Assembly: GCA_042408535.1 (NCBI GenBank)
Contig: JBHORA010000039.1
Location: forward strand, 3,419 to 67,418
Length of the DNA stretch: 64,000 nucleotides
DNA from: Chloroflexota bacterium
GTDB taxonomy: Bacteria > Chloroflexota > Limnocylindria > Limnocylindrales > CSP1-4
Reading direction: 5' to 3'
Positions 1 through 64,000 of the stretch are shown here, piece after piece; the first letter of the stretch is position 1, and the number at the start of each line of letters is the position of its first letter. The position numbers were made by a program, and so were the translations under genes. The notes below the pieces were generated by a model. The model was not told the DNA's origin, made no database searches, and saw only the letters and a list, made by a program, of their open reading frames with translations.

Positions 1-208
1 TGTAGACGCCGGTCAGAGCGCCCGCGTATTCGGCCACCGGATCGGTGTCGCGGACGAGGAGGACCTGACCCGGACCCTGCACCTCGGCGCGCAGCGTGTC
101 CCCGGTCCGGATGCCCGCCCGTCGAAGGGCTTCGACCGGGAGAGTCACCTGGTGCTTCGCGCTGACCCGAGTGTAGCCCCGGCGCCTGTGCTTGACTACA
201 GCGCTCAT
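1..208 (-). CDS. AbrB/SpoVT-fold VapB-like antitoxin (partial; C-terminus runs off the window edge)
   Basis: Own reverse translation from ATG (rc of 206-208): MSAVVKHRRRGYTRVSAKHQVTLPVEALRRAGIRTGDTLRAEVQGPGQVLLVRDTDPVAEYAGALTGVY.. It is a close paralog of the complete ORF at 5485-5733. Confidence 0.75.
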   Translation of the reverse strand, partial: MSAVVKHRRRGYTRVSAKHQVTLPVEALRRAGIRTGDTLRAEVQGPGQVLLVRDTDPVAEYAGALTGVY

Positions 209-557
209 ATGTCAAGCATACGGGAGTTGAGGCCTGAGGGGCAAGGGATGCACCTGCTTCACCGTCGGCCGGGAGCGTCGCTCGGTACAGCAGCAGGGTG
301 GATACCGGAACACGCCGGTCGAAGATCGGGCCCCGGCTGCTTCGCTCGGCCCGGCGCGTGCCAGATGGGTTCGGCCAGATCGAACGGGGAAGGCGACCAG
401 GGGCTGGTCGGGGCGAGAGGGCTAGGGCCTCCTTAACTCAGCAATCTCTCCGCTTCGTGATGATCAACCGCACGCCGAGGGAGTCCGTCCCAGCAGCAGC
501 GGCGCGAAGCGGGTGAAGGCGTAGCCGCTGGGGCGCCGGCCCCCGTCGCGCTGCGGT

Positions 558-1442
558 ATGCTGCGGTTCATGTCGCAATTTGGGATGTCTGACTTCCTCG
601 ACGACGAGTCCACTCCTGTTGCGATCGCCAACGCCACGTCTGCGGGGGTCGCCGGCTGGACCGGGCAGTTCTCGCGGGGGCAGGGGTTCTGGGACTTCGA
701 GCTCATCGCAACGGATGATCCCGAGATCCGCCTCCACGGCGTCGTTACGGACCGGAGCCAGCTCGCGATCGTGTGCATCCACCGGCGGGATGGAGGCCGC
801 GTCGTCGCCGTTGAGCCTCCAGACCCGCCCGAGAACGTGGAGGACGAGGGCGGGTACGCGGCATGGATGGCCGGCGTCCTCGCGCACGCCGTCGACGCGC
901 CCGACGACGCCCGACCGGTCGCGGCGCCGCCGCCCATGTCGCTGCTGCCCGGCGGTGACCACTGGGACGCCTGGTTCGTCATCCAGCCAACCCTCCACGA
1001 ATTTTACCCGAAGGCGGACATGTCGCGGTCCTTTCTCGCGGAGGGCGCGGCGGCGCTCGCCGCGCGGGATCCCGACAGTCCGATCGAGTTCTGGTTCGAT
1101 GTCCCGTATCCCGCAGAGCTCGGGGTGGACCCTGATGAAGCATCGTGCCCTTGGCTGTTCGAGGCGTGGCCGAACGGGGCCGAAGCCCGGGTCCGCCTGT
1201 CGTTCTGGGAAGGGCTCATGGGACCGGATGAGGTCTACGGCTGGGCAGCGTGGACTGACGACGTCGTGTGGTTCGCGGCCTACGATGCGGCGACCGGCGG
1301 GTGCACGATCGCGAAAGTCGCGAAGCCAGTCGAGCTCCGAGAACGTGGCTCGGACGATCCAGCATGGTGGCTCGCCCTGGCGCGGCTGCTCGTGCTGCTC
1401 GATGCCCAGGTCGTGGGAGACCCTCTCTACCTGGGCTATTAG
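558..1442 (+). CDS. hypothetical acidic, Trp-rich protein
   Basis: 294-aa ORF with normal amino-acid composition (MLRFMSQFGMSDFLDDEST...), unlike the overlapping Arg-rich frames. No family recognised. Confidence 0.6.
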   Translation: MLRFMSQFGMSDFLDDESTPVAIANATSAGVAGWTGQFSRGQGFWDFELIATDDPEIRLHGVVTDRSQLAIVCIHRRDGGRVVAVEPPDPPENVEDEGGYAAWMAGVLAHAVDAPDDARPVAAPPPMSLLPGGDHWDAWFVIQPTLHEFYPKADMSRSFLAEGAAALAARDPDSPIEFWFDVPYPAELGVDPDEASCPWLFEAWPNGAEARVRLSFWEGLMGPDEVYGWAAWTDDVVWFAAYDAATGGCTIAKVAKPVELRERGSDDPAWWLALARLLVLLDAQVVGDPLYLGY

Positions 1443-1754
1443 GGCCACGCTCTTCGGGTGAGATAAGTCGCAGGTAGGCCAGCGCTCCTACATTCGCAGC
1501 AGCCCCCGCTCCGCACGTTCGCTGCGTCGTGACCCCGCGCCCGCTCTCGTTACGAGATTGGGCGAACGGCCGCTGCCAACAGGTCAGGGGCGACGGAGTC
1601 GGGCCGAGGCTCGGCGGCGTTCGAGGGTCCAACGTGTGCGATCCGGAAACCACCGCCGCCGGTCCAGCCCGTGAGGCGCGTTATCCCGCCCGGGTCGGCT
1701 CCTTGGACCACGGCGCGGAGTCGCGGCACAAGGTATTGATCGCGCTCTTGGACC

Positions 1755-2642
1755 TTGAACAGCGCCGGGACCGAGGTAAGGTGCGACCTCCGATGGACCG
1801 CGACCGATCCGCATGAATCGCTGCCTGCCGACCTCCCTCGACGGCGTGGCGGGCCTGCGGGCGGCCCGCTGGTTCCGCGAGAGCACGGCCGGCCAGAGAA
1901 CAAAGCCTACGGGTCGATCGTCGGCAACTCGGCCGCGCCGTACCTGAATGACCTCATCACCAGGTTCGGCCTCGCCGCCCGCTACGAGGCGGTCGCCCAT
2001 CCCTCGGAGCCGAACTACCTCGCCCTCTTCTCCGGTTCCACCCAGGGGGTGACCGATGACGGCATCCACGACCTGGCGGGGCGCAACCTCGCCGACCAGC
2101 TCGAGGAGCATGGCCGCACCTGGCGCGTCTTCGCCGAGAACGTCCCCCTCGGCTGCTTCACCGGCAGCGTCGCTTCGGGCGGTCCGGACGGGCCTGGCAC
2201 GTACGCCCGCAAGCACGAACCGGCGATCAGTTTCACGGACATCGCCCGCAACCCGGTCCGCTGTCGGAACATCACCGACTTCTCCCACTTCGACCCGGCC
2301 GCGGCGGACTTCGAGCTCATCGTCCCGAACCTCTGCCACGACATGCACGACTGCTCGGTGGCCGTGGGCGACGCCTTCCTGCGCTCGTTCGTGCCCCGCA
2401 TCACCGAGAGCGGCGCCTTCGCCGACGGCGTCCTCTTCATCACCTGGGACGAGGGGACAGGCGGTCCGGGCGGCGGCCACGTGGCGACGATCGTCGTCAG
2501 TCGGAGGGTCAGGCCCAGCACCGTGTCTCGGGTCCCGCACGACCACTACTCGCTCCTGCGGACGATCGAGGACGCCTTCGGGATCGGCTGCCTCGGTCAT
2601 GCCTGCTCGGCGAACGATCTCGGTGAGGTCTTCGCCCGCTAG
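1755..2642 (+). CDS. phosphoesterase-family protein (acid phosphatase / phospholipase C type), start uncertain and possibly 5'-truncated
   Basis: Motifs ENKAYGSIVG, HPSEPNYLALFSGSTQG, KHEP, PNLCHDMHD and ITWDEG are typical of this family. The usual signal peptide and hydrophobic strand before EN are missing. Confidence 0.75.
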   Translation: MNSAGTEVRCDLRWTATDPHESLPADLPRRRGGPAGGPLVPREHGRPENKAYGSIVGNSAAPYLNDLITRFGLAARYEAVAHPSEPNYLALFSGSTQGVTDDGIHDLAGRNLADQLEEHGRTWRVFAENVPLGCFTGSVASGGPDGPGTYARKHEPAISFTDIARNPVRCRNITDFSHFDPAAADFELIVPNLCHDMHDCSVAVGDAFLRSFVPRITESGAFADGVLFITWDEGTGGPGGGHVATIVVSRRVRPSTVSRVPHDHYSLLRTIEDAFGIGCLGHACSANDLGEVFAR

Positions 2643-2710
2643 CCGGCCCGCCGGGTGGCTGCCCTGGCGGGATCGAGCAGCGTGTCCGCCTGGATGGCTG
2701 GTGGTGCGTT

Positions 2711-3796
2711 CTAGCCCCTGGCGTACGCCCTGACCATCGCGACGAGGGCGGCGGGGGCCGTCGCGGGCCCAACCCGCAGGCGAGGCACCAGCAGGCGGTT
2801 CGTGGACGACTCGGTCGCCCCCGGAACCGTCGTCGCCGCGAGCCAGTATCCGAGGCGCTGGAGGATGGCGAGGACCGTAGGACTCCAATTACCGAAGGGA
2901 TAGGCGAGCGTGACGGGCGCGACACCCGTCCAGGCGGCGATCATCCGTCCCGCTCGCGCGATCTCCGCGGCCGCCATCGTCGGCGAAATCGTCCCGAGCC
3001 CCACGTGATGCACGGTGTGGTTGGCGATCTCGTCGCCGGCCTGGGTCATGGCACACAGTTCGTCTGGCGTGAAGTACGGTGCTCTGCCGACCCGACCGGT
3101 GATGACGAAGAACGTCCCCGCGAACCCATAGCGTTCCAAGACGGGGAAAGCGTAGCGGTAGCCGTCACGGTAGCCGTCATCGAAGGTGACGACGAAGGTT
3201 CGCGCCGGCTCCGTCCGCCCGGCGGCCAGGTCGGCCGCGAGCTGGCGGAACGTGATCGCGTGCCACCCAGCAGCATGGAGGGCGGCCATCTGAGCTGCAA
3301 AAAGCTGCGGGGACACGATCAGGCTCCGCAACGAGTCGCCCGCCTCCGAAAGGGGCACGACGCGGTGGTACATGAGGACCGGTACGTGCTCGACGATGCC
3401 TGGGCTGCGCCAGGCGACCGTGGGGGACGCGGTCCCCGACGGGGGAGCACAACTGGGAGCCGGGACCGTGCCGGCGGCGCCTGATCCGGTCGTAGTTGCT
3501 CCACTGCCTGAGTGGTCGATGGGGCCAGGCTGCAGCCGGGACTGGGTCTCTGACGGTGCGGGGGAGGCCGGCATCGAGGCCGGCTGCGCCCCAGGGTGCC
3601 CGGCCGGTGACATGAGGATCGCCGCCGCGATGACGAACGCCAGGCTGGCGATGACGGCAGCGAGACCGCGCTGGCCGAGAGGACTCCCGAATCGGGTGGT
3701 TCGCCGCCGGGCAGGCCTCGGCCCGCTCCCGCCCGCGGCCTCATCGATCTCCACCAGCCCCTCGGGGCGCAACTTCCTCAGTACGAGCCGGACCAT
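2711..3796 (-). CDS. membrane-anchored polysaccharide deacetylase (NodB/CE4 domain)
   Basis: N-terminal TM (LAAVIASLAFVIAAAIL), then VPVLMYHRV, FVVTFDDGYRD and IANHTVHH motifs. Confidence 0.85.
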   Translation of the reverse strand: MVRLVLRKLRPEGLVEIDEAAGGSGPRPARRRTTRFGSPLGQRGLAAVIASLAFVIAAAILMSPAGHPGAQPASMPASPAPSETQSRLQPGPIDHSGSGATTTGSGAAGTVPAPSCAPPSGTASPTVAWRSPGIVEHVPVLMYHRVVPLSEAGDSLRSLIVSPQLFAAQMAALHAAGWHAITFRQLAADLAAGRTEPARTFVVTFDDGYRDGYRYAFPVLERYGFAGTFFVITGRVGRAPYFTPDELCAMTQAGDEIANHTVHHVGLGTISPTMAAAEIARAGRMIAAWTGVAPVTLAYPFGNWSPTVLAILQRLGYWLAATTVPGATESSTNRLLVPRLRVGPATAPAALVAMVRAYARG

Positions 3797-3875
3797 CGCG
3801 TCGCTGAGACGAGGGAGGTCGGCGCTGTGTAACCGCCGGGCAGAGCGCCCCCGTACAGTCTATCGGAATGACGGC

Positions 3876-4101
3876 TTATCGGAATGACCGCCCGGCGGCG
3901 GTGCGCCGGTCGATGCCCGCTCCAGCGTCCAGATACCCGGTCGCCGACGGCCTTCCGGTGAGCACGCACGTTCGGCTGTCGATGACTGGGCTCAGCTCGA
4001 CCTGCGGGTCTACGAGGTGAGGTTTCTGCGGCCGTCGCAGGCGCAACCGAGGCCAGCGCGAGAGCAATGCCTGCCACGCCCGACAGAATCGTTCGCTTCA
4101 C
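3876..4101 (-). pseudogene. small secreted protein, apparently frameshifted
   Basis: A signal peptide MKRTILSGVAGIALALASVAPATAAE (from 4101) is followed by a low-GC3 Arg-rich frame. The alternative frame (to stop 3876) has much higher GC3 and a normal composition (PHLVDPQVELSPVIDSRTCVLTG...). Confidence 0.3.
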
Positions 4102-4162
4102 GAATGTCTTTCCCGTCGGACGGTGGGCGCGGCTCGGCTCCCTCCGGACGTCCGCGTCGCGG

Positions 4163-4525
4163 TCAGCCCGCCGTCGGCTTCGTTCGGCTGACCCTTCGTC
4201 GCACGGTGTCTGCCGCGACGAGCAGCCCGATCACGATGAGCGCGAAGGCTTCGAACAGGTACGGCGTGAGGTCCGGCGGTGTGCAGAATGACCCGAAGTT
4301 CGGACCGCTCACGTTGGCGCATCTCATCTGGGCGAGTCCGACCAGGACGATCTGCCCGAGGCCGCCGCCCAAGAGCAGCCCGCTCACGGCGGCTTCGCTC
4401 GCCCGCGAGCGAAGTGCCCAGACGAGGCCCGGGATCGCAACGAGGAGAGCCAGAACGCCGGCGGCAAGCGCGAAGCCCCCGATGAAGAACCCGAGGGCGA
4501 TCCCAAGCAGCCAGATCGTGCGCAT
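4163..4525 (-). CDS. small integral membrane protein
   Basis: From MRTIWLLGIALGFFIGGFALAAGVLALLVAIPGLVWAL..., with 3-4 hydrophobic helices. GGGAGG lies about 13 nt upstream. Confidence 0.55.
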   Translation of the reverse strand: MRTIWLLGIALGFFIGGFALAAGVLALLVAIPGLVWALRSRASEAAVSGLLLGGGLGQIVLVGLAQMRCANVSGPNFGSFCTPPDLTPYLFEAFALIVIGLLVAADTVRRRVSRTKPTAG

Positions 4526-4994
4526 CGGATATCTCGGCCTCCCGCTCTTGGGCTCGTGGCGTAGCCCGAGTCGTAAGGATACACCCCCCTCGCCTGGCAC
4601 CACTGCCGCGTTGTAGGGTTGTCCGTGGCGAACCTCGCCTCGATCGAGACAGCGCGCCCGGGCCGGAATGTGCCAACCTCGTTCCCGAACAACCGGAACA
4701 CCAGCACGCTCGCCACGAGGACGAGCTCCGGCGGGCCCAGGCGACCGCGGCCGGCTTCGCGCGCCTCGAGGCCCTCGGACCGCTCATCGTGGAGGCGAAG
4801 CTCTCGGAGGATCCGCTCGCCGGACCGCCGCTCGCCCTGTCGCTCGAACCTGGGCGGGCGGAGCTCGAAGGCGAACGAGCCGAGGTCATGCACCAGCTCC
4901 CCGACGGCCGACGATCGCGCCTGGCCCGCGCGGACACGCCGGAGGCGCGCAAGACACGACGCCAGCGTGCGGCAGAGGGGACGATCCGGTGCAT

Positions 4995-5010
4995 TGGTCG
5001 GGGCGAGCGG
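4995..5010. repeat. third, imperfect copy of the tRNA-Pro 3'-end repeat
   Basis: tggtcggggcgagcgg versus tggtcggggcgagagg at the tRNA: 13 contiguous identical nt and 15 of 16 overall. Confidence 0.45.
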
Positions 5011-5083
5011 AGACAAGCCGCCAGAACCCGACCTCTCTGTCCCGGTGGGGTGGCCTCTGCGATGCGAAGCGACCGGGCAGGCG

Positions 5084-5494
5084 CTACGCCGTCGCGAGCA
5101 CCTCGACCGGGACCGCGACGGCTGGCCAGCCGGCGTCGGTGGTGAGGATGCGGTCCGCGCCGAGGACGAGCGCCGTGGCGATCACCAGGCCATCGGGCAA
5201 CCGCAGCGCGGTCCCGTGGGTCGCCCGCAGCGCGGCCGCGGCGGCGGCGATCGACCGATCGGCCGGCTCCACCCGCGCTGGCACCGCATCGAGGAACCGG
5301 TCCACGACGGCGACGGCGTCGGGACCGCGCCGGTGCGGCGAGACGAGGCACTCCGCGTACGCCGAGGCCGGCAGCACGAGGAGATCGCCGCGATCCCGGG
5401 CGATGCGGACAGACGCGACCGCGGCCGCGTGGTGTGCGTCGGCGGCGTCGAGCAGGGCGATGACCACGCCCGCGTCGAGCACGGTCAGTCCCAC
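5084..5494 (-). CDS. vapC: PIN-domain toxin (VapC-like)
   Basis: MGLTVLDAGVVIALLD...LLVLPASAYAE...LVIATALVLGADRILTTD, the typical PIN acidic pattern. It overlaps the upstream antitoxin by 10 nt. Confidence 0.85.
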   Translation of the reverse strand: MGLTVLDAGVVIALLDAADAHHAAAVASVRIARDRGDLLVLPASAYAECLVSPHRRGPDAVAVVDRFLDAVPARVEPADRSIAAAAAALRATHGTALRLPDGLVIATALVLGADRILTTDAGWPAVAVPVEVLATA

Positions 5495-5733
5495 TCGCGC
5501 CGGAGCTCGTCGAGCTCGCCTGGGGTGTAGACCCCGGTGAGGGCGCCCGCGTACTCCGCCACCGGGTCGGTGTCACGAACGAGGAGCACCTCGCCCGGCC
5601 CCCGCACCTCGGCGCGCAGCCTGTCCCCCGTCCGGATCCCGGCGCGTTGGAGCGCCTCGACCGGGAGGGTCACCTGGTGCTTCGCGCTGACGCGTGTGTA
5701 GCCCCGTCGCCTGTGCTTGACTCGCCCTGCCAT
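5485..5733 (-). CDS. vapB: AbrB/SpoVT-fold antitoxin (VapB-like)
   Basis: MAGRVKHRRRGYTRVSAKHQVTLPVEALQRAGIRTGDRLRAEV...; small, and overlaps the PIN gene. Confidence 0.85.
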   Translation of the reverse strand: MAGRVKHRRRGYTRVSAKHQVTLPVEALQRAGIRTGDRLRAEVRGPGEVLLVRDTDPVAEYAGALTGVYTPGELDELRREWD

Positions 5734-5795
5734 GAGTAAAGAATAAGTGCTCGAGGCCGGGACGGCAAGCGTTCAGGCCCACTTCATCGCGGTCG

Positions 5796-6032
5796 TCAGC
5801 CACCGCGGCGAGTGTTCCGAAGGTCGTCGACATCGGCGATTCGATATGGGATTCTCATGGCGGTTGGTAGCACGCCCTGCGTGACCTCGATGGCTCCCGA
5901 GACCGCCAGCCCCGCGAGCAGCACCAGCGACGCGGACGCGCGACGAGCGACTACTGGTAGCAGTAGTCCGAGCGGAATGAAGGCCAGGAGATTGCCAGCC
6001 ATGACCCTCGCAACAGGCCAGGCCAAGCCCAT
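5796..6032 (-). CDS. VanZ-like membrane protein, short (possibly truncated)
   Basis: GNLLAFIPLGLLLP...AIEVTQGVLP...R..DVDDLRNT matches the C-terminal half of VanZ-like proteins, but it is only 78 aa. Confidence 0.5.
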   Translation of the reverse strand: MGLAWPVARVMAGNLLAFIPLGLLLPVVARRASASLVLLAGLAVSGAIEVTQGVLPTAMRIPYRIADVDDLRNTRRGG

Positions 6033-6250
6033 CCCCAGACTGTCGCCTATGGTTCGGAAGGGAACGATGTTGACTGGGCTGAAGGTGTCAGGCCGACCGC
6101 CCGGGTCTCGGCCACGAGCGGATGCCCGTCGAACGACGTGGCGGCGCCGCGCGCCGCGGCGCCACGAGCCGATGTATCCATGCCCGAGGCAGCTACGTCA
6201 ACGAGGTGAAGGACCGGAGCGCGGTCCAGGAACTGACAGGAGCACCTCCG

Positions 6251-6469
6251 ATGAAGCTCAGCCGCAACGAAAGCACCACCGACCGGGTCGTCCGGCTCAT
6301 CCTCGCCGTCGCCCTCGGGGCGGCGGTCGTCCTCGGTCTCGTCGCCGAGCCGTGGTCATACGTCGTCGGGATCGTGGCGATCGTCCTCGCCTTCACCGCG
6401 ATCAGCGGCTTCTGCGCGATCTACGCCCTGTTCGGGCTCTCGACGAAGTCGAAGTCGCCGCAGCACTGA
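6251..6469 (+). CDS. DUF2892 / YgaP-like small membrane protein
   Basis: MKLSRNESTTDRVVRLILAVALGAAVV...AISGFCAIYALFG; AGGAG lies upstream of ATG 6251. Confidence 0.7.
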   Translation: MKLSRNESTTDRVVRLILAVALGAAVVLGLVAEPWSYVVGIVAIVLAFTAISGFCAIYALFGLSTKSKSPQH

Positions 6470-6481
6470 GCCACAACGCTG

Positions 6482-7288
6482 ATGGGGACAAGCGGGGACG
6501 AGGGCGAGCAGTTCGCCGCCGCACTGGCGGCCGAGCTGCCCCGCCTTGTCCACCTCGCCGCCCGCCTCGTCCGCGACCCGGACGCGGCCGAGGACTGCGC
6601 CCAGGAGACGATCATCGGGGCCTGGCGCCGGCGGGACCAGCTGCGTGATCGGGCCGCCCTCACCCCCTGGCTCCGGCGGAGCCTGGTCAACCGGATCATC
6701 GACCGCTCGCGCGTCCATCACGACGAGCTCGACATCGACGCGGTCGAGGCCGACTGGCGCGACGACCGCTACTCGGTCGAGCCCGAGCAGGTCCTCGAAC
6801 GGGCCGAGGTGCGCGACGAGCTCGAGGACGCCCTGATTCGGCTGCCGGTGATCTACCGGGTCCCGGTCATCCTCCACGATGTCCTCGGCTGGACCGCAGC
6901 CGAGATCGCACGGGCGATGGGGGCCGGCCTGCCAGCCACGAAACAGCGACTCCGACGTGGGAGGATGATGCTCGTGAGTGCCCTCGCCGAGGACGATGCC
7001 CGCCGCCAGGCGAGCCTGACCCAGCCGCTCCGCTGCTGGCGGGCGCGACGCCACATCTCCGCCTACCTCGACGGCGAGCTCGATCCGGCGACCCGGGCCG
7101 CGGTCGAGGGGCACCTCGAGACCTGCCCGACCTGCCCGCCCCTCTACGCCAGCCTGGTCGGGGTGCGGGCGAGCCTGGGCGGCTTGCGCGACCCCGACAC
7201 GGTCGTCGAGGACGCGATCGCGGCCCGCATCCGCGAGCGGCTGGGCGCGGAGCGGGCGCGACCGGGGAGCGACGGCGGGCCCCGATGA
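6482..7288 (+). CDS. ECF sigma-70 factor fused to a C-terminal zf-HC2 (ZAS-type anti-sigma) domain
   Basis: Region 2 (AEDCAQETIIGAWRR) and region 4 (GWTAAEIARAMGAGLPATKQRLRRGR), followed by CWRARRHISAYLDGELD...HLETCPTCPP (H-x3-C-x2-C). Confidence 0.85.
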   Translation: MGTSGDEGEQFAAALAAELPRLVHLAARLVRDPDAAEDCAQETIIGAWRRRDQLRDRAALTPWLRRSLVNRIIDRSRVHHDELDIDAVEADWRDDRYSVEPEQVLERAEVRDELEDALIRLPVIYRVPVILHDVLGWTAAEIARAMGAGLPATKQRLRRGRMMLVSALAEDDARRQASLTQPLRCWRARRHISAYLDGELDPATRAAVEGHLETCPTCPPLYASLVGVRASLGGLRDPDTVVEDAIAARIRERLGAERARPGSDGGPR

Positions 7289-7710
7289 GTGAGCCCGGAC
7301 CGGGCCGACTCGGCGGGACGGACGAGGGGGCCCGCCAGGCCGAGCGAGCCGAGCGACGCAGTCGCTTGGACGCCCGCCACGCCGCCGCCGAGCCGATCGA
7401 ATCGGGCGCGCCGAACCCGGTCCTGATCGAGGAGACGGAGCGCCTTCGAACAGCGTCCGGTCCTCGACGATCCCGGCGGTGTTGAGGGCGAAGGCCTCGA
7501 GGTACCGTCGAACTGCTCCTGCAGAGCGGATTCCCGAAGCCCGCCCTGTTCCTGGCCGCGGCCTCGCGTCGTGGCTGGCTCGAGAGCTACGTCGAGCATT
7601 TGCTCACGCGCGACGCCGACCAGGTCGACCGCGTCCGGGACCCGATCCGCACGGCGGTCTGGGACCTTGCGGAGCCATGCTGTGCGGAGATGAGCAGTCC
7701 GAGGGCCTGA
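7285..7710 (+). pseudogene. remnant of an AAA+ ATPase with DUF4143 domain
   Basis: NPVLIEETERL (resembles vlIDEvQr.Pel), an in-frame stop at 7483-7485, then LLLQSGFPKPAL...WLESYVEHLLTRDADQVDRVRDP (GGFPE...Yv..ll.RDv signature). No P-loop, and a large internal segment is missing. Confidence 0.45.
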
Positions 7711-8128
7711 CAGTCGCCCAGTCCCTCCCTCGACGGAGCCGAGCGGGAAGGAACTGGGCTTGACGAGCCAGAGGATCAGCATCCGAGAAGGGTGACAGCG
7801 AGCCAGAGCGCGGCAACGGACCCGCCAAGGCGGTGCCTCGTCACCTGGGCACGCATGTTGTTCTGCCTCGCCTCGGTCCGAGGGTGTGAAGAGCAGCTCG
7901 ACGGTGACGCCGGCCTTGAGTTGCTCGGCGGACGAGTAGCCATCGAAGCTTGGGTCGGCGTCGAGCATCGCCGTGAACATCTTCGCCCCGGCGAGCATAC
8001 CGGCAGTCATCGCTCTCACGTTGGGGTCCCTGATGTATGCCGCGGCATCTGCGTCGCCGTTTGCCGCCCAGTGTCGGCAGCAGCCACCGCTGGGTACTCT
8101 GCCATGATCTGGTCGGCTGGTCGCTAGG

Positions 8129-8605
8129 CTAGGGGCAGGCGGCTGGGGGCGGGGGTGGGCTGCGCACGCCCACGTCAGGACCAGAAGCGATTCTGATCCC
8201 GAGCCAGTAGATCGGCACGGTCGAGATGAGTCGATCTCCGTCACGGAAGACGAGCATCTCCGAGTAGTATCGCCGGTTGCGCCCGTCGCGGCCGCATAGC
8301 TCGAGGACGCGTCCGCCGACGATCCACGAGCCGTCTGGCAAGCTACTCGGGGCGATCACTCTCGTGCCGATGACGGTCGGGCCGGTCCGGGGAACGGCTG
8401 CCGGATCAGCCTCCCGAAGGGTCTGCTGGCATGTCCCGCTGCCGAGCTGGCACAGCGCCGTGAGGTCGCCCGAGGTGACGATGCTGACCACCGTGCGGAG
8501 ATACCCCTCCGCTTCCTCCTCGGAAGGCGGCGGTTGCGGCGTGTATGAGGCGCCGGCGCAGCCGGCTAGGACCAGCGCGAGGACAGCGAAGGCGCGCACT
8601 CGCAT
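8129..8605 (-). CDS. lipoprotein, unknown function
   Basis: MRVRAFAVLALVLAGCAGAS lipobox; 158 aa of normal composition. Confidence 0.7.
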   Translation of the reverse strand: MRVRAFAVLALVLAGCAGASYTPQPPPSEEEAEGYLRTVVSIVTSGDLTALCQLGSGTCQQTLREADPAAVPRTGPTVIGTRVIAPSSLPDGSWIVGGRVLELCGRDGRNRRYYSEMLVFRDGDRLISTVPIYWLGIRIASGPDVGVRSPPPPPAACP

Positions 8606-8610
8606 CGGTG

Positions 8611-8907
8611 CTACTGAGCGAGGAAGCCGGCCGAGAGCGTCCATCTCGGGAGGCCACCATTCGGTACGCTGATGGCTTGCATGTAGTCGATCTCGCGGGT
8701 GTTCGGGTAGGGCTGGCCGAAGGGCCAGATGCACCCGCAACTCCACTCCTCCTTGAAGTGGCCGGCGGCGGTGTACTTGTAGATGTACCAGTGTTCGCAC
8801 ATGAGGCCGGAGGCGCCGATGGTCACTCCGAGGGCCGACACCTGCAGCGGGATGATCGCGCAGGACCCGCTCAGGCTGCCGCGGGGGCTCCAGTCGATCC
8901 AACGCAT
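8611..8907 (-). CDS. Cys/Trp-rich hypothetical protein (frame stays open upstream to about 9040; start uncertain)
   Basis: MRWIDWSPRGSLSGSCAIIPLQ...MCEHWYIYKYTAAGHFKEEWSCGCIWPFGQPYPNTREIDYMQ. Visibly lower GC than the surroundings. Ends 5 nt before the lipoprotein gene. Confidence 0.4.
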   Translation of the reverse strand: MRWIDWSPRGSLSGSCAIIPLQVSALGVTIGASGLMCEHWYIYKYTAAGHFKEEWSCGCIWPFGQPYPNTREIDYMQAISVPNGGLPRWTLSAGFLAQ

Positions 8908-9043
8908 TGGAGCGCTGCCGGACGCCTGCTGGGCCTCGAGAAACCCGCTGTAGATCTTGCCGAACGGCGCTGCCCCGAGAGTGCCGTATTGCTCGAGTTG
9001 GTAGAAGTCCCGAGGATCCGTTTCCCCGGCCAACCCGTGCTGC

Positions 9044-9358
9044 AGAGGACGACGTCGAACGATCAGTGCGTCCCAGATCCGAGATCTGCCATTCGCGACT
9101 GCCGGCGATCGCGGACGCAACGAGTGAGGCATCGGTCGCCACGACCGGCAAGAGCGACAGTTGTCGGACCATCGCCTCGGCATCGCTCACCGGCACAGGT
9201 ACGGCAAGCTTGCGGGTGACAACGGCGTAGAACTCGGTCAGGACCTGACCTGCGTGGAAACCACGACGTCGTGCCCTGAGGCCGGCGCGACTGGCCCGGC
9301 GCCGCGCGAACTCGGGCGGCGCGTAGGAAACCCGCTGGCGGATGGGTCCTCAGCGCGG
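9044..9358 (-). pseudogene. frameshifted, 5'-truncated PIN-domain toxin remnant
   Basis: One frame gives GQVLTEFYAVVTRKLAVPVPVSDAEAMVRQLSLLPVVATDASLVASAIAGSREWQIS. The next frame continues RIWDALIV...LQHG, the PIN C-terminal signature. Confidence 0.5.
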
Positions 9359-9361
9359 GCG

Positions 9362-10372
9362 TCAGCCGCTCGGCAGCGGTGAGGGCACCGAGATGACATC
9401 TGCCTCGAGCGGCATCCCATCTACGTAGTCGACGTAGACCACAGCCCTTTGAGCCTTCGAGGGACACGCGTCGGTGCCTGAGGGGCTGGCGGTGCCGGAT
9501 TCCGTGGATGAGGTAGCGAACGTTACCGCCCAGACCCATCGATCGGCTTCCACATCACCATCCGCCACCACCAAGTCGCCAAACGCGCCGGCGGTCGTCG
9601 TGAGCAACTGCCAAAAATAGCATTGGGGAAGGAGGGTGCGCGCTGCTGCGACGGCGTCCGTAGCGGCGACGCTGGAGCTCGGGTGCGCCGGCTCGACGTA
9701 GGTGGCCGATTCAAGCGGACCGATCCAGATGATGGCCTCGACAACCGGCAGGGTCTCGCACGCCTGCTTATCGCAGGCCGGATCGCGGGTGTGAACGCTG
9801 AGGACAATGCCTTTCGCCGACCCAGCGGGCGGGAGGCTCACCGGTCCGACCTGATCTATCCCGTACAGGAACATCGCGCGCCCCCCGCTTCGCGCGCCAT
9901 AGAGTGGCAACGCATGGCACGGCTGCCACTCGTCTGCCCCAACCGGGCATGACATCGGGGCGGCCGCGTGCAACCATCCTCCCACCAGCAGCTGGATGCC
10001 CTCGCCTGATCGCGCGATGAGCGCCTCTGCCTCATCCGGGGTCAGGACCCTCTGACCCTGGATCGAGCCGGGCACTCGGCCAGGATTCGTGCCGGACACG
10101 GTGGGCGAACTGGGCTCTATGGGCGTCGCGGTCGGCCCGCCGCCCGCGCCGTTGGGCACTAGGTAACCGAGCCTCGGTGCAACGAGCACGACAAGGCCGA
10201 TGACCACCGCGACGGCGACGATCGAACCGGCGGAGACGCCGAGCTGGATCCGCGGCCCGGCCTTAAGGGGTGAGAGCGCGAGGTCATCTCGCGCCCGGGC
10301 GACCTCTTCGTCGTAGAGGCGCGCGAGTGCGCCCTCGAGAAGGTCGTCGTCTCGATTACGTGTTCCGGTCAC
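9362..10372 (-). CDS. single-pass membrane protein, putative anti-sigma partner
   Basis: Overlaps the upstream ECF sigma gene by 17 nt. It has a cytoplasmic N-terminus, a TM (SIVAVAVVIGLVVLV) and a Cys-containing extracytoplasmic domain. Confidence 0.7.
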   Translation of the reverse strand: MTGTRNRDDDLLEGALARLYDEEVARARDDLALSPLKAGPRIQLGVSAGSIVAVAVVIGLVVLVAPRLGYLVPNGAGGGPTATPIEPSSPTVSGTNPGRVPGSIQGQRVLTPDEAEALIARSGEGIQLLVGGWLHAAAPMSCPVGADEWQPCHALPLYGARSGGRAMFLYGIDQVGPVSLPPAGSAKGIVLSVHTRDPACDKQACETLPVVEAIIWIGPLESATYVEPAHPSSSVAATDAVAAARTLLPQCYFWQLLTTTAGAFGDLVVADGDVEADRWVWAVTFATSSTESGTASPSGTDACPSKAQRAVVYVDYVDGMPLEADVISVPSPLPSG

Positions 10373-10919
10373 ATAGCGCCTCCCGGAGGGCCTTCAGCGC
10401 CAGTCGGAGATGCGTCTTGACGGTGTTCTCGCCGACGCCCATCGCCACGGCCGTCTCCCCCACCGAGAGCCCGGCCAAGTGATGGAGAACGACGGCGACC
10501 CGTTCTTGGCGAGGCAGGCGAGCAATGGCCACTTTCAAGGCGACGCGAGCATCGGACGGCGGATCGGCGACCTCGACGACGGCCTGGTCCAGAGAGAGCA
10601 CGCTCCGCATGCGACGGCGCCATCGCGAGGCCTCGCGAGCCTCGATCGCGAACAACCACGCGCGGAGTTTCGTGGGATCCCGCAGGGATCGCAGATGGCG
10701 CAACCCGAGCTCCAGGGTCGCCTGCGCCACGTCCCGCGCATCAGCCTCGTTCCGGGTCAGGAATCTCGCCGTGGCAAGGAGCTCTGGCGCCAAATCGGCC
10801 ACCTGAGCGTCGAGGCTGGCCCCGGTCGCAGACCCATAGCGTTGCAGTTCTGGCTTGGCCAACGCATCAAGCCGGGCGAGGGGCTGCGCGGTGAACCATC
10901 GTTCGCTGACAGCGCTCAC
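10356..10919 (-). CDS. ECF RNA polymerase sigma factor
   Basis: Region 2 (EADARDVAQATLELGLRH...) and region 4 (LAGLSVGETAVAMGVGENTVKTHLRLALKAL). Confidence 0.85.
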   Translation of the reverse strand: MSAVSERWFTAQPLARLDALAKPELQRYGSATGASLDAQVADLAPELLATARFLTRNEADARDVAQATLELGLRHLRSLRDPTKLRAWLFAIEAREASRWRRRMRSVLSLDQAVVEVADPPSDARVALKVAIARLPRQERVAVVLHHLAGLSVGETAVAMGVGENTVKTHLRLALKALREALCDRNT

Positions 10920-10984
10920 GGCGGGCGGCTTCTCCGAGCAGCTGGGACGTGCTCTCTGCGCTCCCTACTGGTTCAGAGGAGATC

Positions 10985-11290
10985 ATAGGTCGTTTCGGGT
11001 GAAGCCACACCCGGACATCAGCCCGGTGCGCCCGCATTCGCGCGTGCCTGACCTCGGCACGTGCGTTCGTGCAATTCACCTTGTCGAAGTTGGTCAGGTT
11101 CGTCGGACCGTACCAGTAGCTGGGGCGCTCATCGATGAATTCGGCGCTGTAGCCGTCGTAGTAGGTGTTGCCGAGATTGATGATCTTCGATTGTGAGGTC
11201 CCGGTCGTATTGTCGGCAACGTAGCGGCGGTCGCGTCTCGAATTCGCACAAACGTACGAAGCGACGCGGAAGCGCCGCTGGCATGAGCGT
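10985..11290 (-). pseudogene. fragment resembling a peptidase A4/G1 (glutamic endopeptidase) C-terminus
   Basis: Own translation: [56 protein letters not shown] (compare the SAEWI.E....La.Fg.v.F signature). No start codon, low GC, and the frame decays afterwards. Confidence 0.35.
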
Positions 11291-11314
11291 GAGAATGGGA
11301 CGTTTAGGTCAGTC

Positions 11315-11391
<77 letters not shown>

Positions 11392-11548
11392 ACCGTGGGT
11401 CCTGCCCGGGCGGCCAGATGATACCAGAGGGTGGCCGGTCGGACTGGTGACGAGTTCGGCCGGCCAGCGGGACGAGCCGTCGGGCTCACGAGCTCACGAG
11501 GCCGGTGGCGATCCTCCCTCCCCGTCGGTTCGCAAGTCGGGAGCAGCG

Positions 11549-11910
11549 TTAGGGGGGCCAACGGTAACTCGCCGCCATGACCCCGAAGGCGACCAGGAAG
11601 CCGGCCTCGTTGCCGAGGGCCCCGACGAGCCATCCCAACGCCGCCGACCAGACCGCCCCGACGACGAACATGACCGTGAAGGAGACGGCGAAGGCGACGC
11701 CCCGGATCGCCGGCCGGGCGACCTCGGCGAGGAGGGCTTGGAGGAGGGCACTCTCCTCGAAGAGGACGGCGCTCATGAAGCCGAGGGTGAGCCAGACGAA
11801 GAGGAGGTTCGAGCCGGCGAGGACGAAGGCGCCGAGGGCCGTCGCGGCGCGGACACAGGAGCCGATGACGACCGGCCGCGCAAACCACGAGGCCCGAGCG
11901 TCGGCCCGGG
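11549..11910 (-). CDS. integral membrane protein (start not identifiable; may be the frameshifted continuation of 11980-12192)
   Basis: ...[46 protein letters not shown]...[27 protein letters not shown]...: four hydrophobic helices, with no ATG/GTG/TTG upstream in frame. Confidence 0.4.
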
Positions 11911-11979
11911 CCTCGTGCGGGGAGGAGGAGGACTCGTTCGAACGTTCGGACGACGGGATGCCTCTGCCGAGGGCGAAGC

Positions 11980-12192
11980 CTACGGCGTAGCCGTCGGCGT
12001 TGGGCTCGCCATTGGCGTCGGCGTCGCCATTGGCGTCGGCGAGGGCTTGAGGCTCGCCGCCGGGCTCGGGGATACGACGGGCGCTGTCGAGGCACCCGGG
12101 CTGGCCGCCGACGGCTTCGGACTGGCGCCCGGGCCGCAGGCGGCGACGATGGAGCTTCCGATGATGACGGCTGCTGCGAGGCGTCGCTTCAT
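11980..12192 (-). CDS. lipoprotein signal peptide plus Pro/Thr/Ser linker (70 aa)
   Basis: GAAGGAGGTCAGCC-ATG; [20 protein letters not shown] lipobox. It ends inside an 18-bp tandem repeat. Confidence 0.5.
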
Positions 12193-12427
12193 GGCTGACC
12201 TCCTTCGTGCAAGCTGAACGAGCTCGGTTCGTCGAGCTCGGTGGTGGCGTGGCCGGCCGCTGGAGCCGGCAAGCGCGGGCGCCGAACGAACCCCGGCGCC
12301 GACGAAGGATGGCAGGCCGTCGATGAAGGAACGATGAAGACGGAGACCCCGCCGGCTTCGATAACGAAATCTGACCCGCTTCGCAACCGTCAGCCAACCC
12401 GGAGCGCGTACGATCGGCGATCCGGAG

Positions 12428-13216
12428 GTGATCGATATGCGCCTGCTCGTCGCCGAAGACGACCGGCGCCTCGCCGGTCTCCTCCGGCGCGGCCTGGAAG
12501 AAGAGGGCTACGCGGTCGACCTCGTCGGGACGGCGGAGGAGACCCGCTGGCTGGCGACCGAGGTCCCCTACGACACGATCGTCCTCGACGTCATGCTCCC
12601 CGACGGGGACGGCTTCGACGTTTGCCGGGAGCTCCGGGCCGCCGGTCGCTGGGCCCCGGTCCTCTTTCTGACCGCCCGCACGGCCGTCGCCGACCGGGTA
12701 CGCGGTCTCGATGGCGGCGGCGACGACTACCTCGTCAAGCCCTTCGAGTGGGACGAGCTCCTCGCCCGGATCCGGGCCCTCGTTCGCCGTGGAGCACAAC
12801 CGCGGCCGGCGACGATCGAGCTCGGCTCCTTCGTCCTCGACCCGGCGAGCCGGGAGGTTCGGATCGCAGGCAAGCGGATCGACCTCTCCGCCCGGGAGTT
12901 CGCCATCCTCGAGGTCCTCGCCCGCCACCCGAACGAGGTGCTCTCGCGGGCCGACATCCGGGAGGCCGTCTGGGACTGGGCCTTCGAGGGCCGCTCGAAC
13001 GTCATCGACGTCCACGTCGCATCCCTCCGCCGGAAGCTCGGCGGTCGCCCCGGCGCGCCGCGGATCGAAACCGTTCGCGGTGTTGGCTACGCCCTCCGGC
13101 CGCCCGCCGGCGCGCGACCTCGATGGGGTCCTCGAACCGGGGGTGAGGGGAGCGGCGGCCATGACGGAAGCCTCGACCCCTCGGTGACGTCCCGCCATCA
13201 CCCAGGCGGCCGGTGA
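12428..13216 (+). CDS. OmpR/PhoB-family response regulator
   Basis: MRLLVAEDD...DLVGTAEE...VLDVMLPDGDGF...DDYLVKPF, plus winged helix (LSAREFAILEVL...VIDVHVASLRRKL...VRGVGYAL). The stop overlaps the kinase start (GTGA). Confidence 0.9.
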   Translation: MIDMRLLVAEDDRRLAGLLRRGLEEEGYAVDLVGTAEETRWLATEVPYDTIVLDVMLPDGDGFDVCRELRAAGRWAPVLFLTARTAVADRVRGLDGGGDDYLVKPFEWDELLARIRALVRRGAQPRPATIELGSFVLDPASREVRIAGKRIDLSAREFAILEVLARHPNEVLSRADIREAVWDWAFEGRSNVIDVHVASLRRKLGGRPGAPRIETVRGVGYALRPPAGARPRWGPRTGGEGSGGHDGSLDPSVTSRHHPGGR

Positions 13217-14541
13217 GCCTCCGAGCTCGGCTCACCCTCTGGCTGGCGCTCGCCGTCACGAGCCTCGTCGTCGCCGCGGGAGGTCTCGTCTGGGTCTCCA
13301 TCGGCCAGCAGCTCCGACGCTCCCTCGACGAGACCATCCGGCTCCATGCCGAGAGCGTTGCGGCGGCCCTCGAGTCCGACCCGGACGCCCCGATCGACAT
13401 CCTGGCGAGCGGCCGGCCGGCGGTCTTCACCATCCTCTACGGTCGGGACGGAGCCCCGATCCGCCAGACGGCGATGGCGGCCGAGCTGCCAGGGGTGCCA
13501 CCACCGGGCCCGTCCGAGCTCGTCGTCGGCAACGAGCACTACGTCTTCTACGCCATCGATGGCCCGATGGGTCGAATCGTAACCGGGGCGACGACGAGCG
13601 GCATCGAGGAGACGCAGGCTGCGGTGACGCAGGATCTGGTGGCGGTCGGGCTCCTCGTTGCCGTGGTGGCCGTCGCCGGGACCTGGTGGCTCGTCGGCCG
13701 GGTGCTGGCTCCCCTCGCCGCCCTAGCGGCCGAGCTCGAGACGATCGAGCCCGACGAACTCGATCGCCCCTTCGTCGGTCGACCTGGACGGGACGAGGTC
13801 GGCCGCCTCACGCGGTCGATCGCTGGGCTTCTCGCCCGCCTCGACGAGGGGCGCCGCCGCCAGCAGGCCTTCGTGGCTGCCGCCTCCCACGATCTCCGAA
13901 CCCCGCTCGCCGCCCTCCGGACCGAGCTGGAACTCGCCCTCCGAGGCCGACCCGACGGAGCGAGGCTCCGCCAGGCCATCGAAGCCGCCCACGGCGATGC
14001 CGTCCGGCTCGGGCAGCTGGCCGACGGCCTCCTCGCCCTGGCCGAAGCTGAACCGGGAGGCCGGCCCCTGGCCCGAACCCGGGTCAGCCTCGAGGCCCTC
14101 CTCGAGGCGGCCGCCGACGACTGTCGGTCCCTGGCCGAGTCCAAGAAGGCGGCGATCGAGATCGTTGCTTCGGACGATGCGGTCGTCGTCGATCGGGTGC
14201 GCCTCGAGCAGGCGCTCCGGAACATGGTCGCCAACGCGGTCCGGTACTCCCCCGAGGGGGCCCCAGTCCGGATCGTGGCCGACGTAACGACGCGTCGGCT
14301 GCGGCCAGGCTTGCCGGGGCGGCGCTGGCTGCGGGTCGGCGTCGTCGACCGCGGGCCCGGCGTGGATCCGGCGGTCGAGGCCCGTCTCTTCCTCCCCTTC
14401 CCGCGGCGGAACGGTGAGGGTGAGGGAGCCGGGCTCGGTCTGGCGATCGCGGCGGCCGCCGTCCGAGCCCATGGCGGGGAGATCGGCTACCGACCCCTGG
14501 CAGAGGGCGGCTCGGAGTTCTGGTTCGCGGTCCCTTGCTGA
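13213..14541 (+). CDS. sensor histidine kinase (TM-HAMP-HisKA-HATPase)
   Basis: H-box AAASHDLRTPLAALRTELE; N-box LEQALRNMVANAVRYSP; G-boxes VVDRGPGV and GAGLGLAIA. Confidence 0.9.
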   Translation: MSLRARLTLWLALAVTSLVVAAGGLVWVSIGQQLRRSLDETIRLHAESVAAALESDPDAPIDILASGRPAVFTILYGRDGAPIRQTAMAAELPGVPPPGPSELVVGNEHYVFYAIDGPMGRIVTGATTSGIEETQAAVTQDLVAVGLLVAVVAVAGTWWLVGRVLAPLAALAAELETIEPDELDRPFVGRPGRDEVGRLTRSIAGLLARLDEGRRRQQAFVAAASHDLRTPLAALRTELELALRGRPDGARLRQAIEAAHGDAVRLGQLADGLLALAEAEPGGRPLARTRVSLEALLEAAADDCRSLAESKKAAIEIVASDDAVVVDRVRLEQALRNMVANAVRYSPEGAPVRIVADVTTRRLRPGLPGRRWLRVGVVDRGPGVDPAVEARLFLPFPRRNGEGEGAGLGLAIAAAAVRAHGGEIGYRPLAEGGSEFWFAVPC

Positions 14542-14782
14542 CAGTGGACACGGACCTGCCCAGATCAACGTCCTCGCTGCCAGCGAGGACGAGGGCGTGG
14601 TCAGGAACGCGAAAGCCGCCGTGCCCCGGGTGCACGTCCCCGGACCACCATTTCGTGTTCGTCGCCGACCGAAGCTGCCGACTCGGCCGCTCCCGTGGTC
14701 CCTGTGCCCCCGGTTTTCTGTTCTGTGGGCACGGCCCGGCCGCCGCCCAGCCCAGACGCTTGGAGGCCTGGGCGATCTCGGC

Positions 14783-14811
14783 TTGACCCACCGGCCGGGT
14801 CGGCATACGCT
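14783..14811 (+). promoter_or_regulatory. sigma-70-type promoter candidate (TTGACC - 17 nt - TACGCT)
   Basis: -35 at 14783-14788 and -10 at 14806-14811, placing the TSS a few nt before the riboswitch aptamer. Confidence 0.5.
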
Positions 14812-14819
14812 CGCCCTTC

Positions 14820-14881
14820 GGCGATGGCGTCCGCCGAGACGGTGTCCGTCTGAACCGCCCGCACGGGCTGATGGCTCCTGC
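14820..14881 (+). promoter_or_regulatory. fluoride riboswitch aptamer (crcB motif), copy 1
   Basis: GGCGAUGGCGUCCGCC / AGACGG-UGU-CCGUCU / GAACCGCCC-GCAC-GGGC / UGAUGGCUCCUGC. The blocks match the remembered B. cereus and T. petrophila fluoride aptamers. Confidence 0.8.
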
Positions 14882-14962
14882 ATCATTCTGCCGGGGCGTG
14901 ACGCTCCCGAAGAGGCGTCCCGAGGGCGCGTCGCGAACCCCGTCCCGAGAACGGAGGCTAGC

Positions 14963-15970
14963 GTGAGCGAGGCGAGACGGACGGCGTCGGCGGGCGACGA
15001 GGCGAGCCTGCCGGCCACGGCGGGCGGACGCTTCTGGTCGCGCCTGCAGGCGGCCGTCGGCCGAGCCATCGTCGGCGGAGGTGAGGCGCTCCGCTTCCTG
15101 ACGATCGCCCTTCTGGCCGAAGGCCATGCCCTCATCGAGGACGTCCCCGGGACCGGCAAGACGACCCTCGCCCGGGCCTTCGCCCGAGCCCTTGGCCTCT
15201 CCTTCGCCCGGGTCCAGGGCACCCCCGATCTCCTGCCCGGCGACGTGACTGGGAGCAGCGTCTTCGAGGCCGGTCGCTTCCGCTTCGTGCCGGGGCCGAT
15301 CTTCGCCAACGTCCTCCTCGTCGACGAGATCAACAGGGCGACGCCTCGGACCCAGTCGGCGCTCCTCGAGGCGATGCAGGAGCGCCAGGTTTCCATCGAC
15401 GGGACGACCCACCGTCTCCCGACCCCCTTCCTCGTCCTGGCGACCGAGAACCCGATCGAGCTCGAAGGAACGTTCGCGCTGCCAGAGGCCCAGCTCGACC
15501 GCTTTCTCGTCCGGACGAGGCTCGGCTACCCCGACGAGGTCGAGGAACGCCGGATCGCCGCCCTCTACCGCGACGGTCGGCTCCCGATCGAGGACGTGCC
15601 CCAGATCACGAGCTCGGATGAGCTCGGATCGCTCATTGCCGCCGCCGCCCGCGTCACGGTAGCCGAGGACGTCGAGCACTACATCGTCGCCCTCGTCCGA
15701 GCTACCCGCGACCACCCCGACGTCCGGCTCGGGGCGAGCCCGCGGGCGAGCGTCGCCCTCTACCGGGCAAGCCAGGCGGCCGCCCTCCTCGCAGGGCGCG
15801 ACTTTGCCCTCCCCGACGACGTCGCGGCGGTCGCGCCGGCTGTCCTCGTCCACCGAATCCTCGTCGACGTCGATCGGGAACTCCGGGGAGCGAGCGCCGA
15901 GCAGATCATCGCTGACGTCCTCGACCGAACGCCGGCGCCGCCGATCGGCCTTGCTCGCTCCGGGCACTGA
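14963..15970 (+). CDS. moxR: MoxR-family AAA+ ATPase
   Basis: GGAGG 5 nt before GTG 14963; EDVPGTGKTTLARAFARAL, LLVDEINRATPRTQSALLEAMQE, ATENPIELEGTFALPEAQLDRF. Confidence 0.9.
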   Translation: MSEARRTASAGDEASLPATAGGRFWSRLQAAVGRAIVGGGEALRFLTIALLAEGHALIEDVPGTGKTTLARAFARALGLSFARVQGTPDLLPGDVTGSSVFEAGRFRFVPGPIFANVLLVDEINRATPRTQSALLEAMQERQVSIDGTTHRLPTPFLVLATENPIELEGTFALPEAQLDRFLVRTRLGYPDEVEERRIAALYRDGRLPIEDVPQITSSDELGSLIAAAARVTVAEDVEHYIVALVRATRDHPDVRLGASPRASVALYRASQAAALLAGRDFALPDDVAAVAPAVLVHRILVDVDRELRGASAEQIIADVLDRTPAPPIGLARSGH

Positions 15971-15989
15971 AGCGGGAGGTTGACCAACG

Positions 15990-17243
15990 ATGCCTCGTGG
16001 GGTGCTCGTCCCGGGTCCCTCCGGCCTCGTCGTCGCCGTTCTCGTCGGCCTCGGGCTCTGGAGCGGCGCGACGGGCCTCGTCTTCGTCGGTCTCATCGTC
16101 GGCCTCACGACCTGGCTCCGGACCGTCTGGTCCAGGCGCGGCCCGGTGGCCCTCCTCTACCGCCGCGAGCTCGCCTCCGAGCGGGCCGTCTGGGGCGATC
16201 GGGTCCCCCTCACCCTCGTCGTCGAGAACCGGAAGATCCTTCCCCTCGCCTGGCTCCGCACCGACGACTTCGTTGGCGACGAGCTCGTCCTCGATGGGAT
16301 CGCCACGGTGCCCACGGAGCGACCCGGGATCGCCAGCCTCCGAATGACCTGGTCCCTGGCGCCGTACGAGGAAGTCCGGCGGCAGCTGGCCATCGTCGCC
16401 GAGCGTCGGGGGCGGTTCCGGTTCGAGTCCGTCGCGCTGACCGTCGCTGACCTCTTCGGCCGGTCGGCGACGACCGTTGAGCGCCTACTCCCGGCGACGC
16501 TCGTCGTCCGGCCGCGGACGGTCCCGGTTCGGCTCGGCGGCCCGGCCGTCCTCCCCCTTGGCCCGCGCCGGCTCCGGCGCGGGCTCGTCGAGGACCCCGC
16601 CCTCTTCGCCGGCATCCGGCCCTTCCAGCGCGGGGATCCGCGGCGCCGCGTCCACGAGCGGGCGACGGCCCGGCTCGGTCGACCGGTGAGCAAGCGCTTC
16701 GAGCCGTCGGCGGCCCGCGACGTGGTCATCGCCCTCGACGCCCAAACGGTGCCGGGACCGGTCTGGCTCCTCCAGTGGGATGACGACCTCGTCGAAAGCC
16801 TCGCCGTGGCGGCAGGATCGCTCGCCCGCCGGCTCCTCGACGATGGTGCCGCTTGTGGCCTGGCCGTGAACGCCTGGACGTACCAGCCTGACCGGATCGG
16901 GTTCGTCCCGCCGAGGGCGGGCCCTGGCCAGCTCGCCCGGATCCTCGATCTCCTCGGCCGGCTGACGACCGTTCCCTCGATGCCGTACCCTCGGCTCCTC
17001 GGGGCCATCGGCCGGCGGATCAGCGCCGGGTCCCTTGTCATGACCCTGAGCAGTCGTGATCCGAGCGACGCCCTCCCCGTCCTCCGGCGTCTCCGATCCA
17101 GCGGCTTCGAGATCCTCCACATCGCCCTCGGCCCGGAGGCGACGGCGCACGCGGCCCTGGTTCGCCGGTTCGGCCTGCCGGCCCGCGTTGCCCGTCTCGC
17201 CCCCGACTGGCGGACCTGCCATGCCATCGAGTTGGCGAGCTAA
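15990..17243 (+). CDS. DUF58 domain protein (vWA-like partner of MoxR)
   Basis: Two N-terminal TM helices, then ...FAGIRPFQRGDPRRRVHERATARLGRPVSKRFEPS...VIALD, typical of DUF58. Confidence 0.85.
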   Translation: MPRGVLVPGPSGLVVAVLVGLGLWSGATGLVFVGLIVGLTTWLRTVWSRRGPVALLYRRELASERAVWGDRVPLTLVVENRKILPLAWLRTDDFVGDELVLDGIATVPTERPGIASLRMTWSLAPYEEVRRQLAIVAERRGRFRFESVALTVADLFGRSATTVERLLPATLVVRPRTVPVRLGGPAVLPLGPRRLRRGLVEDPALFAGIRPFQRGDPRRRVHERATARLGRPVSKRFEPSAARDVVIALDAQTVPGPVWLLQWDDDLVESLAVAAGSLARRLLDDGAACGLAVNAWTYQPDRIGFVPPRAGPGQLARILDLLGRLTTVPSMPYPRLLGAIGRRISAGSLVMTLSSRDPSDALPVLRRLRSSGFEILHIALGPEATAHAALVRRFGLPARVARLAPDWRTCHAIELAS

Positions 17244-18609
17244 GCTCGGCTGGCGACTCCTCGGGCTCCTCCCGGCCGCTGCCGCAGCGACCGCGGAAGG
17301 GGCGTGGGTCGCTGTCTGGTACGCCGCGCTCGGTGCCGCCGATCGCCCGGCGCGGCCGCTTGGCCTCATCACCTTCGTGGGGGCGGCAGCGGCCGGTCTC
17401 GTCCTCGCCCGGAGGCTCGAGGGCAGGGGGCGGCTGGACCGACGTGCAGAACGGGTCGTTCGCCGGCTCATGCTCGGTGCGGCCATCGGTGGCGCGGCAG
17501 CGCTCGGTCTCGCCCTCGAGGGCCCCGTCGGGAGCGGTGACGTTGCCGACTGGATCGGTGGGCTCGCCGCCGGCGCCCGCCGGGGCGAGGTCGGCGGCCT
17601 TCTCCTCGGCGTCGCCGCGTGGCGGGGGACGCGCCACGCCGCTCCGGAGCGGGACGACCTCGTGACGGCCGGCCTCCTCGGCTGGGGAGCGCCGCTCCTC
17701 GGCATCCCGTGGCTCGTCGGGGGCCTCCGGCCCGGGCCCGCCTTCGTGGCGAACGCTCTCGTCGCGACCCTCGTCTTCGTGGCGGCGAGCCTCGTCGCCA
17801 TCGGCCTGACCCGTCTGGAGGCCCTCGCCCAATCGGCCGGCCTCGACTGGCGGCGGAACCGAGCCTGGCTCGTCCTCCTCGTCGCGGTCGTCGCGTCGGC
17901 GAGCCTCCTCGCCCTCCCGGCGGCGGTCCTCCTCGGGGCATCCGTCGACGCCCTCCTGGCCGGCCTCGCCGGTCCGGTGGCTGTCAGCGTCGAGGTCGCC
18001 GAACGGGCCGTCGGGCTCCTCGGGAGGAGCGTCGGCTCGACGCTCGGGACAGCCATGCCTGGTTCGCCCGGCGAGGTCGGCGGCACCTCGGGGGTCGGCG
18101 ACCTCGTGCCGAACCTGTCGATCCCGGGCGTCCTCGCCGGCCTCGCGGCGGTCCTCTTCGCCATCGTTGTCCTCGTCGCCGCCCACCGTTTCTGGAGCCG
18201 GGTCCGCGGCGGTCGGCCGTCGCCGACGCCACCGCTGCCGATCGTCGAGGAACGGCACGTCCGGCCCCCGCGACCGAGGGTCCGTCTCGCTCTCCCGAGG
18301 CTCGCCCTCCGCCTGCCGCGTTTCCGCGGCGGGCCACGCACAGCGACGGAGGCGTACCTCGACCTGGCGGCCAGGCTCGGGCCGGAAGGAGAGCTCGCCC
18401 GCCGCCTCGGCGAGTCGCCGTCCGGACACGCCCGCCGTCTCCGGAAGCGACATCTCGGCTCCGTCCGCCTCGACCTCCTCGCCGCCGACGTCGCCCTCGA
18501 GCGGTTCGCCGGCCGCGGTCTGCCGCGACGGGAGGTGGCGCGGGCCATCGACAGGGCACGGGACCCGCGGCTCGCTGGCGATGGGCGGTCGGGAGGAAGC
18601 CGTGGCTGA
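17221..18609 (+). CDS. polytopic membrane protein with DUF4129-like C-terminus
   Basis: ATG 17221 overlaps the DUF58 end by 23 nt. Multiple TM helices; C-terminus TEAYLDLAARLG...ESPSGHARRL...ERFAGRGL. Confidence 0.7.
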   Translation: MPSSWRAKLGWRLLGLLPAAAAATAEGAWVAVWYAALGAADRPARPLGLITFVGAAAAGLVLARRLEGRGRLDRRAERVVRRLMLGAAIGGAAALGLALEGPVGSGDVADWIGGLAAGARRGEVGGLLLGVAAWRGTRHAAPERDDLVTAGLLGWGAPLLGIPWLVGGLRPGPAFVANALVATLVFVAASLVAIGLTRLEALAQSAGLDWRRNRAWLVLLVAVVASASLLALPAAVLLGASVDALLAGLAGPVAVSVEVAERAVGLLGRSVGSTLGTAMPGSPGEVGGTSGVGDLVPNLSIPGVLAGLAAVLFAIVVLVAAHRFWSRVRGGRPSPTPPLPIVEERHVRPPRPRVRLALPRLALRLPRFRGGPRTATEAYLDLAARLGPEGELARRLGESPSGHARRLRKRHLGSVRLDLLAADVALERFAGRGLPRREVARAIDRARDPRLAGDGRSGGSRG

Positions 18610-18649
18610 CCGGTCGTTCGACACGGGCGGCGCGGACGAGGGGACGACC

Positions 18650-19909
18650 ATGCGCAGCGTCGAGGTTGGGCCGGGATCGAAGGCGACGGCCGGGCCGGTT
18701 CCGCCGAACGGCGCCGCCTCCGGGTGGCTGACCCCCGGCGTCCGAGGCATCGGGGCGGCCAGTCTCCTCTCCGACCTCGGTCACGAGGTCCCGACAACGC
18801 TCCTGCCGGCCTTTCTCTCGTCCGCCCTCGGTGCGCCGCCGGCCGCCCTCGGCCTCATCGAGGGGCTGGCCGACGGGCTCTCGGGCCTGGCCAAGATCGC
18901 AGGTGGGCCGTTTGCTGACGAACCCGAGCGACGTCGGTCGATCGCCGTCGGCGGCTACACCCTGGTCGCGGTCCTGTCGGCGGCGATCGGGCTCGCCACC
19001 GCCGTCTGGCAGGTGGCGATCCTGCGAACCGGTGCCTGGGTCTCGCGTGGCTTTCGGACCCCGGCCCGGAACGCCCTCCTCGCCGACGCCGTCGACCGTC
19101 GGGTGTACGGCCGGGCCTACGGCTTCGAGCGGGCGATGGACAACCTCGGAGCGGTGCTCGGTCCACTCGCGGCGCTCGCCCTCGTGAGCCTCCTCGACGT
19201 CCGAAGGGCGATCCTCGTCTCGGTCGTCCCGGGCCTCCTCGCCAGCCTCGCCATCCTGTACGCCATCCGCCACATCCGTGCAGCGCCCCCCGGAGCGACG
19301 GCCCGTCCCCGACGCCGAGGTTTCGATCTCCCCGTCCGCTCCCTTCTTCGGGGTCGCCTCCGCCGCGCCTTCGTCGTCGTGGGGGCCTTCGAAGTCGGCA
19401 ACGTGGCGGCGACGCTCCTCATCCTTCGAGCCACGGAGGTCTTCACGGCGGCAGGCCGAGCCGACGCGGCACAGCTCGCCGTCGCCCTCTACGTCGCTTA
19501 CAACCTGGCTGGGACGCTGGCGAGCATTCCCTTCGGGCGACTCGGCGACGCTCGCGGCTTCACAGCGCCGCTCCTCGCCGGATTCGCCCTCTTCGCTGGG
19601 GCCTACGGTGCCTTCGCCCTCGGGCCGGCCGACCCGCTCCTCCTGGGTGCCGCCTTCGTGGCCGCTGGGGTCGGCATCGGCATCGTCGAAACGGGTGAGC
19701 ATGCCATCGTCGCTTCCGCTGCCCCGCCGGAGGCGCGAGGCTCGGCCTTCGGGCTCCTGGCCGGCGCCCAGAGCTTCGGCGATTTTGCCGCCAGCGGGAT
19801 CGTCGGCATCCTCTGGAGCCTCGGCGGAGGGACGATCGCCTTCGCCTATGCCGCCGCCTGGATGGTGATCGCCTTCCTTCTCGCCGCGCTCGTCCGGCCG
19901 GGCCGCTGA
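18650..19909 (+). CDS. MFS transporter
   Basis: GIGAASLLSDLGHEVPTTLLPAFL..., roughly 12 hydrophobic segments, with the GRLGDARG loop motif. Confidence 0.85.
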   Translation: MRSVEVGPGSKATAGPVPPNGAASGWLTPGVRGIGAASLLSDLGHEVPTTLLPAFLSSALGAPPAALGLIEGLADGLSGLAKIAGGPFADEPERRRSIAVGGYTLVAVLSAAIGLATAVWQVAILRTGAWVSRGFRTPARNALLADAVDRRVYGRAYGFERAMDNLGAVLGPLAALALVSLLDVRRAILVSVVPGLLASLAILYAIRHIRAAPPGATARPRRRGFDLPVRSLLRGRLRRAFVVVGAFEVGNVAATLLILRATEVFTAAGRADAAQLAVALYVAYNLAGTLASIPFGRLGDARGFTAPLLAGFALFAGAYGAFALGPADPLLLGAAFVAAGVGIGIVETGEHAIVASAAPPEARGSAFGLLAGAQSFGDFAASGIVGILWSLGGGTIAFAYAAAWMVIAFLLAALVRPGR

Positions 19910-19966
19910 CCGATGTTCGGGGTCGGGCGACCCTCGAGATCGGGCGATGGCCCCAGGGGCCGCCAG

Positions 19967-19995
19967 TTGACCGGCGTCGCCGTGGCGCCTATCCT
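19967..19995 (+). promoter_or_regulatory. sigma-70-type promoter candidate (TTGACC - 17 nt - TATCCT)
   Basis: -35 at 19967-19972 and -10 at 19990-19995, which is 7 nt before the second aptamer. Same architecture as at 14783. Confidence 0.5.
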
Positions 19996-20002
19996 TTTTG
20001 CC

Positions 20003-20068
20003 GGCGATGGTGTCCGCCGAGACGGGACGCTCCGTCTGAACCGCCCGATCGGGCTAATGGCCCCTGAC
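20003..20068 (+). promoter_or_regulatory. fluoride riboswitch aptamer (crcB motif), copy 2
   Basis: GGCGAUGGUGUCCGCC / AGACGG-GACGCU-CCGUCU / GAACCGCCC-GAUC-GGGC / UAAUGGCCCCUGAC. A competing hairpin at 20059-20088 sequesters the 3' pseudoknot strand. Confidence 0.8.
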
Positions 20069-20122
20069 CGATGGTTCGGTCTGGGGCCGTTCGATTCCCC
20101 CGGCCAGACGGAGGTGTCTCGC

Positions 20123-21412
20123 GTGGACAACCTGTATGTCGTCGCTGCACTCTGGATCGGCATCGCCCTTGTCGCTAGCCTCGTCTCGATCCGGCTCGGC
20201 GTCTCGGTCGCGCTCGTCGAGATCGCCCTTGGGGTCGCCGCCGGGAACGCCATCGGGCTGACGACGACGCCGTGGGTGGACGTTCTGGCCGGCTTCGGCT
20301 CGGTCATCCTGACCTTCCTCGCCGGGGCCGAGATCGACCCAGGAGCGCTCCGCCGACACCTGAAGGCGAGCCTCGCCATCGGGGCGGTCTCCTTTGCCGC
20401 CCCCTTTGTCGCCGCCTGGGCCGTCGCCTCCTCCGTCTTCTGCTGGGACCTGGCGGCCAGCCAGATCGCCGGCGTCGCCCTGTCGACGACCTCGGTCGCC
20501 GTCGTCTATGCGGTCATGATCGAGTCTGGTTTGGCGAGCGAAGAGCTCGGGAAGCTCATCCTGGCGGCCTGCTTCGTCACCGACCTCGGCACGGTCCTCG
20601 CCCTCGGGATCCTGTTCGCCGACGTCAGTCCCCTCCTGCTCCTCTTCGGGGCGGCGACGGCGGGCGTCCTCCCCGTCGTCGGGCGGGCGACGCGCTGGTT
20701 CGTCGAGCGCTTCCCGAACCGTGTCTCGGAGCCAGAGACGAAGTTCCTCCTCCTCGTCCTCTTCGGCCTCGGCGGGCTCGCCGCAGCCGCCAGGAGCGAG
20801 GCCGTCCTGCCGGCCTATCTCCTCGGACTCGCCGTGGCCGGCGCCCTGGCCGAGGCCCGGGTCCTCGTCCACCGGATCCGGGCGATCGCCTTCAGCCTCC
20901 TCACTCCCTTTTACTTCATCAGGGCGGGTCTGTATGTCTCGCTGCCGGCCGTCGTGGCAGGAGCCGGACTCGTTGCCGCCTTCTTCGTGATCAAGGTTGG
21001 GTCGAAGGTCGTGGGCGTCTGGCCGACGACGCGGGCCTTCGGGCTCCCCGCCCGGGAGTCGACGTACGCGACGCTCCTCATGTCGACGGGGCTCACCTTC
21101 GGGACGATCTCGTCCCTCTTCGGCCTCAGCCACGGCTACATCGACCAGGCCCAGTACACGGTCCTGGTGACCGTCGTCATCCTGTCGGCCGTGGCGCCGA
21201 CTCTCGTGGCGACGACCTTCTTTAGCCCGGTCCTCGCCGGCGAGGCCGAGCTCGAGGAGTTCGATGCGGCCGAGGAGATCGACGCTGGCCTCCTGCCGCG
21301 GCCGGGATCGGCCGAGGAGATCGGCGCGGCGGCGGCCTCCAGGAGGGCTGGCTCGGGCCGCCAGCTGGCGAACGATGAGCGCGTCGCAGTCGGCGAGGCG
21401 GAATCCGCCTAG
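20123..21412 (+). CDS. cation:proton antiporter (Na+/H+ exchanger family, CPA type)
   Basis: GGAGG before GTG 20123; LTFLAGAEID, ALSTTSVAVVYAVM, about 11-12 TM helices and an acidic C-terminal tail. Confidence 0.85.
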   Translation: MDNLYVVAALWIGIALVASLVSIRLGVSVALVEIALGVAAGNAIGLTTTPWVDVLAGFGSVILTFLAGAEIDPGALRRHLKASLAIGAVSFAAPFVAAWAVASSVFCWDLAASQIAGVALSTTSVAVVYAVMIESGLASEELGKLILAACFVTDLGTVLALGILFADVSPLLLLFGAATAGVLPVVGRATRWFVERFPNRVSEPETKFLLLVLFGLGGLAAAARSEAVLPAYLLGLAVAGALAEARVLVHRIRAIAFSLLTPFYFIRAGLYVSLPAVVAGAGLVAAFFVIKVGSKVVGVWPTTRAFGLPARESTYATLLMSTGLTFGTISSLFGLSHGYIDQAQYTVLVTVVILSAVAPTLVATTFFSPVLAGEAELEEFDAAEEIDAGLLPRPGSAEEIGAAAASRRAGSGRQLANDERVAVGEAESA

Positions 21413-21449
21413 AGGCGCCGGCACCAGGGCGCCTGGCGACGTCACGCCG

Positions 21450-23081
21450 ATGGCCCCCGAGCCGGGCGGCGCCCGGACGGATGAGGCCAGCCAGGGGGGA
21501 CCCCGGGGCATCGACGTCGGCTGCGTCGTCTGCCGCTTCGTGGCCGAGGCGGTCGAGCGCCGGATCTTCTTCCTCTTCGCCGAGGCGGTCGGTGAGTCGT
21601 GGTTCGTCGCCAAGATGCGGGCTGGTGGGTTCTGCACGGCCCACGTCCGGCACCTCGTCTCGGCCGGCCGCGGTCCGCGGCTGACGGGCCCCTTCGAAGA
21701 CGTCCTCAATGGCTGGCTCGCCCGGCGGCGAGACGCCGGCGGGACGGCTCTGCCCTCGGTCGGCGAGGCTTGCCCGATCTGCGAGACCGCGACCTGGGCG
21801 ACGAACCACGCCCTCGGGCTCCTCGCCTCCGGCGACGCGCGGCGGATCGAGGTCGGCCTCGGCCGATCCGGCCCGCTCTGTCTCATCCACCTCGATCGGC
21901 TCATCGACTGGATGCCCTGGCAAGACCAGGTTGCGGTCGCCCGGCGCTGGGCGGAGCGGCTCCTGGAGGCCGTCTGGCTGGCGAGCGAGGTGGATGCCGC
22001 GGCCCCGGACGCCGCTGCTCATCGCCTCGCTGCGGATCGCCCCGCCGCGGCCCCGGACGCCGCCGCCGATCGCCTCGCCGCCGATCGCCTCGCCGCCGCC
22101 GTCGCTGTCCTCGCCGGCCCCTCTCCGATGGTTCGGCAGCCGGAGGTGAGCCCGGTCGCTCAAGTGCGCCCAGGGCGGACCGTCTCCACTCCGGAGGGAC
22201 GCCGATCGGGCGCCGCGGCTGGCTGGCACGACGGACTCCTCACCGAGGCCGGCCTGCTTGCCGAGCTCGCGGCGGGGCGCTGCCCGGTTTGTACCGCCGG
22301 TATCGCCGCCCAACAGCGACTCCTCACCTGGCTCGCCGAGCCCGCCCCGACGCGCGACCACCGCGACCTCGATGCCCTCTGTGGCGACCACCTCCGCCAG
22401 CTCGCCCGGCTCGCCCCGGCGAGTGCCGCCTCGGCGACCCGCAGCGCCCTCGAGCGCCGCCTGGCGATGCTCGCGGCGCTGCCGACCGTCGCCGACCGGC
22501 CACCGCTCCAGCTCGCCGAGCGGGTCCGCTGGGCATGGCGGCGGGCTCGGGCGCGCGGGCCGAACGAGCGGGGCGGTTCGCTCAGCATCGGGGTCCGGGC
22601 CGTCTGGCGCGCCCTTCGCTCCCCCCGCGACTTCGTCGCCGAGCCGCTCCGCCGAGCTCGCGTCGCCGCCGATCGGGAGTGCGTCGCCTGCCGCGCCGCG
22701 ATCACCGCCCGTCGTCGCTCGCTCGCCCTCCTCGGGGCGACCCTCCGGAGCCGAGGCGGGCGCGACCGATTCGAACGGAGCGGTGGCCTCTGCCTCCGGC
22801 ACACCGCCGCTGCCGCGGTCGCCGGGCCGGCCCTCGGGCCGGTCGGTCTCGCCCTCGTCGGGGCGGTCGCTGAGGGCCGAGTCGTTGGCGTCCGTTTCGA
22901 GCTCGAGGAGGCGCTGCGGAAGTCGAGCTGGTCGGTCCGGTACGAACCGGTCGGACCCGAGGTCACAGCCTGGCGGCGGGCGATCCTCTTGGTCCTCGGC
23001 AACGCCGCGCTTCCCGATGTCGACGACTCGCTTGCCGTCGCGGCGGCCGACGAGACCGACCGCCCGCGACGGGCCGTCTGA
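21450..23081 (+). CDS. Cys-rich protein with four CxxC...C-x2-H modules (internally duplicated)
   Basis: CVVCR..(33)..GFCTAHVRHL; CPICE....GPLCLIHLDRL; CPVCT....ALCGDHLRQL; CVACR....GGLCLRHTAA. An Ala/Asp repeat linker joins the two halves. The C-terminal ELEEALRKSSWSVRYEP..EVTAWRRAI recalls DUF6062-type proteins (from memory). Confidence 0.7.
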   Translation: MAPEPGGARTDEASQGGPRGIDVGCVVCRFVAEAVERRIFFLFAEAVGESWFVAKMRAGGFCTAHVRHLVSAGRGPRLTGPFEDVLNGWLARRRDAGGTALPSVGEACPICETATWATNHALGLLASGDARRIEVGLGRSGPLCLIHLDRLIDWMPWQDQVAVARRWAERLLEAVWLASEVDAAAPDAAAHRLAADRPAAAPDAAADRLAADRLAAAVAVLAGPSPMVRQPEVSPVAQVRPGRTVSTPEGRRSGAAAGWHDGLLTEAGLLAELAAGRCPVCTAGIAAQQRLLTWLAEPAPTRDHRDLDALCGDHLRQLARLAPASAASATRSALERRLAMLAALPTVADRPPLQLAERVRWAWRRARARGPNERGGSLSIGVRAVWRALRSPRDFVAEPLRRARVAADRECVACRAAITARRRSLALLGATLRSRGGRDRFERSGGLCLRHTAAAAVAGPALGPVGLALVGAVAEGRVVGVRFELEEALRKSSWSVRYEPVGPEVTAWRRAILLVLGNAALPDVDDSLAVAAADETDRPRRAV

Positions 23082-23091
23082 GGAGACTGAC

Positions 23092-24525
23092 GTGGTCGAG
23101 AGGGCCGGGATGCCCGGGATGGAGATCGGACCGAGCGCTGCCTTCGTCGACCCGGCGATGGAGTCCGGGCCGCCCTCCGAGGGACGGCTCGTCCTCGTCG
23201 AGGTCGAGCGGGCGACGGGCCCAGGGCCCGCCGTCGAGTTCGACGATCGCGGTCGGCCGCTCGTCCGCAGCTTCCGGGCCGAGGGGATCTGGCTGGGGTT
23301 CGACCACGGCTCGGTCCCCGAGACCGACGACGGTCGTGGCCGCACCCTTGCCGCCCTCGTCGCCCTCCCGGGCTCCACGTTCCCGGGCTGCCGGATCGCG
23401 GCCAGGCTCACCGGCGCCCTCGTGTCGGGGGACCGCGTCGTCCTGCTCGCTGCCCTGCCTGGCTGGCCGCCGCCCGCCATCGGCCTGGCCCGGGCGGCCG
23501 CGGCCCTCGGCGACGCGGCGCACCTCGAGGCCGAAGCGGCCGCCGACCTCCTCCGTCGGGCCCGCCTCCGGTACCGCGAGCGGGTCCGGGCCGGTCGCCC
23601 GACCGGAGGCCGGGCCTGGGCGGCGATCGGCCGGCTGCCGCCGGAGCTGGCCCGCTTCGCCACGCCCCACTCGCCGGCCGAGTACCGACTCGCCCAGCTT
23701 CCGCCGCGACTCGTCCGCGGCCTCGAGGGGATCCTCGACGACGACGAGCGGATCCTCGCCTGGGTCCGCCGCCCGGCGATCCTCGAGGGCGGACTCCGCG
23801 AGACCCTTCGGCGGGCGGGTCGCCGCGTCGATCGTCGCGAGGCGGTCCTCGTCCTCACCGATCGCCAGCTCGTCTGGGTCGTCGACCACGCCGAGCCCGG
23901 GCGCTACCTCGTCGAGTGGGGCGTCGACCTCGAGCTCGTGCCCCTCGAGCGGTTGATCCAAGTTCGGGCTGCCACGACCGCGGACGTCATCCGGCTCACC
24001 GTCGAGACCGACGCCGGGGGATCGGCGAGGAGCCGGTCCTACGAGCTCCCGGCCGAAGCTACCGCCGAGACCGAGGTCGTCGTCGCCCTCCTCGAGCGGT
24101 TCACGCCGGAGGCCGCCGATGGCCGCCCGGTCCGTCGCTACGAGCTCGGGGCGCGCCAGCCGGCGCTCGAAGAGGCGGACCGGTTCCACCAGCGGGAGGT
24201 CGCGGTCGCCTTCCTCGAGCGAGCGGGGGAGCTCGGGGAGGTCCTCGGCTTCCTCTTCAGCCCCCGTCGGCCGGGGACGCGCGAACCCTCGGCCCTCGCC
24301 GTCTTCGAGTGGGGCGCCGCGCTCCTCACGCCGGACGCGGTCGTTCGGACGTCGGCGACCGACCTCGCGGCCCTTGGCCTCACCCTCTCGCCGCTCGTGG
24401 GCCGCCTCTCGCTCGTGCCGGGACCGACGTTGACGTACCCGGCACCGTTCTCGACGACGGGTACCGCCGTCGTCCGGCTCCTCCGACGGGCGGCGGCGAA
24501 CGCGCGCCCGGGCCCTTCCCGCTGA
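23092..24525 (+). CDS. two-domain protein: degenerate inorganic-pyrophosphatase-like N-terminus plus bacterial PH-like C-terminal region
   Basis: AGGAG 7 nt before GTG 23092. LVLVEVERATGPGPAVEFDDRGRPLVRSF...FDHGSVPETDDGRGRT..PGCRIAARLTGAL follows the family I PPase pattern with acidic residues replaced. ERILAWVRRP...AVLVLTDRQLVWVVD is PH-like. Confidence 0.65.
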   Translation: MVERAGMPGMEIGPSAAFVDPAMESGPPSEGRLVLVEVERATGPGPAVEFDDRGRPLVRSFRAEGIWLGFDHGSVPETDDGRGRTLAALVALPGSTFPGCRIAARLTGALVSGDRVVLLAALPGWPPPAIGLARAAAALGDAAHLEAEAAADLLRRARLRYRERVRAGRPTGGRAWAAIGRLPPELARFATPHSPAEYRLAQLPPRLVRGLEGILDDDERILAWVRRPAILEGGLRETLRRAGRRVDRREAVLVLTDRQLVWVVDHAEPGRYLVEWGVDLELVPLERLIQVRAATTADVIRLTVETDAGGSARSRSYELPAEATAETEVVVALLERFTPEAADGRPVRRYELGARQPALEEADRFHQREVAVAFLERAGELGEVLGFLFSPRRPGTREPSALAVFEWGAALLTPDAVVRTSATDLAALGLTLSPLVGRLSLVPGPTLTYPAPFSTTGTAVVRLLRRAAANARPGPSR

Positions 24526-24581
24526 TCCTCGGGGCTCATCCCCGGGCCCGGCAGGCGCGCAGGTGCTCGCTCGGCCCTCGG

Positions 24582-26291
<1,710 letters not shown>

Positions 26292-26303
26292 CGTCGGTTC
26301 CCG

Positions 26304-27575
26304 TCAGACGACCTTGTCGTCGGGGAGAGCCTCGACGAACTCGAGCCCGAGCCGGGCCGCTTCGTAGGCCGAGCCGACGAGGTGGTGGTACGGGACTCCG
26401 GAGAACTCGTGGTGGCTCCGGGTCGGCCACTCCGTTCCCTCGGCCCATTCGGCCCGCTGAAGCTCGATGTACCCCTCCTCCTGCCGCTCCGCCATGGCCG
26501 CCAGGAGGCGCGACAGCCCGAGGCCGTTCGCGTGCTGGCCGCCGAGGGTGATGAAGATGAAGCGAAAGCCGAGGTCGGCAAGCTCGGCGAAGCGAAGCGG
26601 GTTCGGGTCGTTGAACCACTTGAAGCTCGACGACCAGTTGAAGGCGAAGCGGGCCCCTGGGAAGCGTCGCCGAACCTCGGTCGCGAAGGTCTCGACCGGG
26701 CCGCGGTCGGCGGTCGGGAACTCGCACCAGACGAGATCGGGGATGCCCGTGTCGAGATAGCGGAGGGCTCGCTCGATGGCGAGGGCGAGACCGCGGGTCG
26801 ACTCCGGTGCGTCGATGGCCGAGACGCCGTCGGTCCGGGCGATGATGACGAAGTCCGGGTTGCCGACGTCATCGGCGACGGCCCGCATCATCCGGAGCTT
26901 GCCGATCATCTCGTTCGCCGAGACGAGGGCCTTGCCACCGATGTGGCCGCAGCGCTTCGGGAAGACCTGGTCTTCCAGGTGGGCTCCAGCAACGCCGGCC
27001 GTCACGAGGAGCTCGGTCTGGCGCTGGACATTGAAGATGTTTCCGTAGCCGGCGTCCATGTCGACGACGACCGGTGGGATGTCGAGGTGACGGGGCGGGA
27101 TGCCCTTCTCGGGATCGCCGATGGCCATCGTCAGCTGGAACTTCCGGAGGGCCATGACGGTGCGACGGGCGGCGTCCGCGATCTCGACCCCGTTGTAGAG
27201 GTCCATGTCGGTCGTCCCGAGGTGGCCGATGGCGAACGAGTAGCCGCTGAAGTAGACGGCCCGGAAGCCGTAGTACATGACGAGCTGGGCGCCGAAGGGG
27301 TCGTAGACGCCGGGACCGAAGAGGTACGGCTCGCTCTCGAGGAGCTGGCGCATCCGGATCGAGGGATGGGTCCAGCGGGTCGCCGGGACGGCGTACCCGT
27401 CCGGGAGGAGGGGCGTGGCGACGAGGGGAGCTCGGCTCGTGCCAACGCCCGGTGCAGCGCCGCCACTCGGGCTCAATCCGTCGGCGCTCGCCGTCGAAGC
27501 CGGAGCCCGATGGCGGCCGCCCGCCGCTCTTCGGTCGGGGAAGGGAATGGTGCGGCGTCGCTCGTCGTCGGTCAT
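26304..27575 (-). CDS. aceA: isocitrate lyase (ICL/PEP mutase family)
   Basis: AGGAGG before ATG (rc 27573-27575); VVDMDAGYGN, HLEDQVFPKRCGHIGGK, IIARTD. Located 12 nt upstream of aceB. Confidence 0.9.
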   Translation of the reverse strand: MTDDERRRTIPFPDRRAAGGRHRAPASTASADGLSPSGGAAPGVGTSRAPLVATPLLPDGYAVPATRWTHPSIRMRQLLESEPYLFGPGVYDPFGAQLVMYYGFRAVYFSGYSFAIGHLGTTDMDLYNGVEIADAARRTVMALRKFQLTMAIGDPEKGIPPRHLDIPPVVVDMDAGYGNIFNVQRQTELLVTAGVAGAHLEDQVFPKRCGHIGGKALVSANEMIGKLRMMRAVADDVGNPDFVIIARTDGVSAIDAPESTRGLALAIERALRYLDTGIPDLVWCEFPTADRGPVETFATEVRRRFPGARFAFNWSSSFKWFNDPNPLRFAELADLGFRFIFITLGGQHANGLGLSRLLAAMAERQEEGYIELQRAEWAEGTEWPTRSHHEFSGVPYHHLVGSAYEAARLGLEFVEALPDDKVV

Positions 27576-27691
27576 GACCTCCTCACCTCGCGCTCTGCCG
27601 GGGCGTTTCGCTCGTGGCTGCGCTCGTCTCGCGACGGGTGCCCCACCGCCGACTGCCGCCGGCGCTCGGGGCGGGCCGTCGATGCCGGTGG

Positions 27692-27886
27692 CTACTCGTT
27701 CGGGTGGTCGTGCCCGCAGGCTTCGGGACAGCGACACTCGGCGGTGATCGGGTCGTCGATGGTCGGCCGCGGGCCTTCGCCGTTCGGCGCCGGCTCCGCG
27801 ATCTCGTCCAGGGGGACGCCGATCATCCAAAGGTGGCCGGGGGCAACGATCTGGCGGTCGACGAGGACCTTCATCCGAGCGTTCAT
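27692..27886 (-). CDS. small hypothetical protein (64 aa) leading the aceAB operon
   Basis: GGGGAG RBS; MNARMKVLVDRQIVAPGHLWMIGVPLDEI...ECRCPEACGHDHPNE, with normal composition. Confidence 0.5.
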   Translation of the reverse strand: MNARMKVLVDRQIVAPGHLWMIGVPLDEIAEPAPNGEGPRPTIDDPITAECRCPEACGHDHPNE

Positions 27887-27968
27887 TCGATTTCTCCCCT
27901 GCTGCGTCGTGTTCGAGCTTCCGCCGGCTGGCGAGCGAGTCCCATCCTGTCATGAGCCAGGCCATAAG

Positions 27969-27986
27969 TCCAATCGAATGATTGGA
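27969..27986. promoter_or_regulatory. perfect palindrome TCCAATC-GAAT-GATTGGA in the aceA/LysR divergent region (LTTR-box candidate)
   Basis: 7-bp arms in an AT-richer patch between the start at 27886 (-) and the start at 28055 (+). Confidence 0.4.
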
Positions 27987-28054
27987 TCGAGAGCATCGTT
28001 CTGCCTTATGATGTGCCACGAAGCAGGCCCTGAGCCGCCAGAGGGAGGCGACGC

Positions 28055-28989
28055 GTGCTCCTCGCTCAGATCGAAGGCTTCCTCGAGATCGCCCGCCAGG
28101 GCAACCTGAGCCGGGCCGCCGCGACGCTCCACGTCACCCAGCCGGCCCTGACCGCCCGCCTGGCAGGACTCGAGCAGGAGCTCGGCGCGCCGCTCTTCCG
28201 CCGCTCGCACCGGGGCATGGAGCTGACCGACGCCGGCCGGGCCTTCCTTCCCTACGCCGAACGGGCCCTGGCTGCCCTTCGGGACGGTCGTGCCCTCGTC
28301 GTCGAGCTCCGACGCGGAGCTGCCGGGGAGCTCGTCCTCGGCGCTGCGCCCGCGGTGAGCACGTACGTCCTGCCCGGTCTCCTGAGTCGCTACACGCGGC
28401 GCCACCCGTCGGTCCGGCTCGTCGTCCGGACCGGCCACTCGGAGGAGATCGTCGAGCTCGTTCTCCGCGATGAGGTGGCGGTCGGGCTCATCCGGGAGAT
28501 CCGCCATCCCGGACTCGAGATTCGTCCCCTCTACGAAGATCGCCTCGTTCTCGTCGTCCCGCCGGGCCACCCCTTCGCCGCGGAGGGGCAGATCGAGCTG
28601 GCCGAGATCGCCGAGACCCGGATGATCCTCTTCGATCGGACGTCGAGCTACTACGAGCTCACCCACGCCCTCTTTCGGTCGGCCGGGGTCGCTCCGCGGA
28701 GCGTCATCGAGCTCGACAACATCGATGCGGCGAAGCAGATGGTCGGCAGGGGCTCGGCGTCGCGCTCCTACCGGCGACGGCCGTCGCCACCGAGCTCGCC
28801 GACGGTCGGCTCGTCGGGGTGGCGATTCGGGACGCGGTGCCGCCGCGCCGGCGCATCGTCGCCGTCCGGCGGGCCGATGCCGGCCCGATGAGTCAGCCCG
28901 TGGCTGCCTTCTACGAGGTCCTCGGCGGGATCGGGGCGGTCCTGTCCGCGGGGCGACCCGTCGATCCGCGGCTGGAGCCCTCGGCCTGA
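28055..28989 (+). pseudogene. LysR-family transcriptional regulator with an apparent 1-nt frameshift in a G run (28749-28752)
   Basis: The HTH LSRAAATLHVTQPALTARLAGLEQELG is intact. After ...DNIDAAKQMVGR the listed frame turns Arg/Ser-rich. The +1 frame reads GLGVALLPATAVATELADGRLVGVAIRD...VAAFYEVL to TGA 28987-28989. Confidence 0.8.
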
Positions 28990-29387
28990 GGCTCCCGCTC
29001 GGCTCGCTCGCCGGATCCGTCGAGGAGGCAGCGGCCGATCCGGACGAGGGTGTGGCCGAGCCGCGTCCGAAGGGTGGCGGAGCCGCTTCCGCGATCGGGT
29101 CGGCCCCCGGCCCGGGTGGCGTCGGCGGCCCGGGCGCCTTGGCTGGCGCGGGTGGCCTCCGTCGCGCCGGTGGCCTCGGTGGCCCGGGTGGCCTCGGTGG
29201 CCCGGGTGGCCTCGGTAGCCCTGGTGGCCTCGGTGGCCCGGGTGGCCTCGGCGGCCCGGGTGGCCTCGGTGGGCCGGGTGGCACGAGCGGCTCGATGGAG
29301 GGTCCGTTCGAGGGCGATCTGGCGGACGAGGGCGTCTCGCTCGCGATGGAGAATCCAGCCGAGGTGTTCGTGATCGTGGAGCGACAT
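28911..29387 (-). CDS. hypothetical protein containing an (ATEATR)n tandem repeat
   Basis: GGAAGGAA before the ATG. MSLHDHEHLGWILHRERDALVRQIALERTLH.., then ATEATR repeats. The 3' end overlaps the restored LysR frame, so the C-terminal part is doubtful. Confidence 0.4.
   Translation of the reverse strand: MSLHDHEHLGWILHRERDALVRQIALERTLHRAARATRPTEATRAAEATRATEATRATEATRATEATRATEATGATEATRASQGARAADATRAGGRPDRGSGSATLRTRLGHTLVRIGRCLLDGSGERAEREPQAEGSSRGSTGRPADRTAPIPPRTS
29115..29276. repeat. 18-bp tandem repeat, about 9 units (ggtggcctcggtggcccg)
   Basis: Direct reading of 29115-29276. All six frames are open across it. Confidence 0.9.
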
Positions 29388-29431
29388 CGGTTCCTTCCCT
29401 GCCTAAGCCTGCGGACGCCCACACCCTAGCG

Positions 29432-29462
29432 GCCATTCCTGCCACTTTCTGGCAACAATGGC
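29432..29462. promoter_or_regulatory. imperfect palindrome GCCATTCCTGCCA-CTTTC-TGGCAACAATGGC upstream of the WYL regulator
   Basis: 11 of 13 arm positions are complementary. It ends 14 nt before ATG 29477. Confidence 0.4.
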
Positions 29463-29476
29463 GCTAGGATCCGTGC

Positions 29477-30457
29477 ATGCGCGCCAGTCGCCTCGTGGCG
29501 CTCCTCCTCCACCTCCAGAACCGCGGCCGGATGACGGCCGGGGAGCTCGCCGCGGCCCTCGAGGTGTCGCCGCGCACGATCTACCGCGACCTCGAGGCCC
29601 TGAGCGCGGCCGGCATCCCGATCTGGGCGGAACGCGGGCCGGGTGGCGGGATCCAGCTCGTCGAGGGGTATCGCACCCGGCTGACGGGGCTCACGGCGGA
29701 CGAAGCCGCAGCGGTCATGCTCGCTGGCCTGCCGGGACCGGCAGCCGAGCTCGGGCTCGGGACCGTCCTCGCGGCGGCCGAGCTCAAGGTTCTCGCCGCG
29801 CTGCCGCCCGAGCTCCGCGGGCGAGCAGCGCGCATGCGAGCCCGCTTCCACCTCGACGCGCCGGGCTGGTTCCGGGCCGCCGATGCCGTGCCGCACCTGG
29901 CCGGGCTCGCCGAGGCGACGTGGAACGACGAACGCCTCCGCATCCGGTACCGGCGCGACGACGAGGTCGTCGAGCGGACGGTGGAGCCGCTGGGCCTCGT
30001 CCTCAAAGCCGGGTCCTGGTACCTCGTCGCCCGGCGCGACGGGGTGTACCGCACGTACCGGGTGTCGAGGATCGTCGGTGTCGAGTCGACCGGCGAGCGC
30101 TTCGAGCGACCGTCCGACTTCGACCTGGCCACGTACTGGGCGCGGTCGACGGCCAGCCTCGAGGCGGGCCCGGAGGGCAGGCCGCCGTACCCGGTGACCC
30201 TCCGACTGACCGCTGGCGGTGCGGCCGCGCTCGTGGCGATCCTCGGGGAGGCGCGAGCGCGCGTCGCCCTGGACAGCGCCGGGTCCGCCGACGAGGCGGG
30301 CTGGCGAACCGTCGTCGTGGATCTCGAGAGCCCCGGTTGGGCGCACGAGGTCGCGGTCCGTCTGGCCGATCGAGCCGAGGTGCTCGCTCCCTCCGACCTG
30401 AGATTGCGGGTGGTCGAGACGGCTCGGGCGTTCGCCGCTCGGTACGCCGGGGGCTGA
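29477..30457 (+). CDS. WYL-domain transcriptional regulator (HTH-WYL-WCX, YafY-like)
   Basis: MRASRLVALLLHLQNRGRMTAGELAAALEVSPRTIYRDLEALSAAGIPI..; WYL core SWYLVARRDGVYRTYRVSRI. Confidence 0.85.
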   Translation: MRASRLVALLLHLQNRGRMTAGELAAALEVSPRTIYRDLEALSAAGIPIWAERGPGGGIQLVEGYRTRLTGLTADEAAAVMLAGLPGPAAELGLGTVLAAAELKVLAALPPELRGRAARMRARFHLDAPGWFRAADAVPHLAGLAEATWNDERLRIRYRRDDEVVERTVEPLGLVLKAGSWYLVARRDGVYRTYRVSRIVGVESTGERFERPSDFDLATYWARSTASLEAGPEGRPPYPVTLRLTAGGAAALVAILGEARARVALDSAGSADEAGWRTVVVDLESPGWAHEVAVRLADRAEVLAPSDLRLRVVETARAFAARYAGG

Positions 30458-30721
30458 TCGGGGCTGGACGAGGGCGCCTCACCGCGTCGTGAGCGCTCGT
30501 TGCGCCGGTCGACGGCGAGTCGCGCTCGTGCCCGCGTATCGCGGTCGGTGTTCCACCGACGGTCCTGCGCCGGCCCCATCGCTTCTCTCGGTCCGATCGC
30601 GCCGATCGCGCCGCGCCGGTCCCAGCCAGTCCCCGTCGCGGTCTCCGGGCCGAACGCGCGCCGACCGGGCCGCGTGGGTCACGGCCCGGTCCCATCGGGG
30701 CCCTCCGGCGCACCGCACGCC

Positions 30722-30828
30722 GCGCTGCGCCGGTCGCGATCCAGTCATTGCCACCCCTACGACCTCCTCGGACCCGACCGCGGCTCCTGCGCGCGGCGCT
30801 GCGCCGGTCGCGATCCAGTCATTGCCAC
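30722..30828. repeat. perfect 33-bp direct repeat (2 copies, 74 bp apart)
   Basis: gcgctgcgccggtcgcgatccagtcattgccac at 30722-30754 and 30796-30828, inside a 450-bp non-coding leader. Confidence 0.9.
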
Positions 30829-30910
30829 GGCCCTCCGGAGAAGCGCACGCCGAGCTTCTGTCCATTTGTCCCTCGTCAGCCTCGATGCCTCGGAGTATCG
30901 TTGCCGGATC

Positions 30911-31717
30911 ATGGATGAGCGACCGATCGCGGCGACCGAGACGACGAGCGGGTCGGCCGGGTCGAGGACGAGCCTCGCCCTTCGGCCCGAGACTCGCCAC
31001 TGGCTCCTCTCCCTCGCCCGAGCGGCTGTCGGCAGCGCGGCCGAGGCGTACCGGGACGGCCGGCTCGACGAGCTCGAGGAGCGGCTCGCGGGCTACGGGC
31101 CGGCGGGTGGGCAACCGCGCGAGGAGGCCGGTGGGGCAGCGGGCGCGGGGGCGTCGGGTGCGGGGGCGTCGGGTGCGGGGGCGTCGAGCGAGGTGGCTCG
31201 CGACCTCGTTCGGCCGGCGGCCGCCTTCGTGACCCTCACCGTCGGCGGCGAGCTGCGCGGTTGCATGGGCCGGCTCGACGCCGGGCGTCCTCTCTGGGAG
31301 AACGTCCGGGACGCTGCCATCGCTGCCGCGATCGGCGATCCGCGGTTCCCGCCGCTGGCGCCCGAGGAGGTGCCTCGGGTCAGGATCGAGGTTTCGATCC
31401 TCAGTCTGCTGACGGAGATCGCGGACGCCGCCGACTTCGACGCGGAGCGGCACGGCATCGTCGTCGAGGCCGCTGGCCGGCGGGCCCTCCTCCTGCCGAA
31501 GGTCGCTCGGGAGCAGGGTTGGGACGAGGCGGCGACCCTGGCCGCGGTGTGCCGCAAAGCCGGGCTGCCGCCCGAAGCATGGCGCTGGCCGGAGGCCCGC
31601 CTCTGGGTGTTCGAGGCGGAGGACTTCGGCGAGGCGGAGTGGTCGGCGGGTCCGGGCACCGCTGGGGCCGGGACGCGTTCCGCCGGGATCCACTCCGACA
31701 GCGGGGACGAGCGATGA
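30911..31717 (+). CDS. AMMECR1-domain protein
   Basis: AAFVTLTVGGELRGCMGRL...DPRFPPL...VRIEVSILS...GIVVEAAGRRALLLPKVA. Contains a GAGAS x3 insert. Confidence 0.85.
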   Translation: MDERPIAATETTSGSAGSRTSLALRPETRHWLLSLARAAVGSAAEAYRDGRLDELEERLAGYGPAGGQPREEAGGAAGAGASGAGASGAGASSEVARDLVRPAAAFVTLTVGGELRGCMGRLDAGRPLWENVRDAAIAAAIGDPRFPPLAPEEVPRVRIEVSILSLLTEIADAADFDAERHGIVVEAAGRRALLLPKVAREQGWDEAATLAAVCRKAGLPPEAWRWPEARLWVFEAEDFGEAEWSAGPGTAGAGTRSAGIHSDSGDER

Positions 31718-32010
31718 CCGCCTCGCGCCACGTCGTTCGCGACGTCGTCTTCCGCGACCGCTACGGCCTCCACCCTCGAGCCGCAATGCGGATCAGCCAG
31801 ACCGCGGCGCGGTTCGGGGCGCGGATGACCCTCGAAGACCTGACCGCCGGTTCCGCGCCGGTGGAGGTCCGGAGCATGCTCACGCTCGTCGGGGCTGCCA
31901 TCCGGGCCGGCGACCGGGTCCGGGTAGCAGCCGACGGCGAGGATGGCGAGGCCGCCGTCTCGGCGATCGCCGACCTCCTCGAAGGTGGTGTCTGCCACCC
32001 CGGCGGGTAA
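31714..32010 (+). CDS. HPr-like phosphocarrier protein
   Basis: ATGA overlap with the AMMECR1 stop. VVFRDRYGLHPRAAMRISQTAARF (His in the GLH context), RSMLTLVGAAIRAGDRVRVAADGEDGEAAVSAIADLL. Confidence 0.8.
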   Translation: MTASRHVVRDVVFRDRYGLHPRAAMRISQTAARFGARMTLEDLTAGSAPVEVRSMLTLVGAAIRAGDRVRVAADGEDGEAAVSAIADLLEGGVCHPGG

Positions 32011-32078
32011 CCGGCAATCTCGGGGTCAGGGGTTCGGATCCCGAGCGCCATGCGGCCTCCACGTCCACGCCCATCCGT

Positions 32079-32436
32079 CGCGGATGACACTCAGAGCGAA
32101 CAGTACGCGCTCCGTTCCGCCGCCGTGCTCTCGGATGACACCCAGGCCGAACAACACGAGAGGTTCGGCCGCCGCGAACCCCGTTTCTGTTCGCCCTGAG
32201 TGTCACTCGCCGCCGAACCGCGCCCCGACGCCCCGTTCTGTCCGCTCAGGCCGTCAGCCCGTGCGCTCGAGCCCGCCGAACCTGCGTTCTGTTCGGCGAC
32301 AGCGTCACAGCCCGCCAGGAGGACGGCCGCGAACCCCGTTCTGTTCGCCCTGCGTGTCACTCGCCGCCGAACCGCGCCCCGACGCCCCGTTCCGTCCGCT
32401 CAGGCCGTCACGTCCCGCCAGGCTGAGGGCCGAAGC
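32079..32436. repeat. array of seven degenerate repeat units, 51-52 bp period, two forward and five inverted
   Basis: Core copies start at 32085, 32136, 32187, 32238, 32289, 32341 and 32392. 32181-32284 is repeated almost exactly at 32335-32411. Confidence 0.85.
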
Positions 32437-32486
32437 CCCGCCCGACGCCTGACCCGGCACGCCGCGGCCGCCACCCCACGCGGCCG

Positions 32487-33902
32487 TCACCCGCGCCCGA
32501 CCCGGCGATACCGGCGGGCGACCCCCGCGAAGGCCGGCAGCCGGGCCAGGGCAGCCGACAGACGTCCCGGTCGGCCGTCCCGCCGCTCGACCGCGAGGAG
32601 GGCGTCGGCCGTCGAGCTGTCCGCCGGTCGGGCGTCAACGACGGCCACGTCGATCCTGACCCGGCCCGGGTCCGAAACCCCGAGACCGGCGATCTCCTCG
32701 GGGGACGGAGCATCCTCGAAGGCGAGCCGCACCTCCGCTTCGGCCCGCCAGTTCGGCCGCCGGAGGAGGATCGCCCGCCAGAGCCGCCCCACGGCCGGCG
32801 TCACCCGACCCTCTCCCGGCCGTGGTCGACTCGCCAGCGCCTCGCCGCGCGCCCAGCGGGCCGCCTGGTGGAGGAGCGCGTACTCGTCGAGGTCGGCGTA
32901 GTCGGCGAGCCGTTCGACCGGCGAGCCCTCCCCGAAGAGCGCCCGGATCGAAGGCTCGAAGACCTCGGCCAGGTCGAGATCGATGGCCCGCACCGTCCAA
33001 TGGAAGTAGACCTGCTGGTACATGAAAAGCCGCGCCGTGAGGAACATCTCGAGCGCCCCCAGGCCCGGCTCGTAGATCGTCAGGCCCCGGTCGGTGACGA
33101 AGGCGTAGCGCCGGAGCCGCTCGACGTCGACCGGTCCGATGGCGACTCCCGTCAGGTACGCGTCGCGTCGGACGTAGTCGAGGTTGTCGACCGTGAAGAC
33201 CCCAGAGAAGAGCGGCTGGAGCCAGCGGAGCCAGCGCGGCATCGACGGATCGGCGAGGGCGGGCTTGGCGATGAGGTAGGAGACCCAGCGCGGGTCGATC
33301 GCCTCGCCGGGCCCGAAGCGGTCCCGCTCCGGCATGACCCCCGGAGCCCGCCGCAGCCCGGCGATGAGAGGCCCCAGCTCCCGCTCGACGATGAGCTGGC
33401 TCAGGTCCTCGTGGCTGAGGCGCTTCCCGGGTGCGCGGCGCGGATCGGGGGGCGCCTCGAAGGCGGCGAGGACGTGGTCGTCGAAGAAGTGGGCGAAGGG
33501 GCCGTGGCCGACATCGTGGAGGAGCCCGGCGATCCGGAGCGTCTCGACGACGAGACCCTCCGAGGGGATGCTCGCGACCGGTTCGCCGGTGCCGAGCAAG
33601 GCCTCACGAAGCGAGGGGTAGAGGGCGCGCCCCCAGAGACCGGCTTCGTGCATGACGCCCAGGCCGTGGGTGAAGCGGCTGTGTTCGGCGGTCGGGAAGA
33701 CCCAGCGCGCGCTCTGGAGCTGGCTGATCCGGCGCAGCCGCTGGAGCCAGGCCGAATCGAGGAGGTCCTCTTCGGCGACGTCCTCCTCTGGCAGCTCGGC
33801 CCGCCGCGCCTCGGCCGGGCTGAGGCGCTTCGTCAGCTCGAGGTAGCCGTGGATCGGATCGCTGATGAGGTTGACGGCGGCGAACCGCGGATGGCGGCGC
33901 AT
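32487..33902 (-). CDS. HD-domain phosphohydrolase, SAMHD1/EF1143-like (putative dNTP triphosphohydrolase)
   Basis: DPIHGYLEL...RLRRISQLQ...EHSRFTHGLGVMH...AGLLHDVGHGPFAHFFD...VDNLDYVRRDAY. AAGGAG RBS inside the 7-nt gap after the upstream gene. Confidence 0.85.
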   Translation of the reverse strand: MRRHPRFAAVNLISDPIHGYLELTKRLSPAEARRAELPEEDVAEEDLLDSAWLQRLRRISQLQSARWVFPTAEHSRFTHGLGVMHEAGLWGRALYPSLREALLGTGEPVASIPSEGLVVETLRIAGLLHDVGHGPFAHFFDDHVLAAFEAPPDPRRAPGKRLSHEDLSQLIVERELGPLIAGLRRAPGVMPERDRFGPGEAIDPRWVSYLIAKPALADPSMPRWLRWLQPLFSGVFTVDNLDYVRRDAYLTGVAIGPVDVERLRRYAFVTDRGLTIYEPGLGALEMFLTARLFMYQQVYFHWTVRAIDLDLAEVFEPSIRALFGEGSPVERLADYADLDEYALLHQAARWARGEALASRPRPGEGRVTPAVGRLWRAILLRRPNWRAEAEVRLAFEDAPSPEEIAGLGVSDPGRVRIDVAVVDARPADSSTADALLAVERRDGRPGRLSAALARLPAFAGVARRYRRVGRG

Positions 33903-33909
33903 CCGCTCC

Positions 33910-34917
33910 TTACCCCTCGCCGTAGCGGGCCAGGGCGGCCTGGAGGGTCCGGGCGACGTCGGCCCGCAGCGCGGGCGGGGCGAGGACCTCGACGTCGGCT
34001 CCCCAGCCGAGGATCCAGAGCTTGATCTCGTGGGTCCCGGCCACCCGCGCCCGCCAGAGGAGCGAGCCGTCGGCGCCCTCTTCGACGACCTGGGTCGGAT
34101 GCCAGGTCGCCTCCTGGACCCGCGCCGCGACCATCGGCGAGAAGCGAAGGACGACCTCCACCTCGGGCTGGTCGCCGATGATGTCCCAGGCCCGCAGGAG
34201 CGTCCGCTGGAGGGCGTCGGCGTTCGGTGGCTCGAAGGTCTCCGGGCTGACCGAGAGCGCTTCGATCCGCTCCACCTTGAAGGTCCGGAGGGCGCCGCGG
34301 TCCTCGTCGTGGCCGATGAGGTAGAGGGCATGGGTCTGGAGCGAAGGCTCGAGGAGGTAGGGCCGGACCCGAGCCTCCCGTGGCTCTCGCTCGGCACCCT
34401 CGTAGCGGGCCGGGACGTAGCGGAAGGTGACCTTCCGTCGCTCCGCCCAGGCCCGGACGAGGTCGTGAACGTGGCGGTTGAAGCGTGGATCCGTTCGGCG
34501 GCTGGCGAGGACGGTGAGCGTCCGCTCGACATGTTCGCGAAGGGGGATCGGGAGGACCTCCTCGAGCTTCTGGAAGGCAGCCGCGAGCTCCGGGTCGTAC
34601 TTGTCGGCGTAGCGGGCCATGAGCCGCGCCGAGAGGACGACGGCCATCGCCTCGCCGAGGGTCAGATTCAGGGGCGGCAGGAAAGTCTCACCCTCGACGC
34701 CCCAGCGACCCTGCTCGTTCCAGACGGCGGCCCCGATCTCGGTCTCGAGAGCCCGAAGGTCGCGGTAGGCCGTCCGCCGAGAGACGCCGACCCGGCGGGC
34801 GATCTCGTCGATGGCGACGCCCCGCTCGCCGTGGGAGCGGAGGACCGAGAGGACGCGGTAGAAGCGGGCCAGGCGATCGCGTTTCCCGTTCGAGCCTCGG
34901 CCGTCGCCGTCGATCAT
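33910..34917 (-). CDS. WYL-domain transcriptional regulator
   Basis: GGAGGAG before the ATG (rc 34915-34917). RLARFYRVLSVLRSHGERGVAIDEIARRVGVSRRTAYRDLRALE; WYL core ALYLIGHDEDRGALRTFKVERI; C-terminal WCX-like. Confidence 0.85.
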   Translation of the reverse strand: MIDGDGRGSNGKRDRLARFYRVLSVLRSHGERGVAIDEIARRVGVSRRTAYRDLRALETEIGAAVWNEQGRWGVEGETFLPPLNLTLGEAMAVVLSARLMARYADKYDPELAAAFQKLEEVLPIPLREHVERTLTVLASRRTDPRFNRHVHDLVRAWAERRKVTFRYVPARYEGAEREPREARVRPYLLEPSLQTHALYLIGHDEDRGALRTFKVERIEALSVSPETFEPPNADALQRTLLRAWDIIGDQPEVEVVLRFSPMVAARVQEATWHPTQVVEEGADGSLLWRARVAGTHEIKLWILGWGADVEVLAPPALRADVARTLQAALARYGEG

Positions 34918-34939
34918 CGCTCCTCCGGGCTTGCCGTTC

Positions 34940-34954
34940 CGTCCGCGTCGGACG
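34940..34954. promoter_or_regulatory. palindrome CGTCCG-CGT-CGGACG upstream of the WYL-HD operon
   Basis: 6-bp arms, 23 nt upstream of the start codon at 34917. Confidence 0.3.
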
Positions 34955-35059
34955 TCATCGCCTTCATTCTGCCACCCGAGGGAGCGACGGAGGCACTGGC
35001 CACTGCAGCACCAGATCGTCGGGGCCGACCGCGGCCCGACGGCCACGACCTCGCCCACA

Positions 35060-36244
35060 TCACGGGGTCGGGCGGGCGACAGTCGCGTCCCGTCCCCGAG
35101 CGACCGCCTCGAGCTCGAGGCGGATGGTGGCCAAGAGACCCGACGGCGAGAGCTCGTATGCCTCGCCGTTCACCGTCGCCTCGACTCGGCCGACCTGCCC
35201 GTCGGCGAAGACCCAGTAGTCGAGCTCCCCGCGCCAGCGTCGGAGCGAGGCGTCGCCGACGAGAAGCCAGAGCGGCCAGACGGCGGACCGGAAGGTCGGC
35301 CCGTCGATGGCGATCCGGCAGTGCCGGGCCCGGGCCCCGCCGACGGTGGCGATGCCGAAGTCCTCGGCCGGGGTTCGGTTCCCCGGGGCGAGGGCCACCG
35401 CCACGATCTGGCGGTCGAGGTCGGCCCCCGCCACCTCCGCCGGGTCGACGCGGAACCAGCCGATCCGAGGCAGCGCCCGCCAGGCCTCGCTCCCGACCCG
35501 AGCGGCGCCGTACGTCCCCAACGCGATCGAGGTCGCCGCGTAGCCGCTCCATCGGAAGTCGTCCCCGACCCGGAGCCCGGCGATGTCGACCTCGCCGATC
35601 GGTCGGAGATCGACTTCGCCTGACAGGCGCAGGCTCAGGCGGGCGCTCGGGCTGGCGGCGAGATCGGCATGGCAGGCGGGCGGCTCGAGGGACGGATCCG
35701 TGGGACCGTACACAGAGCCCGGGACGGGGCGATCCCGAAGCGCGAGGTCGTTCGCCACCGCCGTCGCCGCGACGGCTGAAGCCGCGGTGATGGTGAGGGC
35801 GGCCCCGATGGCCGAGCCGACGACGAGACGTCGCCGCCTGCCGGCGCCCCAGCCCAGGATCCGCCGGGCGAGGCCGAAGCCCGCGAAGAGACTCGTCGCG
35901 GCGAGGGCAAGGAGCCACGGGTAGGCGGCCTCGACGGACGGGAGGAGGGTCTGCGGCCCGCCTCGGGCGAGGCGGAGGACGAGCCCGCCAATGGACGGAA
36001 CGAGGAGGAGCAGACCGAGGGTCCCGAGGGTGACGATGGACGGGAAGGCGAGGCGTCCGCGGGGGACCGGTGGCCAGCGCAGGCCGCTGGCAGCGATGGC
36101 GGTCGGCAGGCAGGCGGCGAGGCCGACGAGGAGGTCGATCGGGCCGCCGGGCCGGTAGCCGACGAGGACGAGGAGACCACTCGCCGCCCAGCCGCCGGTC
36201 AGGGCCGCCGCGAGAAGGCGGAGCTCGAACTGGCGAACGCGCAT
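35060..36244 (-). CDS. membrane protein with a C-terminal extracytoplasmic domain, unknown function
   Basis: About 5 N-terminal TM helices, then a soluble domain (..DFRWSGYAATSIALGTYGAARVGSEAWRAL..) of normal composition. Confidence 0.65.
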   Translation of the reverse strand: MRVRQFELRLLAAALTGGWAASGLLVLVGYRPGGPIDLLVGLAACLPTAIAASGLRWPPVPRGRLAFPSIVTLGTLGLLLLVPSIGGLVLRLARGGPQTLLPSVEAAYPWLLALAATSLFAGFGLARRILGWGAGRRRRLVVGSAIGAALTITAASAVAATAVANDLALRDRPVPGSVYGPTDPSLEPPACHADLAASPSARLSLRLSGEVDLRPIGEVDIAGLRVGDDFRWSGYAATSIALGTYGAARVGSEAWRALPRIGWFRVDPAEVAGADLDRQIVAVALAPGNRTPAEDFGIATVGGARARHCRIAIDGPTFRSAVWPLWLLVGDASLRRWRGELDYWVFADGQVGRVEATVNGEAYELSPSGLLATIRLELEAVARGRDATVARPTP

Positions 36245-36340
36245 CGCCGGGCGAGTGTATCGGCTCTGCTGGTCCCCGCCGATCGTGCCGCGCTCGATGG
36301 GCCAGGCCGTCGATCCGCCGCCGGAGCTGGGAGGAGGGGG

Positions 36341-37024
36341 TCAGTCGAGCCCCAGCACGAAGTCCGCGGCAGCGACGACGTGCGGATCGTGGGATGCAAC
36401 GAGGATGGCATGCCCCGCGTCGCGGAGCTCCCGGAGGAGCTGCACGATCTGATCTGCACTGGCTCGGTCGAGGCTCGCCGTCGGCTCGTCGATCAAGAGG
36501 AGTGGCGGATCACCGTTCAAGGCTCGGGCGATGGCGACACGCTGCTGTTCGCCAGCGGAGAGCTGGCTCGGGAAGTGATCCGCTCTTCCATCGAGACCCA
36601 CCCGTTTCAGGAGTTCCCGCACGCCAGCTGGATTGTTGCTCAGCGACCCATCGGCCCCCCTGGCGAGGGCGACGTTCTCCGCTGCGGTGAGCGACGGGAC
36701 GAGACCTCCGTGTTGGAACACGAAGCCGATGAAGCCTCGACGCAAGCGCTGGATCTCAGCCTCCGGGAGTCCCTCGATGGGCCTCGAACGCCACAGGACC
36801 CTCCCCTCCGTCGGCCGGAGGAAGCCGGCGCAGAGCAGGAGCAGCGATGTCTTGCCCGAGCCCGAGCGCCCGGCGACGCACGCCAACGTTCTCGATGAAA
36901 GGCTGAGCTCCACGTGGCGAAGGACTCGGATCACCACTCCGCGGCTCGGGCCCTGGTACTCCAGGCCGAGGTCATGCACCTCGAGGAGAGGTTCGGAACT
37001 CGCCACGAAATCGCCCTCGGTCAC
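36341..37024 (-). CDS. ABC transporter ATP-binding protein (MacB/LolD-like)
   Basis: [42 protein letters not shown] overlap with the permease stop. Confidence 0.9.
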
Positions 37025-39792
37025 GGCCGTTGCATCGGGTCGACGACGAGGCCGACGAGGAGCGGCCCGACGACTCCCAGGATTGGGCTGATGATGATCG
37101 TCGCGGCGACGATCAGGACGGGACTCGCGGCACCGATGGCCGTCGCGGTCGCACCGCTCATCGCCGCGCCGACAGCGGCCGCCGGCAGCGAGAGGACGGC
37201 TCCCGCCGCGAGTCGCGTTCCGAGAACCTGGGAGCGGGTCCAGCCCGCGGCGATGAGCGCGGCTGCCTCCCCCGCCCGAGCGCGAGCGTCCAGGCGCCAC
37301 ATGGCGGCGAGGGCCACGGCGTTGGCGGCGACGGCGGCGGCGAGGGTCAGCAGGAGGGACGGCTCGATGATCTGCAAGACGGCCGAGGCCAGCCTCGTTG
37401 GACCAGCCCTCAAACCTGCCTCTGCCACCACGCCACCGACGAGCGAGAGCGCCGATGCCGCCGCTCCAAGCCCGAGGACCAGGATGAGCGATCTCGTTAG
37501 ACTGGCGATGACGTTGCGGATCCCGAGCGTTACGGGCCCGCGGGCGGCCGGCAGACGGGGCGTCCGAGGGTTGACGTCGCCGGCCTGAACAAGAGCGCCG
37601 CTGGCCTCGATCCGCGTGTCGGTCAAGTGCAACCCCAGGGCGGGTGCCGCAACGACCCCGAAAGCCACCACGACGACGGCTGCCCCGGCAGGGATGGTGG
37701 TGCCCTGCGCGATCCACACGACGAGCCCGAGCCCGAGGACGATGATCCCCGAGATGAGCGCCTCCCCCATCACCCAGGCCCGGATGTTCCCGTTGCTCCA
37801 CCCCGACGCCAGGAGGATCGCGACTTCTCTTCGCCGGGTTGCGGCCCGTACCGCCTGGACCGCCGCGGTGGCGACCATGGCGGAGGCGAGGCCGATGACC
37901 AGGATCTCGAGCGCCCCACCGGTCAGGCCACGGAAGACGCGCTCGGCGGCGCCGAGGGTCGTCCACTCCTGGCGGATCCAGCCCAGGTCAGCAGCGCCGT
38001 TGTCGCGAACGATGTAGCCAGGGACGAACACGTCGACGGGCTGCGGCGAGGAACCTGCCACGATGTCGACGTCCAGTCCCATGGCGAGAATCGCCTCTGC
38101 CACGCGTTCGATCCGAGCGCGGCTCGCGGTGCTGAAGTCGGAGACGCCGGCCACACGGACGCGCACGGCATCGATGGGATGATCGCCGCGCAGGATGACC
38201 GCACCGCTGAGATCGGTAATCGCCAGCGGCGGGACCATGATCAGGCCCCGCGGGTTCAGGGTCGAAGACATCTCCACCAGCGGCCTCGGAGACGTCACCG
38301 GCGAAGGCGCCGCCGCGCCTCCCAGCCAAAGCGTGTGCGGCGGATCGTACGCGCCGAACGGCACGTAGGAGAGCGCTTCGGTCGGTATCTCCAGCTTCGA
38401 CAAATCGAACTCGCCGAGGGGGGCGAAGAAGAACGGTTGATCGCGTGGATCCTGGGCGGCGTAGCCCTCGGCCGCGACGAGTGGGACCTCCCGAAACTCC
38501 CGGTACGCAGCCTCACGGCCAGTCGTGATCTCCGGGGCGAGTGGATCGTTGGACGAGCGCTCCCCAGGAGCCTCACCGTCGGGTCCCACGACCCCGAGCG
38601 GTGCAATCTCAAAGGCGACAGTCGCGTCCGAGTCGGGCCTCCTTGGCACGATCCGATACTGCGGGCGCGTCGGGAGGCCCGCCGTGAAGTCGCGGAACTC
38701 ACTGAAGGCCGTGGCCGACTGCACGGTGGTGGTCCCCGGCCAGGGGAGGGCAGCTTTCGTCAACTGAAGGGGCCGTAAGGAGCCCGTCAGGTCCGTGTCG
38801 GCGACGCCGATGGGCGTGGTGCCGGGGCCGGCTTCGGCTAGGGCAGCCTTGAGGACGTCGGAGCCCGCCGCGCCCGGTGGGTAGGACGTCAGAGGGATGC
38901 CGACCCGATCGACTTCCAGCTGCAGCCTCAGCGAGGCATAGATCCGATCGCTCACGACGAGGGGGACGACCGGCCGGCCCAGGACCACCTCATTTTCCAC
39001 TCGAGAGGCAAAGCTCAGCACGGTTCGCGCAAACGCGTACTGGTCGGGAATCGACGCATAATCGAAGGTCCCAACGGTCCTCGAGGTCGGTGGGATCCCT
39101 GCGAGGGGCGCCAGGAACTCTGCCGTCGGCCCGAGGAGAGCCATCTCCGCGGCAGGATCCACGGCCATGAGGGGGCTCGCGATGGCCGGCAGGGGATGGT
39201 CGGAGCTGAGCTGGTAGACGATCGTGCCATCCGCCAGTTGACCGCTCGAGAGGCTCCCGAAATTCGTCGCCCATCGCTGGATGGCTTGAGGGCCCTCCCC
39301 CGGGCCGAGCAACAGGAGCCCGCTCTGGCGCTGTACGAGGAGATCGCGGAGACCGTCGTTCGTGGTGGCAGTCAGGCGGATGCGGTAGAGCGTCGGTTCG
39401 GCCGGAGGGGCTGGTAGATACACGACCGGGTTGCTCAGGACGTAGTGGACGAACCCGACGAAGCCGATCGGCGCGGCGATCTCGACCCCATCGATGCGGC
39501 GGATCGCCTCGAGCTGCTCGATGCTGATTCCGCCGGTGCCCGCGAAGCCGATGAAGTTCGGCTCGACGACCCCGTTCGTCCGTTCCAGGTCGAGATGTGT
39601 GCCCGGCGGTCGAACCAAGAGGTCGTACGCACCCCGCCAGTTGGCGCTGACCTCGCCCTGGATCCGTACGACGGTTCGCTCCGCGACCGAGGCCATCGAC
39701 GCTGTGACGAGAGCCACGACGAGCACCCCCAAGAGCACCGTCGGACTCCGGCGGGTCCGCTCCAGGGGGCCCGGGAGCGTTCTCTCCTGCAT
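37021..39792 (-). CDS. FtsX-family ABC permease with a large extracytoplasmic region (923 aa)
   Basis: N-terminal TM, a long periplasmic-type segment, and two FtsX-type 4-TM bundles at the centre and the C-terminus. Confidence 0.85.
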   Translation of the reverse strand: MQERTLPGPLERTRRSPTVLLGVLVVALVTASMASVAERTVVRIQGEVSANWRGAYDLLVRPPGTHLDLERTNGVVEPNFIGFAGTGGISIEQLEAIRRIDGVEIAAPIGFVGFVHYVLSNPVVYLPAPPAEPTLYRIRLTATTNDGLRDLLVQRQSGLLLLGPGEGPQAIQRWATNFGSLSSGQLADGTIVYQLSSDHPLPAIASPLMAVDPAAEMALLGPTAEFLAPLAGIPPTSRTVGTFDYASIPDQYAFARTVLSFASRVENEVVLGRPVVPLVVSDRIYASLRLQLEVDRVGIPLTSYPPGAAGSDVLKAALAEAGPGTTPIGVADTDLTGSLRPLQLTKAALPWPGTTTVQSATAFSEFRDFTAGLPTRPQYRIVPRRPDSDATVAFEIAPLGVVGPDGEAPGERSSNDPLAPEITTGREAAYREFREVPLVAAEGYAAQDPRDQPFFFAPLGEFDLSKLEIPTEALSYVPFGAYDPPHTLWLGGAAAPSPVTSPRPLVEMSSTLNPRGLIMVPPLAITDLSGAVILRGDHPIDAVRVRVAGVSDFSTASRARIERVAEAILAMGLDVDIVAGSSPQPVDVFVPGYIVRDNGAADLGWIRQEWTTLGAAERVFRGLTGGALEILVIGLASAMVATAAVQAVRAATRRREVAILLASGWSNGNIRAWVMGEALISGIIVLGLGLVVWIAQGTTIPAGAAVVVVAFGVVAAPALGLHLTDTRIEASGALVQAGDVNPRTPRLPAARGPVTLGIRNVIASLTRSLILVLGLGAAASALSLVGGVVAEAGLRAGPTRLASAVLQIIEPSLLLTLAAAVAANAVALAAMWRLDARARAGEAAALIAAGWTRSQVLGTRLAAGAVLSLPAAAVGAAMSGATATAIGAASPVLIVAATIIISPILGVVGPLLVGLVVDPMQRP

Positions 39793-39816
39793 CGTCAGGA
39801 GCCAGGTTGGTGTGGG

Positions 39817-40173
39817 TTAGCAGGGAGTTCCGCCCGCCTCCGTCGCCCTCGTGTAGTCGCGAGCGTATCCGGCGTCGCTGTCCTCGACCTCGAGCAGCTG
39901 GGTGAACTGTTCGGTCGTGCAAGGAGAGAACGCGTGACTGTCTGACGAGTTCACGATATGTGTGGACGGCCACCAGAGCCCCGTACCGTCGCCCCGGGTC
40001 CAGAGAACCTGAAATGGACCGTCACCTCCCCACGTCAGGGTCCAGTGCGAGGCGACCCCGTGTGGGTGACGCTGCGTCTCGGGCTCCGCGTTGGCACTTG
40101 CGGCCAAGGCCACGGCGCCGACCGAGATGGCTCCCAATCCAGCCATCAGCCCGGTCAGGAGGCGATGTCGCAT
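39817..40173 (-). CDS. small secreted protein
   Basis: Signal peptide MRHRLLTGLMAGLGAISVGAVALAASANA. Trp-rich mature part. First gene of the FtsX/ABC operon. Confidence 0.65.
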   Translation of the reverse strand: MRHRLLTGLMAGLGAISVGAVALAASANAEPETQRHPHGVASHWTLTWGGDGPFQVLWTRGDGTGLWWPSTHIVNSSDSHAFSPCTTEQFTQLLEVEDSDAGYARDYTRATEAGGTPC

Positions 40174-40499
40174 CCCGGACCTCCGTCGATCTCAGAACAG
40201 CGGCGTCATGACGCCATGGTTGAGATCGAGCGTAACGCTCCAAAAGTCCGTCGTCAACGCACCGAGCAAGTAACGGAATACCGGAGGTTCGGTGCCTCGT
40301 GTCGAGGGAAACCCACGACGGGGCTCTCGCTGTCCATCCGGCGGTCGTCCGTGCCGAGAGTACCGGTCCCTCCCGGACCTTGGGGCCATCGAACATCGCT
40401 CCCGAACCCGGCACGATCGAGCCGACCGCACCGGACCGCAGCGAACCGGTCCGGCCCGGTCCGCGGGCAGGCACCCGCGAACTGGCAGGTGGATGCCGA

Positions 40500-40943
40500 A
40501 TGATCGACGAGCGACGAACCGAGGGGCCACTCGACCCGGCGCCTTCGACCCGCAGCAGCGCTGTCGGCTCGCAGCGCGTCCGTCGGGGTCGGTCGTCGGC
40601 AGAAACCCGCCAGCCGGGGTCGGGGCGCAGTGGAGGCCGGCGGCCGCCACGGCCGGGAGCGCCGACAGCCGTCGCCGGACAAGCCGATCGGCCCGGGACG
40701 CCGCCGACGAGGAGCCTGGCACCGACGCAGGCCATCTTCCGGCTCCTCCTCCTCCGTGGGCTTTCGGAGACCGAAGCGGCGAACCTCACCGCCTTCCTCT
40801 GCGGGCTCCCGGTCGGAGAGCGGCCCTGGCAGCTCCGCGAAGTGAACCAGCTCCTCTTCCTCCGCGAGCTCCATCGTCGCGGCCTCTTCGAGCGGGGCGA
40901 GGTCCCGCCGGGGCTCGACGTGACCCCACCGCCGCTCGCCTGA
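40500..40943 (+). CDS. hypothetical protein (only the C-terminal ~65 aa look protein-like)
   Basis: ...IFRLLLLRGLSETEAANLTAFLCGLPVGERPWQLREVNQLLFLRELHRRGLFERGE. The N-terminal half is Arg/Pro-rich and the start is uncertain. Confidence 0.35.
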   Translation: MIDERRTEGPLDPAPSTRSSAVGSQRVRRGRSSAETRQPGSGRSGGRRPPRPGAPTAVAGQADRPGTPPTRSLAPTQAIFRLLLLRGLSETEAANLTAFLCGLPVGERPWQLREVNQLLFLRELHRRGLFERGEVPPGLDVTPPPLA

Positions 40944-41028
40944 CCGCCGGTCCCACCCAGGAGGGACCGGCACGAGACAACTGCACATCCCGCCGACGGC
41001 GTCCCTCCTCCGCCGCCGGACCGACCCC

Positions 41029-41062
41029 CGAAGCGGCGCTCTCCTCCTCCGGCGCCGCTTCG
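41029..41062 (+). other. perfect 11-bp stem hairpin (CGAAGCGGCGC - 12 nt - GCGCCGCTTCG)
   Basis: Direct reading. There is no U-tract afterwards, so the function is unclear. Confidence 0.5.
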
Positions 41063-41136
41063 GGCCGTTCGCAAAGGAGCACCGGTGGCGCCCCTGTCGG
41101 CCAAGACGGTCCCCAGGCACCGTATCATCGGCGGCC

Positions 41137-42048
41137 ATGCGCCCCTTCATCAGCTTCCTGAGCGACTTCGGGGACGACGTTGCCGCTGCCGTCTGCCGAG
41201 GCGTCATGCTCGGCATCTGCCCCGAGGCGACGATCCTTGACCTCAGCCATGCCGTCCGGAAGTTCGCCATCGCCGACGGGGCTTGGCGCCTCGTCTTCGC
41301 CCTCCCCTACCTGCCCGTCGGCATCCACGTCGCCGTCGTCGATCCCGGTGTCGGGACGGAACGGCGGCCCATCGGCCTTCGGGTCGGGCGCGGGGACGTC
41401 CTCATCGGTCCCGACAACGGCCTCCTCGTCCCGGCCGCCGAGACCGCCGGCGGGATCGTCGAGGCCCGGGTCCTGGCGAACCGCTCCCTTTGCCGCGAGG
41501 CCGTCTCATCGACCTTCCACGGCCGGGACGTCTTCGCCCCCATGGCGGCCCACCTGGCGACGGGGGTGCCCTTCGAGGCCGTCGGCCCGATCGTCCCGCC
41601 GGCCAGCCTCGTCCGCCTCCCCGAACAGCGGCCGAGGATCGTCGCCGGGGGGCTCGAGACGGTCGTCGTCTTCGTCGACGGCTTCGGGAACGCCTACTTC
41701 GCCGGGACGCCGGAGGACCTCGAAGCGGCCATCGGTCCTTTGGCGCCGGGTCGCCGGCTCCGTGTCCGGTTCGGGGGTCTCGGCGAGGCCGCTGCCGAGG
41801 CCGCTGGTGAGGCCGCTGGTGAGGCCGCTGGCGAGGCCGTCGGCGAGGCCGTGCCTCCGAGCGAAGAGCGTGGGCTCGAGGTCACCTGGCAGCGAACCTT
41901 CGGTGAGGTCCCCCCGGGGGCCGCGCTCCTCTACCGCTCGTCGGCAGGACAGCTCGCCGTCTCAGAGAACCGAGGGAGCATCGCCGACCGGCTCGATCTG
42001 GCCGTCGGCCTCCCGGTCCGCATCGAGTCCCTCGACGCGGCGAGCTGA
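41137..42048 (+). CDS. SAM hydrolase / SAM-dependent halogenase family protein (DUF62)
   Basis: ISFLSDFGDDVAAAVCRGVM...VAVVDPGVGTERRPI...GPDNGLL...STFHGRDVFAP. Carries a (GEAA)n insert. Confidence 0.85.
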   Translation: MRPFISFLSDFGDDVAAAVCRGVMLGICPEATILDLSHAVRKFAIADGAWRLVFALPYLPVGIHVAVVDPGVGTERRPIGLRVGRGDVLIGPDNGLLVPAAETAGGIVEARVLANRSLCREAVSSTFHGRDVFAPMAAHLATGVPFEAVGPIVPPASLVRLPEQRPRIVAGGLETVVVFVDGFGNAYFAGTPEDLEAAIGPLAPGRRLRVRFGGLGEAAAEAAGEAAGEAAGEAVGEAVPPSEERGLEVTWQRTFGEVPPGAALLYRSSAGQLAVSENRGSIADRLDLAVGLPVRIESLDAAS

Positions 42049-42061
42049 CCGCCTCCCTCCG

Positions 42062-43855
42062 ATGATCGACCCGCGGGCGCCCCTCGTCGAGGTCGAGGCC
42101 CTCTCCTTTCGGTACCGGCGGGCGGCCGAACCTGCCCTCCGGGATGTCTCGTTCGCCATCGAGCCGGGATCGGTCACCCTCGTCGCCGGCCCCTCGGGCT
42201 GCGGCAAGAGCACCCTCATCCGGGCCCTGAACGGACTCGTCCCGCACGCCTACCCGGGCGAGCTCCACGGGGAGGTCCGGGTTCGGGGTCGATCCACGAG
42301 AGAGCTTCGGCTCCGCGACATTGCCCGGACCGTCGGCACGGTCCTCCAGGACCCGGCCCGCCAGATCGTCGGGGCGACCGTCGAGTCGGAGCTCGCCTTC
42401 GGCCCCGAGAACCTCGGGCTGCCGCCGGCCGAGATTCGGCGTCGCCTGACCGCGGTGGCGAGCCGGACGGCCCTCGACCACCTCGTCGGTCGCGAAACGG
42501 CCGCCCTCTCGGGGGGCGAGCGACAGCTCGTCGCCGTGGCCGGGATCCTCATGATGGAGCCCGAGGTCCTCGTCCTCGACGAGCCGCTGGCGAACCTCGA
42601 CCCGGCGACGGCAGACCGGCTCGTCGCCATCCTTCGCGGACTGGCCGACGAGGGTCGCGCCATCGTTATCGTCGAGCACCGGGTCGAGGAAGCCCTCGCT
42701 CTCGCCCCCGACCGCGTCCTCTACCTCGATGGAGGGCGGGTTGCGTATGCCGGGCCCGTCGACGGCTTCCTTCGGGTCGCCGATCCCGCAGCCGTGAAGC
42801 TCCCCTTCGAGGTCGTCCTCGAGCGGGTCCGCTCTGCTTCGGCTTCGATTGCCACGAGGGGGCATGTCGGCTCTCCCGAAGCGAGCCCCGGGGCAGAGGT
42901 CCCACCATCGGTCGAGCCGACCTCCGACGGACGGGCGAGACCGGAGGGCGCCCTGGGAGCCGACCTGCGAGGCGAAGCAGGTGACGGGATCCCACCGCGG
43001 CTCGAGTTCCGGAGGGTCGACGTCATCCTCGGTGAGCGCCCCGTCCTCTGTGGCCTGAGCGCCCGGTTCGGGCGACGGGAAACGATCGCCGTCCTCGGGC
43101 CGAACGGGTCAGGCAAGACGACCCTCTTTCGGACGGCGATGCGGCTCGTCCCGGTGCGGGCTGGCGAGGTTTTCGTGGACGGCGTCTCCACCGCGACGCG
43201 AACCGTCGCCGAGCTGGCGGCCGTCTTCGGCTTCGTCTTCCAGAGTCCGAGCCAGATGCTCTTCGCCCGAACCGTCCGCGACGAGCTCCTCTTCGGGCCG
43301 CGGAACCTCGGTCGAGCCGAATCGGCAGCCGAGGGCCTCCTCGCCAGGGTCCTCCGGCAGACCGCCCTCGACACGATCGAGGGGATCCTCGACCGACCGC
43401 CCCTCACCCTCTCCTTCGGTCAGCAGAAGCGGCTCGCCCTTGCCATCGCCCTCGCCCTCGAGCCACGGACCCTCGTCCTCGACGAGCCCTCGGCGGGGCA
43501 GGACTACCGGACGGCCCGGCGCTTCATGGCCGAGGTGGGTCGGATCGGTGAGCTCGAGAGCACGTACTTCATCACCCACGACGTCGATCTTGCATTGACG
43601 CACGCAGACCGTATCCTCCTCCTTCGGGACGGGCAGGTCGTCGCCGACGGACCCCCAACCCGGGTGACGGAGGACGAGGAGCGCTGGCGGACGTGCAACC
43701 TGCACGTCACGTCGCTCATGCGGGCGAACGCCCGGTGGCGCATGGGCGACGGGCGCTTCCTCGACGCGGAGACGCTCGCCTACCGCATCGTCGCCCAGGA
43801 GCGCTTGGCGGGCGGAGGAACGAACCGGGCTCTTGAGGAAGATCGGAGGGAGTGA
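42062..43855 (+). CDS. ecfA: fused double ATPase of an ECF (energy-coupling factor) transporter
   Basis: Two ABC cassettes: GPSGCGKSTL/LSGGERQ/LVLDEP and GPNGSGKTTL/LSFGQQKR/LVLDEP. Confidence 0.9.
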   Translation: MIDPRAPLVEVEALSFRYRRAAEPALRDVSFAIEPGSVTLVAGPSGCGKSTLIRALNGLVPHAYPGELHGEVRVRGRSTRELRLRDIARTVGTVLQDPARQIVGATVESELAFGPENLGLPPAEIRRRLTAVASRTALDHLVGRETAALSGGERQLVAVAGILMMEPEVLVLDEPLANLDPATADRLVAILRGLADEGRAIVIVEHRVEEALALAPDRVLYLDGGRVAYAGPVDGFLRVADPAAVKLPFEVVLERVRSASASIATRGHVGSPEASPGAEVPPSVEPTSDGRARPEGALGADLRGEAGDGIPPRLEFRRVDVILGERPVLCGLSARFGRRETIAVLGPNGSGKTTLFRTAMRLVPVRAGEVFVDGVSTATRTVAELAAVFGFVFQSPSQMLFARTVRDELLFGPRNLGRAESAAEGLLARVLRQTALDTIEGILDRPPLTLSFGQQKRLALAIALALEPRTLVLDEPSAGQDYRTARRFMAEVGRIGELESTYFITHDVDLALTHADRILLLRDGQVVADGPPTRVTEDEERWRTCNLHVTSLMRANARWRMGDGRFLDAETLAYRIVAQERLAGGGTNRALEEDRRE

Positions 43856-43857
43856 TC

Positions 43858-44418
43858 ATGGCCACGATGCAGATGCAACGGCCCGGGCTCTGGGAGGTCT
43901 CGTCCCGGGTCATCGTCTATGCCGCCATCGGGGCGGCCCTCTATGGCGTCCTCGGCCTCTTCAGCTTCGTCCTACCAGGGACGCAGAACGTTTCGGTCCG
44001 GCCCGCCTTCGCGATCGTCACCTTCTTCGGCTACTCGTTCGGGCCGATCGTGGGTCTCTTCACCGGCCTCGTCGGCAACGCCGTCATCGACCAGCTGACC
44101 GGCTACGGCTTGCTCACGGCCTGGAACTGGAGCATCGCGAACGGCCTGGCCGGGCTCATCGCCGGCCTCCTCGGAGCCGGGGCGTTGGCGACAGCGGGCG
44201 GCTCGAAGATCGTCGGCTCGGCGGTCGTGGCCGCGGTCGCGGTCGTCGTCGGCTTTCTCTTCGTCATCACCGACATCTGGGTCTTCGGCAACAGCCTCGA
44301 GACAGCGATCACCGCCAGCTACGTTCCGGTCGTCGTCGCCGACGTCATCGCCGGGGTCATCCTGACCCCGATCCTCGTTGCGGCCTGGGAGCCGTTGCGG
44401 GAGTCGCTCGGCCGCTGA
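43858..44418 (+). CDS. ECF transporter S (substrate-binding) component, specificity unknown
   Basis: GGAGGG 7 nt before ATG 43858 (an alternative GTG 43852 overlaps the previous stop). About 6 TM helices. Confidence 0.75.
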   Translation: MATMQMQRPGLWEVSSRVIVYAAIGAALYGVLGLFSFVLPGTQNVSVRPAFAIVTFFGYSFGPIVGLFTGLVGNAVIDQLTGYGLLTAWNWSIANGLAGLIAGLLGAGALATAGGSKIVGSAVVAAVAVVVGFLFVITDIWVFGNSLETAITASYVPVVVADVIAGVILTPILVAAWEPLRESLGR

Positions 44419-44503
44419 AGGCTCGGACCCTGAGCCGACAAGGCTCGCCAGGGTTTTGGCGCGCCATGGAGGCGCCGAAGGCGGCCGCCGCCCGGTCGCG
44501 ACG

Positions 44504-45355
44504 ATGATCGTCACCCCGCGCTATCTGGCCCGAGGGTCGTGGCTCGCCCGCCGCGACCCTCGGGTGCCACTCGTCGTCGGCGTCTGCGCGGCGGCGACGG
44601 TCATCCAGGTCTGGGATGCTCGAATCGTCCTCGTCCTCCTTGGTCTCGCCCTTGTCTACTACCGAACGGCCGCCATCCCGTGGCGGGCCGTTCGGCGGCA
44701 GTGGCTCTTCGCCCTCGCCTTCGTCAGCCTCCTCGTGCTCGTCAATACCTTCCTCACCGGGGGCGAGATCGGCGGTCTCGACCCGCGGACGTTCCGGCCC
44801 CTCTTCCGCATCCCGATCGTCGGAACGGTGATCTACGCCGAGACCATCTCGTATGGGGTAACGCAGCTCCTCCGCTTCGTCACCTTCGTCGCCGTCGGCT
44901 TCCCGATCGCCTACGCCATCGCCCCGGCCGATCTCGGGGTCGCCCTCGCCCGGCTCGGCCTCCCGGACCGCTTCGCGGTCGGGATCGACCTGACGTTCCG
45001 CTTCCTGCCCTCGCTCGCCGCCGACTTCCAGGAGACGATCGACGCCCAGCGGATCCGCGGCTACGAATGGGACCGCGGCGGTCGGAACCCGATCGCCCGG
45101 CTCCGACAGGCGACGCCGCTCATCGTCCCCCTCACGATGCGGGCCATCGTCGGTGCCGAGGACACGATCGATGCCATGGACCTGCGCGCCTTCGGGACGG
45201 GTCGCCGGACCTGGCTTCGCGAGCTGCGGTTCGACGCCGTCGATCGGCTCGTCGTCGGCGTCGCCGTTGGGACCCTGGCTGCCGTCACGGTCGTCGGCTT
45301 CGCCGGCTACGCGAGGCTCTGGGTGTTTCCCTTCTTGCTCGGTCCGGCGGGGTAG
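44504..45355 (+). CDS. ecfT: ECF transporter T component (CbiQ/EcfT family)
   Basis: ...FRFLPSLAADFQETIDAQRIRG...RAIVGAEDTIDAMDLRAFG, typical of EcfT. Confidence 0.85.
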   Translation: MIVTPRYLARGSWLARRDPRVPLVVGVCAAATVIQVWDARIVLVLLGLALVYYRTAAIPWRAVRRQWLFALAFVSLLVLVNTFLTGGEIGGLDPRTFRPLFRIPIVGTVIYAETISYGVTQLLRFVTFVAVGFPIAYAIAPADLGVALARLGLPDRFAVGIDLTFRFLPSLAADFQETIDAQRIRGYEWDRGGRNPIARLRQATPLIVPLTMRAIVGAEDTIDAMDLRAFGTGRRTWLRELRFDAVDRLVVGVAVGTLAAVTVVGFAGYARLWVFPFLLGPAG

Positions 45356-45390
45356 GGCAGCCACCGCGGGATCCGGGGCGCCCGAGCCGG

Positions 45391-46317
45391 TCAGCGTTCG
45401 ATGGCGCTCCCCCGGCAGGCGTCGACGAAGACCCGCCAGAGGCGCTCGAACTCGGGCGGCGACGTCTCGATCCGCTCGGGATGGCACTGAACGCCGACGA
45501 CGAGGCGGTCGCCGATCGCCTCGAGGGCCTCGACAATCTCGCCGGCCGGCGACCAGGCGTAGCCGGCGGCGATGAGGCCGGGCGCCAGGTCGACGGGGCG
45601 AACGGCCTGGTGGTGCGAGGAGTTGACGCGGAGCCGGCCGCTCCCCGAGGCCGGGGCGAGGATCCGGGCCAGCCGCGTTCCGGGGACGAGCCGGAGATCG
45701 TGGCACCGCTCCGGCCGCCCGAGGGCGTCCCGGCCGCAGGTCCGCTCGCCAACCCCGGCTCCCGCCCCGTCCCTGACGCCCGCCCCGTCCCTGACGCCCG
45801 CCCCGTCCCTGACGCCCGCCCCGTCCCTGGCCGCCGCCTCGTCCCTGGCCGCCGCCCCACCCGCGCTCGCCGCCTCGCTCGCCGCCTCGCCCGTCGCCTC
45901 GGACGGCCGGTCGTGCCCGTCGACGTGCTGGAGGAGCCGACCCCCCGAGAAGACATTGATCGCCTGGTGCCCCCGACAGATGCCGAGGACCGGGACGCCC
46001 CGCTCGGCTGCCGTCGCCCAGGCTTCGGCCTCGAGCTCGTCCCTGGCTGCGTCGATCACCCGCGCCCCGGCCGCGGCCGCGCCGTAGCGTTCGGGGGCAA
46101 TGTCGGCACCGCCCGAGAGGAGGAGGCCAGCCATCCTCTCGAAGGCTCGTCGCCGCTCTGCGGCCGAGGCCCGCGCGTCGATCGGGATCGGGTCGCCGCC
46201 GTGCCGCCGGACGGCTTCGAGGTAGCGGGCGTTGACCGCCGCCGTCCGAGCCGGATCGCGTTCCCCCGACTCGCCGGGCGCTGCGAGGGTGACGAGGATG
46301 AACGGTCCGCGTGCCAT
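45391..46317 (-). CDS. class I glutamine amidotransferase, peptidase C26 (gamma-glutamyl-GABA hydrolase-like)
   Basis: GLLLSGGADI, VLGICRGHQAINV, NSSHHQAV, GVQCHPE. A repeat-rich insert of about 55 aa lies between the Cys and His motifs. Confidence 0.85.
   Translation of the reverse strand: MARGPFILVTLAAPGESGERDPARTAAVNARYLEAVRRHGGDPIPIDARASAAERRRAFERMAGLLLSGGADIAPERYGAAAAGARVIDAARDELEAEAWATAAERGVPVLGICRGHQAINVFSGGRLLQHVDGHDRPSEATGEAASEAASAGGAAARDEAAARDGAGVRDGAGVRDGAGVRDGAGAGVGERTCGRDALGRPERCHDLRLVPGTRLARILAPASGSGRLRVNSSHHQAVRPVDLAPGLIAAGYAWSPAGEIVEALEAIGDRLVVGVQCHPERIETSPPEFERLWRVFVDACRGSAIER
45761..45905. repeat. 18-bp (cccgccccgtccctgacg, about 5 units) plus 12-bp tandem repeats inside the C26 gene
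   Basis: Direct reading. On the coding strand it translates as ..EAASEAAS..RDGAGVRDGAGVRDGAGVRDGAG.. Confidence 0.9.
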
Positions 46318-46339
46318 GCCCAGCCCTCCTCTGTGGGCC

Positions 46340-47539
46340 CTAGCGTCCGAACATCGTGTCGAGGGTGACCGGGACGAGGCCCCGCTCCCGGAGCCCGTCG
46401 ACGATCCGTGGCAGCGCCTCGAGGGTGTGGTAGCCCCCGAGGTGCATGAGGACGATCGAGCCGCCCTGGACCCGCGACAGGACCTTGGCGACGATATCGT
46501 CCGTCGTCGGCCCACCGTCGGCCTCGGGCTTCCAGTCGATCGTGTCGATGTCCCACATGACCGTGTAGCTCCAGCCGGCGACGCCGACGGCCGCCCGGAC
46601 CGCTGCGTTCTGGGCCCCGTAGGGAGGCCGGAACCAGGGCCGGGTCGAGCGCCCCGTGATCGGCTCGACAACCGCCTCCGTCCGCTCGAGCTGGTCGACC
46701 ATCTGGGTCGCGGTCAGGGTCGTGAAGTTCGGGTGATCCCAGCTGTGGTTGCCGACCCGGAAGAGGTCCGGGTGGGCGGCCGCCCGTTCGATGACGGCCC
46801 GCCCGACGGCCGTCGTCGAGACGACCTTGCCGGTGGGGAAGATCGTGGCCGGGACGTCGTTGGCGATGAGCCAGTCCATGATGTCGAGGGCTGGGTCGAG
46901 CCGGCCGCCCATGTCGAGGGTGAGGGCGACCGCGTTCGAGCCGCGCGGGCCGGAGGAGATGAGGAGGCTCGTCCCCGCCGTCGGCGTCGGGGCCGGCGGG
47001 AGCGTCAAGGTCGGGATCGGCGTCGTCGTCAGCCTCGGTGTCGGGATCTCCTCATCGCCGAGGACGACGCCCGGAACGATGACGAGCTCCCAGCCGGCGG
47101 CGATCGTGTTCGGGTCGTAGTCCGGCGACTCCGGGTCGAGGCTCGGGTAGCGGTCGCGGTTCCAGTAGGCGATGCTCCGGATGTCGGTCGCGAAGCGGCG
47201 AGCGATGGAGCTCAGGGTGTCGCCGCGCAGGACGACGTAGGTGAGCGGGGTCGGCGAAGCCGGCGCCGTTGGCGAGCCGGGACCGGAGGGTGGCGGGTTT
47301 GACGGGTTCGTGGCCGGCCCGCTCGGGGCCGGCGAAGCGGGCGTCGACGGCGAGGGTCGATCGGAGCCGCTGGCGACGGGACTCGCACTCGAGCCGGTCG
47401 CCGACCCGGTGGGCCCGGCGGCGCCGCAGCTCGCCACGAGGAAGACGACGAGGAGGACAACGAGGAAGGTAACGGCCGGCCCGAGGGCGAGAGCCCGGGG
47501 GCCGGCCGGGCGGCGCGGCGCGAGGGCGGGATGATGCAT
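46340..47539 (-). CDS. lipoprotein with LysM domain and polysaccharide deacetylase (CE4) domain
   Basis: LVASCG lipobox, a Pro/Ser linker, LysM (YVVLRGDTLSSIARRF), LTLDMGG, GNHSWDHP. Confidence 0.85.
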   Translation of the reverse strand: MHHPALAPRRPAGPRALALGPAVTFLVVLLVVFLVASCGAAGPTGSATGSSASPVASGSDRPSPSTPASPAPSGPATNPSNPPPSGPGSPTAPASPTPLTYVVLRGDTLSSIARRFATDIRSIAYWNRDRYPSLDPESPDYDPNTIAAGWELVIVPGVVLGDEEIPTPRLTTTPIPTLTLPPAPTPTAGTSLLISSGPRGSNAVALTLDMGGRLDPALDIMDWLIANDVPATIFPTGKVVSTTAVGRAVIERAAAHPDLFRVGNHSWDHPNFTTLTATQMVDQLERTEAVVEPITGRSTRPWFRPPYGAQNAAVRAAVGVAGWSYTVMWDIDTIDWKPEADGGPTTDDIVAKVLSRVQGGSIVLMHLGGYHTLEALPRIVDGLRERGLVPVTLDTMFGR

Positions 47540-47593
47540 GGCAGCACCAGTGTGACGCATGGCGGCCGTCGATGTGGCGCCACGCGGAAGGAC

Positions 47594-47686
47594 GTGGCGC
47601 AGCCGCTCCGTCCAGCTGCGTGGCGCAGCCGCTCCGTCCAGCTGCTCGGCGCAGCCGCTCCAGGCAGCCGAGGCAGCCGCTCCAGG
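47594..47686. repeat. 26-bp tandem repeat (gtggcgcagccgctccgtccagctgc x2 perfect, plus degenerate copies)
   Basis: 47594-47619 equals 47620-47645. Partial copies extend to 47686. Intergenic. Confidence 0.9.
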
Positions 47687-47758
47687 ACGTGCCACGCGCC
47701 CAAGGCGCGCCGCTGGCTGGTCATCCCATCGGCCCCCGCCGCGGAGGACGGGATGGCC

Positions 47759-50734
47759 TCAGGCGAGCCGGAGACTCGGTGGGTCGACGGGCGTCGGGAC
47801 CTGGAGGCCGAGCTCTCCCGCGAGGGCCTCACCCTCGGCGGCCGTCGCGATCCGCCCGTGACCACCTCGCTTGGCGACGAAGCAGGCTCGATCGGCGGCC
47901 AGGAGGACCTCCTCGGGCGTTCGCCCGTTGGCTGGGAACGTCGCCGCCCCGATCGAGCAGCTGACAGTGAGCCCGGCCCGGGCCCACTCCGACCCTGGTC
48001 CCCCGACGGCAAGGACGGCGTCCCGGATCCGGCTTGCCGCGGCGACGGTGCCGCTCATGTCCGCTCCCCGGAGGATGATGGCGAACTCGTCGCCGCCGTA
48101 GCGGAAGACCCAGTCCGCCCCTCGTCCGACCCGCGGGATCGCGGCGGCGATGTCCCGGAGGTAGCGGTCGCCGGCCTGGTGGCCGAGGGCGTCGTTCACG
48201 CTCTTGAAGTCGTCGAGGTCGACCATGAGGAGGCCGAAGGGTTCGCCAGCCTCGACGAGTCGGGCGAGCCATTCCTTGAAGGTCCCGTGGTTGAGGAGCC
48301 CGGTCAAGGCGTCGGTCTGGGCCCGGACGGCAACGGCCCGGTGGACCTCCGCGTTCTGGAGGGCGATGGAGACCTGGGCCGCGAAGAGCTTCACGAGCTC
48401 GAACTCGTCGGGGGTGTAGCGCCGAGTGCCGAACCGCTCGAGCATGAGGATCCCGGTTGCCCCCGTCCGCCCGCGAAGCGGGGCGACGATCCGGCTTCCC
48501 ACCCGAGCTCCTCCGGCCGGCGCGTCCCCAGCGCCTCCCGGCGAACGGTCGGACGATGCCGATCCCTCGACGAGGCGCGGACTGTTCTCCTCGAGGACGA
48601 GCTTCGCCAGGCGTCGGGCTTCGGCGTCCCAGTTCGCGGGCGCTGCCGTCGAAAGGCCCTTCGCGGCGAGGGGTCGGAGGCTCATCGCCTGCGAATCGAC
48701 GACGGCGATCGTGATCCGGTCGTAGCCGATGATCGAGGCGAGCCCATCGGCGACCTGATCGAGGACGGCCCGCGGGTCGAGGGTCGCCAGGATCGACTCG
48801 GTCATCCGGAGGAGCTCCCGCTGACCAACGAGCTGACGCTCGAGGGCTGCCGACTGGGCCCGGAGCCGCTCGGTGGCGTCGGCGTTCGCCATCGCCTGGG
48901 CCGCGAAGCTGGCGTAGATGACGAGGAGCCGCAGATCGTCGTCGGTGAACTGGTGGAGGCCGAGTTTCGAGAGGACGAGGACCCCGAGGACGTCGTCCTC
49001 GTGGAGCATCGGCGCCAGGAGCATCGACTCGTCGAGGTCGGCGTCGGTGCCGGGGATCGTGAGGGCCCGCGGATCGTGGGCGGCGTCGCCGACGATCTGG
49101 GCGACCCGATGCGCGGCGACCCAGCCGGTGAGGCCGAGCCCGACCTTCGTCCGAAGCTGGTCCGGCGTCTCGTCCACGTACTCGCCGATCCGCCCCCGCA
49201 TGGCGACCGGGATGAGGTCTTCGCCGTAGCGCCGATAGACGCGGACGTTGTGGTGATCGATGAGCTCGCTCAGCTCGGAGACGATCGCCTCGCCGATCTC
49301 CCGCACCGACGACAGTCGGGAGAGCCTCGCTCCAAGCTGCTGGATCGAGGCGAGCTGGGCCGTCCAGCGCGCCATCTGCCCGTAGTCCCGGGCGGTCCGG
49401 ACGGCGACGCTGGCATGGTCGGCGAAGGCCGCCAAGGTGGCGAGGTCGGCCGGTGCAAACGAGCGACCCGCCGCGGGATAGAGATCGAGGAGGCCGAGGG
49501 TGACCCCCCGGTCGACGAGCGGCACGACCGCGCGACCGACGACGCCCTCCTGGACGGCAGCCGAGCGAAGGGCAGCCTCCCGCGGGTCTGACCGGATGTC
49601 GCTGCTCGTCCGCGGCTCGCGGGTGGCGAGGGCCTCCGCCACGAGGGAGGAGCGGGCGGGATCCGAGACGAGGGCGAGATAGGCCGCCGACAGACGACGC
49701 GCGATCCCGACCTCGAAGCGGCCGGGGAGCCCGCGGGCGAGGTAGATGGCTCCCCGGTCGGCCCCGAAGAAGACGAGGGCGTGGTCGATGAGGGTCTCGA
49801 GAACCTGGCCGAGGTCGAGACGCCCGCCGAGGTCGAGGGCGATCCGGCGGAGCGCCTCGGTCGATTGGAGCGCTCGACGGGCGTCAGCTTCGGCTCGTTC
49901 GGCTCGGACGATGGCGCCGACGATCCCAGCGAGGCTGCCAGCGAAGTCGGGGCGTGGCAGCGAGGCGAGGGGGCCGTCCGTGGCGAGCCAGAGGATCGCC
50001 GGCAGGCTGCCCCCTGCCGGAGCGGCGACCGCGAGCTCCGGGCCGAGTCCGACGATCGGTTCGGTTCCGGGTCCAGGGAACGAGGCGAGGCCGCTCCGGA
50101 GGGCCGCCGTGAGGAGACGGTGTCCCGGGTCGAGGGGGCCCGCCGGGCCGGTACCCGCCGTGGCCCGGGCGACGAAGCCTTCGGTCTCGAGCTGCCAGAC
50201 GCCGACGGCGGCAAGACCGAGGCCATCGAGAATCGCCCGGATGGCGGCGCCGAGCGGGTTTGGACTACCCGCGTCGGCAGCGGCGAGGCCGACGCGAGTG
50301 ACGAGGTCGAGCTCGATTCGCCGTCGCTCGGCCTCGAGGAGGCTGTCGGCGACAGGCGTTGTCGGGTGGGCGAGGGAGTCGTGGTCCGGCCCCGGCGAGG
50401 CTCGCCACCCGGCGAGGCCCCCGCCACCGTCCGGCGGCGCGGTTCGGGCCCCGCGTGGCGTCGCCCCCGGCACCTTTGCCGGAGCGTCGTCGAGCGACTC
50501 GCGGGCGCGATCGTGGCGACCTCGCTGGGTCTCGGCCAGGAACCGCTCGAGATCGGCGAGGCGGAAGCGCCGGTCACCGCGAGCGTTGATCCGGAAGTGG
50601 CGGAGGAGACCTCGGTCGCTCCAGGCCCGGACGGTGTTCGGATGGACGCCGAGGATCCGGGCGGTCCGGGTGACGGAGAGGGTCGCCTCCGTCCGCCGGG
50701 GAGAGGGCGGTGGATCGTTCGAGAAATCGGGCAT
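47759..50734 (-). CDS. HTH (excisionase/MerR-type) - multi-GAF - GGDEF diguanylate cyclase, 991 aa
   Basis: LSVTRTARILGVHPNTVRAWSDRGLL; three GAF-like segments; DALTGLLNH...FRYGGDEFAIIL. Confidence 0.9.
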   Translation of the reverse strand: MPDFSNDPPPSPRRTEATLSVTRTARILGVHPNTVRAWSDRGLLRHFRINARGDRRFRLADLERFLAETQRGRHDRARESLDDAPAKVPGATPRGARTAPPDGGGGLAGWRASPGPDHDSLAHPTTPVADSLLEAERRRIELDLVTRVGLAAADAGSPNPLGAAIRAILDGLGLAAVGVWQLETEGFVARATAGTGPAGPLDPGHRLLTAALRSGLASFPGPGTEPIVGLGPELAVAAPAGGSLPAILWLATDGPLASLPRPDFAGSLAGIVGAIVRAERAEADARRALQSTEALRRIALDLGGRLDLGQVLETLIDHALVFFGADRGAIYLARGLPGRFEVGIARRLSAAYLALVSDPARSSLVAEALATREPRTSSDIRSDPREAALRSAAVQEGVVGRAVVPLVDRGVTLGLLDLYPAAGRSFAPADLATLAAFADHASVAVRTARDYGQMARWTAQLASIQQLGARLSRLSSVREIGEAIVSELSELIDHHNVRVYRRYGEDLIPVAMRGRIGEYVDETPDQLRTKVGLGLTGWVAAHRVAQIVGDAAHDPRALTIPGTDADLDESMLLAPMLHEDDVLGVLVLSKLGLHQFTDDDLRLLVIYASFAAQAMANADATERLRAQSAALERQLVGQRELLRMTESILATLDPRAVLDQVADGLASIIGYDRITIAVVDSQAMSLRPLAAKGLSTAAPANWDAEARRLAKLVLEENSPRLVEGSASSDRSPGGAGDAPAGGARVGSRIVAPLRGRTGATGILMLERFGTRRYTPDEFELVKLFAAQVSIALQNAEVHRAVAVRAQTDALTGLLNHGTFKEWLARLVEAGEPFGLLMVDLDDFKSVNDALGHQAGDRYLRDIAAAIPRVGRGADWVFRYGGDEFAIILRGADMSGTVAAASRIRDAVLAVGGPGSEWARAGLTVSCSIGAATFPANGRTPEEVLLAADRACFVAKRGGHGRIATAAEGEALAGELGLQVPTPVDPPSLRLA

Positions 50735-51048
50735 CGTCGAGGTGGGTGACCGGAGCTCCGTGTGCTGTTCGTGTCCTCTCGTGGCCGGGAGCGACCCGCC
50801 CCGGGCCGACGACGCTCGCTGCGGGACCGGGATCCCTGGTGGGAAATGTGAAGTCGGCGAGCGGAACGGTACAGACGGTCACAGATCCTGCCAATGGGAC
50901 GAAGGTCCCGCCGGGCTGACGCTTCTGGCGTCCTCACCGAAGCCACCGGGGCGCCGAAGCGCGGAGTTCGACGGACCCGGAGCGGGGCCCCGGCGGGAGC
51001 CCCCGCAGCGCCCCCAGCGACGGATCCGCTGCCGGCCCGCGGCGGCCC

Positions 51049-51543
51049 TCAGCGGCGCCGGTCCGTCTCCTCCCCCGGCACGAGCCGGACGTAGAGGAGC
51101 GTCACCGCCACGGCGAGGAATCCGACGAGGAGGACGAGGCCAACGGCGACGAGCGGTTCGCCGACGAAGCCCGGCCCCTGGCCGGGGCTCCGCGGATCGC
51201 CGATCGGCGGTGACGGGGTCGGGCTCGCCGCCCGGACGACACCGGTTCCGAACGAGCCGAGCCTCGCCGCGACCCCGATCGGTGCGCCGGGGAGCGAGGT
51301 CGCGACGAGGAGGACGACGAGGAGGGCAACGACGACCAGGGCGCTCGGCGACGACGATCGGCCCGGAGCGACGCCCGCGATCGTGGGCCCCCCGCCGACC
51401 GCGGGCGTCCCGGCGGGGCGTCGCCTCCTCGCCGCTCGTCCCGTCTCCGCCGGCCGCCCCGTCTCCGCCGGCCGCTCCGTCTCTGCCGGCCGCTCCGTCT
51501 CCGCCGGCCGCCGTCGCCGAGGGAGATCCGCCACGGTCGTCAC
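51049..51543 (-). CDS. two-TM membrane protein with an (RPAETE)4 N-terminal repeat
   Basis: ATGA overlap with the upstream gene. ALVVVALLVVLLVATSL and LVAVGLVLLVGFLAVAVTLLYV helices. Confidence 0.55.
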   Translation of the reverse strand: MTTVADLPRRRRPAETERPAETERPAETGRPAETGRAARRRRPAGTPAVGGGPTIAGVAPGRSSSPSALVVVALLVVLLVATSLPGAPIGVAARLGSFGTGVVRAASPTPSPPIGDPRSPGQGPGFVGEPLVAVGLVLLVGFLAVAVTLLYVRLVPGEETDRRR

Positions 51544-52259
51544 CCGACGAGGAGGCCGACGAGGCCGACGAGGACGCCGCCTCCGATGGCGAGGAGCCCA
51601 CCGACGAAGAGGACGGCGGCGGCAGCCGGACGGAGTCGCTCCCCCTCGACGAGGACCCGCATCGCCTCGGCCGGCTCGAGGGTCGTCAGGACGAGGTCCC
51701 GCCCGAGGCCCGGTCCGAGCCGAACCCGCCCGTCGGGGCCGAGGGTCGGGACCCCGAGGGCGATGGCGTGCTCGACCGACGAGATCTGCTCGACGCGGAC
51801 CCGGACGACGGCGCCCGCTGGCGTGCCGGGCGGGAGCCGCTCGGCCAGCTCGCTCGCTCGGCCCCGGGACTCCCGGGGCAGGACGACGAGGCCGGCATCG
51901 AGGGCGCTTTCGTCGATGGCGATCGCGTCGAGCCCCTCGCGGATCGCGAAGGGGACGGCCTGACGGTGATCGTCGACCGTTCGCCAGCCGCGCCCCTCGA
52001 GGATCTCGATCCGCGTCCGGCGCCAGACGAGGGGCCGATGAGCCGAGTCCTCGAATTCGGCCTCGCTGTCGATCCGCCCGTCGACCCGGACGTAGCGGGC
52101 GATGCCAGATCGGGCGAGGGCGACGGCATCGGCGACCGACACCTGCGGCGTCACCGCCAAAAGACGGCCGATCCGGTACCGGTGCCCGTAGCTCCTGACG
52201 ATCGCCACGGCGGCGATGACAGCGAGGAAGCCGAGACCGATGAGGAGGAGGGGAGTCAC
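51540..52259 (-). CDS. membrane protein with TM - beta-rich domain - TM topology (GIDE-like, unverified); start uncertain
   Basis: From GTG (rc 52257-52259): VTPLLLIGLGFLAVIAAVAIV...YVRVDGRIDSEAEFEDS...VPFAIREGLDAIAID... with a C-terminal TM. Confidence 0.5.
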   Translation of the reverse strand: MTPLLLIGLGFLAVIAAVAIVRSYGHRYRIGRLLAVTPQVSVADAVALARSGIARYVRVDGRIDSEAEFEDSAHRPLVWRRTRIEILEGRGWRTVDDHRQAVPFAIREGLDAIAIDESALDAGLVVLPRESRGRASELAERLPPGTPAGAVVRVRVEQISSVEHAIALGVPTLGPDGRVRLGPGLGRDLVLTTLEPAEAMRVLVEGERLRPAAAAVLFVGGLLAIGGGVLVGLVGLLVG

Positions 52260-52420
52260 GAGCCGATCATACGCGGCAGGCGCCGGCGAGCCGATCGACG
52301 GGCGGGCCGGGGGCCGAGGCCAGGGCCGAGGCTCGGCTCCGATGAGGGCGACGAGGGGGCCGGAGCCTGACCGAGCCGCCGATCCCGCGAACGAAAGGGC
52401 CCGAAGGAACCTACCCAACG

Positions 52421-52564
52421 CGTGGACATTGATGTGATCGCTGTCGTTAGCGTCGCTCGGCCCCTTCGGGCTGAGACGAATGCTACGCGATCCCCGGATC
52501 GGCGGCAATGGCCTTATCCACGAGATTCTGCGCTCGCTCCGGACTTATCCACCAATCGTCCACA
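52421..52564. promoter_or_regulatory. cluster of DnaA-box-like 9-mers
   Basis: TTATCCACg (52514), TTATCCACc (52545) and TcGTCCACA (52556) on the + strand, and aTGTCCACg on the - strand (52422-52430), all in an AT-richer intergenic patch. Confidence 0.35.
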
Positions 52565-52600
52565 GCTCGGGGTCATCCCGGGCGGAGCTCGGTCGCTCGT

Positions 52601-53212
52601 TCAGCCACCCCCGAGCCGCCGCCCAGTCCTCGGATCGAGGATCGCCCGCTCGCCGCCGTAGCTCTCGAGGACGAGCCGTCCCCCGACGAGCTCGGCCCCC
52701 GCGACGACGTCGCTGTGCCCGATCCGCCAGGCGACGGAGCCGTCGGCCTCGAGGGCGAAGGTTTCGATCTCGGCCTGGACGATGAGGTGGGGCAGCCGGG
52801 GCGAGCCGAAGAGGCCGATGATCGGGCTTGCCGAGCGATGGAGCCAGCGGAGGTCACCCGACCGGGTCTCGAAGCCGTAGCAGTGGAACCCGTAGCGAAC
52901 GACGAGGAGCCCCTCGCTGTCCCAGTGGAGCGCGGTCGGCTCGTCGTAGATCGTCGAGGCGAGGCGGACGGCCCAGCTCCCGCCGGGCCCCGTGACCCGG
53001 AGCTCGGCTCGACAGCGCGCCTCGGGGTCGTCGGCGACGAGCTCGCCGAGGTCGACGATCTCGGGGCTGGCCGACCCTGCTCGCTCAGGAACCCCTTCCT
53101 CGAGGGCCGCTCCGCCGCCGCTGCCCGTCCAGCGGACCCAGGCCCGAAGGCCACCCGGGTAGTCGACGACCGACTCGCGGGCCGCTCGCGGGTCCGCTGC
53201 CGCTTCAGGCAC
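52601..53212 (-). CDS. hypothetical protein (beta-propeller-like repeats?)
   Basis: ...HWDSEGLLVVRYGFHCYGFETRSGDLRWLH...EADGSVAWRIGHSD... Normal composition. Start is either 53212 (GTG) or 53245. Confidence 0.5.
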   Translation of the reverse strand: MPEAAADPRAARESVVDYPGGLRAWVRWTGSGGGAALEEGVPERAGSASPEIVDLGELVADDPEARCRAELRVTGPGGSWAVRLASTIYDEPTALHWDSEGLLVVRYGFHCYGFETRSGDLRWLHRSASPIIGLFGSPRLPHLIVQAEIETFALEADGSVAWRIGHSDVVAGAELVGGRLVLESYGGERAILDPRTGRRLGGG

Positions 53213-53780
53213 TCGCGTTCTGGGTCGTCGGTGGGCGGTTCGCAAGTCCCTCGCCGACGGCCGGTTGCGATGCTTCGGTGATCGGGGCGACGACGGCGTT
53301 GGCGAGGAGCCGGAGCGAGGCGGGCGGCACCGGGAAGACGGCGGTCGGTGTTCCGGCGGCGGCCCAGACGACCGGATACCGACCGAGGTCGGGGTCCATG
53401 ATGACCCGGATCGGCTTCGGATGGCCGAAGGGCGGGATCCCGCCGATGACGAACCCGGTCAGCTCGTTCGCCTCCTTCGCCGTCGCACGCCGGATGTCGG
53501 GTGCGCCAGTCACGGCAGCGAGACGGGCGACGTCCACCCGGTTTCGCCCTGAGACGAGGCAGATGATCGGCTCGAGCCCACCGTCGTCGTTCGGGGCGAC
53601 GAAGACGAGGGACTTCACGATCTGGCCCAGGTCGGCTCCCACGGCGGCTGCGGCCTCGGCGGCGGTGTGGGTCGACTGCTCGAAGACTCGGATGTCGAGG
53701 CTGACCCCCTTGCGGGCTGCGGCCTCGACGACGCGCTGGATCGCCGGGTGGGTCGTGCTGTCGGGTGAGCTCTCGGGCAC
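53205..53780 (-). CDS. YbaK/EbsC-type aminoacyl-tRNA deacylase
   Basis: ...TAAEAAAAVGADLGQIVKSLVFV...ICLVSGRNRVD...LTGFVIGGIPPFGH. Confidence 0.8.
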   Translation of the reverse strand: MPESSPDSTTHPAIQRVVEAAARKGVSLDIRVFEQSTHTAAEAAAAVGADLGQIVKSLVFVAPNDDGGLEPIICLVSGRNRVDVARLAAVTGAPDIRRATAKEANELTGFVIGGIPPFGHPKPIRVIMDPDLGRYPVVWAAAGTPTAVFPVPPASLRLLANAVVAPITEASQPAVGEGLANRPPTTQNASA

Positions 53781-53887
53781 GGCCCGGAGTCTACCACGGG
53801 CCCTGGTCGATTCCCAGGAGTTCGTCGCGCAGCCGGACCAGGCGCCATGCCGCACTGCTCGCCCGACCCGAGTACGATCGGGGCACG

Positions 53888-54595
53888 ATGGTCGCGATCC
53901 TCTTCGACTGGGACGGCACCCTCGCCGACAGCCTCGCCACCTTCTTCCAGGCGAACCGCCGCCTCCTCGCCGTCTACGGCCGGCCCTTCGATGCCGAGCG
54001 CTACCGGCGAGCCTATTCGCCCGATTGGCGCCGGCTCTACCGCCGCCTTGGTATTCCGCCTCACCGGCTCGCCGAGGCGAACGCCGTCTGGCAGCGCCAC
54101 TTCGATCCCGCCGGCGCCCGTCTCTTCCCGGGCGTCCGCGCGGCCCTCGAGGCCCTCGACGCGGCCGGCGCCCGGCTCGGGGTCGTGACGGCGACGCGAC
54201 GAGCGGTCGTCGAGCCGCAGCTCGAGCGGTTCGGCCTCCTCGGCCTCCTCGACGTCCTCGTCACCGTCGACGATACGCCGGCCACGAAGCCGGACCCCGC
54301 CCCGCTCCGCCTCGCCATCGAGCGCCTCGGGTTGTCGGAGGCGGGGGCCGATGGGTCGATTTGGTACGTCGGCGATGCTCCCGACGACATGCGGATGGCG
54401 CGCCGGCTCGGCATCCCGGCGATCGGCATTCCCTCCCTTCTCAGTCGCCCGGCGACCCTCCGATCGGCCGGCGCCGTCGAGATCTGGCCATCGGTGCCTT
54501 CCTGGGCAGCGAGCTTCCTCGGCCGGCTCCGGGCCGAGGGGGTGGGTCTGAGCGGCAGCGCCCCGACCGAGGCCACCCCCGAGGGCCGCCCGTAG
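53888..54595 (+). CDS. HAD-superfamily hydrolase (phosphoglycolate phosphatase-like)
   Basis: ILFDWDGTLADS...VVTATRR...KPDPAPL...YVGDAPDDMRMA. Confidence 0.85.
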   Translation: MVAILFDWDGTLADSLATFFQANRRLLAVYGRPFDAERYRRAYSPDWRRLYRRLGIPPHRLAEANAVWQRHFDPAGARLFPGVRAALEALDAAGARLGVVTATRRAVVEPQLERFGLLGLLDVLVTVDDTPATKPDPAPLRLAIERLGLSEAGADGSIWYVGDAPDDMRMARRLGIPAIGIPSLLSRPATLRSAGAVEIWPSVPSWAASFLGRLRAEGVGLSGSAPTEATPEGRP

Positions 54596-54621
54596 CCCGG
54601 CCGCGTCCGTCCTCCGGAGCC

Positions 54622-55308
54622 GTGCACGCCCTCGTCGTCGCCGATGGACGGGTTTCCGCGCTGGAGCGCCTCGACGAGGCCTGGCCGGGCTGGGCGAGCG
54701 ATGTCGATCTCGTCGTCGCCGCCGACGGCGGGGCTCGGGTGGCCGAGCGGCTCGGGTTGCGGATCGACCTCGTCGTCGGCGATCTCGACTCCCTCGATCG
54801 GGCCGACGAGGAGCGGCTCCGCGCCATGGGCGTCGCCTTCGAGTCGGCGCCGAGGGACAAGGACGAAACCGACACCGAGCTCGCCCTCCTCGCTGCCCTC
54901 CGGCGGGGTGCCGATCGCCTGACGATCCTCGGTGCCCTCGGCGGGCGGCGGCTCGACCACGAGCTCGCCAACCTGTGGCTTCTCGGCCACCCGGCCCTCG
55001 GAGAGGTCCCGGCGGTCATCCTCGACGAGACGGCCCGGGTCCGTCTCCTCCAGGCTCCGGATGGCGCTGGGCAACCCGTCCGTCTCGACGTGAGCGGCCC
55101 CGTCGGCGGCCTCGTCTCCCTCCTCCCCCTCGGCGACGCGGCGCACGGGATCACGACCGAGGGGCTCCGCTATCGGCTCCACGACGAGCCCCTCCGCTTC
55201 GGGCCGGCGCGCGGGATCTCGAACGTCCGGATCGCCAAACGAGCGAGCGTTCTCCTCCGGGCCGGCCGCCTGCTCGTCGTCGAAGGCCCTGCTACTCTCT
55301 CGCCATGA
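54622..55308 (+). CDS. thiamine pyrophosphokinase
   Basis: VVAADGGA...DLVVGDLDS...KDETDTELAL...ILGALGGRRLDHELAN... Confidence 0.8.
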   Translation: MHALVVADGRVSALERLDEAWPGWASDVDLVVAADGGARVAERLGLRIDLVVGDLDSLDRADEERLRAMGVAFESAPRDKDETDTELALLAALRRGADRLTILGALGGRRLDHELANLWLLGHPALGEVPAVILDETARVRLLQAPDGAGQPVRLDVSGPVGGLVSLLPLGDAAHGITTEGLRYRLHDEPLRFGPARGISNVRIAKRASVLLRAGRLLVVEGPATLSP

Positions 55309-55814
55309 GCAGCCTGCCGACCGAGGCCGCCGGCGTCCCCACGGTTGGTGCTCCGGCGCCCGACTTCGCCCTCCCCGACGCCAGCGGCACCGAACACCGC
55401 CTCCGTGACCTCCGCGGGCGCTGGGTCGTCCTCTACTTCTACCCGGCCGACGACACACCGGGCTGCACGACCGAGGCCTGCCAGTTCCGGGACCTCCACG
55501 CTGACATCGAGGCGGCCGGCGCCGTCGTCCTCGGCGTCAGCCCCGACGATCCGGCGAGCCATGCCCGCTTCCAGCACAAGTACCAGCTCCCCTTCTCCCT
55601 CCTCGCCGATGTCGATCATCGGGTCGCCGAGGCCTACGGGGTCTGGCAGCTGAAGACGGCCTACGGTCGCTCCCAGATGGGGGTGGTTCGATCGACCTTC
55701 CTCATCGATCCCGAGGGCCGGATCGCTCGGGTCTGGCCGAAGGTGAAGGCCGACGGCCACGCGGCCGAGGTCCTGGCTGCCCTCGCCGAGGAGCGAGCCG
55801 GACGCCAGGCGTGA
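55305..55814 (+). CDS. bcp: thioredoxin-dependent peroxiredoxin (Bcp type)
   Basis: APDFALPDASG...WVVLYFYPADDTPGCTTEAC; ATGA overlap with the previous stop. Confidence 0.9.
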   Translation: MSSLPTEAAGVPTVGAPAPDFALPDASGTEHRLRDLRGRWVVLYFYPADDTPGCTTEACQFRDLHADIEAAGAVVLGVSPDDPASHARFQHKYQLPFSLLADVDHRVAEAYGVWQLKTAYGRSQMGVVRSTFLIDPEGRIARVWPKVKADGHAAEVLAALAEERAGRQA

Positions 55815-55845
55815 ACCTGCCACTCTGGTGCCCGCCCCGACGAAG

Positions 55846-55883
55846 CGAGGCTTCGCTCGTGGGGGGAGACGAGCGAAGCCTCG
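55846..55883 (+). terminator. strong hairpin after bcp (14-bp perfect stem, 10-nt loop) followed by a T-rich, low-GC stretch
   Basis: CGAGGCTTCGCTCG-tggggggaga-CGAGCGAAGCCTCG, then ..cttatagcgtctttcgttgcccttt. Confidence 0.45.
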
Positions 55884-56074
55884 ATGCAACCTTATAGCGT
55901 CTTTCGTTGCCCTTTGCAACCCATTCGAGACGGGACGCGGCGTGGGCCGCGCGGGATGGCTCGGAGGGTCTCGTCGGGCCGACCGGCCCTGGGCCATTCG
56001 GTCGTCGCGGGTCGGTCGGCCGCGCCCTGGCGACCGAGGCCGCGCCCGTCAACCTCGCGGCCAGGTCCCGACGG

Positions 56075-56893
56075 ATGAGCCTCAGACGGCGTCGGGCCCA
56101 CAGCTGGCGACCCGCTCGGTTCATGGTCGTCGTCGCCCATCCCGACGACGCCGATTTCGGGCCGGCGGCGACGGCCGCCCGCTGGATCGACGAGGGCTCG
56201 ACGGGCTGGCTCGTCTGCTGCACGAGCGGTGATGCCGGCGGCGAGGACCCCGACCTCGATCCCCTCGAACTGGCGGCCATCCGGGAGGAGGAGCAGCGGC
56301 AGGCGGCGGCGATCGTCGGCTACGCGGGCGTCAGCTTCCTCCATCAGCCCGACGGCGCCCTCGCCAACGACCTGCCCCTCCGCGAGCTGCTCGTTCGCGA
56401 GATCCGTACCTTCCGACCCGACGCCGTCCTTGCCAGCGACCCCGAGGTCGTCTTCTACCGCTCTGGTGGGGTGAACCATGCCGACCACCGGGCCGCGGGC
56501 CTGGCAGCGACCGACGCTGTCTACCCGGCGGCCCGGAACCCGATGGTTTTCCCGCACCTCGCCCGGGCTGGTCTCGCCCCCCACGTCGTCCGCCGGCTCT
56601 ATCTCTTCTGGCCGAATTCGCCGAACGCCTGGATCGACGTGACGGCGACCCTCGAGCGAAAGATCGCCGCCCTCCGGGCCCATGGCAGCCAGATCCACCA
56701 CCCGGAGCGCCTCGAGGAGCGGATCCGCCGCTGGGCAGCCGAGGAGGGGCGGGCCATCGGCGCCGCAGCGGCGGAGGCCTTCCGGGTCGTCGTCATCGAG
56801 GAGGACGAAGAGGAGGGGCCGACGGGCGCGCTGCCCGAGGTCGATCCCGTCGAGGAGGGCAGGAGCGGGACCAAAGGAGCCGCCGGCGGCTGA
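56075..56893 (+). CDS. PIG-L/LmbE-family deacetylase
   Basis: VVVAHPDDADFG...SGDAGG...VNHADHRAAG... Confidence 0.85.
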   Translation: MSLRRRRAHSWRPARFMVVVAHPDDADFGPAATAARWIDEGSTGWLVCCTSGDAGGEDPDLDPLELAAIREEEQRQAAAIVGYAGVSFLHQPDGALANDLPLRELLVREIRTFRPDAVLASDPEVVFYRSGGVNHADHRAAGLAATDAVYPAARNPMVFPHLARAGLAPHVVRRLYLFWPNSPNAWIDVTATLERKIAALRAHGSQIHHPERLEERIRRWAAEEGRAIGAAAAEAFRVVVIEEDEEEGPTGALPEVDPVEEGRSGTKGAAGG

Positions 56894-56953
56894 CCGCGCG
56901 CCGAACCCTGCCCCAGGGCTCCTTCGGGGCCGGCCCGGATCGAAGCCGACCGG

Positions 56954-58876
56954 CTACACGAGCTCGATGAGGAGCGGGCGGAGCCGGCCCCAGGCGTTCC
57001 AGGCCTCGGCCAGCTCGTCGGCTCTGTCGCCGAGGAGCTCGACGAGCTCGCTCAGGGTGAGGCCGCCCGCTTCGCGGGCAAGGAACTCGTCGGCGGTGAT
57101 GGTCACTCGGGAGAAGAGGGCTCCGAGTTCGGCTTCCGTCGGCCAGGCTCGAATCCGCATCGGATCGAGTCCGGCATAGCCGACCGCGAGGGAGAGATCC
57201 CGCTGGCTCGGAACGCGACCGTCGACGAAGCCGCCGAGACCGTCGAAGCGGTAGCCGAGGGAGGCGAGGGCGGCGGCGATGTCGCGGCACTCGGCGGGCG
57301 TGAAGCGCCCCCAGAAGGGATCGTCCTCGGGGAAGGTGAGGGCGTTCGCCTCGATGGCCCGGGCGATGATGGCATCGACGAGGTCGGCGAGGAGGAGGCG
57401 CCAACGGCGGGCCGCCTCGGCGTCGGGGCCGGCGAGGCGTGCGACGAGGCGCTCGAGCACGGTGTGGTCCCCCCGGAGGAGGCGGACGATCGCCGCCTCT
57501 CGGTCCCCCTCCACGCCGACTGCCGCCGCGTCGTCCTCGAAGGCGGGGACCGGTGCCGGTGGCAGTCCCGGAGCCTCGGGGGCGAGCGGCGGTCCACTCG
57601 GAAGGGCTGGCTGTTCGGTCTCCTCGTTCGCCGCACCGTGGCTGGCCCGTTCGAGGGCGGCGGCCGTCTCTTCGCACTCGGCGAGCGTTTGCCGGGCGGC
57701 GAGGCAGGCTTCCTCCGCCGCCTCGGCCTGGATCCGGGCCGCGTCGGCCTCGGTCGTCAGGCGCTCGATCTCGGGGCCGAGGGCGGCGACGGCGGCCGCG
57801 AGACGGGCCGCCTCGCGACTCGCGGCCGCGGCCTCGCGGTTGATCCGGTTGATCTCGTCGAGCCAGGCACGGGCCGCAGCTTCGGCTTCGGCTCGGCTTC
57901 GAGCCGAGGCCCTCGCCACCCGGAAGGCGTCCCGGGCGGCCTCCTTCGCCCCCCGGACGGCGACAGGATTCGCTCGGGCAGCCGCCGCCTCTGCCTTCGC
58001 CGCCGCATCGTCGTAGGCTCGGCGGGCAGTTCGGACCCGCTCGGCCGCGGCAGTGGCCGCCGCCCTGGCCCTGGCGGCAACCTCGCACCGCTCCTGGGCG
58101 AGGAGGCGGGGGCCGGCGCACGGATCGAGCCCGGTGGTCTCGTCGAGGGGTGGCGAGACGCTCCCGGAGGCGTCGTCAGCGGCGGCCTGGTCGGGACCTC
58201 CCGCCGGCAACGGGCCGCCGTGAGGGATCGCGGCAGGCCCCGAGACCTCGGGGCCTCCGTGCCGGACCTGGTCGGGCGCGACGGCTCCGGCCGTGCGGCG
58301 GGGCGAACCCTCGGTCCGGGCCGTGACCTTCGCGAGCTCGGGTTCCGAGGGCCCTCTCGGTCGGTCGCCGCCAGCCTCGCTGCTCGGGGGCCGAGCCGAC
58401 GCGTCGCTTCGTGGGCCGACGAGATCGGCGAGGAGCGGATCAGGGCCGCCGTCGACGGGGATCGGCACCCAGGCTGTCTCGGAGGGACTGATGCGAACGG
58501 TCGTTCTGTCCGAGGGCCCAGAACCGGGCCTCGACCGGGTCGCGCCAGCCGCCGCCGCTCCGGCGCGACCGTTGCCGCCAGAGGTGGACCGGACGCCGCG
58601 GCCCGCCCCGGGGCGGGCGGCAGAGGGGAACCGAGACTCCGCCTCGGCACCGAGCTCGGCGGGATCGGCCGGACCGCCCCGAGCGGGCAGGACGTCGGCG
58701 GGGTCGAGGTACGTGGCGAGCGTGGCCGGGCGACCCGAGACGGGCGCCGGGGCGACGGTGACGCGGATCTCTCGAGGCGGGCGGCCGCGGGCGCGGGAGA
58801 CGGCCGCAGCCGCGGCGCCGCCCGTGGCGCCGAGGAGGAGGCCGAAGGCTAGGAACGCGATCTCGCTCTCGGTCAC
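56954..58876 (-). CDS. TM-anchored protein: disordered region, Ala-rich coiled coil, conserved C-terminal domain; function unknown
   Basis: GTG (rc 58874-58876) with GAGGA upstream. IAFLAFGLLLGATGG TM; AARARAAATAAAERVRTARRAYDDAAAKAEAAAA...; C-terminus FPEDDPFWGRFTPAECRDIAAALASLGYRFDGLGGF.. Confidence 0.65.
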   Translation of the reverse strand: MTESEIAFLAFGLLLGATGGAAAAAVSRARGRPPREIRVTVAPAPVSGRPATLATYLDPADVLPARGGPADPAELGAEAESRFPSAARPGAGRGVRSTSGGNGRAGAAAAGATRSRPGSGPSDRTTVRISPSETAWVPIPVDGGPDPLLADLVGPRSDASARPPSSEAGGDRPRGPSEPELAKVTARTEGSPRRTAGAVAPDQVRHGGPEVSGPAAIPHGGPLPAGGPDQAAADDASGSVSPPLDETTGLDPCAGPRLLAQERCEVAARARAAATAAAERVRTARRAYDDAAAKAEAAAARANPVAVRGAKEAARDAFRVARASARSRAEAEAAARAWLDEINRINREAAAASREAARLAAAVAALGPEIERLTTEADAARIQAEAAEEACLAARQTLAECEETAAALERASHGAANEETEQPALPSGPPLAPEAPGLPPAPVPAFEDDAAAVGVEGDREAAIVRLLRGDHTVLERLVARLAGPDAEAARRWRLLLADLVDAIIARAIEANALTFPEDDPFWGRFTPAECRDIAAALASLGYRFDGLGGFVDGRVPSQRDLSLAVGYAGLDPMRIRAWPTEAELGALFSRVTITADEFLAREAGGLTLSELVELLGDRADELAEAWNAWGRLRPLLIELV

Positions 58877-59007
58877 ACCGTCCTCTGCTCGCTGCGGCGA
58901 CGGGGATCGCCGCTGCGGAGCGTAGCTGCACGCCAGCCGGGCGTCAAATCGAGTCGGGACGCTGGCCGGCTTCCTATGAGCCGCAGCCCCTCGCTTGCCG
59001 ACAGCCC

Positions 59008-59263
59008 TCGTCGCCGTCCTCGACCGGTGGCCATCGCCGTCCTCGACCGGTGGCCATCGCCGTCCTCGACCGGTGGCCATCGCCGGCCCGGGGAGGCCAT
59101 CGCCGACTCGGGGAGGCCATCGCCGGCCCGGGGAGGCCATCGCCGACTCGGGGAGGCCATCGCCGGCCCGGGGAGGCCATCGCCGGCCCGGGGAGGCCAT
59201 CGCCGTCGTCGACCGCCGGCCATCGCCGGCTCGGGGAGGCCATCGCCGGGCCTGGCGTCGGCA
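59008..59263. repeat. tandem array of about 12 units of 23 bp (ccatcgccgtcctcgaccggtgg) and 20 bp (ccatcgccgRcYcggggagg)
   Basis: 'ccat' recurs at 59031, 54, 77, 97, 117, 137, 157, 177, 197, 220 and 240. The array lies in the divergent intergenic region. Confidence 0.9.
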
Positions 59264-59395
59264 ACCAACCGCTCGCAGGCCCGTTTTGCGCCGATCGGCG
59301 GGCCGATGGTAGATTCCCTTCCGCGTTCCCGCGCGGCCCCCCGCCGCTCTCTCCACGCCCCCGAGCCCGGTACAGAGGAAGGGACTGACCGAGTC

Positions 59396-61228
59396 GTGGC
59401 CATCGAGCCGCAGGAGTTTCTCGTCCAACCCGTGGACGCCTCCTGGCTCCAGTGCAACATCGAGTGCCAGGAAGGCTGCCCGGTGGGGACGAACTGCCGG
59501 GGCTACCTGAACCTCGCCGCCGAAGGGCGGTTCGAGGAGGGCTACATCCTGTCCCGCGAGCCGAACCCCGTCGCGGCGATGTGCGCCTACGTCTGCTCGG
59601 CACCCTGCGAGCGGGCCTGCCGGCGGGGCGACATCGACCGGCCCCTCGCCATCCGGGCCATGAAGCGCTTCCTCGTCGAGTGGCACGCCGCCTCGGGGAT
59701 CCCCGACGTCATGCCCGACATCACGCCCCGCCCCGAACGGGTCGCCGTCATCGGCGCCGGCCCGGCCGGTCTCTCGGTCGCCCGCGAGCTCGCCGTCAAG
59801 GGCTACCAGGTGACCGTCTACGACGCCCTCCCGTACGGCGGCGGGACGATGCTCATCGGCGTGCCCGCCTTCCGCTTGCCGCGCGAGGCGATCGAGATGG
59901 ACGTCCGCCTCGTCGAGCGGCTCGGAGTCCGCTTCGTCTACAACACGACCGTCGGCGTCGACGTCGCCTTCGAGGACCTCCAGGCCGAGTACGATGCCAT
60001 CGCCATCTGCGCCGGGGCGATGAACCCCGTCGTCCTCGACGTGCCGGGGGCCGACCTCGAGGGGGTCGAGTACGGCGTCGACTTCATGCGGAAGGCGAAC
60101 CTCGGCGAGCCCCTCAGCGTCGGTCGCGACGTCGTCGTCATCGGTGGCGGCTACACGGCGATGGACTGCTCGCGGACGAGCCTCCGCTACGGTGCCGAGC
60201 GGGTCTCCATCGTCTACCGCCGGACCCGCTCGGAGCTCGTCGTCGACGAGGAAGAGCTCGGCGAGACCGAGCGCGAGGGGGTCCGCATGGAGTTCCTCGC
60301 CAGCCCCCTCGAGATCATCGGCGAGAACGGGCGGGTCAAGGCGGTCCGCTTTATCCGGAACAGGCTCGGCGAACCCGATGCCTCGGGCCGCCGCTCCCCG
60401 ATCCCGATCCCGGGCTCCGAGTTCGTCATCCCGGCCGACACCGTCATTCCAGCCGTTGGTCAGGCAGCCGACCTCTCCTTCTTGCCGGCCGAGACGAACT
60501 TCGAGATCGGCCGCGGCCGGATCCGGGTCGACCCGGCCACGTACGCCACGAACGTCCGTGGCGTCTTCGCCTGCGGCGACTTCGTGACCGGCCCGACGAC
60601 GCTCATCGAGGCTGCCGGCCACGGCAAGAAGTGCGCCTACGCCATCGACCGCTACCTCTCCGGCCGAACGGAGGTGACGGTCACTCCGGAGGTGAAGATC
60701 ACGAGCTCGTGGCGCCACGAGATGCCCGAGTTCTACGACGTCCTGCCTCGCCAGCACGTCCCGATGGCCCCCCTCGCCGAGCGGTTCCCGTCGGCCGAGC
60801 CGGCGGTGAACTTCACGACCCCGGTCGAGCTCGGCTACACGACGACGCAGGCCGTCGCCGAGGCGACTCGCTGCCTCATGTGCAACTACAACATCTGGTT
60901 CGACCCCTTCCGGTGCGTCCTCTGCGGGGCCTGTGCCGACGTCTGCCCCGAGGGCGTCATCCACATGGTCGACATCAACCAGCTCAAGAGCGAGGGCTAC
61001 CTGCCCGAGCTCGAGGAGGCCTACGGCTGGGAGAACGGGGCAGCCATGGTTCTCGACGAGGAGCGCTGCATCCGCTGCGCCCTCTGCGTGAAGCGCTGCC
61101 CCTTCGACGCCATTACCATGGAGCGGTTCGAGCTCCAAGAAGTTTCAAGCGACGGCCGACTCTACAAGGAGTCGTACCGTGACGGTCAGCTTGCCGGTCT
61201 CGCCGGCGTGGCAGGAGGAGCGCGGTGA
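59396..61228 (+). CDS. GltD-like NAD(P)H-dependent Fe-S flavoprotein fused to a C-terminal 2x[4Fe-4S] ferredoxin domain (start could be ATG 59306)
   Basis: [28 protein letters not shown]; [14 protein letters not shown]; [12 protein letters not shown]; GVFACGD; [12 protein letters not shown] and [12 protein letters not shown]. Confidence 0.85.
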
Positions 61229-61953
61229 GTTTCCTCGAGCGGGTGGATCAGACCATTCGCCGGAGCGCCGTCTGGCGCTCGTTGTTCCGCCAGCCGTACC
61301 CGAACGACGAGCGGTCGCGGGCCTACGCGGTGATGAACAACGTCTTCCTCCACATCCACCCGGTCCGCGTCCGCCAGCACGCCGTGAAGTTCGCCTACAC
61401 CTTCTGCCTCGGTGGGCTGAGCTTCTTCCTCTTCCTCGTCCTGACCGTGACGGGCGTCTACCTCATGTTCTATTACGTCCCCTCGGCGACGCAGGCGTAC
61501 TCGAACATCCTCGCCATCCAGAGCGAAGTGACCTTCGGGCTCCTGACCCGGAACATCCACCGCTGGGGCGCCCACCTCATGGTCTTCTTCGTCTTCCTTC
61601 ACATGATGCGGGTCTTCTACCATGGCGCCTACAAGCCGCCCCGCGAGTTCAACTGGGTCGTCGGGGTCGTCCTCCTCTTCCTGACGATCATGCTCAGCTT
61701 CACCGGCTACCTCCTGCCGTGGGACCAGATCGCCTACTGGGCGATCACGATCGGGACGAACATGGGCGGCTACGCACCGCTCTTCAACACGCCGGCCAAG
61801 CTCATCCTCCTCGGCGGCATCGAGGTCGGGCAGAACACGCTCCTCCGCTTCTACGTCCTCCACATCATGGTCTTCCCGCTCCTGGCGGCGATCTTCCTGG
61901 CCGTCCACTTCTGGCGGATCCGGAAGGATGGCGGGATCTCCGGCCCGCTATGA
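61225..61953 (+). CDS. cytochrome b6-type subunit (N-terminal cytochrome b domain)
   Basis: GTGA overlap with the upstream stop, preceded by GGAGGAG. ..[56 protein letters not shown].. Confidence 0.9.
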
Positions 61954-62047
61954 GCCACCGAAGCGGAGCGCAGCCGCAGCCTCGCCGCCGAAGCCGATGA
62001 CGAAGAGCGATCGAGCACCGAACCGATGATCCAGGTGAGCGCCCACC

Positions 62048-62650
62048 ATGGCTGAAACGTCTACCCCGCCCGAGCGCCGGGTCGTCCTGCCCGTCGATCC
62101 GACCCGTCGGACCGAGATCGACAAGCAGCGGGTCCCCATGTCGGCCCGCCCCTACCGCCTCCTTGCCCTCGTCAAGCAGGATGCCGTCGTCCGGGTCCAG
62201 AAGGAGCCCGACGACACGGTCATGACATGGCCGCACCTCCTGGCGATCGAGTTCCTGGCGGCGGCGATGATGAGCATCTTCCTCCTCCTCATGGGCCTCT
62301 TCGTGAACGCCCCGCTCGAGGAGCTCGCCAACGGGAACGTCACCCCGGCCGTCGCCAAGGCACCCTGGTACTTCCTCGGTCTCCAGGAGCTCCTCGCCTA
62401 CTTCCACCCGACCGTCGCTGGCGTCCTCGTCCCGACCTTTGTCCTCGTCGGGGCGGCGGTCATCCCGTACGTCGATCGGGGCAACCCGACGGCGACCCGG
62501 CCGTCGGAGCGCAAGACGGCGGTCGTCCTCTTCAGCCTCTTCTGCATCCTCGGCCTCGTCTTGACCTTCGTCGGCATCTTCTTCCGGGGCCCTGGTTACG
62601 GGTTCGCCATCCCGTACGTGAACACCCCCGGCCTCCATTTCGCTCTCTGA
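62048..62650 (+). CDS. cytochrome b C-terminal domain / subunit IV-like protein
   Basis: TWPHLLAIEF...AKAPWYFLGLQELL (PEWYF-type motif), plus 3 TM helices. Confidence 0.85.
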   Translation: MAETSTPPERRVVLPVDPTRRTEIDKQRVPMSARPYRLLALVKQDAVVRVQKEPDDTVMTWPHLLAIEFLAAAMMSIFLLLMGLFVNAPLEELANGNVTPAVAKAPWYFLGLQELLAYFHPTVAGVLVPTFVLVGAAVIPYVDRGNPTATRPSERKTAVVLFSLFCILGLVLTFVGIFFRGPGYGFAIPYVNTPGLHFAL

Positions 62651-62681
62651 GCGCGATCCGATCCGAGCACCGACCGAACTG

Positions 62682-63359
62682 ATGAGCAACTACCACGTCG
62701 AGCCAGCCCACCGCCCGCAGGCGTTGAGCACCCAAGCCCTCAAGGCCCTCCGGCGAGAGCCCGTCGAGGGCATGTCCCGCCGCCAGCTCCTCCGGCTCTC
62801 CCTCGGGGCGGGCATGCTCCTCTGGCTGACCGAGGTGACGGCCGGCACGATCGGCTTCATCTGGCCGGCCCTCCGGAGCGGCTTCGGGGCGAAGATCCGG
62901 ATCGGGACCTTCGACGACGTCAAGCTCGCCAACGCGAACCTGCCCATCGCCGACGGCTTCCCAGCCTACTTCTCCGAGGCGCGCGCCTTCGTCGTCCTCG
63001 TCGATCCCTCGCGTCAGGAGTTTTTGCCCGGCGAGGACCGGACCGGCGATGGGACGGCGCTCAACGTGCGAGCCCTCTATCAGCGCTGCCCGCACCTCGG
63101 CTGCAAGCCGAACCCGTGCCTGAAGAACTTCTGGCTCGAGTGCCCCTGCCACGGCTCCCGGTACGACCGCCTCGGGATCAAGGCGGCGGGCGCCCAGTAC
63201 GGGCCGGCACCGCGGAGCATGGACCGCTTCGCCATCGAGGTCGACCAATCCGGGGTCCTCACCATCGACACGTCGAGGATCACCCTCGGCCCGCTGCCGA
63301 TCGCCGTCGGCCAGCCGGGCATCATCCCGCCGAAGTCGCCGACGGGCTGCATCGACTGA
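62682..63359 (+). CDS. Rieske 2Fe-2S protein
   Basis: Tat-like SRRQLLRLSLGAG, CPHLGC ... CPCHGS. Confidence 0.9.
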   Translation: MSNYHVEPAHRPQALSTQALKALRREPVEGMSRRQLLRLSLGAGMLLWLTEVTAGTIGFIWPALRSGFGAKIRIGTFDDVKLANANLPIADGFPAYFSEARAFVVLVDPSRQEFLPGEDRTGDGTALNVRALYQRCPHLGCKPNPCLKNFWLECPCHGSRYDRLGIKAAGAQYGPAPRSMDRFAIEVDQSGVLTIDTSRITLGPLPIAVGQPGIIPPKSPTGCID

Positions 63360-63390
63360 GCCAGCGACGAGATCCGACGCGAGGAGACCA

Positions 63391-64000
63391 GTGACCGACC
63401 AGCCTGACCGCGGGCCGGCGTCGCGCCTGCCCGTCCCTCGGCCGCCAGGAGCGGCGGCCTCGCCGGAACGCTTCGCCGCCCCGCCATCCGCCCGCCGCTT
63501 CGGCCTGACCCCGGAACGGGCGGCCCAGATCGTCCGTCAGTCCTCGAGCGCTCGCTTCGTCGGCTTCCTCGCTGTCGGGGTCGTCGTCCTCTTCGTCATC
63601 GTCTACTACTTCTACGAGCTCGGCTTTCCGGGCGGCCTCATCGAGAGCCGGCTGGCGGCCGAGACCGAGGCCCAGCAGGTGACGGCCGTCGAGCGGGGCT
63701 ACAACATCTACGAGGCGAACTGCGCTCGCTGCCATGGGGCGAACGGGGAGGGCGGCATCGGCCCGAAGCTGAACGACCAGAGCAAGCTCTTCTGGCACCT
63801 CCGCCCGGACTACCTCCGAAACGTCCTCGAGGTCGGCGGTCGGTACGTCTGTGGCGACCCGAACAGCCTCATGCCAATCTGGTCCGACCGGAACGGAGGC
63901 CCCCTCAACTACAAGGCGATCGAAGATCTCATCGCCTTCCTCCGGGCGACGAACGAGCGCCAGTACACGGTCCGGGACCCCGAGCTCTTCGAGCCGGTCA
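63391..64000 (+). CDS. membrane-anchored c-type cytochrome (partial, continues past the window)
   Basis: GAGGAG before GTG 63391. TM FVGFLAVGVVVLFVIVYYF; heme site CARCHG. The frame is open to position 64000. Confidence 0.8.
   Translation, partial: MTDQPDRGPASRLPVPRPPGAAASPERFAAPPSARRFGLTPERAAQIVRQSSSARFVGFLAVGVVVLFVIVYYFYELGFPGGLIESRLAAETEAQQVTAVERGYNIYEANCARCHGANGEGGIGPKLNDQSKLFWHLRPDYLRNVLEVGGRYVCGDPNSLMPIWSDRNGGPLNYKAIEDLIAFLRATNERQYTVRDPELFEPV

Follow-up and report, generated by a model that had tools for sequence, protein, structure and literature searches.

A fluoride-class riboswitch ahead of a MoxR-DUF58-DUF4129 operon in Chloroflexota suggests a candidate fluoride-response machinery

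Why a MoxR-type AAA+ ATPase should be encoded directly behind an RNA of the fluoride-sensing class is the question raised by a locus in a Chloroflexota genome, of which one stretch of 64,000 nucleotides (the window; all features described below are on its plus strand) was analysed. The initial annotation had placed a fluoride-class aptamer with its own promoter in front of a tightly packed MoxR-DUF58-DUF4129-MFS operon and suggested an undescribed fluoride-response machinery. The fluoride riboswitch (crcB motif, Rfam RF01734) was reportedly described by Baker et al. in 2012, and its structure is said to have been reported by Ren et al., also in 2012. Orthologous loci are referred to by their L numbers.

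Riboswitches and operons in the window

The RF01734 profile search proposed for the aptamer gave a significant full-length match (Rfam cmscan of the whole window, model positions 1-64, 51.1 bits against a gathering score of 34, E 3.2e-11) at 14811-14887, the best RF01734 score in the window, with its core at 14820-14881 and its letters as originally quoted. Our own model (R1) scored this aptamer 1 at 87 bits. Its helices are P1 (GGCG/CGCC), a linker hairpin (AGACG/CGUCU) and P2 (GCCC/GGGC), and its pseudoknot joins GGCGUC with GGCUCC around a central C.U mismatch. The promoter attributed to it can be read directly at 14783-14811 (-35 TTGACC at 14783-14788, 17-nt spacer, -10 TACGCT at 14806-14811). 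A generic promoter scan did not flag this site because TACGCT agrees with TATAAT at only 3 of 6 positions. The same layout (TTGAC -35, 17-18 nt, TAnnnT -10, about 8-10 nt 5' of P1) recurs in the orthologous leaders of L082, L084, L001, L161, L162, L165 and L170. In the leader and putative expression platform that follows (14882-14962), no U-tract terminator is recognisable. The RNAfold analysis (MFE and pair probabilities) predicts that the Shine-Dalgarno sequence GGAGG (14953-14957) is paired with the pseudoknot 3' strand CUCC (14875-14878; P about 1.0), a pairing of 4 bp only that is also predicted in L084 and is not predicted in L082a; the fold of the whole leader is no better than that of shuffled sequences (z = -0.73).

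The operon, with genes called from a GC3 frame plot and Pfam, opens with moxR (14963-15970, GTG start, 335 aa), whose product matches Pfam AAA_3 (196.8 bits, 1.5e-58) and AAA_lid_2 (4.6e-20) and, among known structures, PDB 2r44 (E 1.1e-63) and RavA (6e-11). It continues with a DUF58-like gene (15990-17243, 417 aa), gene D (17221-18609, 462 aa; frame plot and start choice) for a polytopic membrane protein with at least 5 hydrophobic segments by hydropathy, and an MFS transporter gene (18602-19909, 435 aa; MFS_1 100.6 bits, 1.1e-28; only generic MFS and efflux matches in NCBIfam), whose GTG start overlaps the gene D stop. The spacings between these genes (+19, -23 and -8 nt) agree with the tight packing described at the outset, and in L165 and L092, too, MoxR has an MFS gene immediately upstream. 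At the level of sequence, the three original claims of aptamer class, own promoter and packed operon hold up. The DUF58 and DUF4129 labels stand through the orthologs but not through the proteins' own Pfam scores. The DUF58-like protein reaches 17.9 bits, under the cut-off of 23.4, whereas its orthologs clear this cut-off (25-47 bits) and its close homologs are named DUF58 in source records. The gene D product has no Pfam match of its own and no detectable transglutaminase core; its orthologs have a C-terminal DUF4129 (cut-off 24.8 bits), with scores of 28.0 bits in L001, 24.7 bits in L165 and 33.2 bits in L154, and with matches in precomputed Pfam data for L170-L172. The AlphaFold model of the DUF58-like protein (pLDDT 85.7) combines 2 transmembrane helices at the N terminus with an Ig-like beta-sandwich and, at the C terminus, an alpha/beta domain. 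The canonical MIDAS motif is absent from this protein, the corresponding position reading D-A-Q-T-V, and a Foldseek search with the model did not confirm a vWA fold. As originally stated, tblastn and Pfam found neither a crcB nor a CLC gene in the window.

The first inventory of riboswitches was incomplete: a second aptamer (19994-20073; RF01734 41.3 bits, R1 82.6 bits) starts 85 nt beyond the MFS end at 19909 and leads an operon that belongs to the same system. Its promoter (19967-19995; TTGACC, 17-nt spacer, TATCCT) was detected by the promoter scan (1 site versus 0.1 expected) and has identical hexamers in L082b; judging from the leaders compared, both promoters are conserved in position and sequence. 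The pseudoknot of aptamer 2 (GGUGUC/GGCCCC) contains a central U.C mismatch, and its 3' strand doubles as the 5' arm of a terminator hairpin (20059-20096; GGCCCCUGACCG...CGGUCUGGGGCC then GUUCGAUU) with a z-score of -5.8 (RNAfold) and compensatory changes in the matching hairpins of L082b, L001, L165 and L170. Downstream are a CPA2-type cation/proton antiporter gene (20123-21412, GTG start, 429 aa; Shine-Dalgarno GGAGG at 20110; Pfam Na_H_Exchanger 4.7e-35, NCBIfam CPA2), gene G (21375-23081, start uncertain, 21375 or 21450) and gene H (23092-24525, 477 aa). The Cys-rich, DUF6062-like product of gene G has 4 CxxC motifs and a weak similarity to DUF6062 (1.4e-4, below the Pfam cut-off); L170, L169 and L172 contain homologs of it or DUF6062 genes. 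Protein H, a soluble protein without a family name (AlphaFold pLDDT 86), has only 71 homolog clusters, none of them named. The model of its N-terminal domain adopts the fold of family I inorganic pyrophosphatases, and its 50 best Foldseek matches in the PDB are without exception pyrophosphatases (E 2e-7 to 4e-5). Unlike that family, it has no Pfam match, lacks the DxDPxD signature, shows weak matches at the sequence level and carries ~300 extra C-terminal residues. In L161-L164 gene H is preceded by a fluoride aptamer of its own.

By their predicted structures, both window aptamers are of one lineage-specific subtype. As in RF01734, the full model, P1, P2, the pseudoknot and the GAUG and CUGAUG stretches are matched, the terminator of riboswitch 2 overlaps the pseudoknot 3' strand, and a predicted ON switch precedes ion-transport genes. 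The subtype departs from RF01734 in that its P1-P2 linker holds an additional, covarying hairpin and its pseudoknot is interrupted at the centre by a pyrimidine-pyrimidine mismatch (the fourth pair in the numbering of PMC11077080). Riboswitch 1 differs further in lacking a terminator and in having a MoxR AAA+ ATPase as its first regulated gene. Over a set of 16 related aptamers, 95.9% of cells are paired and 8 pairs are changed on both sides, values reached by 0 of 500 shuffles. The RNA is an additional member of the known fluoride riboswitch class, and it is the regulated machinery that differs.

Conserved linkage of the triad to crcB and DUF190/CBS genes

The survey of homologous MoxR operons, also proposed at the outset, revealed a fluoride-class leader in part of them. 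MoxR-DUF58-DUF4129 is immediately preceded by an aptamer in L081/L082 (RF01734 46.9 bits), L084 (44.5), L154 (48.8), L171 (43.1), L172 (45.9) and L144 (35.5), but some twenty orthologous MoxR-DUF58-D loci that are more distant, each with 400 nt or more of upstream sequence, have neither an aptamer nor fluoride genes nearby; the triad is therefore not exclusively fluoride-linked. On the DUF58 tree the aptamer-led arrangements are spread over three branches, of which two are from Chloroflexota and the third is a single unassigned contig (L144); every taxon-assigned occurrence is within Chloroflexota. The fluoride-linked loci form one subclade of this tree, with L154 and L144 basal, and canonical terminators or DUF6062/DUF190/CBS genes are found downstream in L154, L144 and L172.

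In L170, an aptamer of the same subtype as the window's leads a single nine-gene operon (antiporter, crcB, DUF190/CBS, DUF6062, MoxR, DUF58, DUF4129, Cys-rich, pyrophosphatase-fold). The order is riboswitch-NaH-DUF190/CBS-...-MoxR-DUF58-D-H in L165 and L001, MoxR-DUF58-D-CrcB-DUF190 with overlapping genes in L167 and L168, and CrcB-DUF6062-MoxR-DUF58-D in L169; no aptamer is present in L167-L169. Across these six loci the triad shares operons with crcB, DUF190/CBS and antiporter genes. The comparison of gene order thus shows a conserved linkage with crcB and DUF190/CBS in the sampled relatives, most of them labelled Limnocylindria or Limnocylindrales, and on the same comparison the window operons are a split, rearranged copy of one conserved fluoride operon. 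After the split of the ancestral operon in the window and in L082, the MoxR half either retained a riboswitch or acquired one of its own; the missing crcB is a local accident of the arrangement in this genome. Both the aptamer-led triads and the co-operons with crcB support the original suggestion of an undescribed fluoride-response machinery.

Relation to known systems

Pyrophosphatases and Na+/H+ antiporters are established fluoride-riboswitch-associated classes, the antiporter being the second most common (PMC11139923). A MoxR AAA+ ATPase was not found among the fluoride-regulon classes described in PMC11139923, PMC7266159 and PMC2864571. Like known riboswitch-controlled fluoride operons (crcB/Fluc, CLC-F, Na+/H+ antiporter, pyrophosphatase, DUF190, CBS), the second window operon opens with a Na+/H+ antiporter, and relatives add crcB, DUF190 and CBS genes. 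Unlike them, the window has no exporter gene and adds MoxR-DUF58-DUF4129, the Cys-rich DUF6062-like protein and a pyrophosphatase-fold protein without the catalytic signature.

RavA-ViaA, NorQ-NorD and CbbQ-CbbO remodel or load metal-dependent enzymes (PMC13036017, PMC9976466, PMC5437159), and MoxR/VWA-type systems, including MRP-subfamily MoxR with DUF58, share with the window an AAA_3 MoxR gene immediately followed by a DUF58 gene and membrane-associated partners; the papers retrieved on them made no mention of fluoride-riboswitch control or co-transcription with crcB. In contrast to these systems, the DUF58 partner in the window reads D-A-Q-T-V where the MIDAS motif would have DxSxS, and it carries an Ig-like domain in addition. 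MoxR-DUF58-transglutaminase/DUF4129 triads such as the bifidobacterial PFNA cluster (aaa-atp, duf58, tgm) have the same order of ATPase, DUF58 and membrane protein with a C-terminal DUF4129-type domain, but the third window protein lacks a detectable transglutaminase core and the module sits in fluoride operons.

Proposed role and alternative explanations

The best overall explanation, to which we assign a probability of about 75%, is that two fluoride-activated ON riboswitches, each with its own sigma-70-like promoter, drive a split fluoride operon that includes a MoxR-DUF58-DUF4129 remodelling module. Riboswitch 1 would control all four genes from moxR to the MFS gene, with the DUF58-like and DUF4129-type membrane genes between them, and probably acts at translation: without fluoride, the pseudoknot 3' strand CUCC would likely pair with the Shine-Dalgarno GGAG, and with fluoride, locking of the pseudoknot would free the ribosome-binding site. 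Riboswitch 2 would control the CPA2 antiporter, the Cys-rich DUF6062-like protein and the pyrophosphatase-fold protein through a classical terminator/antiterminator, the terminator 5' arm being the pseudoknot 3' strand. Because their operon linkage is conserved, the three proteins of the triad (MoxR ATPase, membrane-anchored DUF58 adaptor, DUF4129 membrane protein) are suggested to belong to the fluoride response. By analogy with NorQD, CbbQO and RavA-ViaA we infer a biochemical role for the triad, most likely as a membrane-bound AAA+ remodelling or chaperone complex that would act on co-encoded clients under fluoride stress by maintaining, assembling or rescuing them; Fluc, the co-encoded transporters and the pyrophosphatase-fold protein are candidate clients. 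The linkage to crcB in related genomes suggests a fluoride-defence machinery of which we found no description.

An alternative that we consider unlikely, albeit deserving serious attention, accepts the riboswitches as real and treats the triad as generic membrane-protein quality control without a fluoride-specific task, which in some Chloroflexota just happens to be co-transcribed with the genuine fluoride genes for the antiporter, MFS and crcB. The roughly twenty aptamer-free triads are consistent with it, as is the wide occurrence across many phyla of MoxR-DUF58 with a transglutaminase- or DUF4129-type third member, exemplified by the bifidobacterial cluster (PMC8430577, PMC6803598). On the other hand, in L084, L154, L171, L172 and L144 an aptamer immediately 5' of moxR has the triad as its first and principal cargo, the MoxR half of the split ancestral operon retained or acquired a riboswitch in the window and in L082, and D and crcB overlap or run in one frame in L167 and L168, all of which argues against this alternative.

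Several features of aptamer 1 itself could be taken differently. A non-standard central pseudoknot pair (C.U, U.C or U.U) in 10 of the 15 aptamers with letters at this position, together with copies scoring under the Rfam gathering score in L161, L162 and L166, might indicate that the subtype senses a ligand other than fluoride. This is very improbable given that P1, P2 and the consensus stretches GAUG and CUGAUG (or CUAAUG) have been preserved, that the subtype leads operons with the hallmark fluoride genes crcB, DUF190 and Na+/H+ antiporters, and that the MoxR operons of L154, L171, L172 and L144 carry canonical aptamers with fully paired pseudoknots. The chances are slimmer still that aptamer 1 is a duplication remnant without function, lying ahead of a constitutively expressed moxR. 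The lack of a terminator or strong alternative structure 3' of it, and the unremarkable leader z-score, would fit such a relic, but it is the top-scoring aptamer of the window, and aptamer and promoter are preserved intact in L082 (MoxR 86% identical) and L084 (74%) despite a fully diverged spacer to the start codon. A MoxR-vWA conflict or defence system unrelated to ion stress is barely conceivable: MoxR also matches Pfam bpMoxR (35.8 bits), but PADLOC finds nothing beyond a partial 22.7-bit MoxR match, no beta-propeller or effector gene is present, and the gene neighbourhood consists of ion transporters and fluoride genes.

Identity and anatomy of the two aptamers

The Rfam cmscan of all 64 kb returned three matches at or above the gathering score, namely a tRNA at 11318-11391 (-) and two full-length matches to the fluoride riboswitch model RF01734 (curated gathering score 34 bits). 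Aptamer 1 spans 14811-14887 (+; 51.1 bits, E 3.2e-11), before moxR, where the initial annotation had placed a fluoride aptamer from the sequence alone, an assignment now borne out by a significant match over the full length of the model. Aptamer 2 spans 19994-20073 (+; 41.3 bits) and precedes an antiporter operon. For the comparison with other genomes (loci L001-L172), a hand-written regular expression was replaced by Rfam scans and a covariance model of our own, R1, built from eight aptamers; the expression had missed the aptamers of L154 and L144 owing to covariation in their pseudoknots. Weak R1 matches in L036, L140 and L156 were dropped, as Rfam at E <= 0.1 did not confirm them.

Among 16 aptamers aligned to R1, standard pairs occupy 95.9% of the cells and eight pairs are changed on both sides, values reached by none of 500 shuffles and dropping to 30-51% paired in slid controls, with the alignment leaning towards structure because it was fitted to R1. 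In the related aptamers, P1 is invariant and fully paired (100%), P2 reaches 98% pairing and has two pairs changed on both sides, and a hairpin in the P1-P2 linker covaries, with double changes in four of its five pairs. The pseudoknot that joins the P1 loop to the 3' tail forms five of its six pairs. At its centre, aptamer 1 has C.U (pseudoknot strands 14826-14831 and 14873-14878) and aptamer 2 has U.C (strands 20009-20014 and 20059-20064); among the related aptamers, 10 of 15 have an unpaired pyrimidine-pyrimidine combination there (C.U, U.C or U.U), and other positions covary (G-C to A-U). The mismatch always co-occurs with the extra covarying linker hairpin, and the combination, found in the window's relatives before the MoxR gene, the antiporter gene and the H gene (described below), seems to mark an aptamer subtype specific to the lineage. 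The window RNA is thus a member of RF01734 with one caveat, the mismatched pseudoknot pair.

Pseudoknot strength tunes switching in fluoride riboswitches, and the switch can become locked ON by pseudoknots rich in G+C (PMC11077080). A weakened pseudoknot would therefore be a plausible tuning in a 72% G+C genome (71.8% in the window), and a subtype from such a genome bears on how pseudoknot strength tunes switching. The ligand is probably still fluoride, as argued by the mismatch subtype also heading the crcB-containing operon of L170.

Fluoride-like elements of a different make occur in L161 (14546-14608), L162 (14618-14680), L164 (9420-9486) and L165 (2333-2396), all on the (-) strand and at 17-24 bits with R1, below the Rfam gathering score. 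These combine a CGCG/CGCG P1, a CCCG/CGGG P2 and a perfect pseudoknot (GAAGCU/GGCUUC), are followed by terminators, and precede a MutS_V gene pair, an MFS gene and an ORF of 70 aa. Another element of L164 (6041-6113, -; R1 32 bits, likewise below the gathering score), before a HEAT_2 gene, has a canonical GGCG/CGCC P1 and a diverged P2.

Genes and expression signals of the two operons

The window genes were called by GC3 frame plot, start-codon inspection and Pfam. The operon behind aptamer 1 opens with moxR (14963-15970, +), whose product has an AAA_3 core (196.8 bits) and an AAA_lid_2 domain (71.6 bits), both exceeding the Pfam cut-offs, and PDB 2r44 as its closest solved structure (E 1.1e-63); it is a standard MRP-type AAA+ ATPase, as the initial annotation had read it from the GTG at 14963. 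It is followed by a DUF58-like gene (15990-17243, +), a membrane gene, here D (17221-18609, +; at least five hydrophobic segments and no Pfam match), and an MFS gene (18602-19909, +). The labels DUF58, DUF4129 and MFS originally given to these three fared unequally. The MFS assignment stands (MFS_1, 100.6 bits). The DUF58-like protein reaches 17.9 bits against the 23.4-bit cut-off of Pfam DUF58 (PF01882); its orthologs in L165, L154 and L144 pass (25.4, 46.7 and 46.8 bits), and a precomputed PF01882 match and a DUF58 name are attached to many homologs with 46-63% identity. For DUF4129, the window D itself has no match even at E <= 10, and the label is supported by orthology, since D orthologs match this family (PF13559, cut-off 24.8 bits) at 28.0 bits in L001, 24.7 in L165, 18.9 in L082 and 33.2 in L154, with precomputed matches in L170-L172 and a match below the cut-off in L144. 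The window D is 65% identical to that of L082 and 45% to that of L001.

Aptamer 2 is followed by a CPA2 antiporter gene (20123-21412, +; Na_H_Exchanger 121.6 bits, above the cut-off; TIGR00932 3.2e-27, below that model's own cut-off), a Cys-rich gene, G (about 21375-23081, +; four CxxC motifs and a weak DUF6062 match), and gene H (23092-24525, +; no family match), 3' of which lie convergent malate synthase and isocitrate lyase genes. Sequence and Pfam searches of the window found no crcB or CLC gene, in line with the first reading. Directly upstream of the promoter of the moxR operon, an OmpR-type response regulator and a HAMP/HisKA histidine kinase are encoded (12365-14541, +); L081 and L082 have a kinase of 64% identity upstream as well.

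The proposed promoter of the moxR operon is found as described, with TTGACC at 14783-14788, TACGCT at 14806-14811 and 17 nt between them. A generic promoter scan did not report it because TACGCT agrees with TATAAT at only three positions; the scan did report a second promoter (TTGACC-17-TATCCT, 19967-19995) before aptamer 2. We accept both as likely genuine, since the leaders of seven relatives (L082, L084, L001, L161, L162, L165 and L170) share, 8-10 nt 5' of P1, a TTGAC -35 element and a -10 element of the form TAnnnT with 17-18 nt between the two. Within the spacer and -10 region of the second promoter lies a terminator-like hairpin, GGCGTCGCCGTGGCGCC followed by TATCCTTTTT (19973-19999), which could end the MoxR-MFS transcript.

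The two leaders are predicted to work differently. The leader of riboswitch 2 contains a stable hairpin, GGCCCCUGACCG/CGGUCUGGGGCC at 20059-20088, followed by GUUCGAUU (fold z = -5.8), an expression platform predicted to compete with the 3' strand of the pseudoknot. Hairpins of this kind, with compensatory changes and tails rich in U, occur in L082b (the second aptamer of L082), L001, L165 and L170. Riboswitch 2 is a predicted transcriptional ON switch. The aptamers of L154 and L144 are likewise followed by textbook terminators, in which the 3' strand of the pseudoknot serves as the 5' arm. The leader of riboswitch 1 is without a terminator of the riboswitch 2 kind. In its minimum-free-energy fold the Shine-Dalgarno sequence GGAG (14953-14956) pairs over 4 bp with the pseudoknot strand CUCC (P ~1.0), and we therefore propose, with low certainty, that control may be translational, through sequestration of the Shine-Dalgarno sequence by CUCC. 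The equivalent pairing is predicted in L084, where it covers the start codon too, and is absent from the fold predicted for the first aptamer of L082. Rho-dependent termination is the alternative for riboswitch 1.

Association of the MoxR module with riboswitches and crcB

To place the window triad (MoxR-DUF58-DUF4129) among its relatives, 160 loci (80 each via MoxR and DUF58 alignment) and 12 more retrieved by exact-protein look-ups were all searched with Rfam and R1. In the species-representative genome collection the closest MoxR loci are L001 (73% identity, a Candidatus Limnocylindrales MAG) and L002 (67%, a MAG labelled Chloroflexia), all others being at most 58% identical; the source names of close DUF58 homologs are Limnocylindria, Limnocylindrales or Chloroflexota. 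An RF01734 aptamer stands directly 5' of the triad in L081/L082 (46.9 bits; MoxR 86% identical), which share the window's layout including the second aptamer before the antiporter, in L084 (44.5 bits; MoxR 74% identical), in L154 (48.8 bits) and its relatives L171 and L172, also Chloroflexota (43.1 and 45.9 bits), and in the taxonomically unassigned L144 (35.5 bits). A neighbor-joining tree of the DUF58 proteins unites the window with L081, L082, L084, L083, L165, L001, L092, L086, L088 and L002 in one subclade, with L154 and L144 basal to the whole ortholog clade. In L092 an MFS gene lies directly 5' of moxR, as in L165, and the contig ends before the riboswitch region. About 20 more distant orthologous triads have neither an aptamer nor a fluoride gene in the locus sequence scanned, which extended 0.4-7 kb upstream.

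The triad is also joined to established fluoride genes. The operon of L170 (GCA_049325375.1), headed by a riboswitch of the window's subtype (38.0 bits), runs through antiporter, CrcB, DUF190/CBS, DUF6062, MoxR, DUF58, DUF4129, a G homolog and H, and those of L165 and L001, with a riboswitch at the 5' end, through antiporter, DUF190/CBS, MFS or NUDIX, MoxR, DUF58, D and H. Without a riboswitch, L167 and L168 carry overlapping MoxR, DUF58, D, CrcB and DUF190 genes, and L169 has CrcB, DUF6062, MoxR, DUF58 and D. In L002 the triad is convergent with a crcB-DUF190 unit, which alone bears the aptamer, of canonical type. D and crcB overlap through TTGA in L167 (11205-12913) and share one reading frame in L168 (11205-12914, a 569-aa product); the latter may be either a genuine fusion or the result of an assembly indel, and we count it only as weak evidence.

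From this comparison we read the triad as a general module that is firmly embedded in the fluoride regulon of two or more Chloroflexota lineages and of the unassigned branch of L144, and the window as the split form of a single ancestral-type operon, with both halves probably under fluoride control. The riboswitch belongs to a known class and the antiporter operon is of an ordinary fluoride type; the regulated machinery as a whole is, as judged by comparative genomics, a newly seen form of fluoride-resistance operon. The suggestion of an undescribed fluoride-response machinery thus gains support from the linkage of the triad to riboswitches and crcB.

Several neighbours of these operons deserve mention. 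Phosphate-metabolism genes (polyphosphate kinase, CYTH-CHAD, Ppx-GppA, Pst transporter, PhoU, LMWPc, His_Phos_1) adjoin them in L167 and L168 (2820-8900 and 14185-19980), L170 (18800-21233) and L001 (9488-10696). In L084 an enolase gene (about 3-500, -) is divergent from the riboswitch-MoxR operon, which has a calcineurin-like phosphoesterase gene between D and H. L166 (8464-8842) looks like a decaying copy: downstream of an aptamer that R1 scores at 55 bits and that stays under the Rfam gathering score come an antiporter remnant of 60 residues and then MoxR-DUF58-D, H is frameshifted, and IS elements and PIN toxin genes surround the locus.

Protein H and a candidate role for the module

The family of H comprises 71 clusters only, none of them named, and the protein gave no Pfam match at E <= 10, nothing in NCBIfam and only weak sequence matches otherwise. 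Its predicted structure (pLDDT 86, pTM 0.79) has the fold of family I inorganic pyrophosphatases, which make up all of the best 50 Foldseek matches in the PDB (E 2e-7 to 4e-5, probability 1.00, target-normalised TM-score about 0.5-0.56). Structure comparison alone was decisive for this assignment: hhalign against a single E. coli pyrophosphatase sequence gave a probability of 0.07. The catalytic signature D-x-D-P-x-D is absent from H; in its place stands D-[ST]-D-D-G-x-G-R, in which other residues occupy the aligned Asp positions. H lies 3' of D in L083, L084, L086, L001 and L165 and stands alone behind its own fluoride aptamer in L161-L164. It represents a new pyrophosphatase-fold family with its own fluoride riboswitch in several genomes. 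Among the gene classes that most frequently accompany this riboswitch are pyrophosphatases and Na+/H+ antiporters (PMC11139923).

The model of the DUF58-like protein (pLDDT 85.7) combines a pair of transmembrane helices at the N-terminus with an Ig-like beta-sandwich and an alpha/beta domain at the C-terminus. Neither sequence nor Foldseek revealed the intact MIDAS (DxSxS...T...D) and VWA fold of a MoxR/VWA partner: the MIDAS-like position reads D250-A-Q-T-V (D, Q and T nearly invariant in the clade), a PDB sequence search gave no match, and the VWA fold of the C-terminal half was not confirmed because Ig-like domains fill the Foldseek list. In overall composition the triad resembles MoxR/DUF58/transglutaminase clusters such as the PFNA cluster, and MoxR/VWA remodellers in general.

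How the ATPase module works we only infer. A tentative reading, to which we assign a probability of about 0.3, is that the triad together with G and H forms a previously unrecognised ATP-driven machine for the control of fluoride damage. This membrane-anchored AAA+ remodeller would either strip Mg-fluoride(-phosphate) complexes from poisoned phosphoryl-transfer proteins, much as CbbQO clears inhibited Rubisco, or assemble and gate Fluc and the antiporter, with H as a client or an anion-binding adaptor. A defence-system reading of the locus was rejected because PADLOC returned no meaningful match. Bacteria are known to counter fluoride by exporting it (Fluc, CLC-F), by keeping pH and ions in balance, and by overproducing sensitive enzymes such as enolase and pyrophosphatase. 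If the proposed machine is real, a fluoride-induced MoxR module would add an active, ATP-dependent layer of repair or assembly, the large and poorly understood MoxR-DUF58-DUF4129 family would gain a concrete inducer (NaF) and candidate clients, and the long-standing question of MRP-type MoxR function would become directly testable. Our literature search found no paper tying MoxR, DUF58, DUF4129, AAA+ or von Willebrand to the fluoride riboswitch, an earlier passing mention being possible, and neither MoxR nor DUF58 occurs in the first 200 of the 438 files that supplement Weinberg et al. 2010.

Two further features of the window lie outside both operons. An ORF at 40924-42048 (+), about 20 kb from the fluoride locus and with no aptamer nearby in the covariance-model scan, matches SAM_HAT_N (4e-45) and SAM_HAT_C (1.6e-10), domains of the SAM hydroxide adenosyltransferase/DUF62 family, whose superfamily also includes fluorinase and chlorinase. 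Two WYL/WCX-domain HTH regulators (29468-30457, +, and 33910-35169, -) lie on either side of genes for HD-domain and AMMECR1 proteins.

Follow-up and report, generated by a model that had tools for sequence, protein, structure and literature searches.

Two predicted fluoride riboswitches lie side by side in a Chloroflexota genome, with none of the usual fluoride exporters nearby. The locus raises two questions: is the second riboswitch real, and does an operon with an antiporter and two uncharacterised genes replace the exporters or work alongside them? We analysed the surrounding 64-kb stretch of DNA, referred to here as the window. Positions 19967-24525 of its plus strand very probably form a fluoride-inducible transcription unit, a three-gene operon under the control of an ON switch.

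Aptamer and promoter of riboswitch 2

A covariance-model search with Rfam RF01734, the fluoride (crcB-motif) family, matched positions 19994-20073 of the plus strand with 41.3 bits (E 5.2e-8). The match exceeds the gathering threshold of 34 bits and is full-length (model positions 1-64 of 64). Our own covariance model R1 gave the same aptamer 87.2 bits. The second aptamer proposed by the sequence-only reading is thus, by its sequence, a genuine member of the already known fluoride riboswitch class, and the earlier division into P1, inserted hairpin, P2 and a 3' tail with GGCCCC is correct. All four pairs are formed both in P1 (20003-20006 with 20015-20018) and in P2 (20043-46 with 20051-54), and a clade-specific hairpin is inserted between them (AGACGG 20020-25 / CCGUCU 20032-37). 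The pseudoknot joins 20009-14 with 20059-64, the GGCCCC strand, through five of six pairs; U20011-C20062 is mismatched and U20013-G20060 is a wobble. Across 32 related aptamers, standard pairs occupy 94.5% of the pair cells, compared with 36-57% when the partners are slid. P1 is paired in 100% of cases in these clade members, P2 in 97.6% and the pseudoknot in 84.8%, and the inserted hairpin covaries, with A-U to G-C changes occurring 13 times.

The leader resembles other RF01734 riboswitches in P1, P2, the pseudoknot and the conserved GGCGAUGG...AACCGCC...GGCUGAUG core. It also shares the 5' UTR position of the terminator-type ON switches found before crcB, eriC-F, mutS and antiporters: the aptamer sits 50 nt 5' of a Na+/H+ exchanger gene, and orthologous leaders head antiporter-crcB-DUF190 operons. 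Further points of likeness are a rival hairpin overlapping the 3' pseudoknot strand and the antiporter gene that leads the cargo. It differs in the hairpin between P1 and P2, which measures 17-40 nt in the clade and is counted as an insertion by the Rfam model, in one habitually mismatched pseudoknot pair, and in a weak U-tract. In addition, two of the three cargo genes come from families without annotation, and the operon has no exporter gene.

The promoter of riboswitch 2 is sigma-70-like and spans 19967-19995 on the plus strand, with the -35 element TTGACC at 19967-72, a 17-nt spacer and the -10 element TATCCT at 19990-95. It is the sole match of this type on both strands between 14000 and 26000, where shuffled sequences yield 0.1. 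In nine orthologous leaders the hexamers are kept as TTGAC[CGT] and TA[TC]NCT at an identical distance from the aptamer, and the spacer sequence diverges. The promoter proposed from the letters is therefore borne out as unique in 12 kb and conserved. Transcription is expected to start a few nucleotides 5' of the aptamer core (20003). Alignment of the two leaders showed the same promoter layout in riboswitch 1, which lies upstream on the plus strand (14811-14887; RF01734, 51.1 bits) behind TTGACC-17-TACGCT (14783-14811).

Riboswitch 2 scores below riboswitch 1 in Rfam (41.3 versus 51.1 bits), its pseudoknot has the U-C mismatch, and it carries A instead of the consensus G at 20056. These features could mean that riboswitch 2 is a duplicate of riboswitch 1 that has lost its function and is decaying. 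Such an origin is scarcely credible, since the score still exceeds the gathering threshold and both sequence deviations are present in the orthologue from related locus L001. Of 31 clade aptamers, 25 likewise lack a pair at the position equivalent to the mismatch, those that lead crcB operons among them. Loci L001 and L006 conserve the promoter, the platform hairpin and the distance to the start codon. Moreover, the nearest relatives of the riboswitch 2 leader are leaders of orthologous antiporter genes, not riboswitch 1.

Expression platform and level of control

The 3' pseudoknot strand is shared with a hairpin at 20056-20091 of the plus strand, whose 12-bp core (20059-20088) can be extended to 15 bp. 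An OFF hairpin of 11 bp holding this strand had been proposed; the hairpin exists and holds the strand, but it is larger than described. Its energy is -28.2 kcal/mol, as opposed to -12.7 +/- 2.8 for shuffles (z -5.5), and it is kept in 10 orthologous leaders with nine consensus pairs and both-side changes at three positions. Because the 5' arm contains GGCCCC (20059-64), the hairpin and the ligand-bound pseudoknot are mutually exclusive. Blocking the pseudoknot strand in the folding model abolishes the base of the platform stem. The use of this strand by the hairpin fits an ON switch. In the crcB motif, terminators overlap the motif and the ligand turns genes on (PMC2864571).

The platform hairpin of riboswitch 2 resembles a terminator. 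Its tail, GUUCGAUU (20089-96), has only four U, and as a result a simple terminator scan, which needs 5 T in 8, did not flag it. Relatives carry five to six U after the hairpin, with better tracts in L002, L016 and L007, for example (UUUGUUGU, UUUUGGUU). The weak U-tract and the failed scan mean that intrinsic termination is not assured for riboswitch 2.

We infer the following course of regulation. The sigma-70-type promoter would produce an RNA whose first ~70 nt form the fluoride aptamer. Without fluoride, GGCCCC would be drawn into the platform hairpin and expression would be off, most likely through premature termination or pausing, with occlusion of the ribosome-binding site as a possible added layer. 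Once a Mg2+/fluoride complex binds, the pseudoknot would capture GGCCCC, the base of the hairpin would be blocked, and the operon would be expressed.

The switch might instead work mainly on translation, with the ribosome-binding site sequestered without ligand and freed once the aptamer locks. The ribosome-binding region (20105-20125, plus strand) consists of CAGACGGAG (20105-13), in which the Shine-Dalgarno (SD) sequence GGAGG (20110-14) lies, and a GTG start codon (20123-25). The sequestering partner could be a local anti-SD or, here, the loop and 3' arm of the inserted hairpin, CUCCGUCUG (20030-38), which is complementary to CAGACGGAG over 9 nt. The duplex has an energy of -16.6 kcal/mol, and none of ~290 coding-sequence control windows is as good; the anti-SD pairing is likewise exceptional in L001 and L006. 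The minimum-energy fold of the full leader uses this pairing and buries both the SD and the start codon. Folding of the leaders of L002, L016 and L038 predicts a three-hairpin relay, in which blocking the pseudoknot strand frees an arm that pairs with UCUCCGG and the SD hairpin opens. The start codon lies 48-66 nt past the pseudoknot strand in 27 of 30 scored leaders, and the weak U-tract of riboswitch 2 also speaks for translational control. However, predicted SD accessibility shows no clear change between states in the riboswitch 2 leader: when the pseudoknot strand is blocked, the probability that the SD is unpaired goes from 0.04 to 0.20 in the full leader and from 0.73 to 0.57 in the local platform. 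The change is also mixed over the 30 leaders (8 up, 3 down). Finally, the inserted hairpin lies outside the known ligand-binding core, and its dependence on fluoride is assumed. A mainly translational switch is therefore a tentative possibility.

Cargo genes and the riboswitch-linked cassette

The three open reading frames of the operon (20123-21412, 21450-23081 and 23092-24525, all on the plus strand) are backed by third-position GC. Gene 1 encodes a predicted CPA2-type monovalent cation:proton antiporter of 429 aa with ~11 transmembrane segments. It matches Pfam Na_H_Exchanger PF00999 at 121.6 bits (threshold 26.2; E 4.7e-35; profile positions 3-372 of 375) and the CPA2 model TIGR00932 of NCBIfam at 95.8 bits, under the cut-off of 238. 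The protein shares 67% identity with the antiporter next to the riboswitch in L004, and antiporter orthologues stand first after the aptamer in L001, L002, L004, L006, L007, L016, L035, L038 and L042. Among the genes controlled by fluoride riboswitches, antiporters rank second in frequency (PMC11139923), in agreement with the sequence-only reading.

That reading also described the next two genes as uncharacterised, and both indeed belong to families without annotation. Gene 2 encodes a Cys-rich protein of 543 aa, predicted to be all-alpha (exact match P0001 in the protein collection). It contains four CxxC...(~33 aa)...CxxH modules whose Cys and His columns are invariant and which presumably form four Cys3His metal sites; its C-terminal part carries an invariant motif, RKSSWSVRYEP. 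A search of 5.8e9 proteins gave only 10 clusters of homologues, all of them lacking a Pfam domain. All nine family members examined match DUF6062 (PF19538) below threshold (best E 1.4e-5); gene 2 itself reaches 22.1 bits, under the gathering score of 27, over profile positions 18-67 of 243. It also weakly matches the Zn-binding protein bS18 (E 0.19). The start of gene 2 shares the CxxC...GxCxxH spacing with DUF6062 and with the Cys3His zinc sites of actinobacterial bS18. Unlike DUF6062, the gene 2 family repeats the module four times in all-helical proteins of 500-600 aa. A PDB fold search with the AlphaFold model (pLDDT 68) gave no match (best E 0.9).

Gene 3 encodes a 477-aa protein (exact match P0011). 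It consists of an N-terminal pyrophosphatase (PPase)-related domain (~residues 30-170), a linker with conserved TPHSxAEY / LPPRF, and two beta-rich domains, each with a terminal helix (~221-335 and 386-470). Its homologues form 71 clusters with no Pfam domain. The structural model (pLDDT 82, pTM 0.72) retrieved only family I PPases among the best 50 Foldseek matches. The top one was 4z70_B, M. tuberculosis Rv3628 (E 1.9e-7, ~160 aligned columns, probability 1.0, TM 0.55 on the target, 22% identity). Thus, the N-terminal ~140 residues share the beta-barrel plus helix fold of family I PPases (PF00719), and intermediates that match PF00719 bridge the homology.

Family I PPase is a known fluoride target. 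Gene 3 might therefore be thought to supply an extra or fluoride-insensitive pyrophosphatase that offsets fluoride-inhibited PPi hydrolysis, as the earlier label "PPase-like" implied. In addition to the fold, the sole PDB sequence matches are PPases, though weak (E ~1.6), and distant full-length relatives match PF00719 above threshold. The catalytic residues argue against this view. The set comprises E20, K29, E31, R43, Y51, Y55, D65, D67, D70, D97, D102, K104, Y141 and K142 in the numbering of E. coli PPase, whose reference sequence agrees with the fragments from the PDB search. About 10 of the 14 are missing from gene 3. In the family alignment E20 is the one residue of the set retained in every sequence; E31 and R43 are retained in most. 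K29, Y51, Y55, D65, D67, D70, D102, K104, Y141 and K142 are replaced; the D65/D67/D70 triad has become variable/Arg/Ala-Pro, with D67 usually Arg. The Pfam search of gene 3 itself gave no PF00719 match, and one of 20 family members matched at E 0.13. Even the PF00719-positive relatives are without most of the catalytic set. Pyrophosphatases are also a frequent fluoride-riboswitch cargo (PMC11139923), yet a pyrophosphatase role for gene 3 is very improbable. The label is right for the fold and wrong for the enzyme. The replaced metal- and PPi-binding residues, together with the fused C-terminal extension of ~300 aa, point to a domain that has become a pseudoenzyme or been repurposed for binding, rather than to a Ppa.

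The riboswitch 1 operon lies directly upstream on the plus strand. Pfam assigns a MoxR AAA+ ATPase (14963-15970) and a DUF58-like protein (15990-17243), followed by a DUF4129-type membrane protein (~17220-18609; DUF4129 is assigned in the L002 and L003 orthologues) and an MFS transporter (~18602-19909). The two riboswitches together support a fluoride-controlled locus of ~10 kb, and two close relatives (L001 and L006) conserve the two-switch layout. The description of the switches as independent was an over-reading: the -35 element of riboswitch 2 begins only 58 nt after the MFS stop at 19909, so transcription of operon 1 may run on into switch 2.

MoxR AAA+ ATPases with DUF58 or VWA-type partners form chaperone operons such as RavA-ViaA, CbbQ-CbbO and NorQ-NorD. 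Operon 1 has the same order of MoxR (AAA_3 + AAA_lid_2), DUF58-like and DUF4129 genes. The order recurs in the ancestral single operon of relatives, with genes 2 and 3 directly after it in at least 12 loci. To our knowledge, the MoxR operons described so far do not include these two genes, and a search of the searchable literature found no MoxR system under fluoride-riboswitch control. Gene 3 homologues lie under a fluoride aptamer in ~29 of 43 related loci and come first after it in 14-15. The Rfam model at its gathering score confirms the link in L025, L033, L040 and L042. The related loci are nearly all from Limnocylindria-type Chloroflexota MAGs; the source organism is likewise known from assemblies alone. 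Gene order points to genes 2 and 3 and the MoxR AAA+ / DUF58-like / DUF4129 genes as a probable conserved fluoride-regulated cassette of this lineage. In related loci the cassette also adjoins MutS_V pairs, NUDIX and enolase_C genes.

Fluoride exporters and the role of the locus

The locus was first described as built without the canonical exporters. This holds within the window: tblastn for CrcB gave only noise, a four-sequence CrcB HMM found no match, and the multi-transmembrane ORFs contain other domains and no CrcB or CLC domain. The syntenic stretch of L001 (22 kb) likewise contains neither exporter. These absences would be expected if the two-switch locus replaced CrcB/Fluc and CLC-F, with export by the MFS transporter and/or the antiporter. 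The relatives tell against such a replacement. In L002, L016, L035 and L038, crcB and DUF190/CBS share one riboswitch-controlled operon with the antiporter, the MoxR cassette, the Cys-rich gene and gene 3; L012 and L030 also have crcB close by. The shared operons imply that the cassette accompanies exporters rather than replacing them. Furthermore, only ~15% of Flucs are under riboswitch control (PMC11139923), which makes a crcB gene elsewhere in the source genome likely. Replacement is therefore unlikely, and the lack of an exporter in the window reflects a local rearrangement and does not show that the exporters have been substituted.

In the fluoride-inducible operon that we favour, the CPA2 antiporter would counter the acidification that results from HF entry. 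Riboswitch 2 is a further case of a known class, and its interest lies in the cargo families that it controls.

The aptamer and promoter of riboswitch 2

The Rfam Fluoride family (RF01734) matches the plus strand at 19994-20073 over its full length, with 41.3 bits against a gathering score of 34 and an E-value of 5.2e-8 for the whole window searched against 4227 Rfam families. The sequence-only reading had proposed a second fluoride riboswitch at this site, and its recovery by the covariance model, at full length and above the gathering score, bears this out at the RNA level. Riboswitch 1, the aptamer at 14811-14887, matches the same family with 51.1 bits. Riboswitch 2 is an ordinary textbook member of a known riboswitch class, and the RNA is nothing new in kind.

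A set of 43 related loci from other genomes (L001-L043) was gathered through two unannotated proteins, the families of gene 2 and gene 3, and a covariance model of our own (R1) was trained on six aptamers. This model identified 32 strong aptamers among the loci, with scores of 45-93 bits. In their alignment, standard pairs fill 94.5% of the pair cells, as against 36-57% with slid partners. P1 does not vary, and both P2 and the pseudoknot are retained. An inserted hairpin lies between P1 and P2 in 31 of the 32 (AGACG/CGUCU in the window) and covaries, with A-U replaced by G-C 13 times. The pseudoknot pair U20011/C20062 (columns 18/101 of A6, the alignment of clade aptamers) is a pyrimidine-pyrimidine mismatch. 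Since 25 of 31 members, leaders of crcB operons among them, leave this position unpaired, and L030, L040 and L036 compensate it (A-U, C-G and U-A), the mismatch is a habit of the lineage and not decay. Rfam's own model, at its gathering score, finds aptamers in L001 (two), L002, L004, L025, L028, L033, L040 and L042 (two).

The sequence of 19967-20125 is as first read, and a consensus scan finds the promoter TTGACC-17-TATCCT (19967-19995) as the sole sigma-70-like promoter in 14000-26000 (shuffles, 0.1). The hexamers TTGAC[CGT] and TA[TC]NCT keep a constant distance to the aptamer in nine leaders of orthologous antiporter genes, while the 17-nt spacer varies, which is good evidence that this promoter is real. 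A hairpin, GGCGTCGCCGTGGCGCC then TATCCTTTTT, occupies 19973-19999 (stem 19973-89) inside its spacer and -10 region. This hairpin could be the terminator of operon 1, the operon behind riboswitch 1. That role is not claimed, because the hairpin is not conserved in L001 or L006 and the terminator scan gives a count of 4 against 2.7 by chance.

Expression platform and level of control

The 3' strand of the pseudoknot is also part of a competing hairpin with a 12-bp core at 20059-20088 that can be extended to 15 bp (20056-20091). At -28.2 kcal/mol, compared with -12.7 +/- 2.8 for shuffles, this OFF-state alternative is stronger than the first reading had claimed. Nine consensus pairs are kept in ten leaders, with change on both sides at three, and in folding models the stem base is lost when the pseudoknot strand is barred from pairing. 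The crcB motif as first described has terminators that overlap the motif, so that ligand turns the genes on (PMC2864571), and the hairpin in the window has the same overlapping arrangement. The pseudoknot and the downstream hairpin would thus compete for the pseudoknot 3' strand, and riboswitch 2 is read as an ON switch, with termination favoured over translation. The U-tract after the window stem is just GUUCGAUU, where relatives have UUUGUUGU or UUUUGGUU, and the terminator scan does not pick out this stem and tract.

There are hints of a translational layer of control in riboswitch 2, though it is less likely than termination. In L002, L016 and L038, a predicted three-hairpin relay would expose the Shine-Dalgarno (SD) sequence once the pseudoknot strand is captured. 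In the window, the SD region CAGACGGAG (20105-13) is a 9-nt complement of CUCCGUCUG (20030-38), which forms the loop and 3' arm of the inserted hairpin. The predicted duplex has -16.6 to -19.1 kcal/mol in the window, L001 (8634-8761) and L006 (2522-2649), better than every control window, and the minimum-energy fold of the full leader contains this pairing. L002, L016 and L038 have a weaker form of this complementarity, and L004, L007, L035 and the riboswitch-1 leaders have none. However, thermodynamic calculations of SD accessibility in the window leader gave a mixed and unconvincing change. They revealed no clear fluoride-like effect here, and the committed reading is an ON switch based on competition between pseudoknot and hairpin, acting more probably on termination than on translation. 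In 27 of 30 scored leaders, the first gene has its start codon 48-66 nt past the pseudoknot strand, regardless of which gene follows. These natural leader variants offer a compact set in which to study how a single aptamer is coupled to termination or to translation in high-GC bacteria.

The genes behind the aptamers

Third-position GC backs three plus-strand genes behind riboswitch 2. Gene 1 (20123-21412) is a Na_H_Exchanger/CPA2 antiporter (PF00999, E 4.7e-35) and shares 67% identity with the antiporter next to the riboswitch in L004; its orthologues are invariably the first gene past the aptamer. Antiporters are reported to be the second most common cargo of fluoride riboswitches (PMC11139923).

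Gene 2 (21450-23081) encodes the Cys-rich protein P0001, which has only 10 homologue clusters among 5.8 billion proteins. Its four CxxC...CxxH modules have invariant Cys and His residues, and an RKSSWSVRYEP motif is equally invariant. A DUF6062 match is sub-threshold in all nine family members. The structural model is all-helical and of moderate quality (pLDDT 68), and its comparison with solved folds by Foldseek assigned no fold (best E 0.9). A PDB profile search with the family returned a motif-level match to bS18 alone (E 0.19), which may hint at a Cys3His zinc site but not at homology. Gene 2 is optional, being found in about a dozen of the related loci.

Gene 3 (23092-24525) encodes P0011, a protein with 71 clusters in which no Pfam domain was found. 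In its model (pLDDT 82), the N-terminal domain has the family I pyrophosphatase (PPase) fold, and all of the top 50 Foldseek matches are PPases (best E 1.9e-7). An exhaustive profile search through 1.84 billion representatives yielded no more than 202 clusters. Ten of ten tested distant full-length relatives (P0119, P0124-P0128, P0130, P0132, P0139 and P0143; E 1e-36 to 1e-26 against the gene 3 profile) match Pfam Pyrophosphatase (PF00719) above threshold, and these intermediates establish the homology. The early label "PPase-like" is therefore right for fold and ancestry but wrong for an enzyme, as the catalytic set is lost. E20 is kept, and E31 and R43 mostly so; D65 is variable, D67 is replaced by Arg and D70 by Ala or Pro, and D102, K104, Y141 and K142 are absent. 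Six aligned distant relatives (P0119, P0124, P0125, P0127, P0128 and P0130) also lack most catalytic residues. On these residues, gene 3 is a predicted pseudoenzyme with about 300 additional residues fused to it, and the entire superfamily of PPase-domain fusions appears to be non-catalytic.

A convergent minus-strand ORF of 569 aa (24582-26291) bounds the operon downstream. In L001 (13514-16406), its syntenic counterpart has malate synthase domains and is followed by isocitrate lyase; a SAM riboswitch lies farther along L001 (21380-21495). Operon 1 (14811-19909) has genes for an AAA+ ATPase of the MoxR type, a DUF58-like protein, a membrane protein of the DUF4129 type and an MFS transporter. 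Just upstream of riboswitch 1, and in synteny with L001, a response regulator is paired with a HAMP/HisKA histidine kinase (12365-14538; L001 1074-3100); Pfam confirms the kinase in the window, and the regulator is annotated in L001 only. A tRNA gene (65.3 bits) is located on the minus strand at 11318-11391.

Linkage to fluoride aptamers and a candidate stress system

The linkage of gene 3 was mapped by tblastn of all related loci, nearly all of which come from Chloroflexota MAGs labelled Limnocylindria, Limnocylindrales or Chloroflexia. An aptamer directly precedes the gene 3 homologue in L009, L013-L015, L022-L025, L028, L033, L036, L039, L040, L042 and probably L027. Longer operons headed by an aptamer end with the homologue in L001, L002, L004, L006, L007, L010, L016, L018, L020, L030, L034, L035, L038 and L041. 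Most often, the long form reads aptamer, antiporter, crcB, DUF190/CBS, MoxR, DUF58-like, DUF4129 protein, Cys-rich protein (optional) and gene 3; MutS domain-V gene pairs, NUDIX and an enolase fragment occur nearby. The R1 matches before gene 3 in L009, L028 (plus strand) and L036 are below Rfam's own threshold, and an Rfam rescan of the seven loci lacking a strong R1 match found no fluoride aptamer at the gathering score. The linkage is frequent, not universal.

Among these loci, a split arrangement with two switches is confined to the window, L001 and L006, and it looks like a rearrangement of the single operon in which the locus lost crcB and DUF190. L027, L028, L030, L033, L035, L036 and L042 also carry a pair of fluoride aptamers within 20 kb, on opposite strands except in L036; in L028, L030, L035, L036 and L042, a MutS domain-V gene pair comes directly after one of these aptamers. 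Such loci look like fluoride islands. In L043, a 41% GC Chloroflexota contig, a Fluoride match at 10181-10255 (33.1 bits against the threshold of 34, E 1e-6) with a perfect pseudoknot is flanked by a gene-3-like gene of 24% identity and a MutS_V pair.

The proposal that the locus was built without canonical exporters stands for the 64-kb window, where no CrcB was detectable and no multi-transmembrane ORF has a CrcB or CLC domain. As a substitution for exporters it is not accepted, because relatives have both the cassette and crcB, and most Flucs lie outside riboswitch control (PMC11139923).

Gene 3, gene 2 and the MoxR AAA+, DUF58-like and DUF4129 genes of riboswitch 1 may together make up a single, so far undescribed system for fluoride stress in Limnocylindria-type Chloroflexota. 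Its role would be damage control at the protein level, not export. Pyrophosphatase is the enzyme best known to be poisoned by fluoride. The AAA+ activity could drive reactivation or turnover of Mg-dependent enzymes (PPase, enolase) locked by Mg-fluoride(-phosphate) complexes, and the dead PPase domain of gene 3 could serve as an adaptor for PPase-like oligomers or as a PPi/fluoride sensor. This remodelling and adaptor mechanism is a long shot; we infer the functions of the two families and the cassette from context alone. That they are new fluoride-regulated protein families is quite probable. In a single bacterial lineage, the two unannotated families and the MoxR cassette are repeatedly placed behind fluoride aptamers. 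The searchable literature held no report tying either family or the cassette to fluoride or placing a MoxR system under a fluoride riboswitch, and nothing relevant on this riboswitch with MoxR, DUF58, DUF190 or Limnocylindria.

A riboswitch is a natural tag for genes important under fluoride stress. The fluoride aptamers of the window and of about 29 related loci tag two unannotated families, one of them a dead pyrophosphatase relative, and a MoxR chaperone cassette. The cargo, and not the RNA element, is the part worth following. The discovery of non-export mechanisms of fluoride resistance was named as an open need by a recent review (PMC11139923, Box 1), and this cargo provides concrete, clonable candidates for them.

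Follow-up and report, generated by a model that had tools for sequence, protein, structure and literature searches.

The protein studied here is encoded at positions 21450 to 23081 (forward strand, 543 amino acids plus the stop codon) of the window, that is, of the whole stretch of 64,000 nucleotides of Chloroflexota DNA that was analysed. On this strand, a fluoride riboswitch is followed by a Na+/H+ exchanger gene, by the target gene and by the gene of a pseudo-pyrophosphatase partner; the genes are separated by gaps of 37 nt and 10 nt, and a sequence scan detected no terminator-like site between them. The riboswitch aptamer at the head of this predicted operon (crcB motif, RF01734; 19994 to 20073, forward strand) matches the Rfam model over its full length with 41.3 bits (E 5e-8) for a gathering score of 34 bits, which bears out the fluoride riboswitch that an earlier note, made from the sequence alone, had attributed to the operon. 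It lies 1.4 kb upstream of the target gene, on the same strand and with one gene in between. Directly before it, a consensus scan returned a candidate promoter TTGACC-17-TATCCT (19967 to 19995, forward strand), the one promoter-like site found in 5 kb where 0.1 would be expected. The first gene of the operon (20123 to 21412, forward strand) encodes a CPA-type exchanger (Na_H_Exchanger, PF00999, 121.6 bits) and begins with a GTG codon with GGAGG 9 nt before it. Given the class of the riboswitch, we infer that the target is induced when fluoride rises in the cytoplasm. A sister operon stands upstream (14811 to 19909, forward strand): it comprises another fluoride riboswitch (14811 to 14887, 51.1 bits in Rfam) and genes for a MoxR AAA+ protein, a DUF58-like protein, a DUF4129-like protein and an MFS transporter, with Pfam matches to AAA_3 and MFS_1. 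In relatives, the genes of the sister operon and the target form a single operon. No CrcB or CLC exporter gene was found in the genome of the window, which is 92% complete; the assembly may therefore just lack an exporter gene.

In the frame of the target gene, the GC content is 0.87 at the third codon position and 0.61 at the second one, in a window with 72% GC. Long open reading frames overlap the gene in other frames, including one of 878 amino acids on the reverse strand (21222 to 23858); they look like artefacts of the high GC content, and we rejected them because neither codon-position GC nor conservation argues for them. An alternative in-frame start (ATG at 21375) would lengthen the protein to 568 amino acids, and its gene would then share 38 nt with that of the exchanger, as is the case in one orthologous locus; the additional N-terminal residues would be disordered whichever start is used. 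The 543 amino acid protein has 10 close homologues and at least 1,473 cluster representatives (clusters at 50% identity), while the earlier note had held that a lack of conserved homologues would speak against its reading. On the strength of these sequence comparisons, we take 21450 to 23081 to be a real, conserved gene.

The protein contains 12 cysteines, every one of which belongs to one of four modules of the form CxxC-x29-34-CxxH. Module 1 (C25-x2-C28-x33-C62-x2-H65; 21522 to 21644) is the source of the Pfam match described below; like it, module 2 (C108-x2-C111-x32-C144-x2-H147; 21771 to 21890), module 3 (C278-x2-C281-x29-C311-x2-H314; 22281 to 22391) and module 4 (C411-x2-C414-x33-C448-x2-H451; 22680 to 22802), all on the forward strand, are recognised from their conservation and from the structural model. 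When the protein was shuffled 20,000 times with its composition preserved, a single module appeared in 15 of the shuffled sequences, and never more than one. In 74 homologues (22 to 66% identity), each of the 16 ligand positions is either invariant or conserved to at least 90%, and the spacing inside modules 1, 2 and 4 stays at 32 to 34 residues (median 33-34; over the modules, the median lies at 32-34). The AlphaFold model is all-helical (pLDDT 87.6, pTM 0.87); each of the eight CxxC and CxxH pairs begins a helix, forming its N-cap and first turn, with a pLDDT above 90 there, and the ligands of module 1, for instance, cap helices 26-46 and 63-71. The earlier note had described a reading frame with four such modules, had suggested four Cys3His metal sites and had proposed the conservation of these cysteines and histidines as a test: the modules number exactly four, with no cysteine to spare, and the 16 conserved ligands, paired at helix N-termini in a confident model, agree with that suggestion. 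We infer that the four sites are probably zinc sites, most probably with one structural Zn2+ each. A fold search of the PDB with the model of the target returned no match that gives a functional lead and none to nucleic-acid-binding folds.

The family to which the protein belongs is less apparent from the target itself than from its relatives. Pfam PF19538 (DUF6062), an entry whose annotation gives no function, matches the target with 22.1 bits (E 1.1e-4), which is below its gathering threshold of 27 bits, and the match covers module 1 only (residues 23-72 against profile positions 18-67); an NCBIfam search with the 543 amino acid protein had no match. All 10 close homologues match PF19538 weakly as well, with a best E-value of 1.4e-5. 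A profile of the target family, however, retrieves DUF6062 proteins that are above the cut-off (three of them have 42.9, 49.6 and 30.6 bits), and a Binatia orthologue which shares the motif KSSWSVRYEP scores 56 bits on PF19538. A single-unit protein of 265 amino acids reaches 64 bits in a match to positions 17-234 of the 243 in the profile, and it aligns to each half of the target (E 2e-10 and 2e-12). Since both halves align to a single-unit DUF6062 protein, the target is a tandem double DUF6062, and hence the duplication of a two-module unit that the earlier note had perceived is supported. Its suggestion of DUF6062, prompted by the C-terminus, is also supported, by way of the relatives (30 to 64 bits) and of the C-terminal motif, which falls on the C-terminal part of the profile, the target remaining below the threshold. 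What is not supported is its proposal that an Ala/Asp-rich repeat joins the duplicated halves. This repeat (residues 183-217; 21996 to 22100, forward strand) is a tandem array of 2.2 copies of a 48-bp unit with 87% matches (TRF score 161), in a region which is variable or absent in the homologues and where the pLDDT is lowered. It is therefore no signature of an ancient duplication, and we rejected it as the joint; it is an expansion specific to this genome in a variable linker.

Besides the ligands, the best conserved stretch is a C-terminal helix-loop-helix motif, ELEEALRKSSWSVRYEPVGPEVTAWRRAILLVLG (22899 to 23000, forward strand), in which W494, R497 and E504 are invariant among the 74 sequences and E484, L485, E487, R490, E499, G502, A507, W508, R510 and G517 reach at least 90% conservation. 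The C-terminus of the bona fide single-unit DUF6062 protein aligns with this motif. The target resembles DUF6062 in having units of two CxxC...CxxH modules (at about 18-67 and 123-175 of the profile) followed by this motif. It differs from DUF6062 in that two units are fused into 543 residues instead of about 243, in that the motif was lost from the first unit and kept in the second, and in that a helical insertion of some 90 residues separates modules 3 and 4. The target is a doubled and divergent member of an uncharacterised family.

The gene that follows (23092 to 24525, forward strand) starts 10 nt after the stop codon of the target, with a GTG preceded by GAGGAG, and encodes 477 amino acids. 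A Pfam search with this partner gave no match, and none to Pyrophosphatase even at E up to 5. Its AlphaFold model (pLDDT 85), in which further domains are rich in beta structure, nevertheless finds a family I inorganic pyrophosphatase as the best Foldseek match (E 2.5e-7, probability 1.00); the top 50 matches are all pyrophosphatases, with TM-scores of 0.53-0.56 (normalised to target), and the match at the level of sequence profiles is weak (E 0.034). The partner has kept the fold of family I pyrophosphatases and is devoid of their catalytic aspartate signature D-x-D-x-x-D (DGDPxD), in place of which 38 homologues have DDGxGRxL. The two genes are neighbours in at least 12 loci, and their stop and start codons often overlap. 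The most constant neighbour is the exchanger, copies of which (55-79% identical) adjoin DUF6062 genes in many loci; MoxR, DUF58 and DUF4129 genes immediately flank family genes, on one side or the other, in nine loci. In a second phylum, the genes next to the family encode dynamin-like GTPases, a Na+/H+ exchanger, DUF4129 and Zn-ribbon-HEAT proteins. Genes for CrcB, DUF190/CBS, enolase, NUDIX, MutS-domain-V and USP proteins also occur in related loci. The earlier note had guessed at a role in metal or redox protection, or in sensing, on which the data bear neither way; the conserved neighbourhood, as read from gene order, points instead to a co-operation with NTPase machines, the exchanger and the pseudo-pyrophosphatase. 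The companions of DUF6062 nonetheless differ between lineages and, in 15 loci or more, no obvious gene precedes or even accompanies DUF6062 after the riboswitch, so that it comes first or stands alone; this argues for an autonomous activity over an obligate role as an adaptor.

The association with fluoride riboswitches, which the earlier note had asked to be mapped, is found in two phyla. Among the orthologous loci for which upstream sequence exists, 8 out of 8 have a fluoride riboswitch, two of these being below threshold: the window and five other loci reach the gathering score, and the two sub-threshold riboswitches (L045 and L047) are precisely at the expected position. In a sample of 401 Chloroflexota genomes, where the counts are lower bounds, at least 19 of the 126 listed family loci have a riboswitch on the same strand within 10 kb upstream, when about 0.06 would be expected; this is an enrichment of about 300-fold over chance. 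The riboswitch is directly upstream (51-129 nt) in at least 11 of the listed loci. About 100 of the 126 have no riboswitch nearby among the matches listed. In the phylum of the Binatia locus, riboswitches are present in 10 out of 10 genomes with DUF6062 and lie within 3 kb upstream of the gene in 8 of the 10. The linkage is conserved, then, in the orthologues and in the wider DUF6062 family. Because the family sits behind fluoride-sensing RNA switches in two phyla, the gene probably has its place in a so far undescribed branch of the response to fluoride stress. Riboswitch-free family members include those at the loci L053 and L056.

Taken as a whole, these data are best explained, with somewhat better than even confidence, if the target is a fluoride-induced, helical double DUF6062 with four zinc ions that serves as a scaffold or adaptor for neighbouring NTPase machines. 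The protein would be soluble and all-alpha-helical, a metalloprotein built from two DUF6062-type units in tandem, in which Zn2+ would staple pairs of helices together. It would itself be non-catalytic and would act as scaffold or adaptor for the fluoride-induced P-loop NTPase machines that are encoded alongside; this is the weakest step, and we offer this role as our best guess. The machine would be MoxR-DUF58-DUF4129 here, and dynamin-like GTPases, AAA_16 or MutS-domain-V pairs elsewhere. The translationally linked pseudo-pyrophosphatase would participate, the conserved C-terminal loop ELxEAxRKxSWxxRYEPxGxE would probably provide the contact or ligand site, and together they would protect or restore Mg-dependent phosphoryl-transfer proteins or membrane functions poisoned by fluoride. 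One can go further and imagine, as a rather unlikely version of this idea, that DUF6062 is the client-recognition or adaptor subunit of an ATP- or GTP-driven "de-fluoridase" or reactivase. Fluoride-poisoned Mg-dependent phosphoryl-transfer enzymes or membrane transporters would be docked onto MoxR-DUF58-DUF4129 (or onto dynamin-like or MutS-like NTPases elsewhere), the machine would strip off the metal-fluoride inhibitor, in the way that the Rubisco activase CbbQO removes inhibitory sugar phosphates, and the partner would recognise or trap Mg-F-(pyro)phosphate. Such a resistance would be independent of export and, if real, could be the main one of this genome, in which we found no CrcB or CLC gene.

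Other functions can be considered for the Cys3His sites. They might hold Fe-S clusters or another redox-active or pH-labile metal, in which case the protein would sense the acidification or the oxidative stress linked to the influx of HF and signal to the exchanger or the partners. Sites with three cysteines and one histidine bind [2Fe-2S] clusters in mitoNEET or IscR, and Cys3His ligation with a terminal C-x2-H is also known from labile Fe-S sites; the exchanger is the most constant neighbour, and fluoride stress acidifies the cytoplasm, Na+/H+ antiporters being the second commonest class of riboswitch-linked genes (PMC11139923). We regard this possibility as unlikely, however: the consensus CPxC...G-x-C-x2-H with its ligands on helix N-termini resembles a zinc knuckle, Pfam and NCBIfam searches with the protein matched neither CDGSH nor any other Fe-S family, and such a number of independent sites, four per chain and with equal spacing, is more usual for structural staples. 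A nucleic-acid-binding zinc protein, which as a secondary regulator under the riboswitch would carry the response to fluoride over to unlinked genes or RNA, is improbable too. CCCH-type sites are common among nucleic-acid binders, and a fluoride-responsive regulation does exist which uses no riboswitch and whose regulator is unidentified (PMC11139923). The pI of 10.2 makes the target very basic, and the family median is 9.0 (8.9 for a member from a genome with 50% GC), but some members are acidic, with a pI of 6.0-6.9. The weak likeness of module 2 to the rRNA-binding bS18 is not robust, neither Pfam nor NCBIfam searches found a helix-turn-helix or another known DNA- or RNA-binding domain, and the model resembles no nucleic-acid-binding fold; besides, several tandem paralogues at some loci would be unusual for a regulator.

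The protein could also act directly, by binding or buffering fluoride, metal-fluoride complexes or displaced divalent metals in the cytoplasm, perhaps through its C-terminal Glu/Arg loop and with a pseudo-pyrophosphatase that traps Mg-F-(pyro)phosphate. Its position as first gene after the riboswitch in many loci, with variable companions, suggests an autonomous role; the conserved residues E484, E487, E499, E504, R490 and R497 make a charged loop, the partner has a pyrophosphatase fold deprived of the DGDPxD aspartates, and no exporter was found in the genome. Against this, stoichiometric sequestration would do little to counter fluoride at millimolar levels, the Cys3His sites are coordinatively saturated, and the exporter may only be missing from an incomplete assembly; to our knowledge, moreover, no protein binds free fluoride like a cytoplasmic buffer. 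We give this reading little credit. Lastly, the linkage with fluoride might be incidental, the target being a general stress or housekeeping zinc protein which travels with exchanger or MoxR genes. Most of the listed Chloroflexota family loci have indeed no riboswitch nearby, and a distant four-module homologue with a partner-like neighbour exists in a genome (G044) that is free of fluoride riboswitches. An enrichment of some 300-fold, a distance of 51-129 nt to the riboswitch in at least 11 Chloroflexota loci and the independent replication of the pattern in a second phylum make such a coincidence very improbable.

Fluoride riboswitches mark genes that are needed when fluoride accumulates, and those whose function is well understood encode exporters and replacement enzymes. 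DUF6062 is a large family, with 1,473 or more clusters at the 50% identity level, that has no known function or solved structure and for which no fold relative was detected. If the proteins discussed here act together, they would form a second, export-independent layer of fluoride defence, in a genome that may even lack the classical exporters. This would have relevance to fluoride toxicity and to the engineering of fluoride-tolerant hosts for the degradation or synthesis of organofluorines, and it would help to give a role to the obscure MoxR-DUF58-DUF4129 triad, for which we know of no interaction, client or activity. Our literature search returned no paper that mentions DUF6062 and none that joins a fluoride riboswitch with a cysteine-rich protein; the sole match for fluoride riboswitch and MoxR is an unrelated genome description.

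Several known systems can be compared with the target. The fluoride-riboswitch regulon includes Fluc/CrcB, CLC-F, Na+/H+ antiporters, enolase, pyrophosphatase, formate hydrogen lyase and others (Baker et al. 2012, via PMC11139923). The target is like its members in that a bona fide fluoride aptamer precedes it and a Na+/H+ exchanger shares its predicted operon; it differs from them in being neither a transporter nor a recognisable enzyme, and DUF6062 does not appear among the gene classes named in the account of the regulon in PMC11139923. The zinc-binding (C+) bS18 of mycobacteria, an accepted zinc-binding protein (PMC6094098), has the same ligand pattern C-x2-C-x33-C-x2-H, whereas the target is a large helical protein and not a ribosomal one. 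In a search with the family profile, module 2 matched bS18 (5v93_r) with an E-value of 0.005 and the region of module 4 matched mitochondrial bS18b with an E-value of 0.05. When 62 modules, drawn from all four kinds, were stacked into one profile, the search gave no bS18 up to an E-value of 10. Since the marginal match vanishes with the generic module profile, we rejected a homology with bS18 and kept the resemblance only as an analogy of ligand spacing that favours Zn. The same spacing, read from the sequence, is unlike the pattern of the CDGSH/mitoNEET-type Fe-S domains. A further comparison is with AAA+ remodelling systems of the MoxR/vWA type that have client or adaptor proteins of their own, such as the Rubisco activase CbbQ-CbbO and NorQ-NorD, which insert metals into enzymes or take inhibitors off them. 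DUF6062 genes directly adjoin MoxR (AAA_3) and DUF58 genes in many genomes, whereas in other lineages DUF6062 pairs with dynamin-like GTPases or stands alone.

Translated from 21450 to 23081 (+), the target stays open without a stop over 543 residues. We scanned it for the pattern C-x2-C-x(28-40)-C-x2-H and found exactly four matches, at residues 25-65 (module 1), 108-147 (module 2), 278-314 (module 3) and 411-451 (module 4), which use up all 12 cysteines of the protein. We shuffled the sequence 20,000 times with its composition kept: 15 shuffles contained one module and none contained two or more; the four Cys3His modules announced by the earlier note are confirmed. Because the G+C content of the window is 72%, long ORFs cover the target in several frames, the opposite strand included. 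The target frame has a gene-like codon-position GC, similar to that of its neighbours (GC3 0.87, GC2 0.61), and alone among the competing frames it has conserved homologues. The start codon is uncertain (21450 or ATG 21375), since the in-frame ATG at 21375, which adds 25 residues, gives a 38-nt overlap with the upstream exchanger gene that recurs in the syntenic locus L001. These residues would be disordered (pLDDT <50 at the N-terminus of the AlphaFold2 model). The pattern MSxxSxxRRxxP encoded by 21375-21449 (+) is similar to the N-termini of close homologues. The pI of the target is 10.2, for a family median of 9.0, and some members are acidic.

A word-indexed search of 5.8 billion proteins returned nine homologues, 37-65% identical to the target and none of them bearing a name or a Pfam domain; in their alignment with the target, 16 of 16 Cys/His positions are invariant. 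The sources of the orthologues are MAGs of Chloroflexota and a single MAG of Binatia. When 1.84 billion cluster representatives were searched exhaustively with a profile, 1,473 relatives came up at E<=1e-3 (528 at E<=1e-10), mostly of 430-530 aa, with some of 214-275 aa. We aligned 74 diverse members, 22-66% identical to the target: all 16 ligand positions prove invariant or conserved to at least 90%, and strong conservation elsewhere is confined to the C-terminal block ELxEAxRKxSWxxRYEPxGxExxAWxRA. Between the second and third ligand the median distance is 32-34 residues, kept tight in modules 1, 2 and 4; it is 29 in module 3 of the target. The analysis shows the target to be a genuine, conserved protein, soluble and helical, that carries four conserved Cys3His sites.

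The earlier note had also compared its C-terminus to DUF6062 (PF19538), a profile of two modules at positions of about 18-67 and 123-175. The target itself scores 22.1 bits on it, below the cut-off of 27 and over module 1 only, and all ten close homologues are likewise sub-threshold. Several relatives in the full-length alignment pass the cut-off with 30-50 bits, the Binatia orthologue, which has the motif KSSWSVRYEP in common, reaches 56 bits, and a 265-aa single-unit protein from locus L051 reaches 64 bits over nearly the whole profile. Both halves of the target align to this single-unit protein (E 2e-10 and 2e-12), and the C-terminal motif aligns to its C-terminus. Because relatives pass the cut-off and each half matches a single unit, the target is a fused, divergent double DUF6062; it belongs to a catalogued but uncharacterised family, as a divergent doubled member. 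The observations of the earlier note thus stand and its interpretation is borne out in part: the duplication and the DUF6062 kinship hold, and the Ala/Asp repeat, taken there as the sign of the duplication, does not serve as such. Encoded by a 48-bp tandem repeat (21996-22100, 2.2 copies, 87% matches), it lies in a linker which varies in length and sequence among homologues, and is a later, local expansion.

We modelled the target with AlphaFold2 from the 74-sequence alignment (mean pLDDT 87.6, pTM 0.87). The model is entirely alpha-helical, with disorder only at the N-terminus and at residues 236-254. In all eight CxxC/CxxH pairs the first ligand lies just before a helix and the second in its first turn (helices 26-46, 63-71, 109-127, 145-154, 279-296, 312-321, 412-431 and 449-457), so that, on the model, each module would be one helix pair held together at the helix N-termini. 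In a Foldseek search, nothing in the PDB resembled the model (best E 0.05, TM about 0.1). A PDB profile search matched module 2 to the mycobacterial zinc-binding (C+) ribosomal protein bS18 (E 0.005), which shares exactly the spacing C-x2-C-x33-C-x2-H and is accepted as a zinc protein (PMC6094098). C+ bS18 was not retrieved by a generic profile built from 62 stacked modules and therefore counts in favour of Zn only as an analogy. Each Cys3His site would probably hold one structural Zn, because of this analogy, the knuckle-like consensus CPxC...GxCxxH, the predicted helix N-caps and the lack of any Fe-S signature in the target.

The window contains two fluoride riboswitches (RF01734, gathering score 34), the only two in its genome assembly. 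One (14811-14887, 51.1 bits) heads an operon of MoxR (AAA_3), DUF58-like, DUF4129-like and MFS genes. The other (19994-20073, 41.3 bits), directly preceded by a promoter-like site, leads three genes: the Na_H_Exchanger (20123-21412), the target after 37 nt, and after a further 10 nt the 477-aa partner (23092-24525, +) with its own GAGGAG. No terminator-like site lies between these genes, and the gene beyond the partner is convergent. The target gene would be induced by fluoride. In the 92%-complete assembly no CrcB/Fluc (PF02537) or CLC (PF00654) gene was detected; if this is no assembly gap, the two operons are the whole recognisable fluoride response of the genome. The exchanger or the MFS transporter (18167-19909) may be its fluoride-relevant transporter, or an exporter may be absent from the assembly.

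Wherever an orthologue locus extends far enough upstream, it carries a same-strand fluoride riboswitch. This reaches the gathering score in the window, L001, L002, L004, L007 and L009; in L045 (5380-5461, +) and L047 (6691-6767, +) the exact leader position is held by riboswitch-like elements of 29.6-30 bits against 34, which may be divergent aptamers missed at default thresholds, or decaying ones. We then searched the same 401 Chloroflexota genomes whole for family members and for riboswitches: at least 126 have a family member (E<=1e-10) and at least 135 a fluoride riboswitch. In at least 19 of the 126 family loci listed, a riboswitch precedes the gene on the same strand by no more than 10 kb (51-129 nt upstream in at least 11 of them), for about 0.06 expected by chance from riboswitch density, and near at least 5 further loci one lies in a different orientation. 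Sampling 201 genomes of the phylum to which the Binatia locus belongs gave 10 with DUF6062 above the Pfam cut-off; all 10 carry fluoride riboswitches, and in 8 of them one lies on the same strand within 3 kb upstream of a DUF6062 gene. Hence the co-occurrence proposed for checking by the earlier note recurs far beyond chance in two phyla.

The partner has no Pfam match. The N-terminal domain of its model (pLDDT 85) adopts the fold of family I inorganic pyrophosphatases (Foldseek E 2.5e-7, with PPases filling all of the best 50 matches). Because the aspartates of the DGDPxD signature are replaced by DDGxGRxL in 38 homologues of the partner, it is a pseudo-pyrophosphatase, followed by beta-rich, PH-like-looking domains. 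It adjoins the target in L001-L005, L007, L009-L012, L047 and L048, often with overlapping stop and start codons; its homologues also stand directly behind riboswitches where the target is absent (L067 and several Chloroflexota genomes; G160, G387, G217 and G337 among them).

Other neighbours recur as well. The operon includes or adjoins a closely related exchanger (55-79% identical) in the window, L001, L002, L004, L007, L009, L045, L051, L052, L054, L055 and L063-L065. MoxR-DUF58-DUF4129 genes are directly 5' of the target in L002, L003, L009, L010 and L048, and directly 3' of a riboswitch-led four-module paralogue in L057, L059 and L062. Nine co-directional genes follow one riboswitch in L002: exchanger, CrcB, DUF190/CBS, a 42-aa ORF, MoxR, a 410-aa gene, DUF4129, target and partner. 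The cluster of L004 (enolase fragment, exchanger, DUF190/CBS, NUDIX, MFS, target, partner) is flanked by two MutS-domain-V pairs (1-2946 and 11442-14578); the lone partner gene of L067 has another such pair nearby. The Binatia locus (L014 1-7211) packs three fluoride riboswitches within 3.7 kb, driving a 526-aa double DUF6062 orthologue with an AAA_16 ATPase, a 368-aa coiled-coil DUF6062-like protein with enolase, and one of two large GTPase-like ORFs, dynamin-like by eye from sequence only, the other following enolase. In the second phylum DUF6062 has as neighbours dynamin-like GTPases, the exchanger, DUF4129 and Zn-ribbon-HEAT proteins, the latter (Zn-ribbon + HEAT_2, 127-136 aa; L069 3984-4367, -; L070 4882-5292, -) directly 3' of a riboswitch-led double DUF6062 in two genomes. 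The L051 operon (5370-11017, -, complete genome G171) comprises riboswitch, Na_H_Exchanger, universal stress protein and the single-unit DUF6062. After it comes a formate-dehydrogenase-like molybdopterin enzyme, its reading frame interrupted near 7910-7923 by an in-frame stop that may be a selenocysteine TGA.

What the target does is the weakest of our inferences. It has neither a catalytic motif nor a recognisable fold, and its family almost always has as neighbours P-loop NTPase machines, a specific exchanger and the pseudo-enzyme form of an enzyme that is a classic target of fluoride; for these reasons we favour a scaffold or adaptor, which would act within a fluoride-induced protection or repair complex. 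In many loci, however, the DUF6062 gene comes first after the riboswitch and its companions vary, which weakens the model of an obligate adaptor and keeps alive an autonomous role as sensor, binder or regulator. There is strong support for counting DUF6062 in the fluoride regulon, a membership that has apparently not been described before: a literature search gave no paper mentioning DUF6062. The target differs from every class of riboswitch-linked fluoride gene in a 2024 review, namely exporters, Na+/H+ antiporters, pyrophosphatase, HAD phosphatases, enolase, formate hydrogen lyase and chorismate mutase (PMC11139923).
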